Origin: Promethearchaeota archaeon
GTDB taxonomy: Archaea > Asgardarchaeota > Lokiarchaeia > Sigyniarchaeales > SOKP01
Assembly (NCBI GenBank): GCA_048941285.1
Contig: JBHLNS010000004.1
Location: 32,001-96,000, forward strand
Direction: 5' to 3'
DNA length: 64,000 nt
Shown here: piece after piece, positions 1-64,000 of the stretch
How positions within the stretch are numbered: position 1 is the stretch's first letter
Layout of the letters: every line of letters begins with the position of its first letter
The notes under the pieces: model-generated
What the model was told of the DNA's origin: nothing
What the model saw: only the letters and a program-made list of their open reading frames with translations
Database searches by the model: none
Position numbers and translations under genes: made by a program

Positions 1-2645
1 AAATCTTCATGAATTGCGTGAATCTCATCTAAATATTCATTATTTCTATAAATTTGAGCATAGGATCTTCCAGAAGTTAATGGAAACTTCTCATAATTAG
101 CCAAAATTGAAACATTGATCTTAAAGAGTAAACCATTCAAATCGGAATGGTAATTTATTTCACATTCTAAAGTATAGTTAGTTGAAAATGAGATATAAAG
201 CTCTGCCTTTACCTGCATTCCCTCATATGCTCTTAGATATCCTTCGATTAGCGGGTAACAATCTGAGTTTATTGGAATTGGGATGTTATACACATATGAA
301 TTATTAGAGAGTTTTGAAAAAACAAAGCTCCCAATCTGTTCACTTTCAAATTTGAATGTAATATAAGTACCAAAATCCCTCAATATAAGATTGTAGAGTG
401 ATACTTCCATATGATTTAAACCCCCTAATTGGCAAGTATCAGAATGTCGTGCGTCAATTCCGATATCACTAGTTCGTGCCATTTCACAAATCCAGAAAAA
501 GATCTCTTGATTCAGTATTTCTTTATCTGTAGTAAAATAGAATTCATTAGAATTATCTGAGAAAATATCCTGAACTAGCGCTTGAATCTTATGAAAATTA
601 AACTCAATATTTAAATTTAGAAGTTCTGAAAGCTTATAGCTGTAGTATATGTTTTTAATATTGGAATAGTTAAGATTTGTTTCAACATAATTTTTAATTT
701 TCTGGCTGTTTTTATTAAATAAGTTGAGCACTTTCAACACATAGGTCATAAAATAAGTGGTTTTTAAGATAGTTGCAACGTCATCAGCATATTTTGGACT
801 AAAGTAAAGCATTGTAGAGGTTTCAATCAGATTTCTATCGATATAATTATATATTGCAGTTATATCAAAACCAATTTCAGCAAAATTCAAGCCGAGATAA
901 TTCCCAAGAAGTTCTAAACATTTTATAGCATAATAAGTATAATCGCAATAGATTTTGTTATTAATAACCTCAGATCTATCCTTAGTATATTTTAAAATGG
1001 AAGTGAATCCGCCAAAAGTATCATAATATGTTGTATTTAAAAATTGAGTTTTTACTATATCATTCATTAAATCCATTAAATCAAAAGAATTAGCAAAATC
1101 ATCTAATTTGAAAAGCTTCTCTAAAGATTCTAAGGCATAGTATGTAGATTGATGAGAATTTATTTGATCAATCTTATTTATGTAAATCTTATGTCCCGAA
1201 GTATAAAACTCTATTGGATATGAACGAAACCACTCAATCATTGTATCTTGTCTTAGATATCCATTAAAATATCGCGATATATCATCAGGCGGGTAATCTC
1301 TATATGAATTTTTAATAGCTCCATACAATTTTTGGATATTCAGATCCGAAATTCTCGTATATAAATCAAAGGAACTAACAACAGTATGGATAAGATTCAT
1401 AGAATTATAGTCTTCAGATAAGAGTGAAAAGGCTATATAAGATTGGTAATATAAAGTAGCATTCCCAATGAGACTTCTATCACCTTTTGATAATTGGAAT
1501 ATTTCATTTGTATTATACAATGAACGAATAATTTGATATGTATCTATAAGTTCATGGATAGCAACTGTGGTTGACTGATCCCAGTTCCCTAAAGAGTTAC
1601 GATGGTTTAGAATAAAAGAAACAGTTTCAGTTGTATTTATCCCTATAAAACCGGTAATTACTGAAAGTTCTAAACCTATCGACGTTGCAACAATATTAGT
1701 GTAATTCAATCCATAATCTAAGGCAGATATCCGAAAATAATGAGAATCTGGATCATAGAGATAACTAAGAAATTGGTAAAAATCTACTTCATTAATACTA
1801 GACACCATTCCAAATACTTCTAATGTTTTTATACAATAATATGAAGAAATGAGATTGGGCTCATAATGAAATAAGAGAGAATCGAAACTTTCATCTTCAT
1901 CATTTTCAAATCCTCCTACAGTCCAACCCATTCCTTCTGTAAGTTGGAGAGCGTTAATAAAAGATATAATACTCGCTCTCTGCGAAGAATATCCAAACCA
2001 GTCGTCCATCAATAAATCTAATGTGATCACAGCAAAATAAGTATTATCTGCCGTTGCTATTTTATATCCGTCTTCTAAATCTGCATTATACTGGCGTCCA
2101 ATAAACCCACCGGTTGAGGGATTAAAACAACTCCAGATAAAATCTATAATTTCTGAGACATCGATTAAATATAACGCATCTAACAATTCTAAAGAAAGAA
2201 TCGCATAGCATGTTACCTCCAATACCGTGCTCAATGGGAAATATGACTTTGTAAAATCGGTATCCAAATATCGATATGCTAAAGTGTCCATAAAGTGAGT
2301 ACTATCATCTTCATAGTGATCCATGATATAATTTATTATCTTAGATTGGTTTATCTCATGTAATTTTCCCACCCTACTTAGCGTATACAAAGCATAATAA
2401 GTTGCTTGTAAAGAAGGTTCATAGATTTGGGGAAAATATCCAGCATCATAATAATCTGCCACTTTAGAATTAAATACATTATCTATGAGTCTCTTATTAC
2501 TCACCTCGGACATTTGAGTGATTTCATTAAAATCACTTAAAGAATAATTACTTGAACTATTGGTAAAAGGCTGAGTGTAAATAATATTACTAAAAAATAA
2601 AATTCCAATAACACTACAAATGAATATGACGGGTTTCAATTTCAT
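1..2645 (-). CDS. Large secreted/membrane protein with prenyltransferase/squalene-oxidase-like (alpha/alpha toroid) repeats; partial, runs off the left edge
   Basis: Absent from the ORF track because no stop lies in the window. ATG at 2645 gives MKLKPVIFICSVIGILFF (signal/TM); repeats such as ATYYALYTL, CFNPSTGGFIG, NTYFAVITL, VGGFEND, SSYYCIKTL. Frame checked open at both ends. Confidence 0.7.
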   Translation of the reverse strand, partial: MKLKPVIFICSVIGILFFSNIIYTQPFTNSSSNYSLSDFNEITQMSEVSNKRLIDNVFNSKVADYYDAGYFPQIYEPSLQATYYALYTLSRVGKLHEINQSKIINYIMDHYEDDSTHFMDTLAYRYLDTDFTKSYFPLSTVLEVTCYAILSLELLDALYLIDVSEIIDFIWSCFNPSTGGFIGRQYNADLEDGYKIATADNTYFAVITLDLLMDDWFGYSSQRASIISFINALQLTEGMGWTVGGFENDEDESFDSLLFHYEPNLISSYYCIKTLEVFGMVSSINEVDFYQFLSYLYDPDSHYFRISALDYGLNYTNIVATSIGLELSVITGFIGINTTETVSFILNHRNSLGNWDQSTTVAIHELIDTYQIIRSLYNTNEIFQLSKGDRSLIGNATLYYQSYIAFSLLSEDYNSMNLIHTVVSSFDLYTRISDLNIQKLYGAIKNSYRDYPPDDISRYFNGYLRQDTMIEWFRSYPIEFYTSGHKIYINKIDQINSHQSTYYALESLEKLFKLDDFANSFDLMDLMNDIVKTQFLNTTYYDTFGGFTSILKYTKDRSEVINNKIYCDYTYYAIKCLELLGNYLGLNFAEIGFDITAIYNYIDRNLIETSTMLYFSPKYADDVATILKTTYFMTYVLKVLNLFNKNSQKIKNYVETNLNYSNIKNIYYSYKLSELLNLNIEFNFHKIQALVQDIFSDNSNEFYFTTDKEILNQEIFFWICEMARTSDIGIDARHSDTCQLGGLNHMEVSLYNLILRDFGTYITFKFESEQIGSFVFSKLSNNSYVYNIPIPINSDCYPLIEGYLRAYEGMQVKAELYISFSTNYTLECEINYHSDLNGLLFKINVSILANYEKFPLTSGRSYAQIYRNNEYLDEIHAIHED

Positions 2646-2786
2646 TTTCTCTACCAAAAACTGTTTCTTGTATGTTTAACTACCATTCTTACTATTCATA
2701 TTTAAACAAAAAATCACCATTCATGATCCTATAAAATTAGAAAAGAAAAAGAAAAGTTAATTAAAACAATGATCTTGGATCATGAT

Positions 2787-4151
2787 TTATATCTTACAAA
2801 TTGGAGGAGGCCCTTTATAATTATAATATTTATATACTTCAAAATCAAATAGGCTATTACACTTGAACTTTGATTTTGATCTCTTATTCTTATTAATATT
2901 AAATTTCAATGGAAAATCATTCATTTTGAGAGTAATAATTAAAGGAGTTCTATTCTCCCCCCGTAAAGCAAAATAATAATAATCAGATTTATCGTAAGTA
3001 TTAAACACTTTAGTAGCATTACCCATGATTAATGTCTCATAATCTTCGGAAGATAAATCTTCTTGATCTTCTTGCTCAGATGCATCAATAAGTCCTAATT
3101 TCTGAATTACTTTCACAAGCAAATCAGACGATTTTATTAAACTGATAAATCCATCTATTTTATACCTCTCAAAAATCTTTTTTTTCACTTGTGATTGGAT
3201 AGTAGACATTCTAATTCCTAATCTATTGCAGATGGCACTTACACTTACATCATTATGTTTTAAACATAACAAAGAAATTGAACTTACTAGTCCAGCTAAT
3301 GCATTATCAGTGGTGTTTTTAATCCCACTCCATAATTTATACATAATTTTTTTAGCTAAATAATAAAATGACATTCCTATGTCAAAATGTTCTGCAATTT
3401 CATAAACTCTGTGAAGAATATACTCTTTTCTATTACGATCAGCATATTGTGGTAAAAATCGTTGAATCTGAAGATTAAAATCCTTGAATTCTTTTTTTGT
3501 AATCTTAGAAACTTCAATTAATTCAAATGGACTAATTGAAACATTTCTAAGTTTGAGACAGAAGTAAATAACTATAGATACTAATTTATCAGTATTTCTG
3601 TATTTTAATCCAGGACGAAGTTTAGTACGAATTTCTTTAAACTTTTCTAAAGCCATCTCTTTTATTGTATCATAGTCAGTTAAATCTAAACAATTTAAAA
3701 TTCTTGAAATTTCAAGACGAGCTTGTTCAATAATGGCCTTTTCATTACTGATTATTGAGTTATGTCTATTTAGTCTATTAAATTCCCCGAAATTAGGAGA
3801 AATTCCTCTTTCTCTCTTGGTTCCTATCTTTGTTATTCCAAGTCCCTTTGCATACTGAATAAGATCCTCATTATAGGGTCTATCATATTGTAATTTCTGG
3901 ATTTCTAATACAATACCACATTCCCGACATACATACCCCTCTGTAGTACTTACAGTTTCTGCTGAACCACAGATATCACATGTAAGATATGAATAATTTA
4001 GGGGTAGCGAACTATTTTGGATTGTTTTATAGGTTGCCAATGTTTTGATCACTATTTTTTTAAATTTATCTAAAGAATATAAGGAAGGAGTTTGCTTTTT
4101 AAACCTTTTCCTCAAAATCTGAACGATGAAAAGAAGGCTTCTTCTCGTCAA
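2787..4151 (-). CDS. Divergent transcription initiation factor IIB (TFB)-like protein
   Basis: Zn ribbon CDICG..YVCRECGIV followed by two cyclin-fold-like repeats (YFCLKLRNVSISPFEL; SISLLCL..VSVSAICNRLGIRMSTI) and a C-terminal extension. True start probably the TTG near 4040. Confidence 0.75.
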   Translation of the reverse strand: MTRRSLLFIVQILRKRFKKQTPSLYSLDKFKKIVIKTLATYKTIQNSSLPLNYSYLTCDICGSAETVSTTEGYVCRECGIVLEIQKLQYDRPYNEDLIQYAKGLGITKIGTKRERGISPNFGEFNRLNRHNSIISNEKAIIEQARLEISRILNCLDLTDYDTIKEMALEKFKEIRTKLRPGLKYRNTDKLVSIVIYFCLKLRNVSISPFELIEVSKITKKEFKDFNLQIQRFLPQYADRNRKEYILHRVYEIAEHFDIGMSFYYLAKKIMYKLWSGIKNTTDNALAGLVSSISLLCLKHNDVSVSAICNRLGIRMSTIQSQVKKKIFERYKIDGFISLIKSSDLLVKVIQKLGLIDASEQEDQEDLSSEDYETLIMGNATKVFNTYDKSDYYYFALRGENRTPLIITLKMNDFPLKFNINKNKRSKSKFKCNSLFDFEVYKYYNYKGPPPICKI

Positions 4152-4509
4152 TTTTAAATAGTGGTTTTTGTGTCATAACAAAAAAGTCATGATTTTTTTG
4201 ATTTTGTTTCGCATTGACATTTTTGTCAATATGCGTAAAGCTATTAATTTTTAATAAATTATGCCAAAATTTAGAAATAGAGATTTGGAAATAATGATTT
4301 ACTTAGATTCTTATATGAATTTAAGAGATGTCTATAGTAACAACTTACCATTTTTAATATCACATGGTTAAGAGTCTACGTTTCATAGCCTCTCGTTCTG
4401 AGTCTATTGTTTTTAATATTTCATGTGATACTTTCTATATTTTAGTCTAATTTAGTATATTTAAATCCAACATTTTTTCCTTTATATTTAAAGGATAGTA
4501 TACTATTTC

Positions 4510-5250
4510 ATGATCGAAGAACCGTTTGTATTTCTCGGTGTTCTAGTCATATCTCTAATTATGTCAAGTTTTATAAAAAGTGATTTATCTGGAATATTAA
4601 AACCAATTGCCCTACGTTTGTGTCTTATTGGAGTTATTTTTCATGAGCTTGCTCATTATTTAATGAGTCTAGTAGTAGGAAAAATGCCAGATAGTTTTAA
4701 TATCAAATGGGAAAGTAAAAAAGATCAGTTTAAAGGTCCTTATGGATGGATTACTCTTGAAAAGCCTCCAAGTTTCCTGCAGACATTTATTATTAGCTTT
4801 GCGCCGCTATATATTAGTACATGGTTAATTTTCCTATTATGGTTTGGGGTTATATTTAATCCATACTTCAATCCTATAGTCAAAACTATTGCAGTGTTTA
4901 TATGCCTTTCCCTATTCTTCACTGCTTCACCATCAAAAGCTGATTTACAATACATTTCTTATTCCTTTAAAAAGGATTCCACCTATTCTTGGTATCAAAT
5001 TTTCTTAATTTGTTTCTCAATAGTAATTTTATGGTTCTTTTTAGTATTCACTCAAATTACACTTTTCTTGGATTTTTTTTATTATTTAGCAATAGCCGTT
5101 ATTTATTTTATGTTAAAATTTTCATTTATCGGATTAAGAAATATAACACTTAAAATTCAATCAAGAAATTTCAAAAAACCCGAAGAAATTAAGTTTAAAA
5201 GATTTTCTCGTCAACATTATAAACCAAAAAAGCCATGGAAAGAAAAATGA
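4510..5250 (+). CDS. Membrane zinc metalloprotease (M50-like, HExxH)
   Basis: HELAH next to a TM segment, FAPL and SPSKAD motifs, several hydrophobic helices. Confidence 0.7.
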   Translation: MIEEPFVFLGVLVISLIMSSFIKSDLSGILKPIALRLCLIGVIFHELAHYLMSLVVGKMPDSFNIKWESKKDQFKGPYGWITLEKPPSFLQTFIISFAPLYISTWLIFLLWFGVIFNPYFNPIVKTIAVFICLSLFFTASPSKADLQYISYSFKKDSTYSWYQIFLICFSIVILWFFLVFTQITLFLDFFYYLAIAVIYFMLKFSFIGLRNITLKIQSRNFKKPEEIKFKRFSRQHYKPKKPWKEK

Positions 5251-5273
5251 TTTAAAAAAAGAGGAAAAAGTAA

Positions 5274-5618
5274 ATGAAAGGGTACTGTTATATTGCGTTA
5301 ATTATTGGATTTTTTATCTTCTATCAGCAAAATCCTATCTATGCCATCGTTATTATCGCATTATTTATTGGGGTATATTTATTTTTCAAATCAAGATCAT
5401 CAGGTTCAAATAGAAGCATATTAGGTTTTTTTAGTGGGAGAAATACGCAACAAGATAATAGAATGGATGATTTAATTACATTAATGATGATACAGCAATT
5501 AATGAATTCATCCTCTCAGAGTAGCGATAATCGAGGAGGAAATGATAAAAAGAAGGAACAAGACGAACAGATTGATAAAATAAAACAAGAAGTTCTCGAA
5601 TTACTTGAAGAAGATTGA
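5274..5618 (+). CDS. Small membrane protein with C-terminal coiled coil
   Basis: Two N-terminal TM segments, polar tail; overlaps the next gene, so operonic. Confidence 0.65.
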   Translation: MKGYCYIALIIGFFIFYQQNPIYAIVIIALFIGVYLFFKSRSSGSNRSILGFFSGRNTQQDNRMDDLITLMMIQQLMNSSSQSSDNRGGNDKKKEQDEQIDKIKQEVLELLEED

Positions 5619-6330
5619 AATGCAAGCAGATTTAGAGTTTTTTGAAGAAATCCGACAGTTATTACATTATCATAACATTGTTTCTATTTCAGGAGAATCT
5701 GGTACGGGAAAGACAACCCTTGCACTTCACTTAATAGGGAATCTATTAACACAGAAAAAACCATATATAGCCTCATGCATATGGATTCAAGCAAGTGAAA
5801 GATTTCCGATCAAACGGTTAACGCAAATTTTTGAAGATACATCTAAAAGATTGGAATATATAAAAAATAATACATATCTTCTACCACAAAAGGGACTAAT
5901 CCATACCTATGAAGAACAAATTTCAAGAATTCGAAAAATAATAGATTTAACATCCAATAACCCACCTTCTCTTAAATATATAGTCATTGATAATATTTCA
6001 CACCATTTACGTTACAAATTAACTCAATTTAATAATCCAAAAGATATTTTACCTATACTAGATGACTTTTACGAGACGCAACTTATGCCACTCATTTTAT
6101 TTTGTAAGCGAAATGAGATATCCTTGATATTAATTCATGAAGTTACTTATATCCCTACACTCCAAAAAATTAGACCCTTCTTTTATAAGTTATATGATAG
6201 AATTAAGACAATTGATATTGTTTTAAGTAAGTTTAATAATAACAAAAAGATGATTCTAGATTTATTTTTTAACGAATTAAAGTGGACTTTTCAATTTAGT
6301 TTAGAGCAAAAAGGTATAATAATGATATAA
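5605..6330 (+). CDS. RadB/Rad51-paralog-like RecA-family ATPase
   Basis: Walker A GESGTGKT, Walker B IVIDN; no N-terminal HhH domain. Confidence 0.75.
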   Translation: MKKIEMQADLEFFEEIRQLLHYHNIVSISGESGTGKTTLALHLIGNLLTQKKPYIASCIWIQASERFPIKRLTQIFEDTSKRLEYIKNNTYLLPQKGLIHTYEEQISRIRKIIDLTSNNPPSLKYIVIDNISHHLRYKLTQFNNPKDILPILDDFYETQLMPLILFCKRNEISLILIHEVTYIPTLQKIRPFFYKLYDRIKTIDIVLSKFNNNKKMILDLFFNELKWTFQFSLEQKGIIMI

Positions 6331-6440
6331 TTTCTAAAGATGATTACAAATTTCTACTAATCCAAATTTCAATAATTTTATTAAATAAATTTTATATAAT
6401 GACTTTTCTTCTTAATCGTTGATAATAAAATATAAATTTA

Positions 6441-6656
6441 ATGATTAATATGAGAAGGGAGGTAATAAAAGGACTTTTAATCGTGGGTATAATTATTTTC
6501 TTAATTATGGGGGTGGTCTTCATAATTGGGTTCTCTATAATAGCCTGAGGTCATATTCTAATTGAATCTCCTATTCCTGCAATTATAAGTTTCTTAGTTG
6601 CTGGAATTTTAATTGCAGTTTATGTAATTTTTTATAGGGAATCTAAAAGAAAATAG
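6441..6656 (+). CDS. Small two-TM protein with one in-frame TGA (6546-6548): candidate selenoprotein, or a nonsense-mutated gene
   Basis: Manual translation MINMRREVIKGLLIVGIIIFLIMGVVFIIGFSIIA-[TGA]-GHILIESPIPAIISFLVAGILIAVYVIFYRESKRK-TAG; SECIS-like hairpin downstream. Confidence 0.55.
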
Positions 6657-6680
6657 AATCTATTTAATATTCAGGTTTAA

Positions 6681-6747
6681 TCCGAGAAAAATGATTCCAA
6701 TAAAAAAATAGTAGTTATTGGATGATAATCCCTGCAAGGGAGTCGGG
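6681..6747 (+). promoter_or_regulatory. SECIS-like kink-turn hairpin in the 3' UTR
   Basis: AUGAU (6691-6695), perfect 8-bp stem UCCAAUAA/UUAUUGGA (6696-6703/6715-6722), A-rich loop AAAAAUAGUAG, 3' UGAU (6723-6726). Possible lower helix UCCGA/UCGGG. Confidence 0.55.
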
Positions 6748-6954
6748 AAAATAAATTAAAGGGTAAATATTTAATATAAATTACTAGTTAATAGAAATAG
6801 TTCATTTAAATTCCGAGAGATATCCTTGAATTTTCCTCTCATTTTTAATAATTCTACATCTAGATTTTGCTTGAAGTAAAATAAAAAAGTAACTAGATAA
6901 ATGTCTCTAACTAACCTAATTTTTCTTTAAATATGCACACTAATTTAATATTTC

Positions 6955-7353
6955 ATGGAAATAAATTCAATCAATACGGAACCTACGCCACATATTATAC
7001 ATGAACTTGTAAAGTGTGGGATTTGCAGAGATGAGATTAAACGAGGAGCCTCGATATATCAGGAAGGGCTTACTTTCGGAGTTGTCTGTGAACATTGCTA
7101 CAAAAATAATTCGCAAGAAGACCTAGAGCTGATGGCAAATATTTTTCTGGCCTATGGAGGTTATTTTGGAAAGTTAAAACAGAAAAAATTTTCTGTATAT
7201 AAGACAATAAAAAAGCTAATGGCGCAATTTCAGCCAGGTAAAGACTTGGATACCTTAATTGAGCTTAACATTAAAATGATGCATCAAGCACTTTTATATG
7301 GGGTTACTCCTCAAGAACTCATTCACGGATTAAAAATTCTTCTAAATGAGTAA
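6955..7353 (+). CDS. Zinc-finger hypothetical protein
   Basis: CGIC...CEHC motif, helical C-terminus. Confidence 0.7.
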   Translation: MEINSINTEPTPHIIHELVKCGICRDEIKRGASIYQEGLTFGVVCEHCYKNNSQEDLELMANIFLAYGGYFGKLKQKKFSVYKTIKKLMAQFQPGKDLDTLIELNIKMMHQALLYGVTPQELIHGLKILLNE

Positions 7354-7488
7354 TTTCTTTTTATTTTCCTCTTTTTCTTATTTTTGATTGAGAGATAGAC
7401 ATAAATACATAATCGAAGATCAATTAGATAAAAATTATTTATTAAAAATGTGAGATTTTTGAAAACCGAAATAATTTTTTTATCCAGA

Positions 7489-7668
7489 ATGACTGAACAA
7501 TTGCTCCACCATAGTGCTATGGAAACTAAAGAAGTTAAAATCAAAAAGAAAGATTTCTTTCAAGAAGCATTGCAATATATTGAACGACATATAAATGCAA
7601 CTGGATTTAAAGTTCTCAATGTTACATCAGCACAAGGAGGAATTGGATATTTTTTAATTAAAGAATAA
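7489..7668 (+). CDS. Small hypothetical protein upstream of radA
   Basis: ORF track 7450-7668; ATG at 7489 is the more plausible start; protein-like composition. Confidence 0.55.
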   Translation: MTEQLLHHSAMETKEVKIKKKDFFQEALQYIERHINATGFKVLNVTSAQGGIGYFLIKE

Positions 7669-7870
7669 TAAAAATTATATCAAATTATATTTTTTTTTCT
7701 AAATGTTATATTCATTTCGATAACGATAGACATAGAAATTTCAATATTTTGGGTTTTTTTTATCTTTGATTTAATTTTTTATTTACTCTTCTTCTCTTTT
7801 TTCTTTAAATAGATTAAATCGATTTGGTATTCAATATAATTACATTAAAAGGAGTTGATAAAAAAGAAGG

Positions 7871-9097
7871 ATGGCAGATTTAGATCAAGTAAAAGCAATC
7901 AATTCCCGTCAGATAAAACTACTCCAAGAAAACGGTATAAGTACTGCAGAAGCATTAGCAATGAGTCCTCACTCTATAGTTGCTTCAATTGATGGTCTTG
8001 GAGAAAAGACCGCAAAAAAGTTAATCTGGAATGCTAGGAATGCATTAGGGATGACCGATTTTACTCCTGCTGCCAAAATAGATGATAATGTTGAATACAT
8101 TACAACAGGGTCCGCTGAATTAAATCGAATTTTAGGTGGTGGGTTTCAAACTGGAAAATTGACTGAGGTATATGGGCCATTTAAATCCGGAAAAACAGCT
8201 TTAGCACATACAATAGCAGTTACAGTTCAATTACCTGAAAAGAAAGGTGGAATTAATAGTGCTGTTGCCTATATTGATACTGAAAATACATTCTCTAAAG
8301 AAAAAATCAAAAGAATAGCTAAACGATTTGAACTGAATCCAAAAGATGTACTTTCAAAGATTTATCACGCAAGGATCTACTCCTCAGATCATCAAGCTCA
8401 AATGATCCAAAAGGCTGAAACACTTTGTAAAACTCGTGGAGTCCGGTTAATTGTCATAGACAGCTTAATGGCTTTACTACGTGCTGAGTATGTAGGAATT
8501 GGTAGATTGGCTCCTCGTCAAGCAGTTTTAAATAATATGATTCATGGCTTATCACGTATAGCAGAGATATATAATTGCGCAGTTTTACTTACTAATCAAG
8601 TAGCTACAAGAATGATGGGTATGTTTTCAGCTGATGATGCTATAGGTGGTAATATCCTAGCTCATGGTTGTCATTTCAGAGTAATGTTTAAAACAAAAGG
8701 ATTCTCTTCTAATAGCTCACTCCAACGGAGGGCTATTATAGTTGACGCACCAGATCTACCACCAGACGAAGCTGAGTTCTATATCACAGGAGTAGGCGTT
8801 GCTGATACCGATAAAGTCGAACTTTCTGAATCTACAGGTTTAGATTTCGAAATTGAAACTCTATATGAAGAAAATGACTCTAAACAAGAAGTTAATGAAT
8901 CTGAAGAAGAGATTTCTCTATTAAATGTGAAAGGTATTGGTAAAGGGACTTTAGAAAATTTAAAGACCCGTGGGATTCTTTCTGTTTCAGATTTAATAGC
9001 AGCAGACCCAGAAGAGCTCTCAGCAAGCATATCGGGAGCTTCGGCAAAGATGGTGAGTGAGTGGCAAACCAATGCTAGAGCACTAATTAATATTTAA
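7871..9097 (+). CDS. radA: DNA repair and recombination protein RadA with additional C-terminal HhH domain
   Basis: N-terminal HhH, FTPA oligomerisation motif, TTGS..L..ILGGG, GPFKSGKT, YIDTENTF, LIVIDS, LTNQV; acidic linker then VKGIGKGT HhH. Confidence 0.88.
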   Translation: MADLDQVKAINSRQIKLLQENGISTAEALAMSPHSIVASIDGLGEKTAKKLIWNARNALGMTDFTPAAKIDDNVEYITTGSAELNRILGGGFQTGKLTEVYGPFKSGKTALAHTIAVTVQLPEKKGGINSAVAYIDTENTFSKEKIKRIAKRFELNPKDVLSKIYHARIYSSDHQAQMIQKAETLCKTRGVRLIVIDSLMALLRAEYVGIGRLAPRQAVLNNMIHGLSRIAEIYNCAVLLTNQVATRMMGMFSADDAIGGNILAHGCHFRVMFKTKGFSSNSSLQRRAIIVDAPDLPPDEAEFYITGVGVADTDKVELSESTGLDFEIETLYEENDSKQEVNESEEEISLLNVKGIGKGTLENLKTRGILSVSDLIAADPEELSASISGASAKMVSEWQTNARALINI

Positions 9098-9292
9098 ATA
9101 CTTGTTTTTTTATTCTTTTAACTTTTTTTTATGCAATTATTTAATTTTCAAACCATAAATCTTGACTTAGATATGCATATTATTTTTAATCCTATAACTT
9201 CAAATTTTAATATTAAATAATCAACACCCTTAAGATTTGAACTATTTTTCTTTTAAATAAGATAAAAGAAGAATTTAATGTGATAAAAAAGA

Positions 9293-9796
9293 ATGGGAAC
9301 TTTAACTAAAGATGAAGTTAATGCTTTACCAACTCGATTTGATAAAGTGGCTTATAGTACTTTTTTCAAACTGTGGTATGCCTTGCAGAAAGCGCTTCCT
9401 GCTGAGAAGAAGGATGAAATTTTGACAAAGATTGGGCGAACTATTGGAAAAGAATTCAATGAAGAAGGCATTGAGACGCTTGAAGATTTTTTAAGACGAT
9501 TAAGGGAATTTTTAGAACAGGAATGGGCAATTACCGACAATGCAAAAGTAGATATAAAAATGGATGAGGAAGGAAATGCAACAAAAATTCTTGCTTACCA
9601 AGACAGTTGTAAAATGTGTTTTGCCAATACATATTACAGGTACCATGATTACGGAAGCCCTTCTTGCATGTTCCCACAAGTTATGATGGGAATCTTATCA
9701 AAGGTTAAAAATAAGTTTGGGTTTAGAAATCTACGATTTGAGGGGGTTGAAAAAGGCGGAGTTGGTGAATGTGCGATGCAGTGGAATGTTAGATAA
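9293..9796 (+). CDS. V4R-like small-molecule-binding domain protein
   Basis: IGRTIGKEF helix, CxxC...C..GIL...C pattern typical of the V4R fold. Confidence 0.55.
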   Translation: MGTLTKDEVNALPTRFDKVAYSTFFKLWYALQKALPAEKKDEILTKIGRTIGKEFNEEGIETLEDFLRRLREFLEQEWAITDNAKVDIKMDEEGNATKILAYQDSCKMCFANTYYRYHDYGSPSCMFPQVMMGILSKVKNKFGFRNLRFEGVEKGGVGECAMQWNVR

Positions 9797-9833
9797 AAAT
9801 TAATTTTACTAATAGAAGATTGGTTAAATAAGG

Positions 9834-10229
9834 TTATATCCATTCAATTTGTTTGTATTTATTTATTCCAATTTTTAATATATCTTCAATTTCCTTTAAG
9901 AGTTGGGGTGTAGTTTTATTTATATTAAAACAAGACTTTCCTTTCAAAAATTTTTTAAGATCTGAGCTGATTTTTGTGAATAAATCTGGGTGGGAATAAA
10001 TAGGTGAGAAATAAAGACTAACATAGTTCTTTTGTTTTATTACACCAGCAATATATGTCGGTTGTGGTTTCTTTCCGAATAAGCTAACTTCTTTATTTCC
10101 ATACATATGATAAGCTGGTTTTTGTTGTTTGGCTTGGGATCCGATATAATGGTTTTTTATTAGAAAGTTGCTGGAGTTTTTTTCCAGGATTTTTTTTATC
10201 TCTAAAAAGATATTTTCTAGTTTCTCCAT
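9834..10229 (-). CDS. DUF1801/YdhG-like protein
   Basis: KNYVSLYF..IY and LKGKSCFNI motifs. Confidence 0.6.
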   Translation of the reverse strand: MEKLENIFLEIKKILEKNSSNFLIKNHYIGSQAKQQKPAYHMYGNKEVSLFGKKPQPTYIAGVIKQKNYVSLYFSPIYSHPDLFTKISSDLKKFLKGKSCFNINKTTPQLLKEIEDILKIGINKYKQIEWI

Positions 10230-10313
10230 ATTAAAAAAGATTTAAGAATATAATTTAACTATTTGACTTTTATTTTATTTGGATTTGATATAAAAAATAT
10301 ATAGAATGAAAAA

Positions 10314-11318
10314 TTAAATTCCTGTGGTATTTTTCTTTTTCCGGGATACGATGATTAGCACAGGAATACTTACAGCACTTCCTACAAATACTATCATACC
10401 TATTGTCCATTCAGTGGGAATTAATATGTCTATTCCTTCATTTGTATTGTTTCCTGGAACATCTGGAGGTGGATCTTCATCATTCGGATCATTATCATCA
10501 GCAATCCGATGTCTCTCAACGACTGCGAAAGCAATGTTAACATTCGGAACTTGGCAATAAATCGTAATATTCATGATGTAAAGACCCTCTACACTAGTAC
10601 CAAATCGATATACTAAGATTCCAAGAGACTCATTTCTATAAATTTTGTATGGTATTCCTATAGAACTCACTATATCATGTGCTATTACAACAAAATTGCT
10701 AAGCTTTATTGAGATGGGAGAAACTCTCTGAAAATAAAATTTGTAATACCAATTGCTTTTTAGTGTTGTATTAAAAACAATATTTGTTTCATTTTTAAAT
10801 TTTCTCACATCATAATAGTTTATCTTTTGTTGTTCATCACTGGGCATAATATCATAAAGACATTTGATCCCTTGTTCAATTTTAATATGTATATTAAGAT
10901 TCTCAGTAAGGATTGCCTTGAATATAATGGTATAATTCCCTGTGAGAGCTGTTCCAAATGGGGTGGTTCTGTAATCATCTTGTATCATGTTTGTCTCATA
11001 TGTAATTTCATAGGGATCATCTTCAGGATCAATTATTGTTATATTCATATCGCATATATGAGGTGTCACGACACCGACAATGATGTCATAATAAAAAGGT
11101 TTCTCGAAGAAAATAATTTCATTGAATATAAGAATTGGGTCTTCCACTGTGAAATTATATACTTTATCAGTAAGAATATCACCAATAGAACTGGTATGAA
11201 GTTCACTAATTTCACTTAATTTTCTTGAATTATTGAGAAAGTTGGGAAAAACTATTGAAATACCAGAGAATAATAAAATCAAGGAAAATAAAATTACTTT
11301 AGACCGCTTAATATCCAT
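10314..11318 (-). CDS. Secreted protein with C-terminal membrane anchor
   Basis: N-terminal signal/TM, beta-rich body, D/P-rich linker, C-terminal TM followed by RKKK. Confidence 0.7.
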   Translation of the reverse strand: MDIKRSKVILFSLILLFSGISIVFPNFLNNSRKLSEISELHTSSIGDILTDKVYNFTVEDPILIFNEIIFFEKPFYYDIIVGVVTPHICDMNITIIDPEDDPYEITYETNMIQDDYRTTPFGTALTGNYTIIFKAILTENLNIHIKIEQGIKCLYDIMPSDEQQKINYYDVRKFKNETNIVFNTTLKSNWYYKFYFQRVSPISIKLSNFVVIAHDIVSSIGIPYKIYRNESLGILVYRFGTSVEGLYIMNITIYCQVPNVNIAFAVVERHRIADDNDPNDEDPPPDVPGNNTNEGIDILIPTEWTIGMIVFVGSAVSIPVLIIVSRKKKNTTGI

Positions 11319-11625
11319 ACACCTTTAGTTCAGTAAATTCAGAAATTAATTCTTTTACCCTTTTACATTTATCGTAAGAAACGCAGTTAAAACATGGCTG
11401 ATCAGTCCAAAAATATGCCTTATGGTCTTTCTTATCAATAATCAAGATCGGGAATCTGCTTCTAGGGCAAGTTAGGGCAGAATTACTAATAGCACCCCGT
11501 TTTGGTAAAGCATATGATACTCCACAGATCTCGCATTTTGCATATCGCTTATAATTTTGAGTTTTAAAAATAGAAATCGTACAATCACAATTTGGGCAAA
11601 TCCCAATCTCATCTATTTTTCGCAT
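11308..11625 (-). CDS. Multi-zinc-ribbon protein
   Basis: CPNC, CEIC, CP and CFNC..C motifs; overlaps the downstream gene. Confidence 0.7.
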   Translation of the reverse strand: MRKIDEIGICPNCDCTISIFKTQNYKRYAKCEICGVSYALPKRGAISNSALTCPRSRFPILIIDKKDHKAYFWTDQPCFNCVSYDKCKRVKELISEFTELKVYGY

Positions 11626-11740
11626 ATCAATTATTAAATGTGTATAATAGTTTGAATAGAACTAAATCATGTTTATTTAAAGAAAAAAAATCTCATCCGG
11701 ATTTTTTGTTTATAAAGATCAAATAATAATATTTGATAGT

Positions 11741-11959
11741 ATGTTATTCGATTATTTTGATGGTATTGCAGAAGCGATAGAGTTCCTAGTGGCATTAGGC
11801 TCAATAATCGGAATGCTTGGACTAATTGTGGGAATAATTGGTTGGCTGTTTTTGGGGCAATTCCAGCGTCATAGGATGATAGGCGTCATTATAGTATCTA
11901 TTATCTTGTTGGCCATATGTGGGATCCATACAGGAATTAGATACTTTCGGATATACTGA
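11741..11959 (+). CDS. Small two-TM membrane protein
   Basis: 72 aa, two hydrophobic Gly-rich helices. Confidence 0.65.
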   Translation: MLFDYFDGIAEAIEFLVALGSIIGMLGLIVGIIGWLFLGQFQRHRMIGVIIVSIILLAICGIHTGIRYFRIY

Positions 11960-12492
11960 TATTCTTTTGACCATCAAGAAATTAAGCAGATACCTTTTAT
12001 ATTCCGGATTATTTATGAAAGAATAACTATTTTTCCTTTTCTTTTTAAGAGGGTATATAGAAAGTCTAGTACAAATCATTAACAATTCCAAGCAAGAGAT
12101 AATTAAAAAAGATGTTCGAATAATTTATTTCGTTGTAAAGAAGTAGATCAAAATATTTGACAACCAGATCACCTTCACTAAAAGACCTATGAATTTTAAA
12201 CCAAGGAATAAAAAAAGAAAATAGAATGTATAAATATCCAAAATTATTGGAAATTGTTAAATATATATGATGGCATATTTTTTTATTTTTCTCCATAAAA
12301 AATCTTCTCTAGTATCAATTTATTGGTTATTGAAGTATATCTCTTAATTTAGACCAATTTTTTGTATACCTTAATTCACTTTTCTTCATAAAAATAGATT
12401 TTTTTGACGCTTATTAAGATTTTTTTGTTCAAACTTTTGAACACATATTTAGAGGTATAATTATTTATACTAACATTGATATTTTACCTATA

Positions 12493-12963
12493 ATGAAATC
12501 AAAACTGCAATTGGTGATTCCCCTGCTATTAATTGGGGTTTTTACATTAATACCTAGTATTTTAATTAATATTGAGGGTATTGCTGATAAATCTATTAAT
12601 TTTGAAACAATTGCACAAGGATGGAATTCAGATTATACAACTCATGAATATATAGTTATAGACTCTCAAGTATTATGGGTAAAAATTTGGGATCAAACGT
12701 TTTCATCAATTCAACCTCAACCAGAAACACCCTATATTGATTTTACACAAAACAGTGTAATCGCTGTATTTTCCGGTTTTAAGCCAACGGGGGGTTATTC
12801 CATAAATATCACAAAAATTAGAGTAAAGATAACTTCTGTTTATGTATATGTTGAAAATATTTCCCCTCCTCCAGAAGTAGAAGTTCCTGCTGTAATAACA
12901 TTTCCATATCATATAATAAAAACACAAAAACTCTTTCTAAATATTATTTTTCAACGTATTTAA
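12493..12963 (+). CDS. PrcB C-terminal domain family secreted protein
   Basis: Signal peptide; IDF..SVIAVFSGFKPTGGYSINI and VITFPYHII motifs. Confidence 0.75.
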   Translation: MKSKLQLVIPLLLIGVFTLIPSILINIEGIADKSINFETIAQGWNSDYTTHEYIVIDSQVLWVKIWDQTFSSIQPQPETPYIDFTQNSVIAVFSGFKPTGGYSINITKIRVKITSVYVYVENISPPPEVEVPAVITFPYHIIKTQKLFLNIIFQRI

Positions 12964-13064
12964 TTTAATTAAAAAGAAAACAGTGTAGATATTATGATAT
13001 GAAGCGAATTTTGTTTATTAAGCTTGAAATGATATTAAAAATCAATATAAGAATTAAAAATTAT

Positions 13065-13556
13065 TCACGTTTTTAACAATAAATGATATCCACTTCCACC
13101 TGAAGAAGTAGAATCGCCTATTAATATTCCAAAGAAATCCAAAACTGATCCTGTACACCAGCAACCAATCCATAACAGTGCTACTCCGATAATAACATTT
13201 CTTGCCCAGTGTAGACTTCTTGTAAATATTCCTACAAAACCCACTAGCATAAGAATTCCACCAATCATTATAGAAAAGGTTCCTATTCCATCAATAAGTA
13301 TTGAAAAAAGCCCACCAATTTGAAATCTCCAATTCAACCCAAAAATTGGAAAAAAGATGAATACAAATAATAAGATACAGAAGAATATTGCTACAATCCA
13401 CCTCGATTGTTCGTATTTTGGCTTTACAATATATCTTGTGTCATAAGAATGTTTTTTTGAAATTTTAAGAACACCTTTTTTTATTGATATCCTTTTTGAA
13501 ACTGAAGTTGAGTATATATAAAGGAAAAAGTGTATACAATAATAGCTCATTTTCAT
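13065..13556 (-). CDS. Three-TM membrane protein
   Basis: Three hydrophobic segments; true start probably downstream of the called one. Confidence 0.6.
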   Translation of the reverse strand: MKMSYYCIHFFLYIYSTSVSKRISIKKGVLKISKKHSYDTRYIVKPKYEQSRWIVAIFFCILLFVFIFFPIFGLNWRFQIGGLFSILIDGIGTFSIMIGGILMLVGFVGIFTRSLHWARNVIIGVALLWIGCWCTGSVLDFFGILIGDSTSSGGSGYHLLLKT

Positions 13557-13663
13557 TTAAAAAGAATTGATTAAATGAAAGCAATAAATCAGATGGTGAA
13601 ATAAAAATTCCCATTAAATTTCCAATAATCTTAATTTTTTACATAGATGATGATAGTTTTATA

Positions 13664-13975
13664 TTGCCAGTTTTCATATTATTAGTTATTACATATCTAT
13701 TCATGATTTTTAATCCAAATATGCCTTCAGAATTTCGCTGTCCTAATTGCCAATCCGATGAGTTTATTGACTATGGAGAGCTTATTGAATGCGTTCAATG
13801 TGGTTTTGAATTTTTCAAAGAAGTCTTAGACCATGATATTGAAGAGGAAAATATTTTGTCTGATCAAGAATTAGAAAGTCTGGCAGAAACATTTCAAGGA
13901 GAATTTAAAGAAGAAAAGGATCGCGAAAGATTCTTAAAATCAATTGATGATGATCTCAGAGATCTTCAGGACTAG
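13664..13975 (+). CDS. Zinc-ribbon protein with acidic tail
   Basis: CPNC...CVQCG; likely start at MPSEF (13720). Confidence 0.65.
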   Translation: MPVFILLVITYLFMIFNPNMPSEFRCPNCQSDEFIDYGELIECVQCGFEFFKEVLDHDIEEENILSDQELESLAETFQGEFKEEKDRERFLKSIDDDLRDLQD

Positions 13976-14103
13976 ATTAGCTTTACTATTTAATTAAATA
14001 ATCTTTATTCAAATAACAATATCGATTTTTTCAATTAATTATCTTTAATCTGGTTTTATCATGTTTTTTTCTTTTTATACAACTATTTTATAATTGATAA
14101 GAT

Positions 14104-15198
14104 ATGGGTGTTAAATTACAGAATCTTATTTTAAGAAAGGTTATTGAATTTCAAGATTTAAATGGGAAGATTGCGGCAATTGATGCTCCAAACATAATTA
14201 TGGGATTATTTAATTTTGCTGTGAAGAATCAAGATAATCTAAAAACAGGATTAATATTAGATCGAACACAACGACCAATTTCTCATCTATATGGTCTTCT
14301 GTATCGAGTTAATTTCTTTTACTCAAAGAATATTTTCCCGGTATTTTGCTTTGATGGAAAGGTTTCAGAACTTAAAAAAATAATAACAAAAGATCAATTA
14401 CGGGATTTCATATTTACTCAGAACTGGTATAATGAGGCATTGAGAACTGGGAATAAAATCTTAGCTAGAGATATAGCACTAAGTAAGGAATATATGTGGC
14501 AGAACATTATCAAAGAATCAAAACAACTTATTGGTGCGTTAGGTGTTCCCTATATAGAATCTCCCGCATCAGCAGAATCTCAATGTGCCTATTTAGTGAA
14601 AAGAGGATTGGTTGATTATTCTAATTCACAAGATTTTGATTCTCTCTTATTTGGATGTCCCTTATTAATCCAAAATCTTTCAAAATCATTAAGAAGGAAA
14701 ATTCAAGGAAAGTGGCATTATCATAAGATACAACCCGTTGTTATTGATCTACAAAAGAATTTAAAAAATTTAGGTATTTCAATATTTCAATTAGTTGATA
14801 TTGGAATATTAATAGGTACAGATTATTTTCCTGGTGTAGGTGGTATTGGATCAAAAAAAGCATTGAGTCTTGTTAGAAAATACAAATCTCTTGAAAAAAT
14901 TATTCTAAAAGAGTATAATAAGTATGATTTTGGTCAATTAAACCCAGATCTTATTAAAAAAGTAAGAAAAATCTTTTTATTCCCTAATGTTAAAGGAAGA
15001 ATTGATAACCTTTTGTGGAATCCCCCTAATAAAACAAGAATAAATTCATTATTGTGTGAAGAACATCATTTAAATAAAAGCCGTGTAGAAAAAAATCTTG
15101 AACAATTTGAATTGAATTATAAGAAATGTAGAAATTATTTCATACAATATAAAAAACAACCAAAAAGACTCCAAGTTACATTAGATAATATCCCATAA
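14104..15198 (+). CDS. fen: Flap endonuclease 1 (FEN1/XPG family), divergent
   Basis: MGV start, AIDA, FCFDG, SAESQCAYL, SQDFDSLLFG, GTDYFPGVGGIG; degenerate PIP box QVTLDNIP. Confidence 0.85.
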   Translation: MGVKLQNLILRKVIEFQDLNGKIAAIDAPNIIMGLFNFAVKNQDNLKTGLILDRTQRPISHLYGLLYRVNFFYSKNIFPVFCFDGKVSELKKIITKDQLRDFIFTQNWYNEALRTGNKILARDIALSKEYMWQNIIKESKQLIGALGVPYIESPASAESQCAYLVKRGLVDYSNSQDFDSLLFGCPLLIQNLSKSLRRKIQGKWHYHKIQPVVIDLQKNLKNLGISIFQLVDIGILIGTDYFPGVGGIGSKKALSLVRKYKSLEKIILKEYNKYDFGQLNPDLIKKVRKIFLFPNVKGRIDNLLWNPPNKTRINSLLCEEHHLNKSRVEKNLEQFELNYKKCRNYFIQYKKQPKRLQVTLDNIP

Positions 15199-15220
15199 TT
15201 TTTCCTTTAAATGTAAAATC

Positions 15221-15913
15221 TTGACAACGCTAACTCCTTTTTTTTATTTAAATAATCTCATAATTATCATAATAATAAGATTCAGCTTTAGCATCGAGGA
15301 AATCATGACTCAGACACTAAAAAAGGAAATATTTGATACAGATAATATAAGTGATTACTATAAAAAGTATTATAAGTCTCAAAATAAATTTAAACCGATT
15401 GTGTTAAACTATGTATTCCGAAATATCTCTTTTATTACAAAAAAGGAAAAAATTCGAACCATTACTCACTCTGAGTATAAAGAAATAAGTATCTGTTTAA
15501 ATATCCCTATTATGCTTATTCACAAGGTAATCAGTGAATATTTAATTAACTTGTTAAGGTTCAAAAAATTTCTCAATAAAAATCCAAATTTACTTCATAT
15601 TAAAGAACAGAAACACTTTATTAATATTCTTATTCATAGATTCTATCGACTAGCTCCTGTTTTTGACTATAAAAGGGCAAAACAAAATGCAAAAATCCTT
15701 CAAATAAAATTAAATAAATTGTTTTTCTGGCCACAATTAATGACTCAATTAGCAATTATAATATTCGTAACTGATTTATTCGATAAGCAAAATTCTCAAA
15801 AAATAATTCAATCTAATTTAAGAGCTTTATGTAGTTGTTCTGCTTATGCATTTCATAGAACCAGAAATAAGCTGGGTTTAACCTCGAAATTTGCCAAAAG
15901 CTTAACAGCATAG
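15221..15913 (+). CDS. Protein with a TFB C-terminal cyclin/HTH-like repeat
   Basis: QLAIIIFV..IIQSNLRALCSCSAYAFHRTRNKL resembles the last TFB repeat; likely start MTQTL (~15305). Confidence 0.45.
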   Translation: MTTLTPFFYLNNLIIIIIIRFSFSIEEIMTQTLKKEIFDTDNISDYYKKYYKSQNKFKPIVLNYVFRNISFITKKEKIRTITHSEYKEISICLNIPIMLIHKVISEYLINLLRFKKFLNKNPNLLHIKEQKHFINILIHRFYRLAPVFDYKRAKQNAKILQIKLNKLFFWPQLMTQLAIIIFVTDLFDKQNSQKIIQSNLRALCSCSAYAFHRTRNKLGLTSKFAKSLTA

Positions 15914-15945
15914 TTTATGAATAACAAAGAATAATTTGAAAGAAA

Positions 15946-16893
15946 ATGTTAGAAAGAGCTGAAGAGATCTATCAAGCTTTATTAGATGGAGGGATAAGTG
16001 AAGAGGAACTTATCCAGCAAATTAAGGAAAAAACAAATGAATTTCAAGGTTTTATGACCAAGCAAGCAATATTATATCTTATTGCAAAAGAAAATGGAAT
16101 TAATGTGGATTCCTCTGATAATGTGGAAATGGTTAATCACATTACTGAGGATATTATTGATTATAATGAGTTTTCTGTTCCAATCTCATCTATTGTTGAA
16201 AACATAAATAACATTGTCATTGCAGGGAGAGTGGAGAGGATTTACACAATTAGAGATTTTATAAAGAAAGATGGCACTCCCGGACGTATAGGGTCATTTC
16301 AAATTTGTGATGCTTCTGAATGCATTAAAATCATTCTATGGAATGAGAATGTTGAAATTATGGAAAATGACCTTTTCAAGAAGGGCGAAATAATTCAATT
16401 AGTTGGGGGTTATTCTAAAAAAAATAGTGATGGGAAGTTAGAAGTCCATTTAAGTAGGCAGGGGACTATTATTTTGGCTCCAGAAACCGTACTTATATCT
16501 GAAAATCTAAAACCTAATTTTGTGAAAAACAAATCCATTGAAATATCCGACAACACTAAACAAGAAAATTTGGATATAAAATCTCAATTATCTATTCAAA
16601 ACCTTCATAATAAGGATGGATACATTAGGTTTATTTCAGGGATAGTAAATGTTGAATTTTTTAAGGAATTCTCTCTAAAAAATGGTGAGAAATCATTTCT
16701 GTTAAAGTTACAACTTTCAGATGGTTCTGCGTCAATAAAAGTGAATATTTGGGGTTTAAAGGCAGTAGAGTGTATAAAGTTAATTACCAATGGAGATAAG
16801 GTCAAGTTTTTTAATGTAGTTATTAAGGAAAATTCATATACAAATGATAAAGAACTTAATTTTACGAGAAATTCTACCCTTAGTGTTCTATAA
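15946..16893 (+). CDS. Replication protein A-like ssDNA-binding protein (two OB folds)
   Basis: N-terminal LYLIAKENGI helix domain; OB folds F.KKDG..G....I.D.S..IKIILWN and LSDGSASIKVNIWG. Confidence 0.85.
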   Translation: MLERAEEIYQALLDGGISEEELIQQIKEKTNEFQGFMTKQAILYLIAKENGINVDSSDNVEMVNHITEDIIDYNEFSVPISSIVENINNIVIAGRVERIYTIRDFIKKDGTPGRIGSFQICDASECIKIILWNENVEIMENDLFKKGEIIQLVGGYSKKNSDGKLEVHLSRQGTIILAPETVLISENLKPNFVKNKSIEISDNTKQENLDIKSQLSIQNLHNKDGYIRFISGIVNVEFFKEFSLKNGEKSFLLKLQLSDGSASIKVNIWGLKAVECIKLITNGDKVKFFNVVIKENSYTNDKELNFTRNSTLSVL

Positions 16894-16979
16894 TTTTATT
16901 GGAAAAATTATAGAATTATAACTAATATATTTATTAAGGTAATGTTATTTGCTTTATTAAGAATTAAAAGGGTTATTAT

Positions 16980-18266
16980 TTGTTGCAGAAACAGAAAATT
17001 ATTTTCGGATTTATCGTATTTTTCATGATTATTCCTTCTATTTATATATATAATACAGAAAATCAATTCGATCCATTCTTAAGCAAGGGATTATCACCAA
17101 ATTATTCTTTAGATGATATATCTAATACTATTAATTATAATGTTCTTACTGGTATAGAAGAAATTGAATATTTCAGTCCCACATTAGTAGAACAGTCAAT
17201 CCAAACGATTATACAACCATTTTTTGGTGAAAATAGCTATAGCAATACCTTGGAAAATTTAACTCCAGAAATTTCGTATCCTTTTCCTCCTGACGACAGG
17301 GTAAGAATAAATAATACTTCAATTTTTCCATGGAGTACAATAACTAAGTTGTATATAACTGCAGCAGACGATACAGAATGGATTGGATCTGGTGCAATGT
17401 TAGATGAGTTTCATGTACTTACATGTGGCCACTGTGTTTATTTACATGGTCATGGAGGTTGGGCTAGTGAAATAGTGGTTGTTCCAGGAATGAGAGGACC
17501 CTATAGACCTTTTGGTCAAGCATTTGCTACTAATTATCGTACATATACGGAATGGACGCAAAGTGAAATGTTCCAGCATGATTGGGCTGTTATCACCCTT
17601 GATCGAACTATAGGAAATCAAACTGGTTGGATGGGAAGGAAGACTGAGGCACCATCGGACCCTATTTATCAGGGGACACTCCATACAGCTGGATATCCCG
17701 GTGACTTAGATCTCGGGGAATATATGTATTATGATTCGGATGTAGGTAAGAATGCTGATGCTTATAATCATTGGTATTGGATGGATACCGCAGCGGGGCA
17801 AAGTGGCGGACCAGTATGGCAAGAAGAAAATGGGAGCTACTATATCTTAACTGTCAACGCTTATGAATATGAAAATGGTGCTGATGCAAATTTTGGTACA
17901 CGATTAAATCAAGATAAATTTGATCAGATAAATATATGGTTAGCATCAGACACCCCTCCTGAAAATCCTGGTGGATGGGATCCTAATCTTATTGTGATCA
18001 TTATTATTATAGCTTCTATTGGAGTTGTTATTGTAATTTTCAGTATTGTGATGGTATCAAGAAGATCACGTCAGAAATTGAAGTTTGTTGAGCCATATGA
18101 GGGACCCATTACTGAATATAACTCAGAAAGCATCCCTTTAATTACCCCGCAATTATACTCTCAAAATCTTGGGATTTGCCCTAATTGTGGAATGCAATTT
18201 TTTCGGGATAATCAACGATTTTGTTCTAACTGCGGTAATGAGCTTCGTTTAGAATCAGAAGAATAA
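16980..18266 (+). CDS. Trypsin-like (V8/glutamyl endopeptidase family) serine protease with TM anchor and C-terminal zinc ribbon
   Basis: Catalytic triad TCGHC, HDWAV, GQSGGP; TM helix; CPNCG...FCSNCG. Confidence 0.85.
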   Translation: MLQKQKIIFGFIVFFMIIPSIYIYNTENQFDPFLSKGLSPNYSLDDISNTINYNVLTGIEEIEYFSPTLVEQSIQTIIQPFFGENSYSNTLENLTPEISYPFPPDDRVRINNTSIFPWSTITKLYITAADDTEWIGSGAMLDEFHVLTCGHCVYLHGHGGWASEIVVVPGMRGPYRPFGQAFATNYRTYTEWTQSEMFQHDWAVITLDRTIGNQTGWMGRKTEAPSDPIYQGTLHTAGYPGDLDLGEYMYYDSDVGKNADAYNHWYWMDTAAGQSGGPVWQEENGSYYILTVNAYEYENGADANFGTRLNQDKFDQINIWLASDTPPENPGGWDPNLIVIIIIIASIGVVIVIFSIVMVSRRSRQKLKFVEPYEGPITEYNSESIPLITPQLYSQNLGICPNCGMQFFRDNQRFCSNCGNELRLESEE

Positions 18267-18276
18267 AAATAATTTT

Positions 18277-18924
18277 TCATAATATTTGCTCCATCAGATT
18301 TTCTCCACACTCTTCGCAAAATTCTTGTTGCTTGTCGCGTATTTTTGCCCCACATTTTTTGCAATGACTTAATTGCTCTCTCAGTTTTCTCTCAGCTTCT
18401 TTTTTCTCTTCAATCATCTTAGATTCAATAAATTTTTCATAATCATCTTTTGGATGAATTCCCTTCTGAAGATTGGAAATTGTATCATTTAACCACAACA
18501 TAAATATGTATTTTTCTGTATCTTCTACAGTTTTAAATGATTGGTAATTTTTTGTTATTTTATCTGGAATATCTATGAATTTTTTATTCCCTATATCTAA
18601 AAAAGTATTATAGAATAAGACTCCATCATAAATTAAATGTTTCACTTCTTGATTTTTCTCAACTTCATAAGCTAGATCGAAGCCAGTAGCACCCTTATTT
18701 ATCATAATTAACAATTGCTTTAAAAACTCTAACTTTTTTTTCATATCATGCACTTTAGGTTTTTTATTTTTAGGATCTATGAAGAGATAACCACTTGACC
18801 TATAGTTGTCTGAATTTTTTCTATAATTTTTTTCTTTTTCCATCTTTTTCTGCAATTTTTCTAGTTGAGTACCTATTTTCATGGTGTAAAACCCTTTTAA
18901 GAAGTTTAAATTTCGCGTCAACAA
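18277..18924 (-). CDS. Hypothetical protein with C-terminal zinc ribbon
   Basis: CKKCG...FCEECG. Confidence 0.65.
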   Translation of the reverse strand: MLTRNLNFLKGFYTMKIGTQLEKLQKKMEKEKNYRKNSDNYRSSGYLFIDPKNKKPKVHDMKKKLEFLKQLLIMINKGATGFDLAYEVEKNQEVKHLIYDGVLFYNTFLDIGNKKFIDIPDKITKNYQSFKTVEDTEKYIFMLWLNDTISNLQKGIHPKDDYEKFIESKMIEEKKEAERKLREQLSHCKKCGAKIRDKQQEFCEECGENLMEQIL

Positions 18925-19067
18925 TAAAAAATATTCCCTAGACTCAATAGGTGCTTTCTATATAAATATTTTTTCAAATTATACACCCAAATCTAATTTG
19001 AATATTGAGAGATCTACTTTAAATTCCTGATGACCCTTATACTAATTTTTTCTTTATATATTCTGCA

Positions 19068-19661
19068 TTGAATTTTCATCAAAAATTAAAATATAGAAAA
19101 AAAGGAAAAAAAATGATAACTCACATACCAAAAGTTTTATACCAAAATAAAATAACAGAAGTGTTGGATGATATTAGATATAACTATGGCAAATTAACAC
19201 GAAAAGGGTATATCTACGGTTTAATAGCAATAGATCAAGATGCAAAAATAATAGCAATAGATTCCAGATTCGACAGAAAGTTAAACTATTGGGACTTAAG
19301 CTCAATAGGAGCTGCATTATATGGAGTTGCTAGGCAAGGTCAAGATTTTTTCGAAACAGAATCCTTAGAAAGAGCTACTCTGATTTATAGTGATATGCGG
19401 TTATTTGTCAAATCCATAGGTAACATAGAGCTTCAAAAGAAAGGAAAGCGAGATATTCTTATCGTTCTATTAACCGATAACGAGGTAAATTTAGGAGTAA
19501 TGATCCTTCAGATGAGTAAGTTTGCGCAGAAAATTAAAGAAGAAATTGAAAAAAATGATCATATGAAAAATGTCTTAAAAATGCCTGAGAAAGATATCAA
19601 AGAGCATATCAAAGAATTAAAGAAACAGATGTTTAAAGATAAAATTGGTACAATATCCTAA
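19068..19661 (+). CDS. Roadblock/LC7 (MglB-like) protein
   Basis: LSSIGAALYG and VNLGVMILQM roadblock patterns; directly upstream of an MglA-like GTPase. Confidence 0.75.
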   Translation: MNFHQKLKYRKKGKKMITHIPKVLYQNKITEVLDDIRYNYGKLTRKGYIYGLIAIDQDAKIIAIDSRFDRKLNYWDLSSIGAALYGVARQGQDFFETESLERATLIYSDMRLFVKSIGNIELQKKGKRDILIVLLTDNEVNLGVMILQMSKFAQKIKEEIEKNDHMKNVLKMPEKDIKEHIKELKKQMFKDKIGTIS

Positions 19662-19666
19662 GATTC

Positions 19667-20341
19667 TTGAGCTCAGGTGATTATATGGAATTAGAGCATA
19701 GAAATTTAGGAAAAGTAAAAGTAGAAGTAAGTGAAGATTTTGATTTCAATGATTCAGAAAATATGATTCAATTTAAGATTGTTTATTGGGGTCCCGGTGA
19801 AAGTGGTAAAACTACAAATTTTTTTAGATTACGTGAAAAATTTGATTTGATTAAATTAACTCGGGGGTATTCTATAGAAACCACCGAAGGTCGGACTCTC
19901 TGGGAAGATTCCTTATATTTACTCTTCAAATTTACACTACATAATATTAAATTCAATATAATATGTCATGTAGTGACATGTACTGGACAGGAGAGATTCC
20001 TTTCCACACGAGAGTATGTTTTAGATGGAGCTGATGGGATAATGTTTATAGGAGATTCTGAACCCGATAAAATCGAGCAAAATAAAAGAAGTTTTCGAGA
20101 ACTGGTAAGTTTTGCTAAACCAAAGAATATCCCATACTTAATTCAGTTAAATAAACGGGATTTAGGAAACGCTATTTCTATTAAAGATTTTAAACTTAAT
20201 TTAGGTCTACCCCTCCAAGAATCATACCCAGATGGTTCTTTAGTTGTATATCCTTCAGAAGCCCTCCAAGGTAAAAATATAATTGAAAGTTTCAGAGATT
20301 TAATGCTCCAAGTAATTTTTAAATATTTTAAGGAAGAATGA
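19667..20341 (+). CDS. MglA-like small GTPase
   Basis: KIVYWGPGESGKTTN, GRTL, TCTGQ, VLDGADG, NKRD. Confidence 0.85.
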   Translation: MSSGDYMELEHRNLGKVKVEVSEDFDFNDSENMIQFKIVYWGPGESGKTTNFFRLREKFDLIKLTRGYSIETTEGRTLWEDSLYLLFKFTLHNIKFNIICHVVTCTGQERFLSTREYVLDGADGIMFIGDSEPDKIEQNKRSFRELVSFAKPKNIPYLIQLNKRDLGNAISIKDFKLNLGLPLQESYPDGSLVVYPSEALQGKNIIESFRDLMLQVIFKYFKEE

Positions 20342-20372
20342 TAACATTTTCGTTGAAATGTAAGGTGATCTC

Positions 20373-22091
20373 ATGGATACAAGTTCAGATTTTATTCAAC
20401 CAGAATTCCTTAACATAATTTTTTTTCAGCAAAAGAACTTGGTGGTTTTCCCATATGTGGATCTAAAACATCTTCATGGATTAGAAATATTTACTACTGG
20501 GTATAATGTGGTTGATCTTGAATCCACGGCATTTCATAATCTTAAAGAAATATTAGAATTCGAATCGGATAATTCTTATTCTCAAAATCCTACTTTATAT
20601 TTCATTTATAATATAGATCGAGAGAGATTAAAAGAAATAATGCAAATGGAAAGTATTCGATGCATTATTAATTCAAATGAAAATGTAAGTAATTTAGCAA
20701 ATGGAAGTAAATTTATTTTCTTCAATAAAAAAAATAATCAGTTTTTAAACTATAATTCTACTGCTTCAGAATTAGAATTTGAAAATTTACTTATTAATAA
20801 TTCGCAGGATGAGCATATCCTACAAGAAAACATTCATAAAATTAAGATGTCAGCAACCAGAATTTTTAAAGAATTGAATCAATCTGGCAAATTGGAAACT
20901 CTTCCTGATATCCTTGGCGAATATGATAAAAACTATTGGAACACGATATTAGATTTCACAAGCCGTTATTATGATATCAATATTCCAGATACTTCTGGAA
21001 TAACATCTAAATCTCAAAAGAATTTGAATGATTTTTCGAAGGAATATGAAGTACTGATTTCAACAAATCAAGCACTTGGGAAGGAATTCATTCAATTATT
21101 GCATGAATTCAGAAGTAAAAGAGTAAACTCAGCCCATTTAGAATTAGAAGAGTTATATAATCCTCTAAAACTTTTTAATTATTTAAGAAACCATCACTGG
21201 AAAGAAGGGATTCCAAAAGACTTTGTTGAGGAATGGAGGGAGATGAATATCTCAAAATATCACCTAACTGAATCAGATCAGATAGATTTTGAGACTATAC
21301 TAGAAAAGTTAGGATTAGAAATCAAAGCTATGACGTTATCTCCAAATGTGGCTTTATTGCCAGAATTTGAAGAGGATTCTTTAAGTTTGGTGATGCCTTT
21401 ACCTAGCAAAGACTGGAATATTTACAAAAATTGGATAATGGCTCAATTAACTGCATTAGATCAGTTAATTTTATCCATTCCAAGAACTTCTAATGTTAAT
21501 TCCTATATGTTGAAAGAATTATCGGAATTAATTAACTTGCTTAAAATCAATAAAAAAGACATTATTTCAAGAGTTCCTCATAATGATGAGATAATTCCGG
21601 GGGCTATTAAACTAGAAATTATGACACAAATGCAAAAAATGAGAATTGGAGATTGGGTGGAATTATTTGGAGTTCAAAATAAAATTGACTTTATTATTGA
21701 TTTTTTCAGACAATTTTCCAATTTTCATGATGAAGTATTTGGTATTGACAGATCAAAAAAAATTGAAATGCCTATTAAAATAAAAAAATTCAGCTTCCCC
21801 TCTAATCTTGAGAGAAAACTTTTATGGTTTAATCATTTTAGAAATAAAATTGTTCATGGAAAAATGAGCCGTGAGCAGACAAAAATGGCACTAAAAAATA
21901 ATGAACCACGAATAAACTCCACATTTCTTCAATTTTTGGCTTATTTAATTAAAAAGCAAGTACATTTCTTGGCTAAAAATTATAACCTTGCAAACTACTC
22001 CAAAATAAAAGATATAATAATGTTAAAATATCTAAAAAATCATATTTTCTCCCAAAAAGAAATTAAGAAAATTTGTGAATATTTAGAATAA
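20373..22091 (+). CDS. Hypothetical protein with possible C-terminal HEPN domain
   Basis: RNKIVH (Rx4H) in helical context near the C-terminus. Confidence 0.5.
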   Translation: MDTSSDFIQPEFLNIIFFQQKNLVVFPYVDLKHLHGLEIFTTGYNVVDLESTAFHNLKEILEFESDNSYSQNPTLYFIYNIDRERLKEIMQMESIRCIINSNENVSNLANGSKFIFFNKKNNQFLNYNSTASELEFENLLINNSQDEHILQENIHKIKMSATRIFKELNQSGKLETLPDILGEYDKNYWNTILDFTSRYYDINIPDTSGITSKSQKNLNDFSKEYEVLISTNQALGKEFIQLLHEFRSKRVNSAHLELEELYNPLKLFNYLRNHHWKEGIPKDFVEEWREMNISKYHLTESDQIDFETILEKLGLEIKAMTLSPNVALLPEFEEDSLSLVMPLPSKDWNIYKNWIMAQLTALDQLILSIPRTSNVNSYMLKELSELINLLKINKKDIISRVPHNDEIIPGAIKLEIMTQMQKMRIGDWVELFGVQNKIDFIIDFFRQFSNFHDEVFGIDRSKKIEMPIKIKKFSFPSNLERKLLWFNHFRNKIVHGKMSREQTKMALKNNEPRINSTFLQFLAYLIKKQVHFLAKNYNLANYSKIKDIIMLKYLKNHIFSQKEIKKICEYLE

Positions 22092-22272
22092 AATCCTTTG
22101 TATATTATTATAGTTCGATTGATAATGAAATGTAATCATAGTAAATCTTAGCATTTAACCTGTGTGAATAGAATTCAAGAGACCTTAAACAATCTTTAAT
22201 TATATTTGGTAATAATTTAAAAGAGTAATATCTTTATTTTCTCTTAAAGAAGCGTATATTTTTTTTAATGAT

Positions 22273-23118
22273 ATGAATATATGGGTTTTAGATTCTGAAT
22301 CAGGAACTAAATTATTATACAAATCATTTTTGAAAACCGATGCTGATGAAGACATTGTTTCTGGTTTTTTAACAGCTTTTCACCATTTTTCTATGATAGA
22401 ATTTAAAGAATCATTAGATTCTATAGAAATGGGTGGTTTAAGATGGGTCTACATATTAGAAGAAAACTATAATTTACTTTTTGTAGCTGCTGATACAAAG
22501 CATACAAAGACTGAGTTCATTTTAGCTAGACTTAACGTAATTAAAAATGCCTTTATAAAACAATTTGATTCTGTTTGGAAAAAAAAAGGGTGTAATTGGG
22601 ATGGAGATATTAACATTTTTTTGCCATTTCTCAATGAAATTGAAGATTATCATGATCAATGGGAAGAAGTGGAGGATCTGGCAAAAACTGCTGACTTTTT
22701 TGATATTTTAGGTATCTTTCAAAGAATTCTAATAATGTTAAGAAATGTAATAGAAAAAAAAATGTATAGTAAATCAAAAACTTCAATTCTCAACAAAATA
22801 GAGAATATGTATAATGCTTTTATTGCTCAAAAAAATTTTAAGGATACCCCAGAACTTAAAAATATTACATTTAGTAGGGAATCTTGGTTCAACTTAATAG
22901 ATATAAACCTGATAAAAAGTGATAAAAATTTAGTAAATGAAAATTTAAAATCAATTGTTTCTGGAATTGTTAATATCTTAAAGGAAGTGAAAGGGGTAAA
23001 TGCATGTTTTAAATATTTTAGTGAAGAAAAAATATACCGTTATATTTTCAATAATATGAAACTGTTAAAAGATTTAAAATTAGACTTATTCTTGTTAGAA
23101 ATCTTTTTATTATTATAG
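22273..23118 (+). CDS. Longin-like domain protein
   Basis: N-terminal IWVLD..SG..LLY...D.DIVSGFLTA pattern typical of Asgard longin/roadblock-like domains. Confidence 0.6.
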   Translation: MNIWVLDSESGTKLLYKSFLKTDADEDIVSGFLTAFHHFSMIEFKESLDSIEMGGLRWVYILEENYNLLFVAADTKHTKTEFILARLNVIKNAFIKQFDSVWKKKGCNWDGDINIFLPFLNEIEDYHDQWEEVEDLAKTADFFDILGIFQRILIMLRNVIEKKMYSKSKTSILNKIENMYNAFIAQKNFKDTPELKNITFSRESWFNLIDINLIKSDKNLVNENLKSIVSGIVNILKEVKGVNACFKYFSEEKIYRYIFNNMKLLKDLKLDLFLLEIFLLL

Positions 23119-23173
23119 ATTATTAATTTCAAAAATTCTTTTTATAAAATCTAAATGAAATTAAATAGAGGGA

Positions 23174-23292
23174 GGCTCCTGCCAAAAAGCCTCAATAAAA
23201 GGCTCAAAATTTTCAAAAGGCAGAGTAGGTTATTCCTATGTGTAAGTAATTACACAACCAAAAGACAAAAATCCAGGGGATTGACAGGAGCC
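23174..23292 (-). ncRNA. Candidate ~119-nt structured non-coding RNA
   Basis: 12-bp terminal stem GGCUCCUGUCAA/UUGGCAGGAGCC and internal hairpins; GC-richer than its flanks; two mismatches become G-U pairs on the minus strand. Confidence 0.5.
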
Positions 23293-23511
23293 ATTATTTT
23301 AATAATTTATAGGCGAACTTTTGCAATTTAAGGGTTTTCTAAAAAACCTTGCTATTAACTTATAAATTGGTTAATTAATATAAAAATTTTAGCCCTGAAT
23401 AAATACAATAGAATTGTCTTCACCAACTTTCACCTTCTGTTAAATAGGATTTTAATTAAATAGAAAGAATCCTAGACAATTCTATCATAATTTTTTTACG
23501 ATTTCAGAAGA

Positions 23512-24651
23512 ATGTTAGAAGAAATTCCTAAAGAAACCAATCTTCCTTCATCAGATGATATTGTCTATATAAGAATAGATACACTGAAGGATTTTATAAA
23601 AGAGGTTTTCATAAATTTAGACGTTCCAGAAGGTCATGCAGAAATTATCTCTGATGTTCTTATTTCTTCCGATTTAAAAGGCATAGATTCGCATGGAATT
23701 CAAAGATTAAAAATGTATTACGACAGAATTAAAAATGGGATGTATAACCCAAAAACTAAGATAAAAATCATTCGAGACGATAAAACTACTGCAGTTTTAG
23801 ACGGTGGTTGTGGAATGGGGCATGTTATTGCGTATTTAGCAATGAGGTTGGCAATTGAAAAGGCGAAAAAGTATGGTCTTGGAGCAGTAGCGGTAAGAAA
23901 TTCTACTCATTTTGGTATTGCAGGTTATTATTCATCAATGGCAATAAAAGAGGGCATGATTGGCTTTGTCACTACAAATACGCGACCTTCTGTTCCTCCA
24001 ACTTTTGGTATTGAACCCATGTTAGGTACTAATCCTTTAACTTATGGTGCTCCCACTGATGAGGATTTTCCTTTTCTAATTGATTGTGCGACATCTATTA
24101 TCCAACGAGGGAAAGTTGAGGTTTATAATCGATTACATAAGCCACTCCCCGAAGGATTGATTATATCTTCTAATGGCAATTCTAAAACTGATCCTAATAT
24201 TGTATTGAATAAATTAGTTAATCGCTCTGCAGCCTTATTACCCCTAGGAGGGAAAGGAGAAGATACATCGGGCCATAAAGGTTATGGTTATGCTACATTT
24301 GCTGAGATTTTATCTTCGGCTTTACAAGATGGGGTATATCTTAAAGATACCGCTGGTGTAGTTGAAGATGGTCAACAAAAACTCAAAGTAGGACATTTCT
24401 TTTTAGTTATTAATGTTGAAAATTTCATTCCATTAAAAAGATTTAAAGAAATATCAGGTAATATAATGCGAGAATTAAGAAGTTCTAAGAAAGCACCAGG
24501 AAAGAATAAAATTTACACCGCAGGAGAAAAAGAATACTATAATGAAATGGAAAGAAGAAAAATCGGTATACCTCTGAATAGAAGTATACAAAAAGATATT
24601 AAAATAATGCAAAAAGAACTTAATCTAGATAAATTTAATTTCCCATTTTAG
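23512..24651 (+). CDS. Ldh_2 family (malate/L-lactate/sulfolactate) oxidoreductase
   Basis: DLKGIDSHG, RNSTHFG, GTNPL, GHKGYG, GHFFLVI. Confidence 0.9.
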   Translation: MLEEIPKETNLPSSDDIVYIRIDTLKDFIKEVFINLDVPEGHAEIISDVLISSDLKGIDSHGIQRLKMYYDRIKNGMYNPKTKIKIIRDDKTTAVLDGGCGMGHVIAYLAMRLAIEKAKKYGLGAVAVRNSTHFGIAGYYSSMAIKEGMIGFVTTNTRPSVPPTFGIEPMLGTNPLTYGAPTDEDFPFLIDCATSIIQRGKVEVYNRLHKPLPEGLIISSNGNSKTDPNIVLNKLVNRSAALLPLGGKGEDTSGHKGYGYATFAEILSSALQDGVYLKDTAGVVEDGQQKLKVGHFFLVINVENFIPLKRFKEISGNIMRELRSSKKAPGKNKIYTAGEKEYYNEMERRKIGIPLNRSIQKDIKIMQKELNLDKFNFPF

Positions 24652-24664
24652 ATTGAATTTAATA

Positions 24665-26104
24665 TTAAAAAATAGTCCCTTCCTTTTGTTCTTCTATTGG
24701 TTCAGAATGAAGAAAAATTGAGTCTAAGTTATCAATACCTAATTCATCTCTAATTTTATTCTCTATTTCAGAAATGTAATTATGTATTTTTGATATGTTT
24801 AATGTACCATCAAAAAATATATGAGCTTCTAATACACAGTAATCTAATGTTGCCCAAAATTCTATTTTATGATATCCTTTAACTTTGGGGTGTTTTCTTA
24901 AAACTTTTTCAACCGAATCACTAATTTGCTGTATCATTTCTGGTCCAACATCTGCACATTTTACTTGCCCTGGGGATGAAATTCTACTGTATGGCTGACC
25001 TTCTATATGAGTAATAACTCTGGATATGTAGGAGGCTTGTTTTTTTATCTCATCCTCAAAATGAGAGCAAATCTGATGAGCTTTTAAAAGGGAAAGCGTT
25101 TCATCAACAATCACGATTAAAGAAATAAAATATTCATTTTGAATACTAAAGATGTTTAGGTCCTTAAAATTCACGATCTCTGGGTAATCAGATCTCATTG
25201 AAAAAATTAAATTAATTAATCCTTCACCGATTGATGCTTCACTTGCCATCGGATTCATTTCTACAATACATTCTACTTCATATAACGGAAATAACCTCTC
25301 ACTTAAGCTTCTAATAGATGTTATTATCTCATTCGCGTGAACAATTGAAATATGGTCTTCCACTGACAAAATAACCTCTAAAAATAAAGTTTTGCCACTT
25401 GTCCGAAGTTTTATATTATTTACCCCGATAACATGTTCTAAAACAAATATTTTCTGTCTTAATTCTTCAATTATAATTGAACTTATCGGATTCGTATCTG
25501 TAAGTTCTTTAATACCCTTTTTAGCTAAACTAAGTGCTCCAACTATAATCCAAAGAGAAAGAACAATACTAAGTATTGGATCGAGAAAAATAATGTTAAA
25601 GTAAGCAAAAATGAAACTTAGAAAGACGATGACAGCTCTCATAGAATCTTGAAATAAATTAAGACCTTGTATTTCCATAGTTAGGCTTCTATGGCTCTTT
25701 CCTTTTGATATTAACACTCTTGAAAAGCTTAAATTTACTATAAAAGAAATTATTAACAATAACAAACCAATTTCAGGGTTAACAACTTGGAAATTGGCTG
25801 AAATGATTGTTTGGATCGCATTATAAATTAAAACAACATAGATGTTAATAAGGATTATCCCTTGAATCAATGCGGAAAGGGAATCAATTTTTGTATGCCC
25901 AAACATATGCTCATAATCAGCTGGTTTTTGACTATAATATAAGGAATATAATGTTATGGAGACAAAAAGTATGTCTGTGAAAGTATCAGCTGTTTCAGAC
26001 AAAAAACTTAAACTTCCTGTAATTAAAACTCCCAGAAGTTTCAATGCAGATTGGAATAATATCACTATAAGTGTTAAAACAGCGAATTTTAATTTAATAT
26101 TCAT
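24665..26104 (-). CDS. Cation diffusion facilitator transporter with three C-terminal domains
   Basis: KPADYEHMFGHTKID, DPILSI; three repeats of the ..AH.I...E...(H)EP cytosolic domain. Confidence 0.85.
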   Translation of the reverse strand: MNIKLKFAVLTLIVILFQSALKLLGVLITGSLSFLSETADTFTDILFVSITLYSLYYSQKPADYEHMFGHTKIDSLSALIQGIILINIYVVLIYNAIQTIISANFQVVNPEIGLLLLIISFIVNLSFSRVLISKGKSHRSLTMEIQGLNLFQDSMRAVIVFLSFIFAYFNIIFLDPILSIVLSLWIIVGALSLAKKGIKELTDTNPISSIIIEELRQKIFVLEHVIGVNNIKLRTSGKTLFLEVILSVEDHISIVHANEIITSIRSLSERLFPLYEVECIVEMNPMASEASIGEGLINLIFSMRSDYPEIVNFKDLNIFSIQNEYFISLIVIVDETLSLLKAHQICSHFEDEIKKQASYISRVITHIEGQPYSRISSPGQVKCADVGPEMIQQISDSVEKVLRKHPKVKGYHKIEFWATLDYCVLEAHIFFDGTLNISKIHNYISEIENKIRDELGIDNLDSIFLHSEPIEEQKEGTIF

Positions 26105-26122
26105 GTCAAGTATATTTTATTA

Positions 26123-26629
26123 TTATTCGGGTTTATATTTTTTCAGTTTTGGGACGAACAAATTTACATTTTTTTTATAATGAAGATATTTTTGACCAAA
26201 TTTTTGGAGTAAATATTTTTCTTCTTTTCTAATGAAAATCCTTACTAAAATATAATATATAACGAGTAGAAAAAAGAGAATCCAACTGTTAAATAGGCAA
26301 AAAATACCAGGAAGCGTCAATAGACCCCAAGAAGCGTACATTGGATGTCTCACATATGCATAAGTTTTTGTTGTGTTTAATTCTGATGAACTATGTGCAG
26401 CACTTAAAATTCTTTCAGAATAAATGAATACAAAAATGCCAAATGCTATTAAAATCAATCCAATAATAACTAATAAATAATATTCAACTGGAAATTGGAA
26501 AAGTGGATAATAAATGGAATTGATAATCCCAAATATAACGAAAAAGGGACAAATAGATAGTAAAACTTTTGGGCCAATTCCTAATAATGGAAATTGATCT
26601 TTTGAGTTTTCATTAGATGGACTATTCAT
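26123..26629 (-). CDS. ICMT/PEMT-family membrane methyltransferase
   Basis: YAYVRHPMY, EEKYLLQKFGQKY. Confidence 0.8.
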   Translation of the reverse strand: MNSPSNENSKDQFPLLGIGPKVLLSICPFFVIFGIINSIYYPLFQFPVEYYLLVIIGLILIAFGIFVFIYSERILSAAHSSSELNTTKTYAYVRHPMYASWGLLTLPGIFCLFNSWILFFLLVIYYILVRIFIRKEEKYLLQKFGQKYLHYKKNVNLFVPKLKKYKPE

Positions 26630-26800
26630 TTCTAAATAATAGTAAAATTCTCATTATAATAATTTACTTAGAAAACTCTTATTTATATAACTTACTATGA
26701 TTTAAACGGGTAAATTTTAAGGTTTTCAAAGATTTGCTGACTTTTGTTTCATCAGAAGAAAATTTTTTATTAAAATCCTCTTTATATTTTTTTTAAAATA

Positions 26801-28162
26801 TCATTTTTCTTCAAGCCACCATTGACCTGTAAGTCTACCCTTATATCCCTCCTTATATTGCGGATTTTTCGCCAAAGAAAATTTCTCAAATGTCCCTAAA
26901 TGATCTTTTATTTGAGTTAATAATTCTTTTTTTGTTAATCCAACATTGAACTCTCTTACTACTATTTCAGCCCAGTCTTTCTCACGATATCTTCCATGGT
27001 AGAAACCATAATCTTTAGGAGCATAACATCCTGTACAAGGAGCATTCGCATTTATACATTGTGCCCCACATCCTGCATTAGTTCTTGGACCCAAACAAAC
27101 GTATCCTTGTTCTATAAAACAGTCTTCTGTATTAGGTAGACCTTCATAATCTCTTTTAACTCTTGTCATTTTCATTCTTCCCCTTATTCTTCCACAGGTA
27201 TCACAAACCGTGGATATTGGAATAAAATCTGATGAGAGTTTCAGGTTCTTTGGAAATCTTTTTTCTCGCAAAAATTCATTAATTTTTATTGTAATTTCCT
27301 CAGTCTCTGAAGGCATTTGAGGTAATGCTGGCCCCACTAAGAGAAAATTAGCGAGCATAGGGAGATTGTTAAACAAAGGATAAAACTCACGCAAAGCTTT
27401 TTGATTTACTTCATCTAGGCTATCTAAATTATTTGTAATCTCTTTTAATTTCTCGACTTTAGAAGATAGGGCTTTTGAAGGACCTCTACAACCCACACAT
27501 GGTTTATCTTGACTAGTGCATTTTAAAACACAGCCAGAACTAGTTATAGGCCCAAAACAGAGAGTTCCTAAATCCAAAAGACATCTTGTACTATATAATA
27601 CACATTCATCACAGTAGGTATTATCAGTCATCGGAAATGGAGTTTTCCCTAATAAAGAAAGTATATTACTTACAATCGCTTCCGTTTTAGGAGGACAACC
27701 CACAAAATATGAATCAATCTTGATTAAATCATCAATACCTTTGACAGACACTTCAAAACCGGGAAGATTAACAGTTGGCTCTTTAGGATTTTCAGTTGTT
27801 ATAGATTCAACTTCCTTAAATTTTCTTTTTATTAAATCTTCTAATGGATAATTATTTGCCATAGCAATTACACCACCTTGACAAGCACACGTTCCAAAAG
27901 TAGAAAGGAATTTGCATTTCTCTCTCATTAATCTCAAATTCTCTAGATCTTGGGCTGTTCTTACGGCACCCTCAATTATTCCGAGATCAATTTCACCATC
28001 TCCCTTTGCCTTTAAAGAATCGAGTTTAAAATCCACGACTGCTGGCCAATATACGAACTCTAACTCAGGGAGAACAGGTAATAACTGAAGGTGAGCATTT
28101 AAAAGGCTTTGATGGCATCCCCAACAACTACTTAATTGCATAAAAGCTACTTTTACTGGCAT
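26801..28162 (-). CDS. mvhG: F420-non-reducing [NiFe]-hydrogenase small subunit (MvhG-like), extended
   Basis: SSCWGC, EGAVR, GTCACQGG, GCPP, followed by two copies of the C-terminal Fe-S module. Confidence 0.8.
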   Translation of the reverse strand: MPVKVAFMQLSSCWGCHQSLLNAHLQLLPVLPELEFVYWPAVVDFKLDSLKAKGDGEIDLGIIEGAVRTAQDLENLRLMREKCKFLSTFGTCACQGGVIAMANNYPLEDLIKRKFKEVESITTENPKEPTVNLPGFEVSVKGIDDLIKIDSYFVGCPPKTEAIVSNILSLLGKTPFPMTDNTYCDECVLYSTRCLLDLGTLCFGPITSSGCVLKCTSQDKPCVGCRGPSKALSSKVEKLKEITNNLDSLDEVNQKALREFYPLFNNLPMLANFLLVGPALPQMPSETEEITIKINEFLREKRFPKNLKLSSDFIPISTVCDTCGRIRGRMKMTRVKRDYEGLPNTEDCFIEQGYVCLGPRTNAGCGAQCINANAPCTGCYAPKDYGFYHGRYREKDWAEIVVREFNVGLTKKELLTQIKDHLGTFEKFSLAKNPQYKEGYKGRLTGQWWLEEK

Positions 28163-28371
28163 TTTACTTCAACTATTTAATCAATATATGTTATTTTTTC
28201 GATAATGTTCTATATAAAAATTGCTATAATAAGATATTTATTATAAACTTTCATAGCTATTGTATTAATTTGACACAAATGTGAATCTAATGAAGTTATA
28301 ATAGATAAGTGAAAGATTAAAAAAGGGGATCGATGAAATATATATTACAATTATTTTCTTGTTGATTATTC

Positions 28372-29922
28372 TTGGTAAAAACCTACTTAAAAACAGAAAA
28401 TATTATATTATCAGAAATAAAAAGTCAAAAATTTCCAGAAAGAATTGTAGATACAAAAGTTAAAATAAAAAGTATAAAGTTTGACCTTTTAATTTGGAAT
28501 ATAATAAATAAATTTCATTTAACTAAATTTTTTCATCTATTTAATAAACAATGTTATAAATGCAAGCGGAATTTTTCTGAAATCTTTTTAGATTACTATG
28601 TAAATAAAAAGATAAAATGTGGTAAATGCAGATATAAAACGATTTTTTCAACTTCATTGATTTCATTTGTTTTAAATGCAGTAAGTCGAAGTTTGAATAT
28701 ACCAAAAAAGAGATTTCCAGAAATTTTGAGGGAAAATAAGCCATTAAAACGATTAGCTTTATCATACATCGAAGGAATTGGAATGTATGGCTTCAAGATG
28801 CCAACTGTCCCTATAGGTCCCCCAGTTGTATTTTGGTCGGTTACCCATCGTTGTAATCTAAATTGTACTCATTGTTATGTCGATCAAGATTCGATGGAAA
28901 TACCATTTGATGAAGCCTGCAAAATAATTGATCAACTCTCAGAAGCAAAAAATTTCATTCTAATATTTTTTGGTGGGGAAGCCCTTCTTCGAAAGGATAT
29001 ATTTGAACTTATGCGATATGCATCTAAAAAGGATATTAATGTTGCTCTCGCGTCTAATGGGACGCTGATTGATAAAGCAATGGCTAAAAAATTAAAAAAT
29101 ACAGGGGTTGGTTATGTTCAAGTAAGCATTGATGGTTTGAGGGATATACATGAGCAAATACGCGGGTTAAATACTTTTGATAAAGCAATATCTGCGATTA
29201 AAAATTGTTTAAATGAAGGATTTTACACTTGTATAGGCACAACAATAACGAAACAGAATGTTCATCAAATATATGAATTGGTTGATTTAGCTAAATCATT
29301 AAAAGTTCAAAAGTTTGAGATAGTCGATTTTGTTCCCTCGGGAAAAGCTTCTTCAAAAGCTCATATAACACTTTCCCCACTCCAGATAGAAAAATTTAGT
29401 GTAATCGTATGTGATATATGGCAAGAACTTATTGAAGAGGGATATCCATTGACTCTTTCATATAAAAACCCAGTTTTTGCTAGAATTCTAGCCCAAAGAT
29501 TTCCAGAAGTCATTATAGCTCCTTTTTTCAAGAGTATTTTTTCAAAAGAGGCGCTTTCATATTTTAATTTTTCTGAACGGCTTGGTAGTGGTGTGTTTAG
29601 CAAACAGAGTCCCTTTTCTCCATTTATAACTGGATGCGAGTGTGGCGTATTTACTATGCATATTAAATCAAACGGTGATGTAACTCCATGTCCTCTTAAC
29701 CCCACATATCTAGGTAATGTTAAAAAGCACCATCTACAAAAAATATGGCTTGGTTCTCCGGTTCTAAATCAGTATCGTAGTTTAAAATTTTCGGGTCAAT
29801 GTGGGAAATGTAACTTTAAAACTATATGTGGGGGATGTAGAGCAAAAGCTTTTATAACATCCGGTAGTAATATCACATCAGACCCTACATGTATACTTGA
29901 AATTAAATCCAAAATGAAATAA
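28372..29922 (+). CDS. Radical SAM/SPASM protein (NirJ/AhbC-D-like)
   Basis: CNLNCTHC, GGE, SIDG, C-terminal CGKC...CGGCRA; N-terminal Cys-rich extension. Confidence 0.85.
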   Translation: MVKTYLKTENIILSEIKSQKFPERIVDTKVKIKSIKFDLLIWNIINKFHLTKFFHLFNKQCYKCKRNFSEIFLDYYVNKKIKCGKCRYKTIFSTSLISFVLNAVSRSLNIPKKRFPEILRENKPLKRLALSYIEGIGMYGFKMPTVPIGPPVVFWSVTHRCNLNCTHCYVDQDSMEIPFDEACKIIDQLSEAKNFILIFFGGEALLRKDIFELMRYASKKDINVALASNGTLIDKAMAKKLKNTGVGYVQVSIDGLRDIHEQIRGLNTFDKAISAIKNCLNEGFYTCIGTTITKQNVHQIYELVDLAKSLKVQKFEIVDFVPSGKASSKAHITLSPLQIEKFSVIVCDIWQELIEEGYPLTLSYKNPVFARILAQRFPEVIIAPFFKSIFSKEALSYFNFSERLGSGVFSKQSPFSPFITGCECGVFTMHIKSNGDVTPCPLNPTYLGNVKKHHLQKIWLGSPVLNQYRSLKFSGQCGKCNFKTICGGCRAKAFITSGSNITSDPTCILEIKSKMK

Positions 29923-30044
29923 CAAGAAAAAATGACCTTATATTTGGTATAAGTCGTAAGATTACAGGCATTTGACTGCAATAACGATTAATTTCTAAAA
30001 ATTAAACAAATTGTTCTTTAGTAAAGGTGGTATTTGAATAAAAA

Positions 30045-31985
30045 ATGGTTGAAGGGTTTGAATATCTAGATAGAGTTGTATATAAGGTCTTGGAGACCTA
30101 TTCCAATGTTCATAGAGGTACTGGTCATAATTCAATGGTGACTACTGCCTTATTTGAACAAGCAAGAAATGTAATTCTAGAATATTTTCAATTAGAAAAA
30201 AAAGAATATACTGTAGTTTTTTGTAGTCCACTAAGGTTTAGGATATTCAAAAAGCAATTAAAACATTTAGTTTATTATTCTTTGTCAAGTAAAGATTTAG
30301 GTTTACCATTAGGTGTGAGGGTAATTGCTTTAAAGAAAAAAGATCTTCAGAAATGTTCTGTAATTTATACCGGTGGAGGCATGATAAAGCATGTCACTTC
30401 TAATTATGTAGTGTGGGCAGATCTTCCAGATAGATTTGAAGCAGGTACACCTAATATAATTAATGTAATAGCGTTTGCTAGTGCTGTTCAATTAGTTAAA
30501 AAATTCGGCATTGAATTTCAAGAAAAGCAAGTTACTTGGAGAATGTTGTCAGGTGAAATATTACATCAAGATGATTTAGGTGAAATCTCTGGAACCAAAC
30601 TATTACTAGAACTTAAAAAATCATCAATAGGTAATGATATTTATGTCCCAACAGTTAAAGGAAAAAAAAAGTTTATTAATCTAGACAATGCAGCAAGTAC
30701 ACCTTCATTTTCACCTATTTGGGAGGTATTCTGTAAAACAATACGTCAATCAAAGGAAATTCATAAAAAAATTATACATGATGTTAAAGCTATCATAGCT
30801 AATTTTCTGAGCGCGCCCTTGGAAAAATATGATATTCTATTTACATTAAATACAACTGAAGCTATAAATATTCTAGCACGTAGTTTAACCAGATTATCTA
30901 AAAAAAATAAAAATTTTATCATTATTAACACAAAAGCAGAGCATCACTCTAATGAACTTCCTTTCCGTTACATACCACGGGCTAAACTAATTAGAATTTC
31001 TATTGATGATAATGGTTTTATAGATTTAGATGAATTAGAAAAAGTACTTCGTGCTTATAACCGAGATCATAAATATGGACTTGTGCGAGTTCAAATAGTA
31101 GCTTTGAGTGGTGGGTCCAATGTTCTAGGTAATTGTAATGATCTTCAATCAATTAGCAATATTGTTCATGAATATGGTGCTAAATTACTTGTTGATGGAG
31201 CCCAAATAGTAGCACACCATAAAATAAATATCTCTGATGTCAATATTGATTATTTTGCCTTTTCAGGACATAAAACATATGCCCCATTTGGTACTGGCGT
31301 TCTTTTGGTGAAAAAGGGGCTTTTATTATTTAATCCTGATGAAATTAATGAAATCAAATTATCTGGGGAGGAAAATGTTGCCGGTATTGCTACATTGGGG
31401 AAAGCAATTTTACTATTAGAAAGAATTGGTATTGATATTATTGAAGATTATGAAAAGGAATTGACACGACTTGCTTTAAATGGATTAAATAATTTAGAAG
31501 AAGTAAAAGTCTTTGGAGTTAATAGTACAACGCCTAACAAATTCAATACTCGAGGAAGTATTATATCTTTTAACTTAAAAAGTGTTCCACATAATGTCGC
31601 TGCAAAAGAGCTCGCAGAATATGGAGGAATTGGTATTCGTAATGGTTGTTTTTGTGCACATATGTTAATTCAACATGTGCTTAAAATCCAACAAATCAGA
31701 GTTTTAGGGGCAAGATTGACTTCTATTATATTTCCAAAAAGAACGGCATTGTGCCTTCCAGGAACATTGAGAGTAAGTTTTGGAATTGAGAATGATAAAA
31801 CTGATGTAGAATGTCTATTGAACACAATTCAGAAAATGATTCAAAAACCTAGATCAATTATGGATAAATTATTTGGTCATACTAATAATGGAACTCTATT
31901 TGTACCAAGGACTAAAACTGAAGAAAAGATGAAATATTATGTTAAGTATATTATTAACAAAGTTTATTCAACTAAAAATGAATAA
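30045..31985 (+). CDS. Class V aminotransferase / SufS-like cysteine desulfurase with partial N-terminal duplication
   Basis: LDNAAST, EHHSN, VDGAQ, FSGHK (PLP Lys), RNGCFCA; NVHRG and FEAGTP occur only in the N-terminal extra part. Confidence 0.8.
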   Translation: MVEGFEYLDRVVYKVLETYSNVHRGTGHNSMVTTALFEQARNVILEYFQLEKKEYTVVFCSPLRFRIFKKQLKHLVYYSLSSKDLGLPLGVRVIALKKKDLQKCSVIYTGGGMIKHVTSNYVVWADLPDRFEAGTPNIINVIAFASAVQLVKKFGIEFQEKQVTWRMLSGEILHQDDLGEISGTKLLLELKKSSIGNDIYVPTVKGKKKFINLDNAASTPSFSPIWEVFCKTIRQSKEIHKKIIHDVKAIIANFLSAPLEKYDILFTLNTTEAINILARSLTRLSKKNKNFIIINTKAEHHSNELPFRYIPRAKLIRISIDDNGFIDLDELEKVLRAYNRDHKYGLVRVQIVALSGGSNVLGNCNDLQSISNIVHEYGAKLLVDGAQIVAHHKINISDVNIDYFAFSGHKTYAPFGTGVLLVKKGLLLFNPDEINEIKLSGEENVAGIATLGKAILLLERIGIDIIEDYEKELTRLALNGLNNLEEVKVFGVNSTTPNKFNTRGSIISFNLKSVPHNVAAKELAEYGGIGIRNGCFCAHMLIQHVLKIQQIRVLGARLTSIIFPKRTALCLPGTLRVSFGIENDKTDVECLLNTIQKMIQKPRSIMDKLFGHTNNGTLFVPRTKTEEKMKYYVKYIINKVYSTKNE

Positions 31986-32035
31986 AATTTTCAATTTTAT
32001 AGAATTGGTATATAAAAATAAGAAATTTAAATTAG

Positions 32036-32920
32036 TTAACTTCCAACTAATTCTCCTATAGCAGTAAGGATAACTTTTCCACCAACAGAGACACTAATAT
32101 CTTTTTCATCACTTTCTTCTGCTCTTAAGTGAAGCAATGAAGGTCTTCCTACTTCATATCCCTGTTCAACTCTAATGTCTATACGCTTTTTGATAAAATA
32201 TTGATGTTTTACTAAATACGCAGCTAAACAACCATTCCCGCTTCCTGTAGCAGGATCTTCGGGAATGCCATGATAATGTGCGAATACTCGGACACTTAGA
32301 TCATTTCCCTTATTACGTGTTTCTGGGCAAAAAATTAAAATCGATTTCGCTTCAATTTTTTCCATCAGTTCAAAACATTTATCTATATTTACTTTTGCTC
32401 GTTTTAGGGCATCTAATGTTTTTAATGGCACAATAATAAAAGGACCTCCAGTAGATACCTCTTGAATTGGAAATCTATTATCAATATCATATTCCTCTAA
32501 ATTCAGAATCTCAGAAATTGTTTCTGTATCAAAAAATCTGCCAAAAGTGGGAGGATTCTGTTCCATCCAAATTAAGTCAGGCTTTCCAGATTTATATTTA
32601 AATAAAACAGGAATTGGTCCAATTTTGAGATTAAGAAGAATTGTTTTAACATTACCCTTAATTAATTCTTGTTGAATTACATAAGCTGTCCCTATTGTAG
32701 GATGTCCCGCAAAGGGTAATTCTACTTCTGGGGTAAAAATACGAATATCGTAATTTTCTTTGGATGTAATAAAAGTAGTCTCCGAATAGTTCATCTCTTT
32801 TGCTATTTTTTGCATTTCAGCTTCGAAAAGTATCTCTTCACAAATAAATACAGCTAGTTGGTTTCCTTCAAATTTTCTTTCAGCAAACACATCTAATATA
32901 TAAAACTTACACTTTGGCAT
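32036..32920 (-). CDS. PhzF family isomerase
   Basis: DVF...GNQLAV, YSETTF, IRIFTP..ELPFAGHPT, EDPATGS. Confidence 0.9.
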   Translation of the reverse strand: MPKCKFYILDVFAERKFEGNQLAVFICEEILFEAEMQKIAKEMNYSETTFITSKENYDIRIFTPEVELPFAGHPTIGTAYVIQQELIKGNVKTILLNLKIGPIPVLFKYKSGKPDLIWMEQNPPTFGRFFDTETISEILNLEEYDIDNRFPIQEVSTGGPFIIVPLKTLDALKRAKVNIDKCFELMEKIEAKSILIFCPETRNKGNDLSVRVFAHYHGIPEDPATGSGNGCLAAYLVKHQYFIKKRIDIRVEQGYEVGRPSLLHLRAEESDEKDISVSVGGKVILTAIGELVGS

Positions 32921-33093
32921 GAATTAACCTCTCTATTTATTTAACCTCAACAATAATATTATATTCAATATAAAAACTGAATTGTTTTTAATATGTATTT
33001 ATTTTGGTTTTTCTTTAATATTCAATATTTTTATTTCTATTAAAATTTATAATTATATTTTTTATTAAAAAAATTCAATTATACAGATATAAA

Positions 33094-33549
33094 ATGAAAA
33101 TTAAAGATTCTGAAAAAATTGGTAGAATATTTTTCGAAGAGTTATGGAGTAAACCAGATCTTAATATAGCAGATGAAATAATTGATCCAGAATACAAACC
33201 AAGTTGGATTCAGATAGATAAAATTGGTCCTGCCCAGATAAAGCATGAAATCCAACACTTTCGATCCCTTTTTCCAGATTTAAAATATGAGATTGTTGAG
33301 ATAAAGGGAGAAGAAGATAAGGTTTGGATTCGATATAAAGGGCATGGAACGCACCTTGGAAAAGGATGGGGTTTCGATCCTACAGGGAAAGAAGTAACCT
33401 TTGAAGGAGCAACAATTTTATATATAAATTCAGAAGGTAAGATTATTGATCAATGGGGTGCGTTTTGCTTTTATGATATTTTTTATGAACTCGGAGTGGT
33501 ACCCCCCTTTTGGCAATTATCTCAATATATTTCAGGTATGAAAAAGTAG
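33094..33549 (+). CDS. SnoaL-like ester cyclase (NTF2 fold)
   Basis: FPDL, GTHLG, PTGKEV. Confidence 0.85.
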   Translation: MKIKDSEKIGRIFFEELWSKPDLNIADEIIDPEYKPSWIQIDKIGPAQIKHEIQHFRSLFPDLKYEIVEIKGEEDKVWIRYKGHGTHLGKGWGFDPTGKEVTFEGATILYINSEGKIIDQWGAFCFYDIFYELGVVPPFWQLSQYISGMKK

Positions 33550-33558
33550 ATTTATTTC

Positions 33559-34425
33559 TTATTTTTTTGCAGGAGAAGCATAACAATAATGACAATTATG
33601 CTTACACCGAAAAATTCCAGTATAACCTCCAATATCTTTCGATTTAGAGCATCCACAATCTTTTCTCTGACCTATATCCTTTATTTTAGGTATTTGTTCA
33701 CCCACAATCTTCTCAATTTTATAAGCATCGATACAGTGTGCTTGATCAATTCCTTCTATATTATGTAAGTCTGGTTGGCAACACGCCTTCATTTTAATAT
33801 TATTCTGGGCACAAATATCTATCATGTTATTTAGAATCTCTATTTTCTTTTGAAAAGGGGGATCGATTGGAGTATATCCCCTAGCATTCATACGATTCTT
33901 CACTTTTTCATAAATTGTTGCAAAAGAAAAAATCATTTCTGTCAACCCTAGTTTCGAAACGTTCTCAATGATATATTCAAATTTATCTAAATTACTTTTT
34001 ATTGTATTAGAACCATGCTTTTTATAGACAATTATTGGATCAAACCTGAAATTAACTGCTAGTAAACCAAATTCATTGATTAACCATTCTAATTGCTTAA
34101 ACCTCTGTTCTAAAGAAATTTTCACATTATTTTCTAATTCTGAGGGGGAATTAATTGTGAATTGGAAGGAGTGCCCTTTATACTTTTTAAATAGATTTTC
34201 ATTTTCGTTAAATTTTTTGATCCAATCTTCAAAATTTTTAGACCACCACACCCAACATTTAACATCCTCCGATTTTAAAGAAATTCGAGATACTTGTTTC
34301 TTATTAAAAGGATTCGCTACATCTACATATCCAATTTTTATATTATGAATAACCCAATCCATTAAAAAAGCAGGTATATCCGTCCTCCGACTACAAGATA
34401 TAATAGGAAATTTTATTTCTCTCAT
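33559..34425 (-). CDS. DUF1848 family protein
   Basis: IISCSRRTDIPAF, WSKN, RFDPI, terminal CKHNCHYCYA. Confidence 0.85.
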   Translation of the reverse strand: MREIKFPIISCSRRTDIPAFLMDWVIHNIKIGYVDVANPFNKKQVSRISLKSEDVKCWVWWSKNFEDWIKKFNENENLFKKYKGHSFQFTINSPSELENNVKISLEQRFKQLEWLINEFGLLAVNFRFDPIIVYKKHGSNTIKSNLDKFEYIIENVSKLGLTEMIFSFATIYEKVKNRMNARGYTPIDPPFQKKIEILNNMIDICAQNNIKMKACCQPDLHNIEGIDQAHCIDAYKIEKIVGEQIPKIKDIGQRKDCGCSKSKDIGGYTGIFRCKHNCHYCYASPAKK

Positions 34426-34554
34426 TTATCAGATCAATTTTTTTATAAATCCTTTTCCTTCACAATTCTTTTAGAACTTATCAAAAAAACTTCTTTAATG
34501 ATCAAATAAGCATCTAAATAATTTCAAATTTAATTTTTAAGGATTGCAAGATTC

Positions 34555-35583
34555 TTGATATTTATGATTCCTTCAATTGAATGGGTTGATAATAAAGTAA
34601 AGATGATTGATCAAACGCTCCTTCCCCATAAACTTGAATTTCTCGATTTTGAGGATTTTAGAGATGTTGCTAAATCTATAAAGGTTATGAACATCCGTGG
34701 GGCCCCAGCAATCGGTGTAGCTGCGGCAATGGGAATGGCCTTAGCTACGATTGAATTTAAAAATCTTCCAAAATCTGAGTTTCTTAATAAAATGGAAGAA
34801 GTTGCTAATATAATTAAGAGCACTCGACCAACGGCTTCAAATCTTTTTTGGGCAGTGAATAGAATGTGGAAAATTATCAGTTCATATCCCGATAATCCGT
34901 CAAATATCTCAGAATTAGTTATCGAAGAAGCTAAATTAATGGCTCAAGAAGATATTAATGTTAATAAAAATATTGGCAAGAATGGAGCTAAATTATTAGA
35001 AAATGGGGATGTAGTTTTAACACATTGTAATGCCGGATCACTTGCAACAGTACAATATGGAACTGCTTTAGCACCTGTTAGAGCTGCAATTGAGGATGGA
35101 AAGAAAATTAGTGTTATTGCTGATGAAACTCGACCAAGATTGCAAGGGGCCAGATTAACTGCATATGAATTGCAATACGATAAAATTCCAGTAAAAGTTA
35201 TTTCTGATACTTCTTCTGGATTAATAATGAGACTTAAAAAAATAAATAAGGTCATTGTTGGAACTGATAGAGTTACTTCTGATGCAGTTTTTAATAAAAT
35301 TGGAACTTATTTAGTGGCATTAGCTGCAAAAGATAATAATATCCCTTTTTATGTAGCAGCTCCGACTTCTACATTATCTCTTCATGAGACTGTAGAAGAT
35401 GTAACAATTGAACAACGAGATAGCACAGAAGTAAGCAATGTATTAGGTAAAGTCCAAATTGTTCCAGATGGTGTTGAATGTTTAAATTATGCATTTGATA
35501 TCACTCCGTTTAGATTGGTAACAGAGATAATCACTGAAGATGGAGTCTTTACACCAGAGGAGCTTTTAAAAAAGTATAAATAA
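34555..35583 (+). CDS. mtnA: S-methyl-5-thioribose-1-phosphate isomerase
   Basis: IDQTLLP, RGAPAIG, TRPTA, LTHCNAGSLAT, ETRPRLQG, NKIGTY, FDITP. Confidence 0.9.
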   Translation: MIFMIPSIEWVDNKVKMIDQTLLPHKLEFLDFEDFRDVAKSIKVMNIRGAPAIGVAAAMGMALATIEFKNLPKSEFLNKMEEVANIIKSTRPTASNLFWAVNRMWKIISSYPDNPSNISELVIEEAKLMAQEDINVNKNIGKNGAKLLENGDVVLTHCNAGSLATVQYGTALAPVRAAIEDGKKISVIADETRPRLQGARLTAYELQYDKIPVKVISDTSSGLIMRLKKINKVIVGTDRVTSDAVFNKIGTYLVALAAKDNNIPFYVAAPTSTLSLHETVEDVTIEQRDSTEVSNVLGKVQIVPDGVECLNYAFDITPFRLVTEIITEDGVFTPEELLKKYK

Positions 35584-35627
35584 TCATTTTAAATTATTTT
35601 TTATACAAGTTTTTTGAGTTTATTATT

Positions 35628-35846
35628 ATGGAACGGAAAAAATATCTTCAAGTAGGTTTGCTTTTTACTGTATTAACAGTCTTATGTTTAGTAATCTTCA
35701 TTATCATTTCTGCTGTGGTTAATTCTGGAAGTCAACTATTCTTATCTGTTATCGAGATAATTAATATAATCTTAATAATACTGTCTATTATTAGTGGAAT
35801 CCTTGCATGTATACTGATAGCTCTATTTTTTATCAAGAAACTCTAA
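35628..35846 (+). CDS. Small two-TM membrane protein
   Basis: 72 aa, two hydrophobic helices. Confidence 0.55.
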   Translation: MERKKYLQVGLLFTVLTVLCLVIFIIISAVVNSGSQLFLSVIEIINIILIILSIISGILACILIALFFIKKL

Positions 35847-35868
35847 TAATGCTGATTAATTTCATTTT

Positions 35869-36864
35869 TTAAGAATGAACATTAAAATATTCTCTTAAAA
35901 TTTTTTTGAGTTCGATCAGGTTGTTAGCTGTACTCAGATTATTTCTAATTTTTGCGGATTTATTAATATTTTTTGATAACCATATCGCATTTCTTTTTAT
36001 TTCGACGAATTTAATTACTTCATTACCTAAGGGATGTGAAATTCCATCAAGGAACTCATCAATACTGTTTTCAAATAATAAGATATATTTTTCCATGATT
36101 TCTTTACTGTTTTTGAAGGAAATTAGCCTATTATTTACTAAATATTCATGAATTTGATTAAAAATTTCTGGATTTCCCATCGATTCTCTTCCAATCATGA
36201 ATGCATCAACATTTGTATAATCAATAAAACGTTTTGCAGTAACGGGATTGATAATATCACCATTCCCAACTACAGGCACCATTAATCTTTCCTTAAGCTT
36301 CTTTACAGTATCCAAATCTAATGTTCCATCATTATATTTACTTAAAACAGTCCTAGCATGTACAATTAATAAATCAATACCAGTATCATTAACAATGTTT
36401 ATCATTCTTTTAATATTAACAGGTTGTTCAAATCCTGTTCTAATTTTTAGGGAAACGGGATTTGAAGAGTATTTTACAGCAGTTTCTAATAAAACACTTA
36501 ATTTATCTAAATCATTCATCAAATATCCTCCTTCTTTTGCTCTAATAGCCCTTTTTGATGGACATCCCGCATTTAAATCAAGAATATCAAATTTATAACT
36601 ATCAAGATAATCTATAGTTTTTTTAAGTGCTTCAGGATCAGAACCGATTATTTGAATCCCAATAGGTCTTTCCTCTTCAATTTTTAATAAATCTTTTTCA
36701 ATCGATCTATGATTTTTCTCAATTTTTTTAGCATAAAGCATAGGAACATAAACCAAACCAATTCTTTGAAGTTTTCTACAAAATCTTCTATAAGGAGCTG
36801 TTGTGACATTCAACATAGGCGCTAATATATATCTATTTTCTAAATTAAGTTTTCCGAGCTTCAT
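35869..36864 (-). CDS. dus: tRNA-dihydrouridine synthase family protein
   Basis: LAPM, DLNAGCP, KIRTG, VHART, GNGDI. Confidence 0.9.
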   Translation of the reverse strand: MKLGKLNLENRYILAPMLNVTTAPYRRFCRKLQRIGLVYVPMLYAKKIEKNHRSIEKDLLKIEEERPIGIQIIGSDPEALKKTIDYLDSYKFDILDLNAGCPSKRAIRAKEGGYLMNDLDKLSVLLETAVKYSSNPVSLKIRTGFEQPVNIKRMINIVNDTGIDLLIVHARTVLSKYNDGTLDLDTVKKLKERLMVPVVGNGDIINPVTAKRFIDYTNVDAFMIGRESMGNPEIFNQIHEYLVNNRLISFKNSKEIMEKYILLFENSIDEFLDGISHPLGNEVIKFVEIKRNAIWLSKNINKSAKIRNNLSTANNLIELKKILREYFNVHS

Positions 36865-36954
36865 AATTTGAATTCTTTTCTCTCGAAATTAACTTACAAG
36901 CTATAATGATGAACTTTTTTATTAAATGAAATTTACTATACTTAAATAAATCTA

Positions 36955-37485
36955 TTGAGTCTACTAATTAAAATGTCAACTTTCCTCAAAGAATTTAAGT
37001 TTGAAAAATCACCGCGTAAAATAACATATATTGAAGAAGAACCTTTAAAATTAAGTAATGAATTTGTTTTTTTCCATAATAAAAGTAAATTTAGAAATGA
37101 AATAACTCGTCTCCAGTATTTAATTAAATCATATACCAAAATTGCTTTACAAGCTGCAGGTATAAGAGATTCTTATTTAAAAAAGGAATATTTTGACAAC
37201 TTTCTTATTGTATTATTTACTACACAAGAGATCGTTAAAAAGACTAATGAAATCATTGAAGAGTTTTCTGAAAAAGAATTAAATCCAGGATGTTATAGTC
37301 TTAAGGTAACTTCAGATTTTATGCTATTAATCTCAAGAGATATGGAAGGTTTAACTTTTGGTATTAATGCTATGGAAGTAATTCTAAGGCAAGTTTTGGA
37401 TGATTATCTGAATCAAAATAGATTTGATGATTATATTAAAATATGTCCTTTTATATTACTAAATTGTAGAAGTTCTTCAGTTTAA
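36955..37485 (+). CDS. Stand-alone GH20 N-terminal (zincin-like) domain protein
   Basis: YSLKV....LISRDMEGLTFGINAM matches the hexosaminidase domain-2 pattern; no catalytic barrel. Confidence 0.55.
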   Translation: MSLLIKMSTFLKEFKFEKSPRKITYIEEEPLKLSNEFVFFHNKSKFRNEITRLQYLIKSYTKIALQAAGIRDSYLKKEYFDNFLIVLFTTQEIVKKTNEIIEEFSEKELNPGCYSLKVTSDFMLLISRDMEGLTFGINAMEVILRQVLDDYLNQNRFDDYIKICPFILLNCRSSSV

Positions 37486-37529
37486 AATATATAGAAAATA
37501 ATGAATATGGATTAGTACGTAGTTTGGCT

Positions 37530-39263
37530 TTAAAAAACCGATGAAATTTGCTTAAAGCTCCAAGGTTTTTGTTTCTCTAACCTATAAGCCTTCTCAGCAT
37601 ACTCAAGACACATTCTGTGAGTATTGAAATATGCAGCTAGGGAAATAGCGCACTGCATTTTATAAAGCCATTCGTCATGATTCATGTATGTTGGGATAAC
37701 CTGATTTTCTAAAATTTCATAAATTGCATTTGAATCAATATCCCAATCATTTGACACTCCAGGATCATCTGGATTTGAATCATCAGGACCAATAGCCCAT
37801 CCTGCTAAGGAATTCTTTTTATAACCCTCTAGCCACCAACCATCTTGAACAGATAAATTTAATACCCCGTTAAGAGCGGCTTTCATACCACTTGTACCGC
37901 TTGCTTCACGATACCTATTAGGTGTATTAAGCCAAATATCAACACCTGATACAAGTAAATGGGAAAGATCCATGTTATAATTCTCCATCATTACAACTTT
38001 CACACCGTAATTTTCATACAAATATTCTCCAGATTGGTGTATTTTTTTAATGTAATCTTTTCCCATCTCATCCTTTGGATGTGCTTTCCCTGCAAATATG
38101 AATTGAACATGATCTTTTGCTATTTTACCCAATCTATCAATATCATGAAAGATTAGTACAGCTCTCTTATATGTTGCGAATCGCCTGGCAAAACCAATAG
38201 TAATGAGTTCTTCATCCAACAAATTCCAAGAATGTCCCTTCTGATATGATATTAAATTAAATTTATTTTCAATATGAGCATCAAAAAGCTCAAGAGGATC
38301 CAATTCTATAGCATTCTCTAGAACTGAAGGGTTTGCTCTCCAATTTGGCCATTTTCGACCAAACATCTTTCGGAAAGGTTTGGAAACCCAGAAAGGTAAG
38401 TGCACTCCATTAGTAATATAATCAATTTCATATTGAGGGAACATTTTTCGAGAAATATCTCCATGTTTTCGTGCCACAGCATTTCTATATCGTGATAAAG
38501 CCATACCTAAAAATGTCATATTAAATTCTCCATTATCATCAGCGAGTTTTCGGATTTCTTTAGGCATTCTATTTTCAAATACTTTATCAACTAAATCTTG
38601 TTTGAAGCGATCATGTCCCGCTGGTACAGGAGTATGGGTTGTAAATGCAACTTTTTGTTTTACTTTATCAATGCTTCCTAATTCATTAAATAACTCTAGA
38701 GTTGCAAAAGAACCATGACCCTCATTAAGATGGTAAGTTTCTATATTATTATAACCCAGTGATTTTAGAAGTTTAACCCCACCAATCCCTAAAATCATCT
38801 CTTGGACTATTCTATTCCAGCGACTAGTACTATCATACAAAGAACCTGTCATTTTTTTCATCCAATCTTCATTTCCTTCCACATCAGTAGTTAAAAGGTA
38901 AATTGGAAGTACATGACCAGATTGTCCTATTACTCGATATAACCAAGCACTCACATGAACATCTTTGTCTTCTATTTTCAAAGAGATTGGTTTTTCAACC
39001 TTCTCAAATTCATAATAAAAATTCCAGGCGATCTCTTTTTCTTTTTGTTCTCCAAATTCATTAAAAAATTGAAAAAAATACCCAGAACTGTAACATAAAC
39101 AAATACCTACCATTGGAATTTCCAAATCTGCAGCTGAACGTACTGTGTCTCCTGATAATACACCTAAACCTCCGCTATATGTAGGAATATTTGAATCAAC
39201 AGCTATTTCCATGGAAATGTATGCTACACGTGTATCTGACTTCAAATTATCATCAATTTCCAT
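37530..39263 (-). CDS. glgP: Alpha-glucan phosphorylase
   Basis: YSGGLGVL, HLNEGH, FTTHTPVPAGHD, ARRFATYKR, EASGTSGMK. Confidence 0.92.
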   Translation of the reverse strand: MEIDDNLKSDTRVAYISMEIAVDSNIPTYSGGLGVLSGDTVRSAADLEIPMVGICLCYSSGYFFQFFNEFGEQKEKEIAWNFYYEFEKVEKPISLKIEDKDVHVSAWLYRVIGQSGHVLPIYLLTTDVEGNEDWMKKMTGSLYDSTSRWNRIVQEMILGIGGVKLLKSLGYNNIETYHLNEGHGSFATLELFNELGSIDKVKQKVAFTTHTPVPAGHDRFKQDLVDKVFENRMPKEIRKLADDNGEFNMTFLGMALSRYRNAVARKHGDISRKMFPQYEIDYITNGVHLPFWVSKPFRKMFGRKWPNWRANPSVLENAIELDPLELFDAHIENKFNLISYQKGHSWNLLDEELITIGFARRFATYKRAVLIFHDIDRLGKIAKDHVQFIFAGKAHPKDEMGKDYIKKIHQSGEYLYENYGVKVVMMENYNMDLSHLLVSGVDIWLNTPNRYREASGTSGMKAALNGVLNLSVQDGWWLEGYKKNSLAGWAIGPDDSNPDDPGVSNDWDIDSNAIYEILENQVIPTYMNHDEWLYKMQCAISLAAYFNTHRMCLEYAEKAYRLEKQKPWSFKQISSVF

Positions 39264-39466
39264 TTTTCTTCACATCTTCCACAATTTCTAGCTAAAATTA
39301 GTGATATTTTTGATTTTTATATAATACTTGTAAAACTCATAATTTAAAATCTTATCCTAATAAAAATTTAAACCCATATAACAATAATAAGAAAATTACT
39401 TTTTTTAAAATTTAAGTATAGAAAATAAAAAAAAATTAATTTAATGATAAAAATCAATTTGAATTT

Positions 39467-39631
39467 TTATCTCTCTTCTTGGATTTGCTCTAAAGTTTTA
39501 CATTTTGTTTCATAAGGTTTCAGAAATAATATGAATAGAGGAATTAATAATAATATTCCTGGAATAACCCAAAACATAACCCAATCTAATGTTGCTAGCA
39601 TTGCTGCCGCTATTAAAGGACTTTCGACATG
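39467..39631 (-). pseudogene. C-terminal remnant of an MFS transporter
   Basis: Frame reads SPLIAAAMLATLDWVMFWVIPGILLLIPLFILFLKPYETKCKTLEQIQEER*, with an ETKxKTLE tail; in-frame stop upstream at 39644-39646. Confidence 0.6.
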
Positions 39632-39747
39632 TATTGTATCAGGTTATATTTCTTTATAAAACTATAACTAAATCATTGATCTAGAGTATATAGCTAAAAT
39701 TTTTGATTTATACAAAATGAAAAAGTAATTAGAAAAATAATTGGGAT

Positions 39748-40407
39748 TTAGATTATTAGGGGCGAGCCACCTTCTTCTAATATTTCAACTTTTATACTAG
39801 GGTCTTTCTTTGTTAAAAGTTCTTTAAATTTAGTTAGATCTTTTCCCCAATTATGCATGGGGATCGCTATTTTGGGTTTTACATCAACAATCGAATCAGT
39901 AGCTTCATCAAAGTCCATTGTATAGGTACCGCCACATGGCATCATAGCCACAGTTATATTTCGACTGGCTAAATCTTTCATTTCAGGAATTCGTTCTGTA
40001 TCTCCAGCATGATATACCCTCTTGTCTTCCGATGTTACTATAATTCCTGCCCATTCATTTTTCTTGGGATGGTTTGGTTTTTTAATATTGTATGCTGGCA
40101 CTAGCTCGATTGAGAGGTCTTTATAATCAAAAGAATCTCCTAATTTTAAAGGTGTTCCGTTAAATTTTTGCAAGCTGCTGAAGATACTCTCAGGGCCTAT
40201 TACAACTGTATCGTCCTTCATAAGTTTTCGTATACTATCTGAGTCAAAATGATCCCCATGAGAATGTGTTGAAACAATAATATCTGCTTTTTCTTCTCCT
40301 TTTTTGATTTGATAAGGATCAAGATAAATGATTCTTCCACTATGTGTCTTTACTTTAAAGGCAGCATGGCCAAGCCACGTAATTTCCATTTGCGTTATCA
40401 GTTTCAC
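39748..40407 (-). CDS. Metallo-beta-lactamase fold hydrolase
   Basis: WLGHA, THSHGDH, YHAGDT, PMH. Confidence 0.88.
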   Translation of the reverse strand: MKLITQMEITWLGHAAFKVKTHSGRIIYLDPYQIKKGEEKADIIVSTHSHGDHFDSDSIRKLMKDDTVVIGPESIFSSLQKFNGTPLKLGDSFDYKDLSIELVPAYNIKKPNHPKKNEWAGIIVTSEDKRVYHAGDTERIPEMKDLASRNITVAMMPCGGTYTMDFDEATDSIVDVKPKIAIPMHNWGKDLTKFKELLTKKDPSIKVEILEEGGSPLII

Positions 40408-40523
40408 CTCTTAATTAATTTGTAAATGAAGTTATAATTTATTATAATGATATCTTCCCTTAAAATAATAATGTAATAATTAGAAAATGTAATAAAAACA
40501 AGTATGAATTTTATGAAAGGAAT

Positions 40524-40886
40524 TTAGTCTTCTTCTTCAAATTTCCATTCTGGGTCTTCAAGAGGAATTTTTTTAGTGATTCCGTAATTATCTTCCTTGG
40601 TTATATCAAGTTCTTTGGATCTTTCTAAGAACAATTCATTTCTAAAATTAGGGATTTCATTAATAAAACTTGGTTTTGATATAATTGTAGGAGGACTTGG
40701 ATTGCGTTTTTTAATGGTTATTTCATCTAATATTTTTTTTTCAAGATTTATATTCTTTCTAGATAGAGAATTATTAGCTGTTGGAAATGTTAAATTTTTT
40801 AATTTTATGCCATTTAATGGTGCTGTGGACTTTAAAATCCGGCAAGTTGGGCAATTAATTTCATCTAATCCATGGATACAAGGCAT
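40524..40886 (-). CDS. Hypothetical protein with N-terminal CxH..CxxC zinc finger
   Basis: MPCIHGLDEINCPTC. Confidence 0.6.
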   Translation of the reverse strand: MPCIHGLDEINCPTCRILKSTAPLNGIKLKNLTFPTANNSLSRKNINLEKKILDEITIKKRNPSPPTIISKPSFINEIPNFRNELFLERSKELDITKEDNYGITKKIPLEDPEWKFEEED

Positions 40887-41128
40887 ATTTTTCCAACTAT
40901 AAATTATTCAAGTCTTTGGTATTTCGAATTAATATTATCTTTTAATGTTTTTTATTATAATTTCTTAATATTTGTAACTACTCTTTAGAATTGAATCGAG
41001 ATTACGGATATCTTTATTAATCATTGTTATTTTTTATAAACTTTATAAATTTAAGCTAATTTTACCTAGTATCTTTAAGTAAATATTTTTTATATTATCC
41101 AATAAGAACAATCTAGATGTGAAAAAGA

Positions 41129-42895
41129 ATGTCTGAATATCAAGTAGATGAAAAAAAAGCATGGTTTAAGAAATGGTGGCCCGAAAAAACACCTACGCAA
41201 TACAAATTTGAAAAGATTTCATTAGGAGAGTTTTTTGAAAGGCAACGCAAAAAATACGCTAATGACAGGATGATGTGGTTTATTGAATCATGGATGACTT
41301 ATGAGGAAGCTGGACAAGCTATTGATGCTCTAGCAACGTCACTTCACAAATTGGGAGTTAAAAAAGGAGACATTGTAGCTTTTTTGATGCCAAATTGTTT
41401 TCAATATGTTATAAGTTTTTACGCAGTAGCAAAATTGGGAGCAATAGCGACAGGGATAAATCCTACCTATAAAGCTTTAGAAGTATTGCATCAACTGAAA
41501 ATGACTAATTCAAAGGTTTTAATTACTTTGGATGCGTTATATGGAGAGCTAGCTCGACCTATTATTAATAAGACGAACATTGAAATGGTAATTTATACAA
41601 ATATAGCCGATTTAGCTTCAGGATTATCAGGATTAAAAAAAACATTAGGAAAACTGATTGGCAAAATTCCTAAAGGAAAAGTTGATTTTCCAAGTGCAAT
41701 TAACTTTTTAGATCTTCTTAATACTGAACCCGATCTTCCAGAAGTTAAATTTGACCCTACTGAACAAATTGCTACTTTTATTATGACTGGTGGAACTACA
41801 GGAGTTCCTAAAGCAACAGTATTGACTCATTTCAACTTGGTGTCTAATGCGATTCAATGTGTTTTATGGGTTGGTGGTGAAGATCCTGGTGTAGGTGATA
41901 TTGGGGCAATTCCATTATATCATTCATTTGCAATGACAGCAGTTATGAATGTAGCTATAGGTCTGGGTGGTTGGATGATGCTTTTCCCAAGACCACCTCC
42001 AACAGAGCAATTCTTAAAAGAAATAACTCATATAGATGCTCCTAAAGGACTTTTTTACGCAGGAGCAGAAATATTATTCAAGAGGATTGCAGATTTTCCC
42101 AATCTAGGAAAATTCCCAGAACTTATGGGGAGATTAAGATTGTGCATTTCTGGAGCTGGACCTTTACATGCTCCTGTACAGAAATCATTTCAAGAAAATA
42201 CAGGAGGAAAGATTGTAGAGGGGTATGGATTATCAGAAGCAAGTCCTGTAGTAAGTGCAGGAAATTTATTCGGGGAGAGCCCAGTTGGGACTATAGGAAT
42301 GCCATTTCCCGGTACTGATTGGGGCATTTTTGATACAGATGATTTTGAAAATGGCCCTATTGCTAATGGCTTACCGGGGTCAAAATACGGAGAGGAGCAT
42401 ACAGGAGAGATCTGTGTTTGTGGTCCACAAGTGATGAAAGGCTATTTGAATCAACCTGAAGAAACTGCAGAGACATTGAAAAAATGGGATGGTCGAACTT
42501 GGTTGCTAACTGGTGACATTGGTTTTATGAATGAAGACGGAACAATAGCAATAAGAGATAGAAAGAAACAATTAATTAAAGTTGCAGGTCATTCTGTATT
42601 CCCAGCAGAAGTCGAAACAATGCTCATGAGTCATGAAGCTGTTTCAGAAGCTGCCGTTGCTGGGTTACCTGATCCTAAAGGAAAAGTAGGTGAAATCACA
42701 AAAGCATGGGTCTCATTAAAACCTGGATACGAGGGGAAAATTACTGGAGAAGAATTAATAGCTTGGACCGAAAAGAATATGACCAAATGGAAATGCCCTG
42801 CTATAATTGATATAATTGATGAAATTCCTAAAAGCGTTATGGGAAAAGTCGAGAGACGTACTCTTCAAGAGGCAGATCCCTTATTTAAAAAATAA
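41129..42895 (+). CDS. Long-chain fatty acid-CoA ligase
   Basis: TGGTTGVPK, EGYGLSE, TGDIG, DRKK. Confidence 0.9.
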   Translation: MSEYQVDEKKAWFKKWWPEKTPTQYKFEKISLGEFFERQRKKYANDRMMWFIESWMTYEEAGQAIDALATSLHKLGVKKGDIVAFLMPNCFQYVISFYAVAKLGAIATGINPTYKALEVLHQLKMTNSKVLITLDALYGELARPIINKTNIEMVIYTNIADLASGLSGLKKTLGKLIGKIPKGKVDFPSAINFLDLLNTEPDLPEVKFDPTEQIATFIMTGGTTGVPKATVLTHFNLVSNAIQCVLWVGGEDPGVGDIGAIPLYHSFAMTAVMNVAIGLGGWMMLFPRPPPTEQFLKEITHIDAPKGLFYAGAEILFKRIADFPNLGKFPELMGRLRLCISGAGPLHAPVQKSFQENTGGKIVEGYGLSEASPVVSAGNLFGESPVGTIGMPFPGTDWGIFDTDDFENGPIANGLPGSKYGEEHTGEICVCGPQVMKGYLNQPEETAETLKKWDGRTWLLTGDIGFMNEDGTIAIRDRKKQLIKVAGHSVFPAEVETMLMSHEAVSEAAVAGLPDPKGKVGEITKAWVSLKPGYEGKITGEELIAWTEKNMTKWKCPAIIDIIDEIPKSVMGKVERRTLQEADPLFKK

Positions 42896-43005
42896 TTCAT
42901 TCTTTTACTTTTTCTATTTTATTTCTGATATAAAGAATTAAAATATTAAGAAAAAACATTTCTTAATTTCATAAACTTTTGATATAATCTTTAATTTATT
43001 TTTCC

Positions 43006-44316
43006 ATGGAGCCAACACCTACTAGACACACATTCACCCACTATATTTTCTTTTGGATTGGACAGTTAATATCTATGTTAGGCTCCTCTATTACTCGTTT
43101 TGTTATAATTACATGGATAGGCGCAGAAACTTTAAGCCCTACTTTCCTTTCTATTGCTTACTTTTTAACCGCACTACCGATGGTAATCATACCACCTATA
43201 GTAGGAGTATATATTGACAGATGGAATAGAAAAATCACAATAGCATTAGCGGATTCACTTCAAGCTTTTACAACTTTCTTAATGATAATTTTTTTTGTAA
43301 GTAACATTGCTAACTATTGGCTTATAATTTATCTAAATGTTATACGAGCAATTTGTCAAGCAATTCATTTTCCTACCGTGAATGCTATAATTCCAATAAT
43401 GATCCCTAAAAAACATCTAAGTCGTATGAATGCGATTAATTATTTATTTACGGGAGGTATTCAGATAATTGGACCTATAATAGGAGGAATTTTTCTTACT
43501 ATCATTGAAAATAATCCTGCGATAAAAATAGAACATATTCTTTGGATTGATATTATCACGTTTGGTATTGCTCTCATTCCGTTATTATTAATTACTATTC
43601 CCTCGATTTCTTCAAATTTAAAACAAGCCAAGAAATTTACCTTTATAAAAGACTTCAAATTTGGTTTAAAAGTACTAAAGTTAGTAAAAAGTTTTCTTAT
43701 TTTAATTGTTTTTATATCATTTATCAATCTCCTAAATATGCCTTTTTCTACTCAAATGTTGTTATTTGTCTTAATTAATCATTCAGGTAAAGTATTAGAT
43801 TATTCACTAATAATAGCATTATTCCAAATTGGCTTTGTAATAGGAGCAATCATAGCTTTAGTTAAAAAACATTGGAAACATAAAGAATTAATAATATTGT
43901 ATTCCTGTTTTATTGGAATTGCTGGTTACTCGCTTTTAACTCTTGCTCCAAAAGGTTATTTCATTGTAATGGCATTGGGGGCATTAATTCATGGCTCTAT
44001 GATTCCTATTGCCAATACAATGTTTCTTACAATCCTTCAAACTAAAATACCAGCAGAAACTCAAGGTAGGGTATTTTCAATTGTAGCTAGCATTGCTGCT
44101 GCTGTCACTCCCCTTGGAATGCTAATTTCCGGGCCAATAGCAGATATAATTGGAATCCAATTGCTTTTCATATTTGCCTTATATTTACAATTTGTCTCGA
44201 TTGTAATAACATGGTATTTCACTGATCTCAAGAACATTATTAAAACAGAATCTAAACCAGAGATGATAAAAGAACAAAAAGAAGTACAAGTAAGACCTGA
44301 GCAAATTGAATTTTAA
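43006..44316 (+). CDS. MFS transporter (macrolide-efflux/DHA3-like)
   Basis: About 12 TMs; GVYIDRWNRK, QGRVFS. Confidence 0.88.
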   Translation: MEPTPTRHTFTHYIFFWIGQLISMLGSSITRFVIITWIGAETLSPTFLSIAYFLTALPMVIIPPIVGVYIDRWNRKITIALADSLQAFTTFLMIIFFVSNIANYWLIIYLNVIRAICQAIHFPTVNAIIPIMIPKKHLSRMNAINYLFTGGIQIIGPIIGGIFLTIIENNPAIKIEHILWIDIITFGIALIPLLLITIPSISSNLKQAKKFTFIKDFKFGLKVLKLVKSFLILIVFISFINLLNMPFSTQMLLFVLINHSGKVLDYSLIIALFQIGFVIGAIIALVKKHWKHKELIILYSCFIGIAGYSLLTLAPKGYFIVMALGALIHGSMIPIANTMFLTILQTKIPAETQGRVFSIVASIAAAVTPLGMLISGPIADIIGIQLLFIFALYLQFVSIVITWYFTDLKNIIKTESKPEMIKEQKEVQVRPEQIEF

Positions 44317-44421
44317 ATATTTCTTATTTTAAATTCATATATATTAATTAAATATTAATTTTTATTTTAATTCCTTAAGATTATTTTAAAAGATTTTTAA
44401 ATTGAAAATTTAATTTTCATA

Positions 44422-45558
44422 ATGACAAAAGGAATAATTATATCTGGTGGTTGGGGCACTCGTTTACGCCCATTAACTTGTACTTTACCTAAATCACTAA
44501 TGCCCGTAGTTAATAAACCTGTAATAGAACGTCAAATTCTATTGTTAAAATCAGTTGGTATCAAAAAGGTAATATTAGCTGTCAGTGTTATGTCAGACAT
44601 TATTGAAAATTATTTTAAAGATGGGAAGAAATTAGGAATTGAAATTCAATATACAGATGAAAAAGAACCAATGGGAACTGCTGGTGCAGTAAAACTAGCT
44701 GAAGATTACTTGGAAGATGATAAATTTTTTATGTTGAATGGTGATGTCATTTTAAATTTTGATTTTAAAGCAATGATTCAAGCTCATAATAAACATAAAG
44801 GATTAGGAGTAATTGCTAGTAAAATCGTATCTGAACCATCAAGATATGGAGTTATTATTGCCGATGAAAAAACGAATAAAATTTTAAAATTTCTTGAAAA
44901 ATCTGAATACAAACCTCCAGATGGGCAACTTATTCCAATGCCCGTTAATGCTGGCGTTTACCTTTTAGAGCCTAACATTCTTCAGTATATTAAACAGAAG
45001 AAAAAGGTTTCAATGGAGAGAGTGATCTTCCCTCTTCTATGTAATGAAGGAAAATTATATCACTACTCAATTCCGGGTATTTGGAAAGATATTGGGAAAC
45101 CAGAAGAATTTTTAGAAGGAAATATTGAATTATTGAAGGATATATTGAATAATCTAAAGGAAAAAAAAGATAACTTGATTCAAGAGAATCTGGATATTGA
45201 AGGAAAAGCAATGATATATCCTCCTGTTGCTATTGGAAAAGATGTTGTAATAAGAAAAAATTGCAGTATAGGACCAAATGTAGTGATTGGTGATAATGTA
45301 TATATAGGAGAAAATACTGAAATTAAAGACACTGTAGTATACAATAAGGCTTACTTTTCTAAAAATATTAGATGTGAGAGAGCTATTATATCAGATAACT
45401 GTTTAATTCATGATGGAGTTCAATTAAAGGGGAAAAATCAGAATCTAATAATTCTTTCTTCTTTTGTGGAAGTACTAGATAATGTAAAGTTAATTGCTCC
45501 TTCTAATAGTTCTGTAACAGTTTGTCATCATGATGTAGTCAGACTGGATGTATCCTAA
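44422..45558 (+). CDS. NDP-sugar synthase (mannose-1-phosphate guanylyltransferase-like)
   Basis: GGWGTRLRPLT..PK, GTAG, WKDIG; C-terminal hexapeptide repeats. Confidence 0.88.
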   Translation: MTKGIIISGGWGTRLRPLTCTLPKSLMPVVNKPVIERQILLLKSVGIKKVILAVSVMSDIIENYFKDGKKLGIEIQYTDEKEPMGTAGAVKLAEDYLEDDKFFMLNGDVILNFDFKAMIQAHNKHKGLGVIASKIVSEPSRYGVIIADEKTNKILKFLEKSEYKPPDGQLIPMPVNAGVYLLEPNILQYIKQKKKVSMERVIFPLLCNEGKLYHYSIPGIWKDIGKPEEFLEGNIELLKDILNNLKEKKDNLIQENLDIEGKAMIYPPVAIGKDVVIRKNCSIGPNVVIGDNVYIGENTEIKDTVVYNKAYFSKNIRCERAIISDNCLIHDGVQLKGKNQNLIILSSFVEVLDNVKLIAPSNSSVTVCHHDVVRLDVS

Positions 45559-45567
45559 GAATAAAAC

Positions 45568-46941
45568 TTAAATCTCTTCACGCAGTTTAGTAATCTTCTT
45601 CTTCAATTTTTTAATTCGAGAATCAGAAACATTATAGATTAGAAAATTCTCAAGAATTTTTAATGCCTTTTGATAGTACTGGATGCTATTAATGAAATCA
45701 CCATTCTTTTCTGCGTTTTCTCCTGCTTCTAAATTAAAATCTAGTTCTATTTGTTTGACTTGTTTATCTAATTCCATTAGTAATTTAGAGGTTTTATCAA
45801 TTTCTGGTTTGAAATTAAACTCTTTAGCTAAAAATAAAGCTTTTTTATACTCATCTTCTCCCACTTTATAAGCCAGAGATTTTTCAGCAGCTTTTCCCTT
45901 TTTTATTAAATCTCTTATCATTCTTTTTGCCGAATTTTCATCCATTTCTTCCACTTGTTCTTTTAATTTATCAAAATTCGAATTTGTGATTAATATAGAA
46001 GAAATTGATTGGTATTTAGCAACTTTTTCCTCTTGAGCTTCTTGAATCATTTCAATATTACTCACAGCTGTTTCTAAAGTAGTAGGATTAAAGATATTAT
46101 TCTCTACTAGATGATATATTTGATATAAGATCTCATTAGAATCAATATTTACAATGTTTTTTACTCGATTCAAAAGATTGTAAATAAAAAAAAATTGTTT
46201 CGTGGTTAATAGCTCTTTGGCAATATTGAGTATCGCTTTTTGAATCTGATTTTCTTCAATTATCTTTAAATCATTTGGGGGGATTGAATGAGCCAGAGTC
46301 ATAGGAAAAACCAATTTAATCTCAAAGTAGTCGATAATAAATTCAACCATATTTTTAGAATAAAACATTCCAGCACTTCTAAGATTATACAATTCTTTGC
46401 TAAACATTTCTTCAAATTCGAAGATGAATTGGTTAACATGGTTTTTCATATTTTCAGATGCTTTATGATCAAGCATTAAACAGAGTCGTATTACTTCTCC
46501 ATCTCTCAATAATATATTGAAATTTTGATATTGAAACTCATAGAAATTATGGGTAATTTGTGAATATGATTTCTCATAGGAGCTGTCATGGGACTCGGAA
46601 AATGTTATATTTGCTTGAATAAATCCACCCAATAAATCCGCATTAATTTCCTCTCCTGATACAGGATAATTCAATAAGGTCAAACCTGATTCATTATCCA
46701 TAATTATAATATGTCTAATATTTAGAACATCTAAAAATTTCCGCCATATTAACTCCCGTTCCATCTGAAAACGTCTTTCATCAGACTGTATCTCAAATAC
46801 TTCTAGAGTGGAATCAATTTCAAATCCAAGTTGTTTTAATCTATTTTTAATACAACTCATGCAAAATTTAGGGTATTTTGAACACTTTTCCTTAAGTTTT
46901 CCGCAATTAAATCCTAAATGGTCAATCTCAAAGTAAACCAT
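45568..46941 (-). CDS. Longin-like domain plus TPR protein
   Basis: SGLTLL...ADLLGGFIQA longin-like pattern; C-terminal TPR-like helices (SIQYYQKAL); N-terminal Cys cluster. Confidence 0.6.
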   Translation of the reverse strand: MVYFEIDHLGFNCGKLKEKCSKYPKFCMSCIKNRLKQLGFEIDSTLEVFEIQSDERRFQMERELIWRKFLDVLNIRHIIIMDNESGLTLLNYPVSGEEINADLLGGFIQANITFSESHDSSYEKSYSQITHNFYEFQYQNFNILLRDGEVIRLCLMLDHKASENMKNHVNQFIFEFEEMFSKELYNLRSAGMFYSKNMVEFIIDYFEIKLVFPMTLAHSIPPNDLKIIEENQIQKAILNIAKELLTTKQFFFIYNLLNRVKNIVNIDSNEILYQIYHLVENNIFNPTTLETAVSNIEMIQEAQEEKVAKYQSISSILITNSNFDKLKEQVEEMDENSAKRMIRDLIKKGKAAEKSLAYKVGEDEYKKALFLAKEFNFKPEIDKTSKLLMELDKQVKQIELDFNLEAGENAEKNGDFINSIQYYQKALKILENFLIYNVSDSRIKKLKKKITKLREEI

Positions 46942-47216
46942 GAAAAAATCAACACTTCAACCTGCTATTACCAAAAAGGAGAATTTAAACAATTTAAAAG
47001 ATGATATTAAATTCGTTTTTTATTTGGTTCAACATAAATTATCGAACATTTAAATTTTTAGGATAGAATCCGAATTCAAGCGAATAACACGAAATTTCTT
47101 TTTTCTCAAGATCTATAGCTTTTTACCTTCTTCTTTTTTTAGCTACTTCACTTAAATTTAAAAATTTATATAAATTAAAAACTATAAATTAAAATTGATA
47201 GGGATAACTCTTAACG

Positions 47217-48728
47217 GTGTTGATTTTGCCAGATTTAAAAATAAATGATGATTGGATCTTAAATAGAATATCTTCTCAAAGTAATAGTTTTGCACAATGG
47301 GTGGGCAATTTATTAAAGACTGTTGAAAAATCCTTGAAAATGGCACCTCCTGTAATTACTGAGCAAATAAAGAAGAATAAAGAACTTAGTTCGATAAAAG
47401 ATCTAGACAAGGATTTAGCTAAAATGAACAAAGAATTAGTGTTAGCGCAAGGAGAATTATCAAAATTGGGAGGGATAGGAAAAAAATTTTCAAATTTTGG
47501 AATGAAAATTCTTGAAGGAATCCAAAACCCACTAGAGAAGGAAATTAAAACCTCAGTTCAAAATATAATAGGTTTAGACTTAATTTCTGAATTAGATTTC
47601 ATTACTGGTAAAAGAAAAGATTTATCAAGTGCCCTTTATGATGTATCTAAAGAAAGAGGAATCGAATCAGAAGGATTATTATATTTAATACGAGCCTTGC
47701 CTGATCTTGAAGCTTTCCTTTATAGCACTAGTGTAAAGAAATACTATCGAGATCACACAGAACATGCACTTCGTGTGGCAGTATTAGGAGATTATCTATT
47801 AGAACAAGATTTTGGTCAAGGTTCCTTAGAAAGCTTAATTTCTGATCTTACAGAATTAGATAAAAATCTTCTAAAAGATAAATTTTGGTGGATCACGGGA
47901 CTAATTCATGATATTGGATATCCGCTGGGGAAAATGACTTTTGCTATTAATTATTCACTTGTTAATCAAATTTTAAAGTGCTATCCTACGATCGATTTAG
48001 AATTTATTCCGTTTGAAATAAATTTAGCTTGGAACGGTCGACAAGAGGAATATCTTAAGATTTTAGAGGAGGGCTTATCTAGAGAAGCACGTACTTTAAT
48101 AAGAAAAGGAGCAGGATTTAAGGATCAAAAATTATCTCCCCAAAATGTTCAAATTTTCTTAACTCAACCAGATGGTCATCCAGAGTATCGATATAAAGAC
48201 CCAGTCGAATTAGATCATGGTGTTATTTCTGCACTTTCTCTTCTGAAAGGGCTTGGTACTCCTCGAGAAATTGAGAAAAATGATGAATATAATGGATACA
48301 TCTTAGCAGCAAGAGCAATGGCATTACATAATTTTAAGGCACAACTTAAAGATTATGTTTTTGAAGAACAACCATTAGCGTTTTATTTAATGTTAATTGA
48401 TGAATTACAGGAATGGGGTCGACCAATTCCGATTCAAATTCGCGATACTTATTTTACTACTGAAATTAAAAAAGTTACATTATTAGATGATCTATTATTA
48501 AAAATAGATGAATTTACTTGGCTAATGCAATTTAAAAATAAACAAGCTAAAGATCTTATGGAATTCAATTTCAAATTGTATTCAAATGAAAAGAGAAAAA
48601 CATTTGAAAGAATAAAAAGTGGAGAAAATTTTCCTAGAACTACGATAAATCTCCAAGATATTGAAATCATAACAGATAAAAAGGAAAGGAAGGAAAATAT
48701 TTTAGCACAAGATATTATTATAATTTGA
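47217..48728 (+). CDS. HD-domain metal-dependent phosphohydrolase
   Basis: RDHTEHALRV, IHDIGY, DHGVIS, LHN, DELQEW. Confidence 0.75.
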   Translation: MLILPDLKINDDWILNRISSQSNSFAQWVGNLLKTVEKSLKMAPPVITEQIKKNKELSSIKDLDKDLAKMNKELVLAQGELSKLGGIGKKFSNFGMKILEGIQNPLEKEIKTSVQNIIGLDLISELDFITGKRKDLSSALYDVSKERGIESEGLLYLIRALPDLEAFLYSTSVKKYYRDHTEHALRVAVLGDYLLEQDFGQGSLESLISDLTELDKNLLKDKFWWITGLIHDIGYPLGKMTFAINYSLVNQILKCYPTIDLEFIPFEINLAWNGRQEEYLKILEEGLSREARTLIRKGAGFKDQKLSPQNVQIFLTQPDGHPEYRYKDPVELDHGVISALSLLKGLGTPREIEKNDEYNGYILAARAMALHNFKAQLKDYVFEEQPLAFYLMLIDELQEWGRPIPIQIRDTYFTTEIKKVTLLDDLLLKIDEFTWLMQFKNKQAKDLMEFNFKLYSNEKRKTFERIKSGENFPRTTINLQDIEIITDKKERKENILAQDIIII

Positions 48729-48742
48729 GGTGATTTAAGAGT

Positions 48743-49021
48743 ATGGAAGATTTAAAAGAGAATGGTTTAAAGATATTTAATGCTATTTTTGAAGGTCAGA
48801 AAAACGTTGAAATCGAAGGTATTGAATACCCAATTAAAAAATTTTCAAGTGGAGTTAAATACGTGGATCTTTTTGGATATAGATACATAGAGCAGAATCG
48901 CAACAAAAAATCAGAATGGGGAAAAAAGGCGAGAGAAGGTCATAAAATAATGTGGATAATTAAAGGGAGAAGTTATATTGCACAAATTTTCGATGCGGAA
49001 TATAAAGATTTAAAGAAATAA
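48743..49021 (+). CDS. Small hypothetical protein
   Basis: Strong SD (GAGGTGA) upstream; operonic with the HD gene. Confidence 0.7.
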   Translation: MEDLKENGLKIFNAIFEGQKNVEIEGIEYPIKKFSSGVKYVDLFGYRYIEQNRNKKSEWGKKAREGHKIMWIIKGRSYIAQIFDAEYKDLKK

Positions 49022-49192
49022 TCAAACATGACCTCTAATTTATTGAGAAAAAGAAAACAAAATAGACTATTTTTAAATAGCTATTTTTTGTATAAAAAGT
49101 TTTAATGAGGAATTTAATTTAGAAATTGGACTCCATTTTATTTTTATCTTTGTCAATTCTTTTTTTATTTAGTGCTAAAAAAGTGAGAAATT

Positions 49193-49381
49193 ATGGAAGC
49201 TGAAATTAAAATAGATACGAATTATTATGAATTTTTGGATTTAGTTCAAAAAATATCCAAAAATTCAGTATCTATTCAAAAGGAGCTTATTAAAACAATT
49301 TATGAAAACTATGACATACATAAAGTTAAACATGAATTAGATAAGAAAATAGCATTTCTAGACAAATTAATAATTAAATAA
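49193..49381 (+). CDS. Small hypothetical protein
   Basis: 62 aa helical ORF filling an intergenic gap. Confidence 0.5.
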   Translation: MEAEIKIDTNYYEFLDLVQKISKNSVSIQKELIKTIYENYDIHKVKHELDKKIAFLDKLIIK

Positions 49382-49447
49382 ACATCAAAATATCAAATTC
49401 ACATCATTTCCATTTCCATATTGAGTATATTCTTTCGAATATACTCT

Positions 49448-50056
49448 TTAACTCTTTAAATTTCCTTTAAATCTTTCAAAAATTAGTTCTAAGTATGATT
49501 TTCTTATAGATTCTTCTTTCTTTATACTGAATAAACTCAAAAAATCAAATAGAACTGCTTTGGAATCTTCAAGATTTTCAGGAGAATCTAATAAAAATTC
49601 AACTTCTAGAAAATATTGATCCAAAATTGGCAAATAATCAATTAATGCTTCGATATAGTAATTTTTGAATTCAAATTCATATAATTCTCTTTCTTTCTTA
49701 ATAGTAAAGATTTCTCTAAATCCCAATTCTTTTAGCAATAAATTCATACTTTCAATATTTTCTATTTTGATATCAAGTTCATTACGAGTTTTTGTGGAGA
49801 GATCTAATTTTTTACCTTTATATGTGACAAAGTAATTGATAACTTGCTCATTTGTATCATCTTTTTTATTAAATTCAACTGATTTTCTCAATCTTAACGC
49901 TTCATCGGTTTTTTTAAAATCTCTTAATCCTTTTGGCATATTAAAATATGTATCCTCATGAAGAAGTGAAAATTTATAAATTCCATTATTTTCTTCAAAC
50001 TTTTTTCTTATTAATTTATGATTTGGGATTCGAACTTTTATTTCTACTTCAATCAT
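49448..50056 (-). CDS. cyaB: CYTH family protein (class IV adenylate cyclase-like)
   Basis: EVEIK, DTYF, EALRLR, TYKG, KER, FLEVE, SYLEL. Confidence 0.85.
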   Translation of the reverse strand: MIEVEIKVRIPNHKLIRKKFEENNGIYKFSLLHEDTYFNMPKGLRDFKKTDEALRLRKSVEFNKKDDTNEQVINYFVTYKGKKLDLSTKTRNELDIKIENIESMNLLLKELGFREIFTIKKERELYEFEFKNYYIEALIDYLPILDQYFLEVEFLLDSPENLEDSKAVLFDFLSLFSIKKEESIRKSYLELIFERFKGNLKS

Positions 50057-50147
50057 AAGAAGATTTGTCTCTCTAATAACAATTATAATTTATTATTTTT
50101 TATTAGTATTAATACAATGAAATCGAGGTGACTTTTAAATTTCTCAG

Positions 50148-51110
50148 ATGCATAAGGAAACTACAAAACTCGCAGAAAAATATGGTTATCTCCCCTATAT
50201 GGTTGAAAGATATATTCAATTCTTAGGTCTAGATGAAACAGTAAATCTTTTAAAAGCAAATGAGCATCCCTTAATTCCATCAATACGAACTAACACTCTT
50301 AAGATATCTCCTTCAAATTTAAGGAAAAAGTTGGAAATAAAAGGATTTATTTTAGAGCCAATAAAATGGATTCCATATGCCTTTAATATATTAAAAGCTC
50401 CTCATAATTTAGGGTCTTCTCATGAGTTTCTACAAGGATATTATTATATACAGAATATTGCTTCTATGCTTCCATCAATAATTCTTAACCCAAAATCAAA
50501 TGATACCGTTATCGATATGTGTGCTGCTCCAGGTAGTAAGGCAACACATTTAGCCCAATTAATGAATAATAAAGGTACATTAGTATTGTTAGATAAATCT
50601 AAAAATCGAATTCCTGCTTTAGAAGTGAATTTACGTAGATTAGGAGTAACTAATTCACTAGTATTAAATCTTGATTCAAATAAACTTCCAGAATTAAATA
50701 TTAAAGCGGATAAGATACTTTTAGATGCCCCGTGTACTGGAGAAGGACTTATAAGGCAAGATCCAAATAGAAAGAAAAGTAAAAAATTAAACGATATTAA
50801 GAGAATGGCCTCAATCCAGAAAAGATTACTTCTTGTGGGGTTAAAAACGTTAAAACCCGCAGGTGAATTATTATATAGCACATGCTCTATTGCACCTGAA
50901 GAAAATGAATTGGTTATTAATGAGATCCTAGAACAAGAAATAGATTATTCTATATCTGAGATAAACGAATATTACGGTGTTAATGGACTCACTAAAGTAT
51001 ATGGAAAGTCATTGAGAAAGGATTTAAGATATTCACAGCGATTATATCCCCATATTCATGATACTATTGGATTTTTTTTATGTTTAATAAGGAAAAAACA
51101 TGATAAGTAA
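50148..51110 (+). CDS. RsmB/NOP2-family RNA m5C methyltransferase
   Basis: DMCAAPGSK, LLDAPCTG, YSTCS..PEENE. Confidence 0.9.
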   Translation: MHKETTKLAEKYGYLPYMVERYIQFLGLDETVNLLKANEHPLIPSIRTNTLKISPSNLRKKLEIKGFILEPIKWIPYAFNILKAPHNLGSSHEFLQGYYYIQNIASMLPSIILNPKSNDTVIDMCAAPGSKATHLAQLMNNKGTLVLLDKSKNRIPALEVNLRRLGVTNSLVLNLDSNKLPELNIKADKILLDAPCTGEGLIRQDPNRKKSKKLNDIKRMASIQKRLLLVGLKTLKPAGELLYSTCSIAPEENELVINEILEQEIDYSISEINEYYGVNGLTKVYGKSLRKDLRYSQRLYPHIHDTIGFFLCLIRKKHDK

Positions 51111-51113
51111 TTC

Positions 51114-51695
51114 CTATTGCTTCTCTCTTAGGTATTTTCCCTTATCGCTCAAATTGATTGCAACAAGGTCTTCAGGTTTTAGATTTTGAACTTGACTGCT
51201 ATTTATAGTTGCTATACTAATACCAATTATTTCTCCTTCCTCATTAAAAACCAACAAAATGTCTTTTTCTTTATAATCGTAGGTTTCTTTTAAGATCATA
51301 TTCTTTAAAATATTATTTCCATATAGAATGGATTTTTCTCCCCTTTTATTTACATGCAAGTGTATAACATCAGAGATTAGATCGCTTTTGTACAAGAATT
51401 CTGCACCTTCTAAGCTTAAAAAGAATTCTCCTCTTTTTATTAGGCCAAAATATAAACCTACTAAAGTGATATTATCATAGATATTTAAATTTTTTAGTAA
51501 ATTTTTTAATTCTTCAGAAAGTAAATATATCTGAGGAAAATTCTTAATTGAGGTTTGTTTCTTGATTAAAATATATAAATTATCCTCAATTTCTCTAAAA
51601 TTCGAAATGACATTTGAAGAAATTGTTGAAAGGGAATTTTTAATTATTTTTTTTTCAATTTGATTTAAATACCTAAAAATTTTAAAATCTTTCAT
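51114..51695 (-). CDS. NIP7-like PUA-domain ribosome biogenesis protein
   Basis: FFLSLEG, LYGNNILK, DKGKYLR. Confidence 0.75.
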   Translation of the reverse strand: MKDFKIFRYLNQIEKKIIKNSLSTISSNVISNFREIEDNLYILIKKQTSIKNFPQIYLLSEELKNLLKNLNIYDNITLVGLYFGLIKRGEFFLSLEGAEFLYKSDLISDVIHLHVNKRGEKSILYGNNILKNMILKETYDYKEKDILLVFNEEGEIIGISIATINSSQVQNLKPEDLVAINLSDKGKYLREKQ

Positions 51696-51774
51696 TAGTA
51701 GGGAAAATAAAAAGAATTAAGAAGTTTTATTATTATTAATCAATAAAGGTATTAAAAAATAGTGTTATCTAAAA

Positions 51775-52488
51775 ATGGGCATTCGTAAGATAGAAGATGA
51801 GATTGACTTAAAGGAAGCAATGAAAAAAAAAGCAACAGAGCTTAAAATGAAAGATCTCCAAGCAAAAGCATCTGTTGAAAAATTTACAAAAGATAAACTA
51901 CAAGATTTAGCAAGAAGACATGGTGTTTTGTTAGCTCTAACACCAGAATTGAGAGAAGAGGTAAAAGATTTACAAAAAAAATATAATATTCCTTCTTCAA
52001 AAATCATTACTGATCAAATTACAGAACATGATGTACTGAAAAAATTCTCCAAAATTGACTATCAAAAATTAGGGATGTTGGCATATCAAAGAGTCTTAAT
52101 GAGTAAGGAAGAAACAGGAGGAATAATTCCATTATCAGAAGTATTTGAACTAGTAAATACAGGAATATTGAAAGGAAATATAAGTGTCAAGGATGTTGAG
52201 AAAGCTTTGAAACTCTTGAAAAAAACAAGAGTAATTGAGGATATTACTCAATTAGATTCAGGAGGTATTATCGTACGATTCTTTCCGATTCAATATACTG
52301 CTGATGAATCAAAAGTTGTTGAGTTAGCAAAAGAAAGAGGAGTTCTTACTTTGGAAGATGTCTGTTCTAATTTGGGATGGTCTCAAGATAGATCGCTAAG
52401 AGCATTAGAATCACTTGAAAAAACAGGAACTGCGAAATTCAGGGAAAATATTTTAACAGGGAAGCAATGGTACTTTCCATCTTTATAA
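51775..52488 (+). CDS. ESCRT-II Vps22/Vps36-like (EAP30) protein
   Basis: ETGGIIPLSE, DVEKALKLL, LGWS..R...ALE.L...G, WYFPSL; ESCRT gene context. Confidence 0.8.
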   Translation: MGIRKIEDEIDLKEAMKKKATELKMKDLQAKASVEKFTKDKLQDLARRHGVLLALTPELREEVKDLQKKYNIPSSKIITDQITEHDVLKKFSKIDYQKLGMLAYQRVLMSKEETGGIIPLSEVFELVNTGILKGNISVKDVEKALKLLKKTRVIEDITQLDSGGIIVRFFPIQYTADESKVVELAKERGVLTLEDVCSNLGWSQDRSLRALESLEKTGTAKFRENILTGKQWYFPSL

Positions 52489-52502
52489 GAAATAGATGAT
52501 TT

Positions 52503-53405
52503 TTACTCTAATCTAATTTTAAATGCTAACTGTCCATTTTCTAATTTTAAAATTTTAGCTTTCCGGTTTTTAGCTAAAATTCTAAATATTTCTTCAAGAT
52601 CCTCAAGTGGAAGGGAACTAAAATCCTCTTGTTTTGCTTCTCTTAATTCATATATCATAATTGGCTCAATCTTTCCATTCTCATAACACCAATTATAAAT
52701 TTCATCTGACCATGCTTCTAAAGTTTTCCAATATATTCTTAGTCTCTTTTTTTCCTTTGAAATCCATTTTGCTTGATTTTGACTAATTAATTCTTCAGCG
52801 ATTTCTTTTATGTATTCTTCTCTTTTTGTGAAATTTAAAAATGGTTTTCTAGAGCTTACTTCTCTAATGTAAATAATATGAAGAACAGCAAATCTCGCAT
52901 AATCGAAAAGGACTTTTGCCCACTCTATTTTCCAAGAAGTATAATCACTTTTATTCTCCTTTTTATTTGGCATTGAATACATGAATTTTTTTCTTTCTTC
53001 TTCAAGCCAAGGATAAGCTTTCAATAAATTTTCATAAGCAGTTAACTTTTTTTCGATTAATCCTTTTTCACCAAGAATTTCCTCCTCAAGGGTTTGAAGT
53101 TCTTCTTCTACCTGTTCAGCGTGTTGCCGATATAATTTCTGATCTATTTCTCCTAATTTTGAGGAGAGTATATTTTCCAGTTTATCAAATTCTTCTTCTA
53201 AATAATTTAATTCAGTAGATTTAATTTCTTCTTCATTAATGATTTGCTTTTGGGTTGCTTCAATTTCTAATTGTTCTTTCTCTTTTTTTAATAGTCTTAA
53301 TCTAGCTAATTCTTTCCTTAATTCTTCTAACTCCTTTTCAGCTTTTTCCTTGACAGCTTCAGGTATTTCTGCAGGTTTTTCTCTCTGTCTCTCCATTTCA
53401 ACCAT
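52503..53405 (-). CDS. ESCRT-II Vps25-like protein with N-terminal coiled coil
   Basis: W..EW..VL and IYWKTLEAWSDEIYNW winged-helix motifs; operonic with vps4. Confidence 0.75.
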   Translation of the reverse strand: MVEMERQREKPAEIPEAVKEKAEKELEELRKELARLRLLKKEKEQLEIEATQKQIINEEEIKSTELNYLEEEFDKLENILSSKLGEIDQKLYRQHAEQVEEELQTLEEEILGEKGLIEKKLTAYENLLKAYPWLEEERKKFMYSMPNKKENKSDYTSWKIEWAKVLFDYARFAVLHIIYIREVSSRKPFLNFTKREEYIKEIAEELISQNQAKWISKEKKRLRIYWKTLEAWSDEIYNWCYENGKIEPIMIYELREAKQEDFSSLPLEDLEEIFRILAKNRKAKILKLENGQLAFKIRLE

Positions 53406-53414
53406 CGAATTTTA

Positions 53415-54629
53415 TTATATTTCTCCGAATTCTTCTGCCCATTCGTTATATTGCTTTAACATCATTTTAGTTGTCATTGGTTTGACTTTCTTAAGAGTCT
53501 TCTTAAAATCTTTTAAATCTATATCTCTTACATTAACTTCTTTGTCAGAATCTTCTAAAAGGCCGCTCATGTCTAACTCACGTACAGGTAGCATTATAAC
53601 TTCACGACAAATATTTGCAATATCCCGACCTGAATATCCTTCAGTTCTTACTGCTAATTCAACGAAATCTTCATCTGTTAATGCAGAATTAACTCCTTCT
53701 GTGTGAATTTTAAAGATTCCTGCTCTTGCTTTTAAATCAGGAAGAGGTACATGCACTCTTTTTTCAAACCTACTCAACATTGCATTATCAATATCCCAAG
53801 GTCGATTAGTTGCTCCTAAAACTAATAATGGTTTGTCATAAGTTGATTTTAATCCTTGTATTTCGCTTAAAAGTTGAGTTTTTACCCTCCTTTCACCACC
53901 ACTTTCTGAGCCTTCTCCCCGTTTTGTGGCAACTGAGTCTATTTCATCCATGAATATCAAACTTGGTGCTTTTAATCGGGCAACTTTGAATAAAGAACTT
54001 ATTAGCTTTTCACTTTCCCCTAACCATTTACTCAATAAATCTGCAGATGATGCACTAAAAAAGGTTGCCTTACATTCAGTAGCAGCAGCTTTAGCCAATA
54101 ATGTCTTCCCACATCCTGGTGGTCCGAATAGCAAAATACCAGACCAAGGTTTTCTAGCACCTGTAAATAATTGTGGTTTCATAATAGGTAAAACTATTGC
54201 TTCCCTCAAAGCTTGCTTAACATTATCCAAACCAGCAATGTCTTCCCATTTTATATTTGGAGATTCTGTAACGATTGTGCCTGATATAGTATCAATAAGT
54301 TCTTGTTCTTCTGAGGATACAGCAACAGATGCAGAATCAGTACTCCCTTCATCTTTCACTGTATTTGCTTTAGGTACATATCTAGCACTTCTAGGGCCAC
54401 CCAGATGAGATTTTAGAATTTTAGCACGTTCAACATATTCTTCAATATTTCGTTTACAGAGATTTCTCATTTGTGGGTTTTTATTATATTGCATAAACTG
54501 CATAAGAATTTCAGCTGCTCTCTGATACTTATTAATAGCTTGTCTATATTTTCCTTGATTATCTAAAGCAACTGCTTCCTTAGCTGTTTGAACGGCATAT
54601 TGATAGAGTTTCGAATCTACAGAGGACAT
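53415..54629 (-). CDS. vps4: Vps4-like AAA ATPase with MIT domain
   Basis: MIT (AVALD..G.Y..A...Y), GILLFGPPGCGKT, SKWLGESEK, DEID, ATNRPW, EEFG. Confidence 0.9.
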   Translation of the reverse strand: MSSVDSKLYQYAVQTAKEAVALDNQGKYRQAINKYQRAAEILMQFMQYNKNPQMRNLCKRNIEEYVERAKILKSHLGGPRSARYVPKANTVKDEGSTDSASVAVSSEEQELIDTISGTIVTESPNIKWEDIAGLDNVKQALREAIVLPIMKPQLFTGARKPWSGILLFGPPGCGKTLLAKAAATECKATFFSASSADLLSKWLGESEKLISSLFKVARLKAPSLIFMDEIDSVATKRGEGSESGGERRVKTQLLSEIQGLKSTYDKPLLVLGATNRPWDIDNAMLSRFEKRVHVPLPDLKARAGIFKIHTEGVNSALTDEDFVELAVRTEGYSGRDIANICREVIMLPVRELDMSGLLEDSDKEVNVRDIDLKDFKKTLKKVKPMTTKMMLKQYNEWAEEFGEI

Positions 54630-54826
54630 AATAACTAAATCAAAACAATTTTTCTATTTAAAGCTAATCTAATCTGATAATTAATAATAATAATTTTATT
54701 AGTATATATCAAATTTTCTGTTAAAACAACGAGAATAATCTCAATCGATATTAAATAATTATTGGTCTCCAAAAATAATTATATAAGACCGAAGTTTTAT
54801 ATATATTATATAATTACTAATAATTT

Positions 54827-55462
54827 TTGATGAATATGGGTTTTCTAAAAGATCTCTCTGGTTGGTTAAGTGGAGGGAAAAAAAAAGACACGGTAAGGAC
54901 CGCAACAGTCAAATTAAAAGTGTTTAATAAACGCTTAATGAGACAGACTAAAAAAATGGAGATGTCAGCAAAATTAGCTAGAGATAAAGCTGTAAATCTC
55001 CGAAAACAGGGTGATATGCAAGGTTCAGAATTTCACGCACGAAATTATCTCCAAGTAAAAAAGCAAGCACGTGCAATTGACCTCTTCAGAACAAATCTCG
55101 AGGGAATGGTCTTCAAATTAGAACAGGCTCATGCTGTTAAGGATGTTGCAGAAATAATGAGGGGAATTGCTTCAAGTCTAGGTGCTTTAAAAAATCAACT
55201 TTCTATACCTCAACTTACAGAATTGATGACTTCTATTGGTGTTGATATGGAAGATTTCGCTGTTACAGAGGAACTTACAACTGATGGTATCAATGATATA
55301 ATGGTTGACACTGCTGTTACTGATACAGATGTTAAGGAGGTTTTAGGGGAAATAGATGCTGAAATCCAAGTAGAAATGGGTGTTGCACTACCCACAGCAG
55401 GATCTGATGAGAAAATAGCCGAATTAGAGAAAGAGCTGAATCGTCTTAAATCAGATGAGTAA
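54827..55462 (+). CDS. ESCRT-III (Snf7 family, Vps2/24/46-like) subunit
   Basis: Basic N-half, acidic C-half, N-terminal amphipathic MGFLKDLSGWL, C-terminal MIM1-like ELEKELNRLK. Confidence 0.85.
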   Translation: MMNMGFLKDLSGWLSGGKKKDTVRTATVKLKVFNKRLMRQTKKMEMSAKLARDKAVNLRKQGDMQGSEFHARNYLQVKKQARAIDLFRTNLEGMVFKLEQAHAVKDVAEIMRGIASSLGALKNQLSIPQLTELMTSIGVDMEDFAVTEELTTDGINDIMVDTAVTDTDVKEVLGEIDAEIQVEMGVALPTAGSDEKIAELEKELNRLKSDE

Positions 55463-55612
55463 TTAATTACTTTTATTAAATTTATATTAATTTTCTTATA
55501 GTTTCTGGTATTTTCTATTTTTAATTTTAAAATTAAAATATAAAAGAATTTTATTTATGATTAAATGATAATATATCATAATTAATCTAATTCGAAACAT
55601 ATTATATGTAAA

Positions 55613-56173
55613 ATGTCACAATATTCTTTTAAAGTAATTATAGTTGGGCCCCCAGCAGTAGGTAAGACAAGCCTTCTAAATAGATTTGTAAACAACGAGT
55701 TTGATTTAAGTTACAAACTAACTATTGGCGTTGATTTTTTAACAAAAAATATAGAATATGAACCATCAAAAATAGCAAAACTCCAAATATGGGATATAGG
55801 TGCTCAAGACCGATTCAAATTTCTGCATCGAAGTTTTTACGAAGGTGCTTTTGGAGCATTGGTTGTATTTGATCTTTCTAGACAACAGACATTTATGGGT
55901 ATGAAGACATGGGTTTCTGAGATGCGTAGTATTTTGCCAGATAACATTCCTAAAATTATCATTGGAAATAAATGCGATCTAATTCCCGATGTTGGACAGG
56001 TTATAGATAGAAATGAAGTAGAAGAATATATAAAAAAAGAAGGCTGTAGATATATTGAAACTTCGGCCAAAACAGGAGATAATGTTGAGAAGGCTTTTTA
56101 CGAGCTTACTCAAAACATGGTACAGAGAATGGTAAATATTATTAGCAGTAATAAAGAAAGACAAATGAATTAA
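55613..56173 (+). CDS. Rab-like small GTPase
   Basis: GPPAVGKT, TIGVDF, WDIGAQ, NKCD, ETSAK; no C-terminal Cys. Confidence 0.9.
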   Translation: MSQYSFKVIIVGPPAVGKTSLLNRFVNNEFDLSYKLTIGVDFLTKNIEYEPSKIAKLQIWDIGAQDRFKFLHRSFYEGAFGALVVFDLSRQQTFMGMKTWVSEMRSILPDNIPKIIIGNKCDLIPDVGQVIDRNEVEEYIKKEGCRYIETSAKTGDNVEKAFYELTQNMVQRMVNIISSNKERQMN

Positions 56174-56296
56174 CCACAAAAAATTAATTTTAAATCTTTA
56201 CCAAAAATTCTCTAATAATATTTTCTTAGCAAAATTATTAAAAGACTATTTTCTATTTTAAACTTATTCTATATATCAATGTTATATATTTAATTA

Positions 56297-57319
56297 GTGA
56301 AATTTATGGATTATCCAGAATTAATCACCATCGGAAGCAATACCTTAGATATATTGATTGAAATCGATGATATCTTGCGCTTTGAATTATTCGATAAAGA
56401 AATCATAAAAAAGTACACTGCTATTGAATATTCTCGAAAATTGAATGTTAAAAATGTTAGATTTGTACCAGGAGGGTCAGGTGCCAATATCGCAGCAAAT
56501 TGTTCGATGTTGGGTATAAAAACTGCATTTATTGGTGTAATGGGTAGTGATTTTTCAGCAGAAATTTGTTTAACTGATATGAAAAAAAGAGGTGTAGATT
56601 TATCTAAAGTAATTCAAACTGATAAAGATACAACAGCATTATCAATTATATTAAAAACTCCATGGGGAAAAGATAGAAGCATCCTTGCCTATAAGGGTGC
56701 AAATAATCTCTTAAAACCCTCAGATGTTAATGAAGAACTTTTTAGTAATATTAAAGCATTTGCTTGGACCTCTTTAACTAAAGATGATGCTTGTAAAGCT
56801 ATAGAAAAAGCGATAACTCTTACAAAGGATAAGGGTGGTATGATTTTCGCTGCTCCAAGTATGTCAATTATTAAAAATGCTCCTAATTGGGCAAAAATCC
56901 TTATTTCTAATTCAGATGTAGTATCGATGAATTTAGAAGAGGCTCAAGAATTTACAGGAGAAAACAAAAAAACTCTTATGATTAAAAACTTCTTGGAGAT
57001 GGGAATTAAACTGATTTCTATAACTGATGGCCCAAATGGGTCAATCATATCAGATGGAAAGACAATAATAAATAGCGGAGTTTACAGTGCGGGAAAAGTT
57101 GAAGATACTACTGGAGCGGGTGACGCTTTTCTAGCTGGAATCTTAGTCTCTTGTTTAAATAATTTTTCTCTTGAAAAAACTTCAAAAATGGCTACAGCAA
57201 TGAGCTTCTTGGAATGCAAAGAAATTGGAGTTCGCGAAGGATTACCCAACAGTTTAGAAGAACTTGAAAACTTCATAAATAATAATACTATTAAACAAGT
57301 TATTTCGGAGATTATTTAA
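56297..57319 (+). CDS. PfkB family carbohydrate kinase
   Basis: GGSGANIA, DTTGAGDAF. Confidence 0.9.
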   Translation: MKFMDYPELITIGSNTLDILIEIDDILRFELFDKEIIKKYTAIEYSRKLNVKNVRFVPGGSGANIAANCSMLGIKTAFIGVMGSDFSAEICLTDMKKRGVDLSKVIQTDKDTTALSIILKTPWGKDRSILAYKGANNLLKPSDVNEELFSNIKAFAWTSLTKDDACKAIEKAITLTKDKGGMIFAAPSMSIIKNAPNWAKILISNSDVVSMNLEEAQEFTGENKKTLMIKNFLEMGIKLISITDGPNGSIISDGKTIINSGVYSAGKVEDTTGAGDAFLAGILVSCLNNFSLEKTSKMATAMSFLECKEIGVREGLPNSLEELENFINNNTIKQVISEII

Positions 57320-57352
57320 TTCTGTCAAAAAATATAAAATAGATGTTTTTGC

Positions 57353-58237
57353 ATGAAAAAGTCAAAATATTTAAGATCCGTTATAATTTTTTGTGTTTAT
57401 TGTATATTTTGGGTAGGAATTTCTATAGCAATGTCAAGAATTTTGGGTTATGGCGTAAATTTATCACCAATAATTCCTTTCAGAGATGCAGGCTTGGAAA
57501 TTGGATTTATTTCTATTCTATTTTTACCATTAGCATCAATAGTAGGGACATTAATAGGAGGATATTTGTTTACTCCATTATATCTATTTTCACACACAAA
57601 AATATTTAGAAATCGATATGAGTATGGAATTAATATTAAACCAAATTACGAAAAATTCAAATTTGCATCTCAAGGATTGTTTACTTCCTTAATGGCAATT
57701 AATATTTCTTTACTTTTATTGAATCCTGATTCAGTCCGCTTAATAATTGGAAATTTTAGCATTCTGCCTCAAAACTTAACACCTGATCATTATACAATCG
57801 CTTTTGTTATATTATTGGTTTTTACATTCGCTTTCACTAATTTATTATTCTCTCCTACTTGGTTTTTGATGGATTCAGGAATTCTTTATTCAAATAAAAT
57901 GAAATTAACTCAAACAAATAAACCTCTAGAAATTAGATCAGTAGGAAGATGGTATGAACAATTTTTAAAAGGGTATGCGGGCGTCTCTGTTTTACTTTCA
58001 TATATTGAGTTTATCACTATCTTTTTCATTGCAGCTGGTAATAATCTAGCATTATTTATTATTGAACTGATAATGTTTATCCCGTTTCCATTCATACTAA
58101 TTATTCCATCTATTCCTGCTTTAATTATATTAGATAAAATTAAAGAAAAAAGAAGTAATTACATTCTAAATAAGGCAAGAAAACTTGGAATTGCAGATAC
58201 AATGGAAGTTTCAACTACTCTTAAAGAAGAAATTTAA
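57353..58237 (+). CDS. Multi-pass membrane protein
   Basis: About 6 hydrophobic segments. Confidence 0.7.
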   Translation: MKKSKYLRSVIIFCVYCIFWVGISIAMSRILGYGVNLSPIIPFRDAGLEIGFISILFLPLASIVGTLIGGYLFTPLYLFSHTKIFRNRYEYGINIKPNYEKFKFASQGLFTSLMAINISLLLLNPDSVRLIIGNFSILPQNLTPDHYTIAFVILLVFTFAFTNLLFSPTWFLMDSGILYSNKMKLTQTNKPLEIRSVGRWYEQFLKGYAGVSVLLSYIEFITIFFIAAGNNLALFIIELIMFIPFPFILIIPSIPALIILDKIKEKRSNYILNKARKLGIADTMEVSTTLKEEI

Positions 58238-58318
58238 ATCCTATTCTTTTTGTTAATAGTCGCTTTTTTAGAATCATTAAATTTTAATTTTTTAATGTAT
58301 TCTTATTAATGTTACCAT

Positions 58319-58390
58319 GCGCTCTTAGTATAGTGGTAAGTATGCCAGGTTGCCAACCTGGCGACCCGGGTTCAATTCCCGGAGGGCGCA
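58319..58390 (+). tRNA. tRNA-Gly(GCC)
   Basis: Acceptor GCGCTCT/AGGGCGC, anticodon arm CCAGG-TTGCCAA-CCTGG, T arm CCGGG-TTCAATT-CCCGG; CCA not encoded, no intron. Confidence 0.95.
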
Positions 58391-58501
58391 TATTTTTAAC
58401 TATATCCTAACGGATATTTAATAAAAGGCGAAATGAAATGAATAAATTATTATACAAGTAAATTATATATTAATCTATTAATCCATTTTCTTTGTGCAAA
58501 A

Positions 58502-59518
58502 ATGAATGTAGATATATCAGATGGTATTGAAAGTGGGGATATTATAATTAAAGTGTTAACGACAAATACTTCAATGTCATCATTATTAACAGATGAAAAA
58601 TTTGAAGGGAAAGTAATACAACCTCATTCAAATGCGAGTAAATATATCGGAGAACATGGGCTTGCATTAAGTATAGAAATAACACAAGAAGACGAAATAA
58701 AAAAATATTTGCTGGATGCTGGGGGTCCTAAAAATTCAGTAATATCTAACGCGGAAGCTATGGGTATAGATTTCAAGGATTATAATAAACTAATCTTGAG
58801 TCATGGTCATATAGATCATTTTGGTGGTTTGATAAATATCCTACCCAAACTAAAAGAAGAATGTGAATTAATTTTAACCCCAGAATCTTATAATCAAAAC
58901 ATTATTTTAGTTCCAAAATCAAATCAAGATTTTTATTCTCCCGAAGTGTTAACAGAAAAATTCCATGAATTAGAAAAAGAAAATAAGTTTAGATTTAATA
59001 TTAAATTGCCATCGCTGAATAGAAAAATAATTGAAAACTTAATAGAGCAAAATAAACTTAAAATTACAATGACTCAAGATCCTATTAAATTATCCTCAGG
59101 GATCACGACAAGTGGAGAAATTGAAATTTTTGATGAGAATGAACTTACGAAAGGGATCTATTTAATGAAAAGTAGAAAAGAGTTTGCAAAAAACACCTTT
59201 AGAGACGAAATTTCAATTTATATTAATGTGAAGGATAAAGGACTTGTAGTAATTACCGGATGCGGGCATGTAGGAATCGTGAATACAATAAAACATGGCC
59301 AAAACTTAACGGGAATAAATAAAATATATGCTTTAATCGGTGGATTTCATAAAGAATGGGAAAAGATTGAAAATATTAAGGAATCCGTTCTATTTATTGA
59401 AAATTTAAATCCAGAAATAACTTGTGGGATGCATTGTACTGGATTTGAATTTAACAAAATTATGTCTAGACATCAATCTCATACGCTCGGTATTGTTGGA
59501 ACTGAATTTCATTTATAG
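58502..59518 (+). CDS. MBL-fold hydrolase (dihydropterin-RFA-P synthase-like family)
   Basis: EHGL, LSHGHIDHFGG, TGCGH, GGFH, HCTG. Confidence 0.85.
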   Translation: MNVDISDGIESGDIIIKVLTTNTSMSSLLTDEKFEGKVIQPHSNASKYIGEHGLALSIEITQEDEIKKYLLDAGGPKNSVISNAEAMGIDFKDYNKLILSHGHIDHFGGLINILPKLKEECELILTPESYNQNIILVPKSNQDFYSPEVLTEKFHELEKENKFRFNIKLPSLNRKIIENLIEQNKLKITMTQDPIKLSSGITTSGEIEIFDENELTKGIYLMKSRKEFAKNTFRDEISIYINVKDKGLVVITGCGHVGIVNTIKHGQNLTGINKIYALIGGFHKEWEKIENIKESVLFIENLNPEITCGMHCTGFEFNKIMSRHQSHTLGIVGTEFHL

Positions 59519-59591
59519 TCTGATATTTATTTTTTAGGTTTATATTACCTAGAACTTCTGTGAAGATATACATAGGATATGTACAAAATAG

Positions 59592-59728
59592 CGTGAAAGG
59601 TCTGTTTCACGAACTTTTAAAAAATTTTTCATCAAATTGTTTTTCATACAATTTAATATATAACATTGATTCAATGATAGAATGATATTTTAAAATATCT
59701 ACATTTTCGTGAGGCAAGGCACGAAAAT
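59592..59728. repeat. Two related inverted repeats in an intergenic region
   Basis: CGTGAAA-N6-TTTCACG (59592-59611) and ATTTTCGTG-N8-CACGAAAAT (59703-59728). Confidence 0.5.
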
Positions 59729-59858
59729 ATACAAGCTATAACTGAAGCTGTCCATAAATATAGAATATATCGAAAATAGGTTTAATTTTTTTTTTAAAAT
59801 TCTCTATTTTTATAATTGAATATTAATATTCCCTTCGAAACTCAACGTTAATTAGTAA

Positions 59859-60713
59859 TTACAATAATCCTAGGAGATCAGAAACTCCCCCAATTTTAGG
59901 AACCTCGATTTTAAAATAGTCACGAACAATATCAATTAAGAAAGTCAAATATGGTGTTGCTATTTTTTCATCATGCTTTTCTGAGATAAGATTAATCAAC
60001 ATTTTAGATGTTAATGGTTTTCCTTCCTGCTTTTGAATAAATTCTAGTATGGATGTAGAGTATTCATATGCTTTATTTATTTCATTTCTTAATATAATTA
60101 AACCTGCCATCAAATCATACTCTGCGAAGAATTTTTGGACTATAACGCGTTCATTCTCTAAGTCTTTTAGATTGATTACTTTATCCTTATCTCTGATAAC
60201 TTCCCTATTTTTAAAAACAAGATAATCTTCAAAATAATTTCTGTTTTTTTTATAATCCATTTCAGACATCATTTTTAAATCAAAATCGAAAGAATTCTGA
60301 GTAATATATTTAAAGAAATTGAGAATATGATTATAAAGAAACTCTTGATCAGAGAGTATCAATGTCTTCTTTCCAAGAAACATCGCTCTAAAAAGATAGG
60401 CCATTAATATATCGGGGATATTGAGTTTAATTAGATCGAACTTAATTGTATCCGTTTGGGGAGTAGGCATTTCTTTTGTTTTATTTTTAATTTCACTTTC
60501 AGGAAGTTCAATCTTAAAATCGGCTACTAAGCAATCTCTTACGACTAAATTCTTGTCTACATATGCGATAAATGAATGGTCGCATATCATACCTGCAGCT
60601 ATATTGATTGCTAAGAGTCCTTTAGTAACATTTTTAGTAGCCTCATCTGAAATCTCTATATGATCCCATTTCGTGCAGAGGGGACACCGAATTTCAATTC
60701 TCGCCATATTCAA
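59859..60713 (-). CDS. Hypothetical protein with N-terminal CxxC...CxH zinc finger
   Basis: CPLC...ICDHSF. Confidence 0.7.
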   Translation of the reverse strand: MNMARIEIRCPLCTKWDHIEISDEATKNVTKGLLAINIAAGMICDHSFIAYVDKNLVVRDCLVADFKIELPESEIKNKTKEMPTPQTDTIKFDLIKLNIPDILMAYLFRAMFLGKKTLILSDQEFLYNHILNFFKYITQNSFDFDLKMMSEMDYKKNRNYFEDYLVFKNREVIRDKDKVINLKDLENERVIVQKFFAEYDLMAGLIILRNEINKAYEYSTSILEFIQKQEGKPLTSKMLINLISEKHDEKIATPYLTFLIDIVRDYFKIEVPKIGGVSDLLGLL

Positions 60714-60853
60714 TCAGAAAATAAATTTTATTGAATATATATAACAAAAGTTATATTTGTTTTATTACAACCTTATGTTTCTATAATAAATGTTGTATTA
60801 TCACTTTATAAATTTGTTTTATAATAACTCATACTTTAAGTTACATAACAATC

Positions 60854-61333
60854 TTAAAGTCTCCGTACGCGCCCATAATTTCTCTCTATCAAATTTGCAA
60901 AAAGTAAACAAATTATTGCACTTATCACTTCTGCAGTTAAAAAAGCCATAGAATGAGATAAAAACAATACAGAGATAAAGAATGTGCTAAAAAAGAAAAT
61001 GTTAAACAAGATAAAAGTTATCAACAATGGTTTTGTAATTGGAAAATCTAAAAATTTTTTAAACTTTGTACTTCTGCTAATTGTTTTACGAAATCTACTT
61101 CTTAATTTTTCTCTTCTCTCGACTTGGGCATAACTCTCAAAAATTATAAGAGTAGCATAGAAGAGTGCTAACCAAATTCCAATAGGAATTAAAACTGCTA
61201 CAACATGGTTTCCCATAGATAAGAAATATTGACCAATATATATAAAATATAATTGGGATATCCCACTCATTCCTAATAACAGTAAAAGAATCCCAAAATA
61301 TTCCTTTGATGTCCATCGAATTCTTATTGGCAT
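60854..61333 (-). CDS. Four-TM membrane protein
   Basis: Four hydrophobic segments around a basic loop. Confidence 0.7.
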   Translation of the reverse strand: MPIRIRWTSKEYFGILLLLLGMSGISQLYFIYIGQYFLSMGNHVVAVLIPIGIWLALFYATLIIFESYAQVERREKLRSRFRKTISRSTKFKKFLDFPITKPLLITFILFNIFFFSTFFISVLFLSHSMAFLTAEVISAIICLLFANLIERNYGRVRRL

Positions 61334-61357
61334 ATTTCTGTTTCCTTACTTATTTAA

Positions 61358-61434
61358 TGGTGGGCCCGGCGCGATTTGAACGCACGACCTTCCGCACGTC
61401 AAGCGGACGTCATACCGAGCTAGACCACGGGCCC
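61358..61434 (-). tRNA. tRNA-Val(GAC)
   Basis: Reverse complement GGGCCCG...TCCGC-TTGACGT-GCGGA...GTTCAAATC...CGGGCCC-A-CCA; CCA encoded. Confidence 0.95.
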
Positions 61435-61709
61435 TTTTATTTAATGTTATGAATAATGTATTTAATCGTATGTAATTTATAATATTAAAAAATAAATATT
61501 TTATTAGTCCAAAGGTTTCACATTTTAAAACATTTATTTTTCATATTTTCGACTTAGATTTGTAAATCTCATATCATTTAATAAAATTACCCCATATAGC
61601 GTGTCTTATCAAATTAACAATTAGATGTTCAAATAAGTTAACTGAGTACCAAAACTTCCTAATGACAATTTGAACTCTTCTGAATAAAATCAGAAATAAA
61701 CCTTTTATA

Positions 61710-63065
61710 TCATTTTTCCTGCAATTTTTTTTTACTTTTTGGTTCTTTCAAACCAATATAACCTCTAATAAATGATTTTAAAACCTGTGTAATATACCAA
61801 AGTCCGCTTTCTTTAAAAGGTATAGCTATAAAGTGAGTAAGCCTATAAGTCAACATATCTTTTTTTTTAATTCCTAAGAATTCTCCTAGTATGCTAACCC
61901 AGTTTCTTACTGGAATGCGCTTATTCGTTAATCCTAATGCGGAAGTAAATCCATCTCCGAAGATTGATATCACTGCATGACAACATGGACATAATGTACA
62001 TAACATTTCAGCATTTGACTCAACTGCTTCGTCGATAATTGGTAAGATATCTTTTTTTACTATAAGCTTTAAAGGATTTTTTGATTCTCTAATTATACAA
62101 TATAAATCACAGAAGGAGCTCGTTTTATGATGTTTCATTTCTGAGATTTTTACAGTTGGTAGTAGTGAAAAGAGATTTCTTATACTTGATACATCTCCAC
62201 TATGTACAAGGTGACAAGAATCATGAATCGTAATTACTTGAGATTCAGCTCTAAATTTACTTATGAATTTTTTATTTTCAGGTTTTTTTAAAATTTCCGC
62301 GATATAATCTGCTGCATAGATGATCTCCAAGTCATAATCTTGAATAAGTTGTGGTGCAAGTTTTTTAAGGCCATAATAACAAGTCGCGCAGTAGACCATT
62401 ACTTTTTTTGTATTAAATTTCTTAATTTCATCAACCAAGTTTTTTAAAAGATATTTTCCATATTCGAATTTTCCAAGACCAAATAAAACTGCTCCACAAC
62501 ACACTAATTTATCATATAAGCCTTCAATAAGACCAAAGTTAAGATTTAATTTACAGAATATGTCAAGTAATGTATAATATTGATTCTCCAGCATTTGGAT
62601 GCCACAACCTGAAAAAAATATTACTTCACGTGTTTTTGGTATTCGATATTCATCATATTTCTCTCTATTTAACCTGGGAATCAAAAAATTATTTAAATTT
62701 AGTATAATATGTGCTAGTCTCCTTCCATTAATGAATCTCTCAAATAGAGAAGGAATATTATATGGAAGCCATGTATATTTTTTGTTTAATTGAGATAATT
62801 CAAATCTAATGGTCGAAAGGCGTTCTGTTAGATCTAAATTATTTATACAGGATATCTGGCAATTTTTGCAATATACGCATGATTTTAAAAATTTCTTAAT
62901 CGATTTAACATTTTTTTTATCCAATTTATTCTGGAAAAGATTTTTTAAGGTCTTATGAATCGAGTATTGCGTTGTTTTATAAGCATAACAATTTTTATAG
63001 CAGATCCCGCATTCGGTACATTCCTTAATATAATATTCTTTAAATTTAGAAAAATCATTAGTCAT
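61710..63065 (-). CDS. Fe-S oxidoreductase with CCG domains (HdrD/GlpC-like)
   Basis: Two CxxCxxCxxxC motifs, FSGC, CCG, YCATC, HDSCH, LCPCC. Confidence 0.85.
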   Translation of the reverse strand: MTNDFSKFKEYYIKECTECGICYKNCYAYKTTQYSIHKTLKNLFQNKLDKKNVKSIKKFLKSCVYCKNCQISCINNLDLTERLSTIRFELSQLNKKYTWLPYNIPSLFERFINGRRLAHIILNLNNFLIPRLNREKYDEYRIPKTREVIFFSGCGIQMLENQYYTLLDIFCKLNLNFGLIEGLYDKLVCCGAVLFGLGKFEYGKYLLKNLVDEIKKFNTKKVMVYCATCYYGLKKLAPQLIQDYDLEIIYAADYIAEILKKPENKKFISKFRAESQVITIHDSCHLVHSGDVSSIRNLFSLLPTVKISEMKHHKTSSFCDLYCIIRESKNPLKLIVKKDILPIIDEAVESNAEMLCTLCPCCHAVISIFGDGFTSALGLTNKRIPVRNWVSILGEFLGIKKKDMLTYRLTHFIAIPFKESGLWYITQVLKSFIRGYIGLKEPKSKKKLQEK

Positions 63066-63187
63066 TGTTGAGAAATCATTATGCTTCGGTGGAATTATTA
63101 ACTAATAAAAAAATTAAAAAAAGAAAAATATAACTGTTTACTAATAGGAAAACAAATAAGAAAATAGATTTAAAAATGGTAGGGTAA

Positions 63188-63730
63188 ATGTCAGCTAAAG
63201 TTAGAATAAGGAAAAAATATGGAAAAGAACGAGTGATTTATGAAATTAAAGAGAGTTTAGAACATAAAATGGTTCTGAGACTCGAAGCTCCACTTATTGG
63301 GTTAATCGCTTTTAGTTTTGCGCTTTGGGGTTCGAAAATTTTCACGGCACTTTCACCAGGGACAAGTTTGATTTTTCAAATCAGTGGTTATACCATTCAT
63401 CTACACCACTTTCATTATGGTATCATCGCATTAGCAATTGGATTAGTACTTACATTTTTTGAGGGACGCTGGTTTGCACGAATTGAACACATTCTATTTG
63501 GGGCGGGTTTAGGTTTTATAGTTGATGAATATTGGTTACTTTTAATATTCGATGATTCGACATATTTCGGTCCCGAATCACAATTTATTTCCGTCATGAT
63601 AGGACTCGTAATTAGTATAATTTATGCGATAATAATAATAGGAATTTATTTCATAACCAAGGAAGAACGAAAAATTTGGCACGAATTATATGATGTTGTT
63701 AAATCAGATAAATTTGAAATTGATATATAA
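63188..63730 (+). CDS. Membrane protein with HLHHFHYG motif
   Basis: Four TMs, HLHH and GLGFIVDE. Confidence 0.7.
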   Translation: MSAKVRIRKKYGKERVIYEIKESLEHKMVLRLEAPLIGLIAFSFALWGSKIFTALSPGTSLIFQISGYTIHLHHFHYGIIALAIGLVLTFFEGRWFARIEHILFGAGLGFIVDEYWLLLIFDDSTYFGPESQFISVMIGLVISIIYAIIIIGIYFITKEERKIWHELYDVVKSDKFEIDI

Positions 63731-64000
63731 TATCATTAATTTAATTAATGTAAGATAATGTAAATTGGTTTTTTCATATTTTTGTTCAAATAAAATGCTA
63801 AAAACAGTATAAAGGAAAGCTAACAACGGAAAATAAGAAAGATATTCAAAGAAAATGATCTTGCTTTAATTCTTTTATTTTTAATGCTCTTCTTAAGAAA
63901 TGTCGTCTCTTTAAGAAAAATTCTACTTAACGAGATAAGCTATATTAACACATTGATATCTCCAAATAATTCACTCATTTCTTAAAAATAGAATAAAAAA

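Follow-up and report, generated by a model that had tools for sequence, protein, structure and literature searches.

The BRE, which lies next to the TATA box, is the site at which TFB contacts DNA. Among the recombination proteins, HELQ/Hel308 binds RPA, RAD51/RadA and RAD51 paralogues physically, according to one report (PMC13623763). The locus described here brings relatives of TFB, Hel308, RPA and RadA together in a genome of Loki-type Asgard archaea. The whole stretch analysed, a contig segment of 64,000 nucleotides, is referred to as the window. The original prediction had marked a gene island at positions 2787-16893, and open reading frames, translations, Pfam and structure searches place all the genes that it listed there. 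The unit exceeds these limits by about 3 kb beyond 16893 and reaches about 18 kb upstream of the window start, so that the regulon spans C36:13.8-51 kb, or window positions -18,140 to 19,060. With a probability of roughly 0.55, the island forms the central part of a regulon of about 37 kb that was inherited vertically and holds a second, fast-evolved recombination set under a putative switch, the island TFB. What is new is the rare promoter box that ties the operons of the island to those of its flanks. The proposed regulon is found in one order of Loki-type Asgard archaea. The features of the window are as follows.

3..2657, minus strand: 3' part of the gene for a 974-aa protein, a prenyltransferase-like alpha-alpha toroid (Pfam Prenyltrans, 57.5 bits)
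2787..4151, minus: divergent TFIIB-family protein with a zinc ribbon, two cyclin repeats and a C-terminal extension of ~100 aa (Pfam, alignment, model)
4475..4488, plus: box TTTTCCTTTATATT, 21 nt upstream of the start codon of the HExxH operon
4510..5250, plus: polytopic membrane protein with HELAH and a conserved PSxxD (translations, alignment)
5274..5618, plus: 114-aa protein (sm114) with two N-terminal membrane helices and a charged tail
5605..6330, plus: 241-aa RecA-fold P-loop ATPase, Walker A GESGTGKT, RadB/Sak4-like core
6441..6656, plus: 71-codon two-helix membrane ORF
6920..6933, plus: box TTTTTCTTTAAATA, 21 nt upstream of Zn_132
6955..7353, plus: 132-aa zinc-ribbon protein, Zn_132
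7798..7811, plus: box TTTTTCTTTAAATA, 59 nt upstream of RadA
7871..9097, plus: RadA paralogue of 408 aa: HhH at the N-terminus, RecA core (Walker A GPFKSGKT), extra HhH at the C-terminus
9293..10229, both strands: two unknown genes, 167 aa (plus) and 131 aa (minus), in some orthologous loci only
10314..11625, minus: operon of Zn_105 (two CxxC pairs) and then o334
11674..11687, minus: box TTTTTCTTTAAATA, 48 nt upstream of Zn_105
11741..11959, plus: 72-aa two-helix membrane protein
13065..13556, minus: membrane protein tm163, up to 163 aa
13515-13528, minus: box TTTTCCTTTATATA, within the longest ORF reading of tm163
13664..13975, plus: 103-aa zinc-ribbon protein with an acidic tail
14066..14079, plus: box TTTTTCTTTTTATA, 24 nt upstream of FEN
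14104..15198, plus: FEN1 paralogue, 364 aa (Pfam XPG_I, 84.2 bits)
15305..15913, plus: 202-aa helical protein (o230), true start 15305
15946..16893, plus: short RPA paralogue with an N-terminal DUF2240-like domain and two OB folds
19047..20341, plus: box TTTTTCTTTATATA followed by genes for a 197-aa unknown protein and an Arf-like GTPase; no box-bearing operon lies further out on this side

Are these genes the housekeeping copies? Elsewhere in the genome radA, fen, rpa and tfb each have better-scoring copies, which rules out that the island holds the only ones. The two canonical radA genes, at C68 and C70, score 319.8 and 298.7 bits, and the island copy scores 235.1 bits; their products share 65% identity with each other and 50-59% with RadA of other Asgard families, and the island protein is 43% and 39% identical to the two. 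The extra HhH ascribed to the island protein is borne out: Pfam finds Rad51 (233.5 bits) and two HHH_5 stretches, and the C-terminal HhH resembles the N-terminal one (33% identity, E 1e-4). Island-type RadA proteins form one clade (SH-aLRT 100, stem of 1.35 changes per site) with members from families f1, f2 and f4. They were found in 27 of 40 f1 genomes and one of three f2 genomes, and in none of 157 genomes from 25 other families; the 24 genomes of the same genus hold 13 full copies and one fragment.

The other FEN1 (C26, 348 aa) is 34% identical to the island protein, which keeps six of seven acidic metal ligands, one being missing from the f1 paralogue, and has a degenerate PIP box (QVTLDNIP). 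A branch with support of 100 splits the linked FENs of f1 and f2 from those of 348-349 aa. Two FENs each are present in G038, G036 and G035. G032, where the island-type RadA is a 102-residue remnant, has one, and one was found in G037 (80% complete), which has the RadA paralogue. The short RPA lacks the C-terminal zinc OB domain, and an RPA of 574 aa with Rep_fac-A_C is encoded at C34. Hel308 and Hef also have further copies elsewhere in the genome. The Hel308 of this contig carries a zinc (Cys/His) insert; the insert is shared by the G038 helicase, which is 36% identical to it over 831 aa.

Linkage of the set is conserved. All seven same-genus loci fetched have the same gene order, with proteins 38-90% identical, and this disposes of the idea that the order is not kept in relatives. 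The island RadA and FEN paralogues form long-branched clades of their own, and their linkage persists in another family (f2) of the order. There, in G038 and G035, an sm114-like gene, the RadA paralogue, an ATPase and a Hel308-type helicase are co-directional (L038 4553-10957, L040 4446-10165), with a FEN paralogue 3-5 kb away; the sm114-like gene is identified by an HMM match in L038 and by position alone in L040. Homologues of the 114-aa protein adjoin the RadA paralogue in L038 and L039. Decay of the island also occurs: the one-contig genome G006 carries it split, without RadA and the ATPase and with a truncated RPA, and in G003 FEN is reduced to its 3' third.

The promoter of the TFB-like gene itself looks ordinary and lacks the box, and the true start of the gene is likely at about 4052 (MIK... 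in orthologues). Its Pfam matches, Zn_Ribbon_TF (19.4 bits) and TFIIB (19.3 bits), are both below the cut-offs, and 11 orthologues all keep the four ribbon cysteines. The structural model is of low confidence (pLDDT 56.6 overall, 65-89 for residues 136-330); in a Foldseek search of the PDB, ranks 1-32 are TFIIB, Brf or TFB chains (best E 4.4e-6), and it matches 1d3u_B with TMt 0.67 and rmsd 4.5 over 200 columns. In nine f1 genomes from other genera the gene and the island RadA are 3-15 kb apart, and G038 has a distant homologue about 8 kb from its FEN paralogue. The TFB-like gene was not found in four of the 27 RadA-positive f1 genomes. G202 and seven of 13 RadA-negative f1 genomes have the gene but no island RadA. 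The four copies in G202 (90-95% DNA identity) lie near CRISPR and defence-type genes (AAA_15/AAA_21, NACHT, Csm6, CRISPR array). Its neighbour is the 974-aa toroid gene in L033, L034, L037, L044, L046, L048, L050 and L140, and a 1278-aa membrane-protein gene in G202 and G237.

Divergent transcription of the HExxH gene, head-to-head with the TFB-like gene, is seen as predicted. The HELAH motif does lie in a hydrophobic stretch, and the protein is a candidate M50-clan intramembrane metalloprotease. The window's own protein has no Pfam match, and Peptidase_M50B appears at E<=0.1 in five of 14 aligned sequences, of which two proved non-homologous. The 114-aa gene lies directly 3' of it in the fetched same-genus loci that hold both. 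The ATPase called RadB-like has the P-loop and RecA fold and weak matches to KaiC, UvsX and Sak4; since its family HMM matches RadA weakly (E 2e-5 to 5e-4), the likeness to RadB is plausible. The 71-codon ORF contains one in-frame TGA, a candidate selenocysteine, and o334 has an N-terminal signal or anchor helix and a C-terminal membrane helix. The three small zinc-finger proteins are indeed CxxC...CxxC proteins, at 6955, 11308 (minus strand) and 13664; the nearest Atlas clusters of Zn_132 are all archaeal, most commonly Promethearchaeota, and none has a common Pfam family. As for o230, described as a second TFB-repeat protein, the cyclin box that makes up its C-terminal half comes closest to TFIIB, Brf1 and Orc6 (VIA Z 10.3 to Brf1, 9.5-9.6 to TFIIB and 8-9 to cyclins; model pLDDT 64.7). 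Foldseek gives E>0.5 only and hhalign against the TFB-like family 0.2%, and the earlier description is borne out in part.

A rare box, TTTTYCTTTWWATW, lies upstream of six island operons and of seven more in the flanks, which include those of Hel308, Hef and a neighbouring membrane complex; the VirB4 likeness of this last operon was not reproduced by sequence search. The box was defined by eye from the six island operons. It occurs 92 times in the 3.55-Mb genome, 13 of them within C36:13.8-51 kb, and an independent test on the seven boxes beyond those used for derivation gives an expectation of 0.67 (p 6.6e-6). Intergenic boxes at most 200 nt before a same-strand gene start number 24 genome-wide and 11 in this region. 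The window has seven boxes against 0.52 in shuffles, and seven were reached in none of 100 shuffles; the seven same-genus loci have 5-9 per 20 kb against 0.52 expected. Distances to the start codon are kept in these loci: 22 nt for HExxH (13 in one locus), 22 for Zn_132, 55-61 for RadA and 46-50 for Zn_105 (3 in L037). The flanks of 60 aligned instances have background composition. The box of tm163 falls inside the longest ORF, so the true start of this gene is probably later. Outside the genus (g1), a strict box precedes RadA in four of 14 loci, the remainder being variants judged by eye. Loci of f2 and f4 have 0-1 strict boxes, and in f2 genomes the box is not in excess over its reversed control (100 against 175). 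Because nearly all operons have this rare box in common, the recombination set is probably switched jointly, as one unit. The original notion of a dedicated module with paralogous machinery is thereby strengthened, whereas its functional guesses (inducibility, competence, cell-cell DNA transfer, triggering by intramembrane proteolysis) drew no support from the analyses run.

Which protein reads the box? The activator of this spare-recombination regulon is probably the island's own TFB-like protein, judging from sequence. It is possible, though doubtful, that the set is co-regulated and the box is read by an ordinary TFB or by some other DNA-binding protein encoded in the island; the TFB-like protein would then be, for example, a repressor, a decoy or a factor for the neighbouring membrane complex only. 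Nine ordinary two-repeat TFB genes exist elsewhere in the genome, an island zinc-ribbon protein could also read the box, and the TFIIB-like o230 could be the specific factor; the occurrence of the TFB-like gene without the island RadA, and beside the 1278-aa membrane-protein gene, fits such a role as well. However, the box abuts the TATA box at the TFB contact site, and the TFB-like protein keeps its ribbon cysteines and both cyclin repeats. Moreover, the box excess over the reversed control climbs from 1.3 to 5.8 and 12.3 per genome for 0, 1 and at least 2 TFB-like copies (14, 34 and 7 genomes; rho 0.41, kinship not corrected for), and boxes lie near six of the seven extra copies examined (15 matches against 0 in the reversed control, L136-L142). 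That the genes are chance neighbours sharing a common strong promoter is scarcely credible. At a G+C of about 30%, T-runs and TATA-like words are frequent, and thirteen boxes at a suitable position stand before genes of unrelated metabolic or signalling function. Yet the shuffle and genome-rate controls disfavour it, ordinary promoters lack the box (TTTTYC precedes just 10 of 1184 TATA-like sites ahead of ORFs >=100 aa), and order and box spacing are kept across seven diverged genomes.

Alternatively, a mobile element or virus might have integrated and left the island as its remnant, its replication-recombination module and transcription factor having been captured by the chromosome; the recombinase, single-strand-binding protein and flap nuclease of the island would then recall UvsX, gp32 and RNase H of T4. 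The long RadA and FEN branches, the patchy presence within the genus, the many MAG contigs that end within the island, the four G202 copies beside CRISPR and defence-type genes and the viral TFIIB-like proteins among the clusters nearest o230 by language-model features could all be read in this way. Such an origin is unlikely: as had been noted for integrase and capsid, Pfam and PHROGs found no virus hallmark (integrase, transposase, capsid, terminase or replication initiator), no tRNA gene was found, and the candidate borders have no direct repeats of at least 15 nt, barring the coding similarity of two Ldh_2 genes. In G+C content the island does not differ from its flanks, whose genes are syntenic across the genus, and the f1 RadA and FEN form a sub-clade of their own apart from other families, which fits vertical descent. 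An anti-virus defence system, with a Hachiman-like Ski2 helicase and nuclease partners, is very improbable. It would account for the defence-type surroundings in G202 and for the match of the zinc-insert Hel308 to PADLOC HamB models (best E 1e-47), but HamB and Hel308 belong to one helicase family and the match is therefore expected. No other island protein rises above noise against defence models, Pfam scans of the neighbourhood found no DUF1837, which we take to be the HamA-type domain, and the other genes are bona fide recombination families.

Under the favoured reading, that of a regulon switched by the island TFB, the set would be inducible. At the head of each operon TTTTTYC, directly adjoining the TATA box, would occupy the BRE position read by TFB. 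The island TFB, with its RNA-polymerase-docking zinc ribbon and both cyclin repeats, would recognise this variant BRE and orient the pre-initiation complex. The products would comprise Hel308 with its zinc insert, a Hef-type helicase, a mediator-like ATPase, RadA, FEN1 and the short RPA, together with membrane proteins: the M50-like HExxH protein, several tiny two-helix proteins and a neighbouring five-gene membrane complex. The short RPA would coat single-stranded DNA, the RecA-fold ATPase and the RadA paralogue would form a strand-exchange filament, Hel308 and Hef would remodel branched intermediates, and the FEN paralogue would trim flaps. In activating a whole gene set jointly, the island TFB would thus resemble a sigma factor.

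Within 2787 to 16893, an ORF listing and Pfam searches bear out the gene list that had been claimed for this island, and G+C content is about 30% over the whole window. The genes are listed below. The PrcB_156 gene (12493-12963) and the gene of a trypsin-like protein (16980-18266) lack counterparts in the related loci fetched.

Genes and operons of the island
2787-4151, minus strand: TFB-like protein, 454 aa, with sub-threshold TFIIB zinc-ribbon and TFIIB-repeat matches
Operon divergent from the TFB-like gene: 246-aa polytopic HELAH protein (4510-5250), 114-aa two-helix protein (sm114), 241-aa P-loop ATPase (5605-6330)
6955: zinc-ribbon protein, 132 aa, from the ORF and Pfam listing
7871-9097: RadA, 408 aa, Rad51 match of 233.5 bits, HhH at the N- and C-terminal ends
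11308, minus strand: 105-aa double zinc ribbon, paired with a 334-aa anchored protein on the same strand
Small membrane proteins of 72 and 163 aa
Zinc ribbon, 103 aa
Operon of FEN1 (364 aa, 14104-15198), a 202-aa helical protein (o230) and a 315-aa two-OB RPA (15946-16893)

Are these recombination genes the only ones of their kind in the genome? Separate copies of radA (on contigs C68 and C70), fen (C26) and rpa (C34) are present elsewhere, and thus the island copies are not the sole housekeeping set. The island RadA qualifies as a Rad51-family protein on PF08423 (233.5 bits) and HHH_5 (60.5 bits), and its Walker motifs were read as GPFKSGKT and LIVIDS. The C68 and C70 genes score better; their products share 65% identity with one another and 50-59% with RadA of other Asgard families, while the island protein is 43% and 39% identical to them, giving three full-length RadA genes in this genome. 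In a 70-sequence tree with RadB-like proteins as the root, island-type RadA forms a single clade (SH-aLRT 100, stem of 1.35 changes per site), with members drawn from f1, f2 and f4, three families of Loki-type Asgard archaea, the source genus belonging to f1. The exact sister of this clade is unsure because long branches meet, yet the protein stands apart from the RadA found in all related genomes and is not of the canonical housekeeping type.

Thirteen of 24 same-genus genomes have island-type RadA, with a fragment besides at one contig end; among 200 genomes of the phylum it was found in 27 of 40 from f1, one of three from f2 and none of 157 from 25 other families, counts that are unreliable for draft genomes since contigs frequently end at the island. 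The apparent absences in G003 and G024 are contig breaks within it. Contigs of these two assemblies and of G141, G191, G199 and G224 terminate in or beside the island unusually often. The canonical genes (C68:91612-92871 and C70:7908-8882) are a duplicate pair, both members being present in most same-genus genomes searched, and the C68 type carries about 100 additional N-terminal residues. Additional divergent RadA-like genes occur in G023:C7, G008:C82 and G012:C16, and second island-type copies with one or two in-frame TGA codons in G166:C256 and G210:C226 (loci L068 and L069).

The FEN paralogue contains XPG_N and XPG_I domains and is 34% identical to the 348-aa FEN of C26; a branch with a support of 100 separates the linked FENs of f1 and f2 from the housekeeping FENs. 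In the f1 paralogues six of the seven acidic ligands, by FEN1 numbering, are kept, and the first glutamate of the E-x-E pair is replaced. The C-terminal tail, QVTLDNIP, retains Q and L of the PIP box (QxxLxxFF) and has lost the aromatic pair, compared with QVSLDDFF in the housekeeping FEN. The short RPA aligns with the 574-aa RPA of C34 over the N-terminal half of the latter; it consists of two OB folds only, with no match to Rep_fac-A_C, which the C34 protein carries at 47.5 bits.

The TFB-like protein scores below the Pfam cut-offs, both for Zn_Ribbon_TF (19.4 bits, cut-off 29) and for PF00382 (19.3 against 23.6 bits; 22.2 bits in the genome scan). Its ribbon cysteines C58, C61, C75 and C78 are invariant in 11 orthologous sequences. 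A sequence search of the PDB with the profile of these 11 did not return TFB, the sole match being a ribosomal zinc ribbon (E 0.68). An AlphaFold model has a mean pLDDT of 56.6, with values of 65-89 across residues 136-330; when it was compared with the PDB by Foldseek, TFIIB, Brf or TFB chains filled ranks 1-32, and it aligned to 1d3u_B with a TMt of 0.67 and an rmsd of 4.5 over 200 columns. In this model of low mean pLDDT the two cyclin-like repeats that form the core are present, and the protein is a member of the TFIIB family that lies below the Pfam cut-off. A database search gave 291 relatives; among the best 120, the named sources are Loki-type or Promethearchaeota assemblies, and some of the relatives listed are annotated 'TFIIB-type zinc ribbon-containing protein'.

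The original prediction also placed a second TFB-repeat protein in the island, and here it holds in part. The protein concerned is o230, encoded between FEN and RPA, with its start at M29. A cyclin box is found in its C-terminal half; the closest structures are those of Brf1, TFIIB and Orc6 (Z 9.3-10.3), followed closely by cyclins, and PF00382 is present in 12-52% of the members of its language-model neighbours. Kinship with TFB itself drew no support from Foldseek (zero matches at E<=0.001) or from hhalign against the TFB-like family (probability 0.2%), and the best match of the o230 profile to the PDB by sequence had an E of 0.38.

The HExxH motif is retained in 12 of 12 true members of the membrane-protein family, and a PSxxD motif in most. 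The window protein has no Pfam match; among 14 aligned sequences of the family, weak matches to M50B (counted at E<=0.1), M50 and zincins were obtained for five, three and two, and one sequence (L042) exceeds the Peptidase_M50B cut-off (28.4 against 26). The first genes of the RadA operons of G038 and G035 were considered as homologues and ruled out by alignment, and among f2 loci a homologue was found only in G037. The ATPase gives a KaiC-type Pfam 'ATPase' match of 20.8 bits, below the cut-off of 26.6, with weak PHROG matches to UvsX-like (E 2e-5) and Sak4-like (E 5e-5) proteins, and the HMM of its family touches RadA at E 2e-5 to 5e-4. These weak UvsX, Sak4 and KaiC matches and the HMM contact with RadA hint that its core may be of RecA type, and the protein is a candidate RadB-like mediator. 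A 71-codon two-helix membrane ORF at 6441-6656 (plus strand) has a single in-frame TGA between the helices (…IIA-TGA-GHIL…). In two paralogues from G007 (L044 14270-14479 and 12791-12979) a TGA lies at the same aligned position, and conservation in the family extends beyond it; the ORF is therefore a candidate small selenoprotein.

Gene order is conserved in relatives, being found in seven of seven same-genus loci fetched around the island RadA, whose proteins are 38-90% identical. In f2, genes for an sm114-like protein, the RadA paralogue, a small protein, the ATPase and an 840-854-aa Hel308-type helicase run in one direction, with a FEN paralogue 3-5 kb away; the sm114-like gene was matched by HMM in L038 and assigned from position alone in L040. 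The f2 helicase is the full-length counterpart of a Hel308 with a Cys/His insert encoded 4.6-7.2 kb upstream of the window start. A Hef-type helicase resembling the one encoded just upstream of the window is also found in the G037 locus, and the source genome has further Hel308 and Hef copies. Two FENs are present in G038, G036 and G035; G037, which is 80% complete, has the RadA paralogue and a single FEN was found, and G032 has one FEN and an island-type RadA reduced to a 102-residue remnant. The island is dispensable: in the one-contig genome G006 it is split and lacks RadA and the ATPase, with RPA truncated, and in G003 FEN is reduced to its 3' third.

A pair of Ldh_2 genes (malate/L-lactate dehydrogenase family; L031 10490-11614 on the source contig C36, and window 23512-24651) brackets the cluster of about 37 kb in which the promoter element described below recurs, and in G001 the downstream Ldh_2 lies within 2 kb after RPA. 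A fresh target duplication was ruled out for this pair; at 68% identity the two are old paralogues. Genes for Arf- or Ras-family small GTPases lie at the cluster edge, both in the window (19667-20341) and in G038 (L038 3351-3842).

Six operons of the island are preceded by a common box, TTTT[CT]CTTT[AT][AT]AT[AT], in which a T-run and a C abut a TATA box. The pattern was read by eye off the upstream regions of these operons, and a fair test of it therefore lies outside them. In the flanks of the same contig there are seven further boxes against 0.67 expected (p 6.6e-6), six of which precede genes on the same strand.

Boxes in the flanks and what follows them
Five-gene membrane operon, the first gene encoding an HhH membrane protein
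Operon of an 80-aa gene and Hel308
79-aa gene
Operon of a 208-aa gene, Hef and DUF1922
351-aa gene of unknown function
Operon of a 197-aa gene and an Arf-GTPase
C36:16521, plus strand, 15,480 bases before the window start: no downstream ORF; antisense into the end of the membrane-complex operon

Counted over both strands, the 3.55-Mb genome contains the pattern 92 times. Twenty-four of these boxes are intergenic and correctly placed, 11 of them in the 37-kb cluster, and the remaining 13 precede unrelated genes. In the window there are seven, none of them beyond 19.1 kb; shuffles that preserve dinucleotides give 0.52. TTTTYC is a rare companion of TATA-like sites, preceding only 10 of 1184 upstream of ORFs of at least 100 aa. 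The flanks of the aligned boxes are at background composition, and A is enriched 21-22 nt past the box, which matches the expectation for a start site. The box recurs in the seven same-genus loci (5-9 per 20 kb) with its spacing to the start codon largely kept: 22 nt for the HExxH gene (13 in one locus), 22 for the 132-aa zinc-ribbon gene, 55-61 for RadA and 46-50 for the 105-aa zinc-ribbon gene (3 in L037). In other f1 genera the strict box precedes RadA in four of 14 loci, variants there being judged by eye. Hardly any strict boxes occur in f2 and f4 loci, and no convincing common motif was seen by eye in f2 promoters.

Which factor reads the box? The position next to TATA is that of the BRE, which is contacted by TFB. 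The TFB-like gene has no box of its own. In other f1 genera, nine genomes have it 3-15 kb from the RadA paralogue, and G038 has a distant homologue at about 8 kb from its FEN paralogue; in G202 and G237 it adjoins the gene of a 1278-aa membrane protein, which in the source genome belongs to the upstream five-gene operon. Of the 27 f1 genomes that have the RadA paralogue, 23 also have the TFB-like gene, against 7 of the 13 that lack the paralogue (p 0.05). With kinship among genomes ignored, genomes with zero, one and at least two TFB-like copies have on average 1.3, 5.8 and 12.3 more boxes than a reversed control; summed by group, the boxes number 961 against 643 for this control where f1 genomes have the gene, 182 against 164 where they lack it and 100 against 175 in f2. 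The circumstantial evidence points to the TFB-like protein as the predicted reader. Other candidates are o230 and one of the nine ordinary TFBs, whose genes lie elsewhere in the genome. G202 (L136-L139) carries four copies of the TFB-like gene alone, as an approximately 1.5-kb unit, at 90-95% DNA identity; two of them also have 5.5 kb in common, including the 1278-aa membrane-protein gene. About 1 kb from one copy lies a region (L139, about 11000-15100) with Csm6-HEPN and Cas_APE2256 genes and a CRISPR array whose repeat of about 37 nt begins ATTTCAATCTTCTATTTGAAGC.

Could the island be an integrated mobile element or the remnant of a provirus? Its patchy presence, the assemblies that break inside it and the four TFB-like copies of G202 in their defence-type surroundings would fit such an origin. 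Nevertheless, the reported lack of integrase and capsid genes was confirmed and extends to transposases and any other virus hallmark in Pfam and PHROGs; neither a tRNA gene nor att-type border repeats were found, base composition is even, the flanks are syntenic, and the RadA and FEN trees set the f1 sequences apart from other families as a sub-clade of their own. A mobile origin is accordingly improbable. That the cluster is an anti-virus defence system is less credible still: the HamB match of its Hel308 reflects a common helicase family, to which both belong, and in searches against PHROGs and PADLOC the island proteins matched virus or defence models only at the level of general helicase and RecA families.

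The paralogues, their conserved linkage and the common box support and extend the original prediction of a dedicated module of paralogous machinery. Its induction, a role in DNA transfer and a proteolytic trigger, which that prediction also named, are conjectural. In a bolder and unlikely reading, at a probability of only about 0.15, the TFB-like protein and the T-run-plus-C BRE would act as a sigma-like switch that turns on a complete, dedicated recombination apparatus along with a DNA-binding protein anchored in the membrane and a putative membrane complex of VirB4 type. The operon of the 1278-aa protein carries the box; the protein itself has no Pfam match, and in a PDB search by sequence its best E was 0.076 and the VirB4 likeness was not reproduced. 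TFB paralogues with regulons of their own are already known. Here the factor, the probable DNA element and all targets are legible from sequence alone, which opens promoter-specific initiation in Asgard archaea to direct testing. Together the targets make up an entire second complement of recombination proteins, conserved across an order, and the question is raised why a separately controlled recombination pathway is kept beside membrane machinery. The answer bears on gene exchange in the lineage that gave rise to eukaryotes.

The cluster is absent from the available part of PMC12993045. No description of the cluster or the box was found in the main-text literature searched. In Sulfolobales, the DNA-damage regulon of TFB3 includes Ups pili and the Ced DNA-import system. 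In both cases a TFB paralogue is tied to genes for DNA exchange or repair, and membrane proteins and an ATPase-like membrane component occur in the same regulon or neighbourhood. TFB3 is, however, a truncated TFB that lacks the DNA-binding cyclin core and works with TFB1, whereas the TFB-like protein keeps the ribbon and both cyclin repeats and adds a C-terminal domain. The present genes also differ in forming one contiguous cluster with its own BRE-like box; their content is RadA, FEN, RPA, Hel308 and Hef paralogues, no pilus genes were seen among them, and the families are not orthologous to those of the TFB3 regulon.

The available text of a study of the Sulfolobus TFB2 regulon, which concerns the cell cycle, also cites haloarchaeal TFB expansions and describes near-identical TATA boxes and similar BREs that differ in spacing (bioRxiv 10.64898/2026.09.06.749720). 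As with TFB2, a TFIIB paralogue would steer RNA polymerase to a defined gene set, which here is predicted from sequence. Unlike TFB2, the TATA-adjacent element itself differs (T-run and C), and the targets cluster with the gene of the factor.

In animals and archaea, HELQ/Hel308 binds RPA, RAD51/RadA and RAD51 paralogues, according to the accessible portion of PMC13623763. The same four kinds of protein are encoded together here, and in f2 the helicase, the ATPase and the RadA paralogue share one unidirectional gene string. In contrast to that set, the present copies are extra and divergent, the helicase has a Cys/His insert and RadA a second HhH.

Eukaryotes have a meiosis-specific set of paralogues comprising DMC1, HFM1/Mer3, MEIOB, EXO1 and FANCM. 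The cluster likewise encodes a second recombinase, a Ski2/Hel308-type helicase, an RPA-like OB protein, an XPG-family nuclease and a Hef/FANCM-type helicase, a resemblance that may be taken as analogy only. The RadA paralogue is found in one order only and is therefore not the ancestor of DMC1. The Rad51/DMC1 split has been placed after the divergence from sampled Asgard RadA in the part of PMC12722695 that was available, which also describes, without gene context, two clades of RadA in some Asgard archaea. The present genome resembles those cases in having more than one full-length RadA, with three genes in all.
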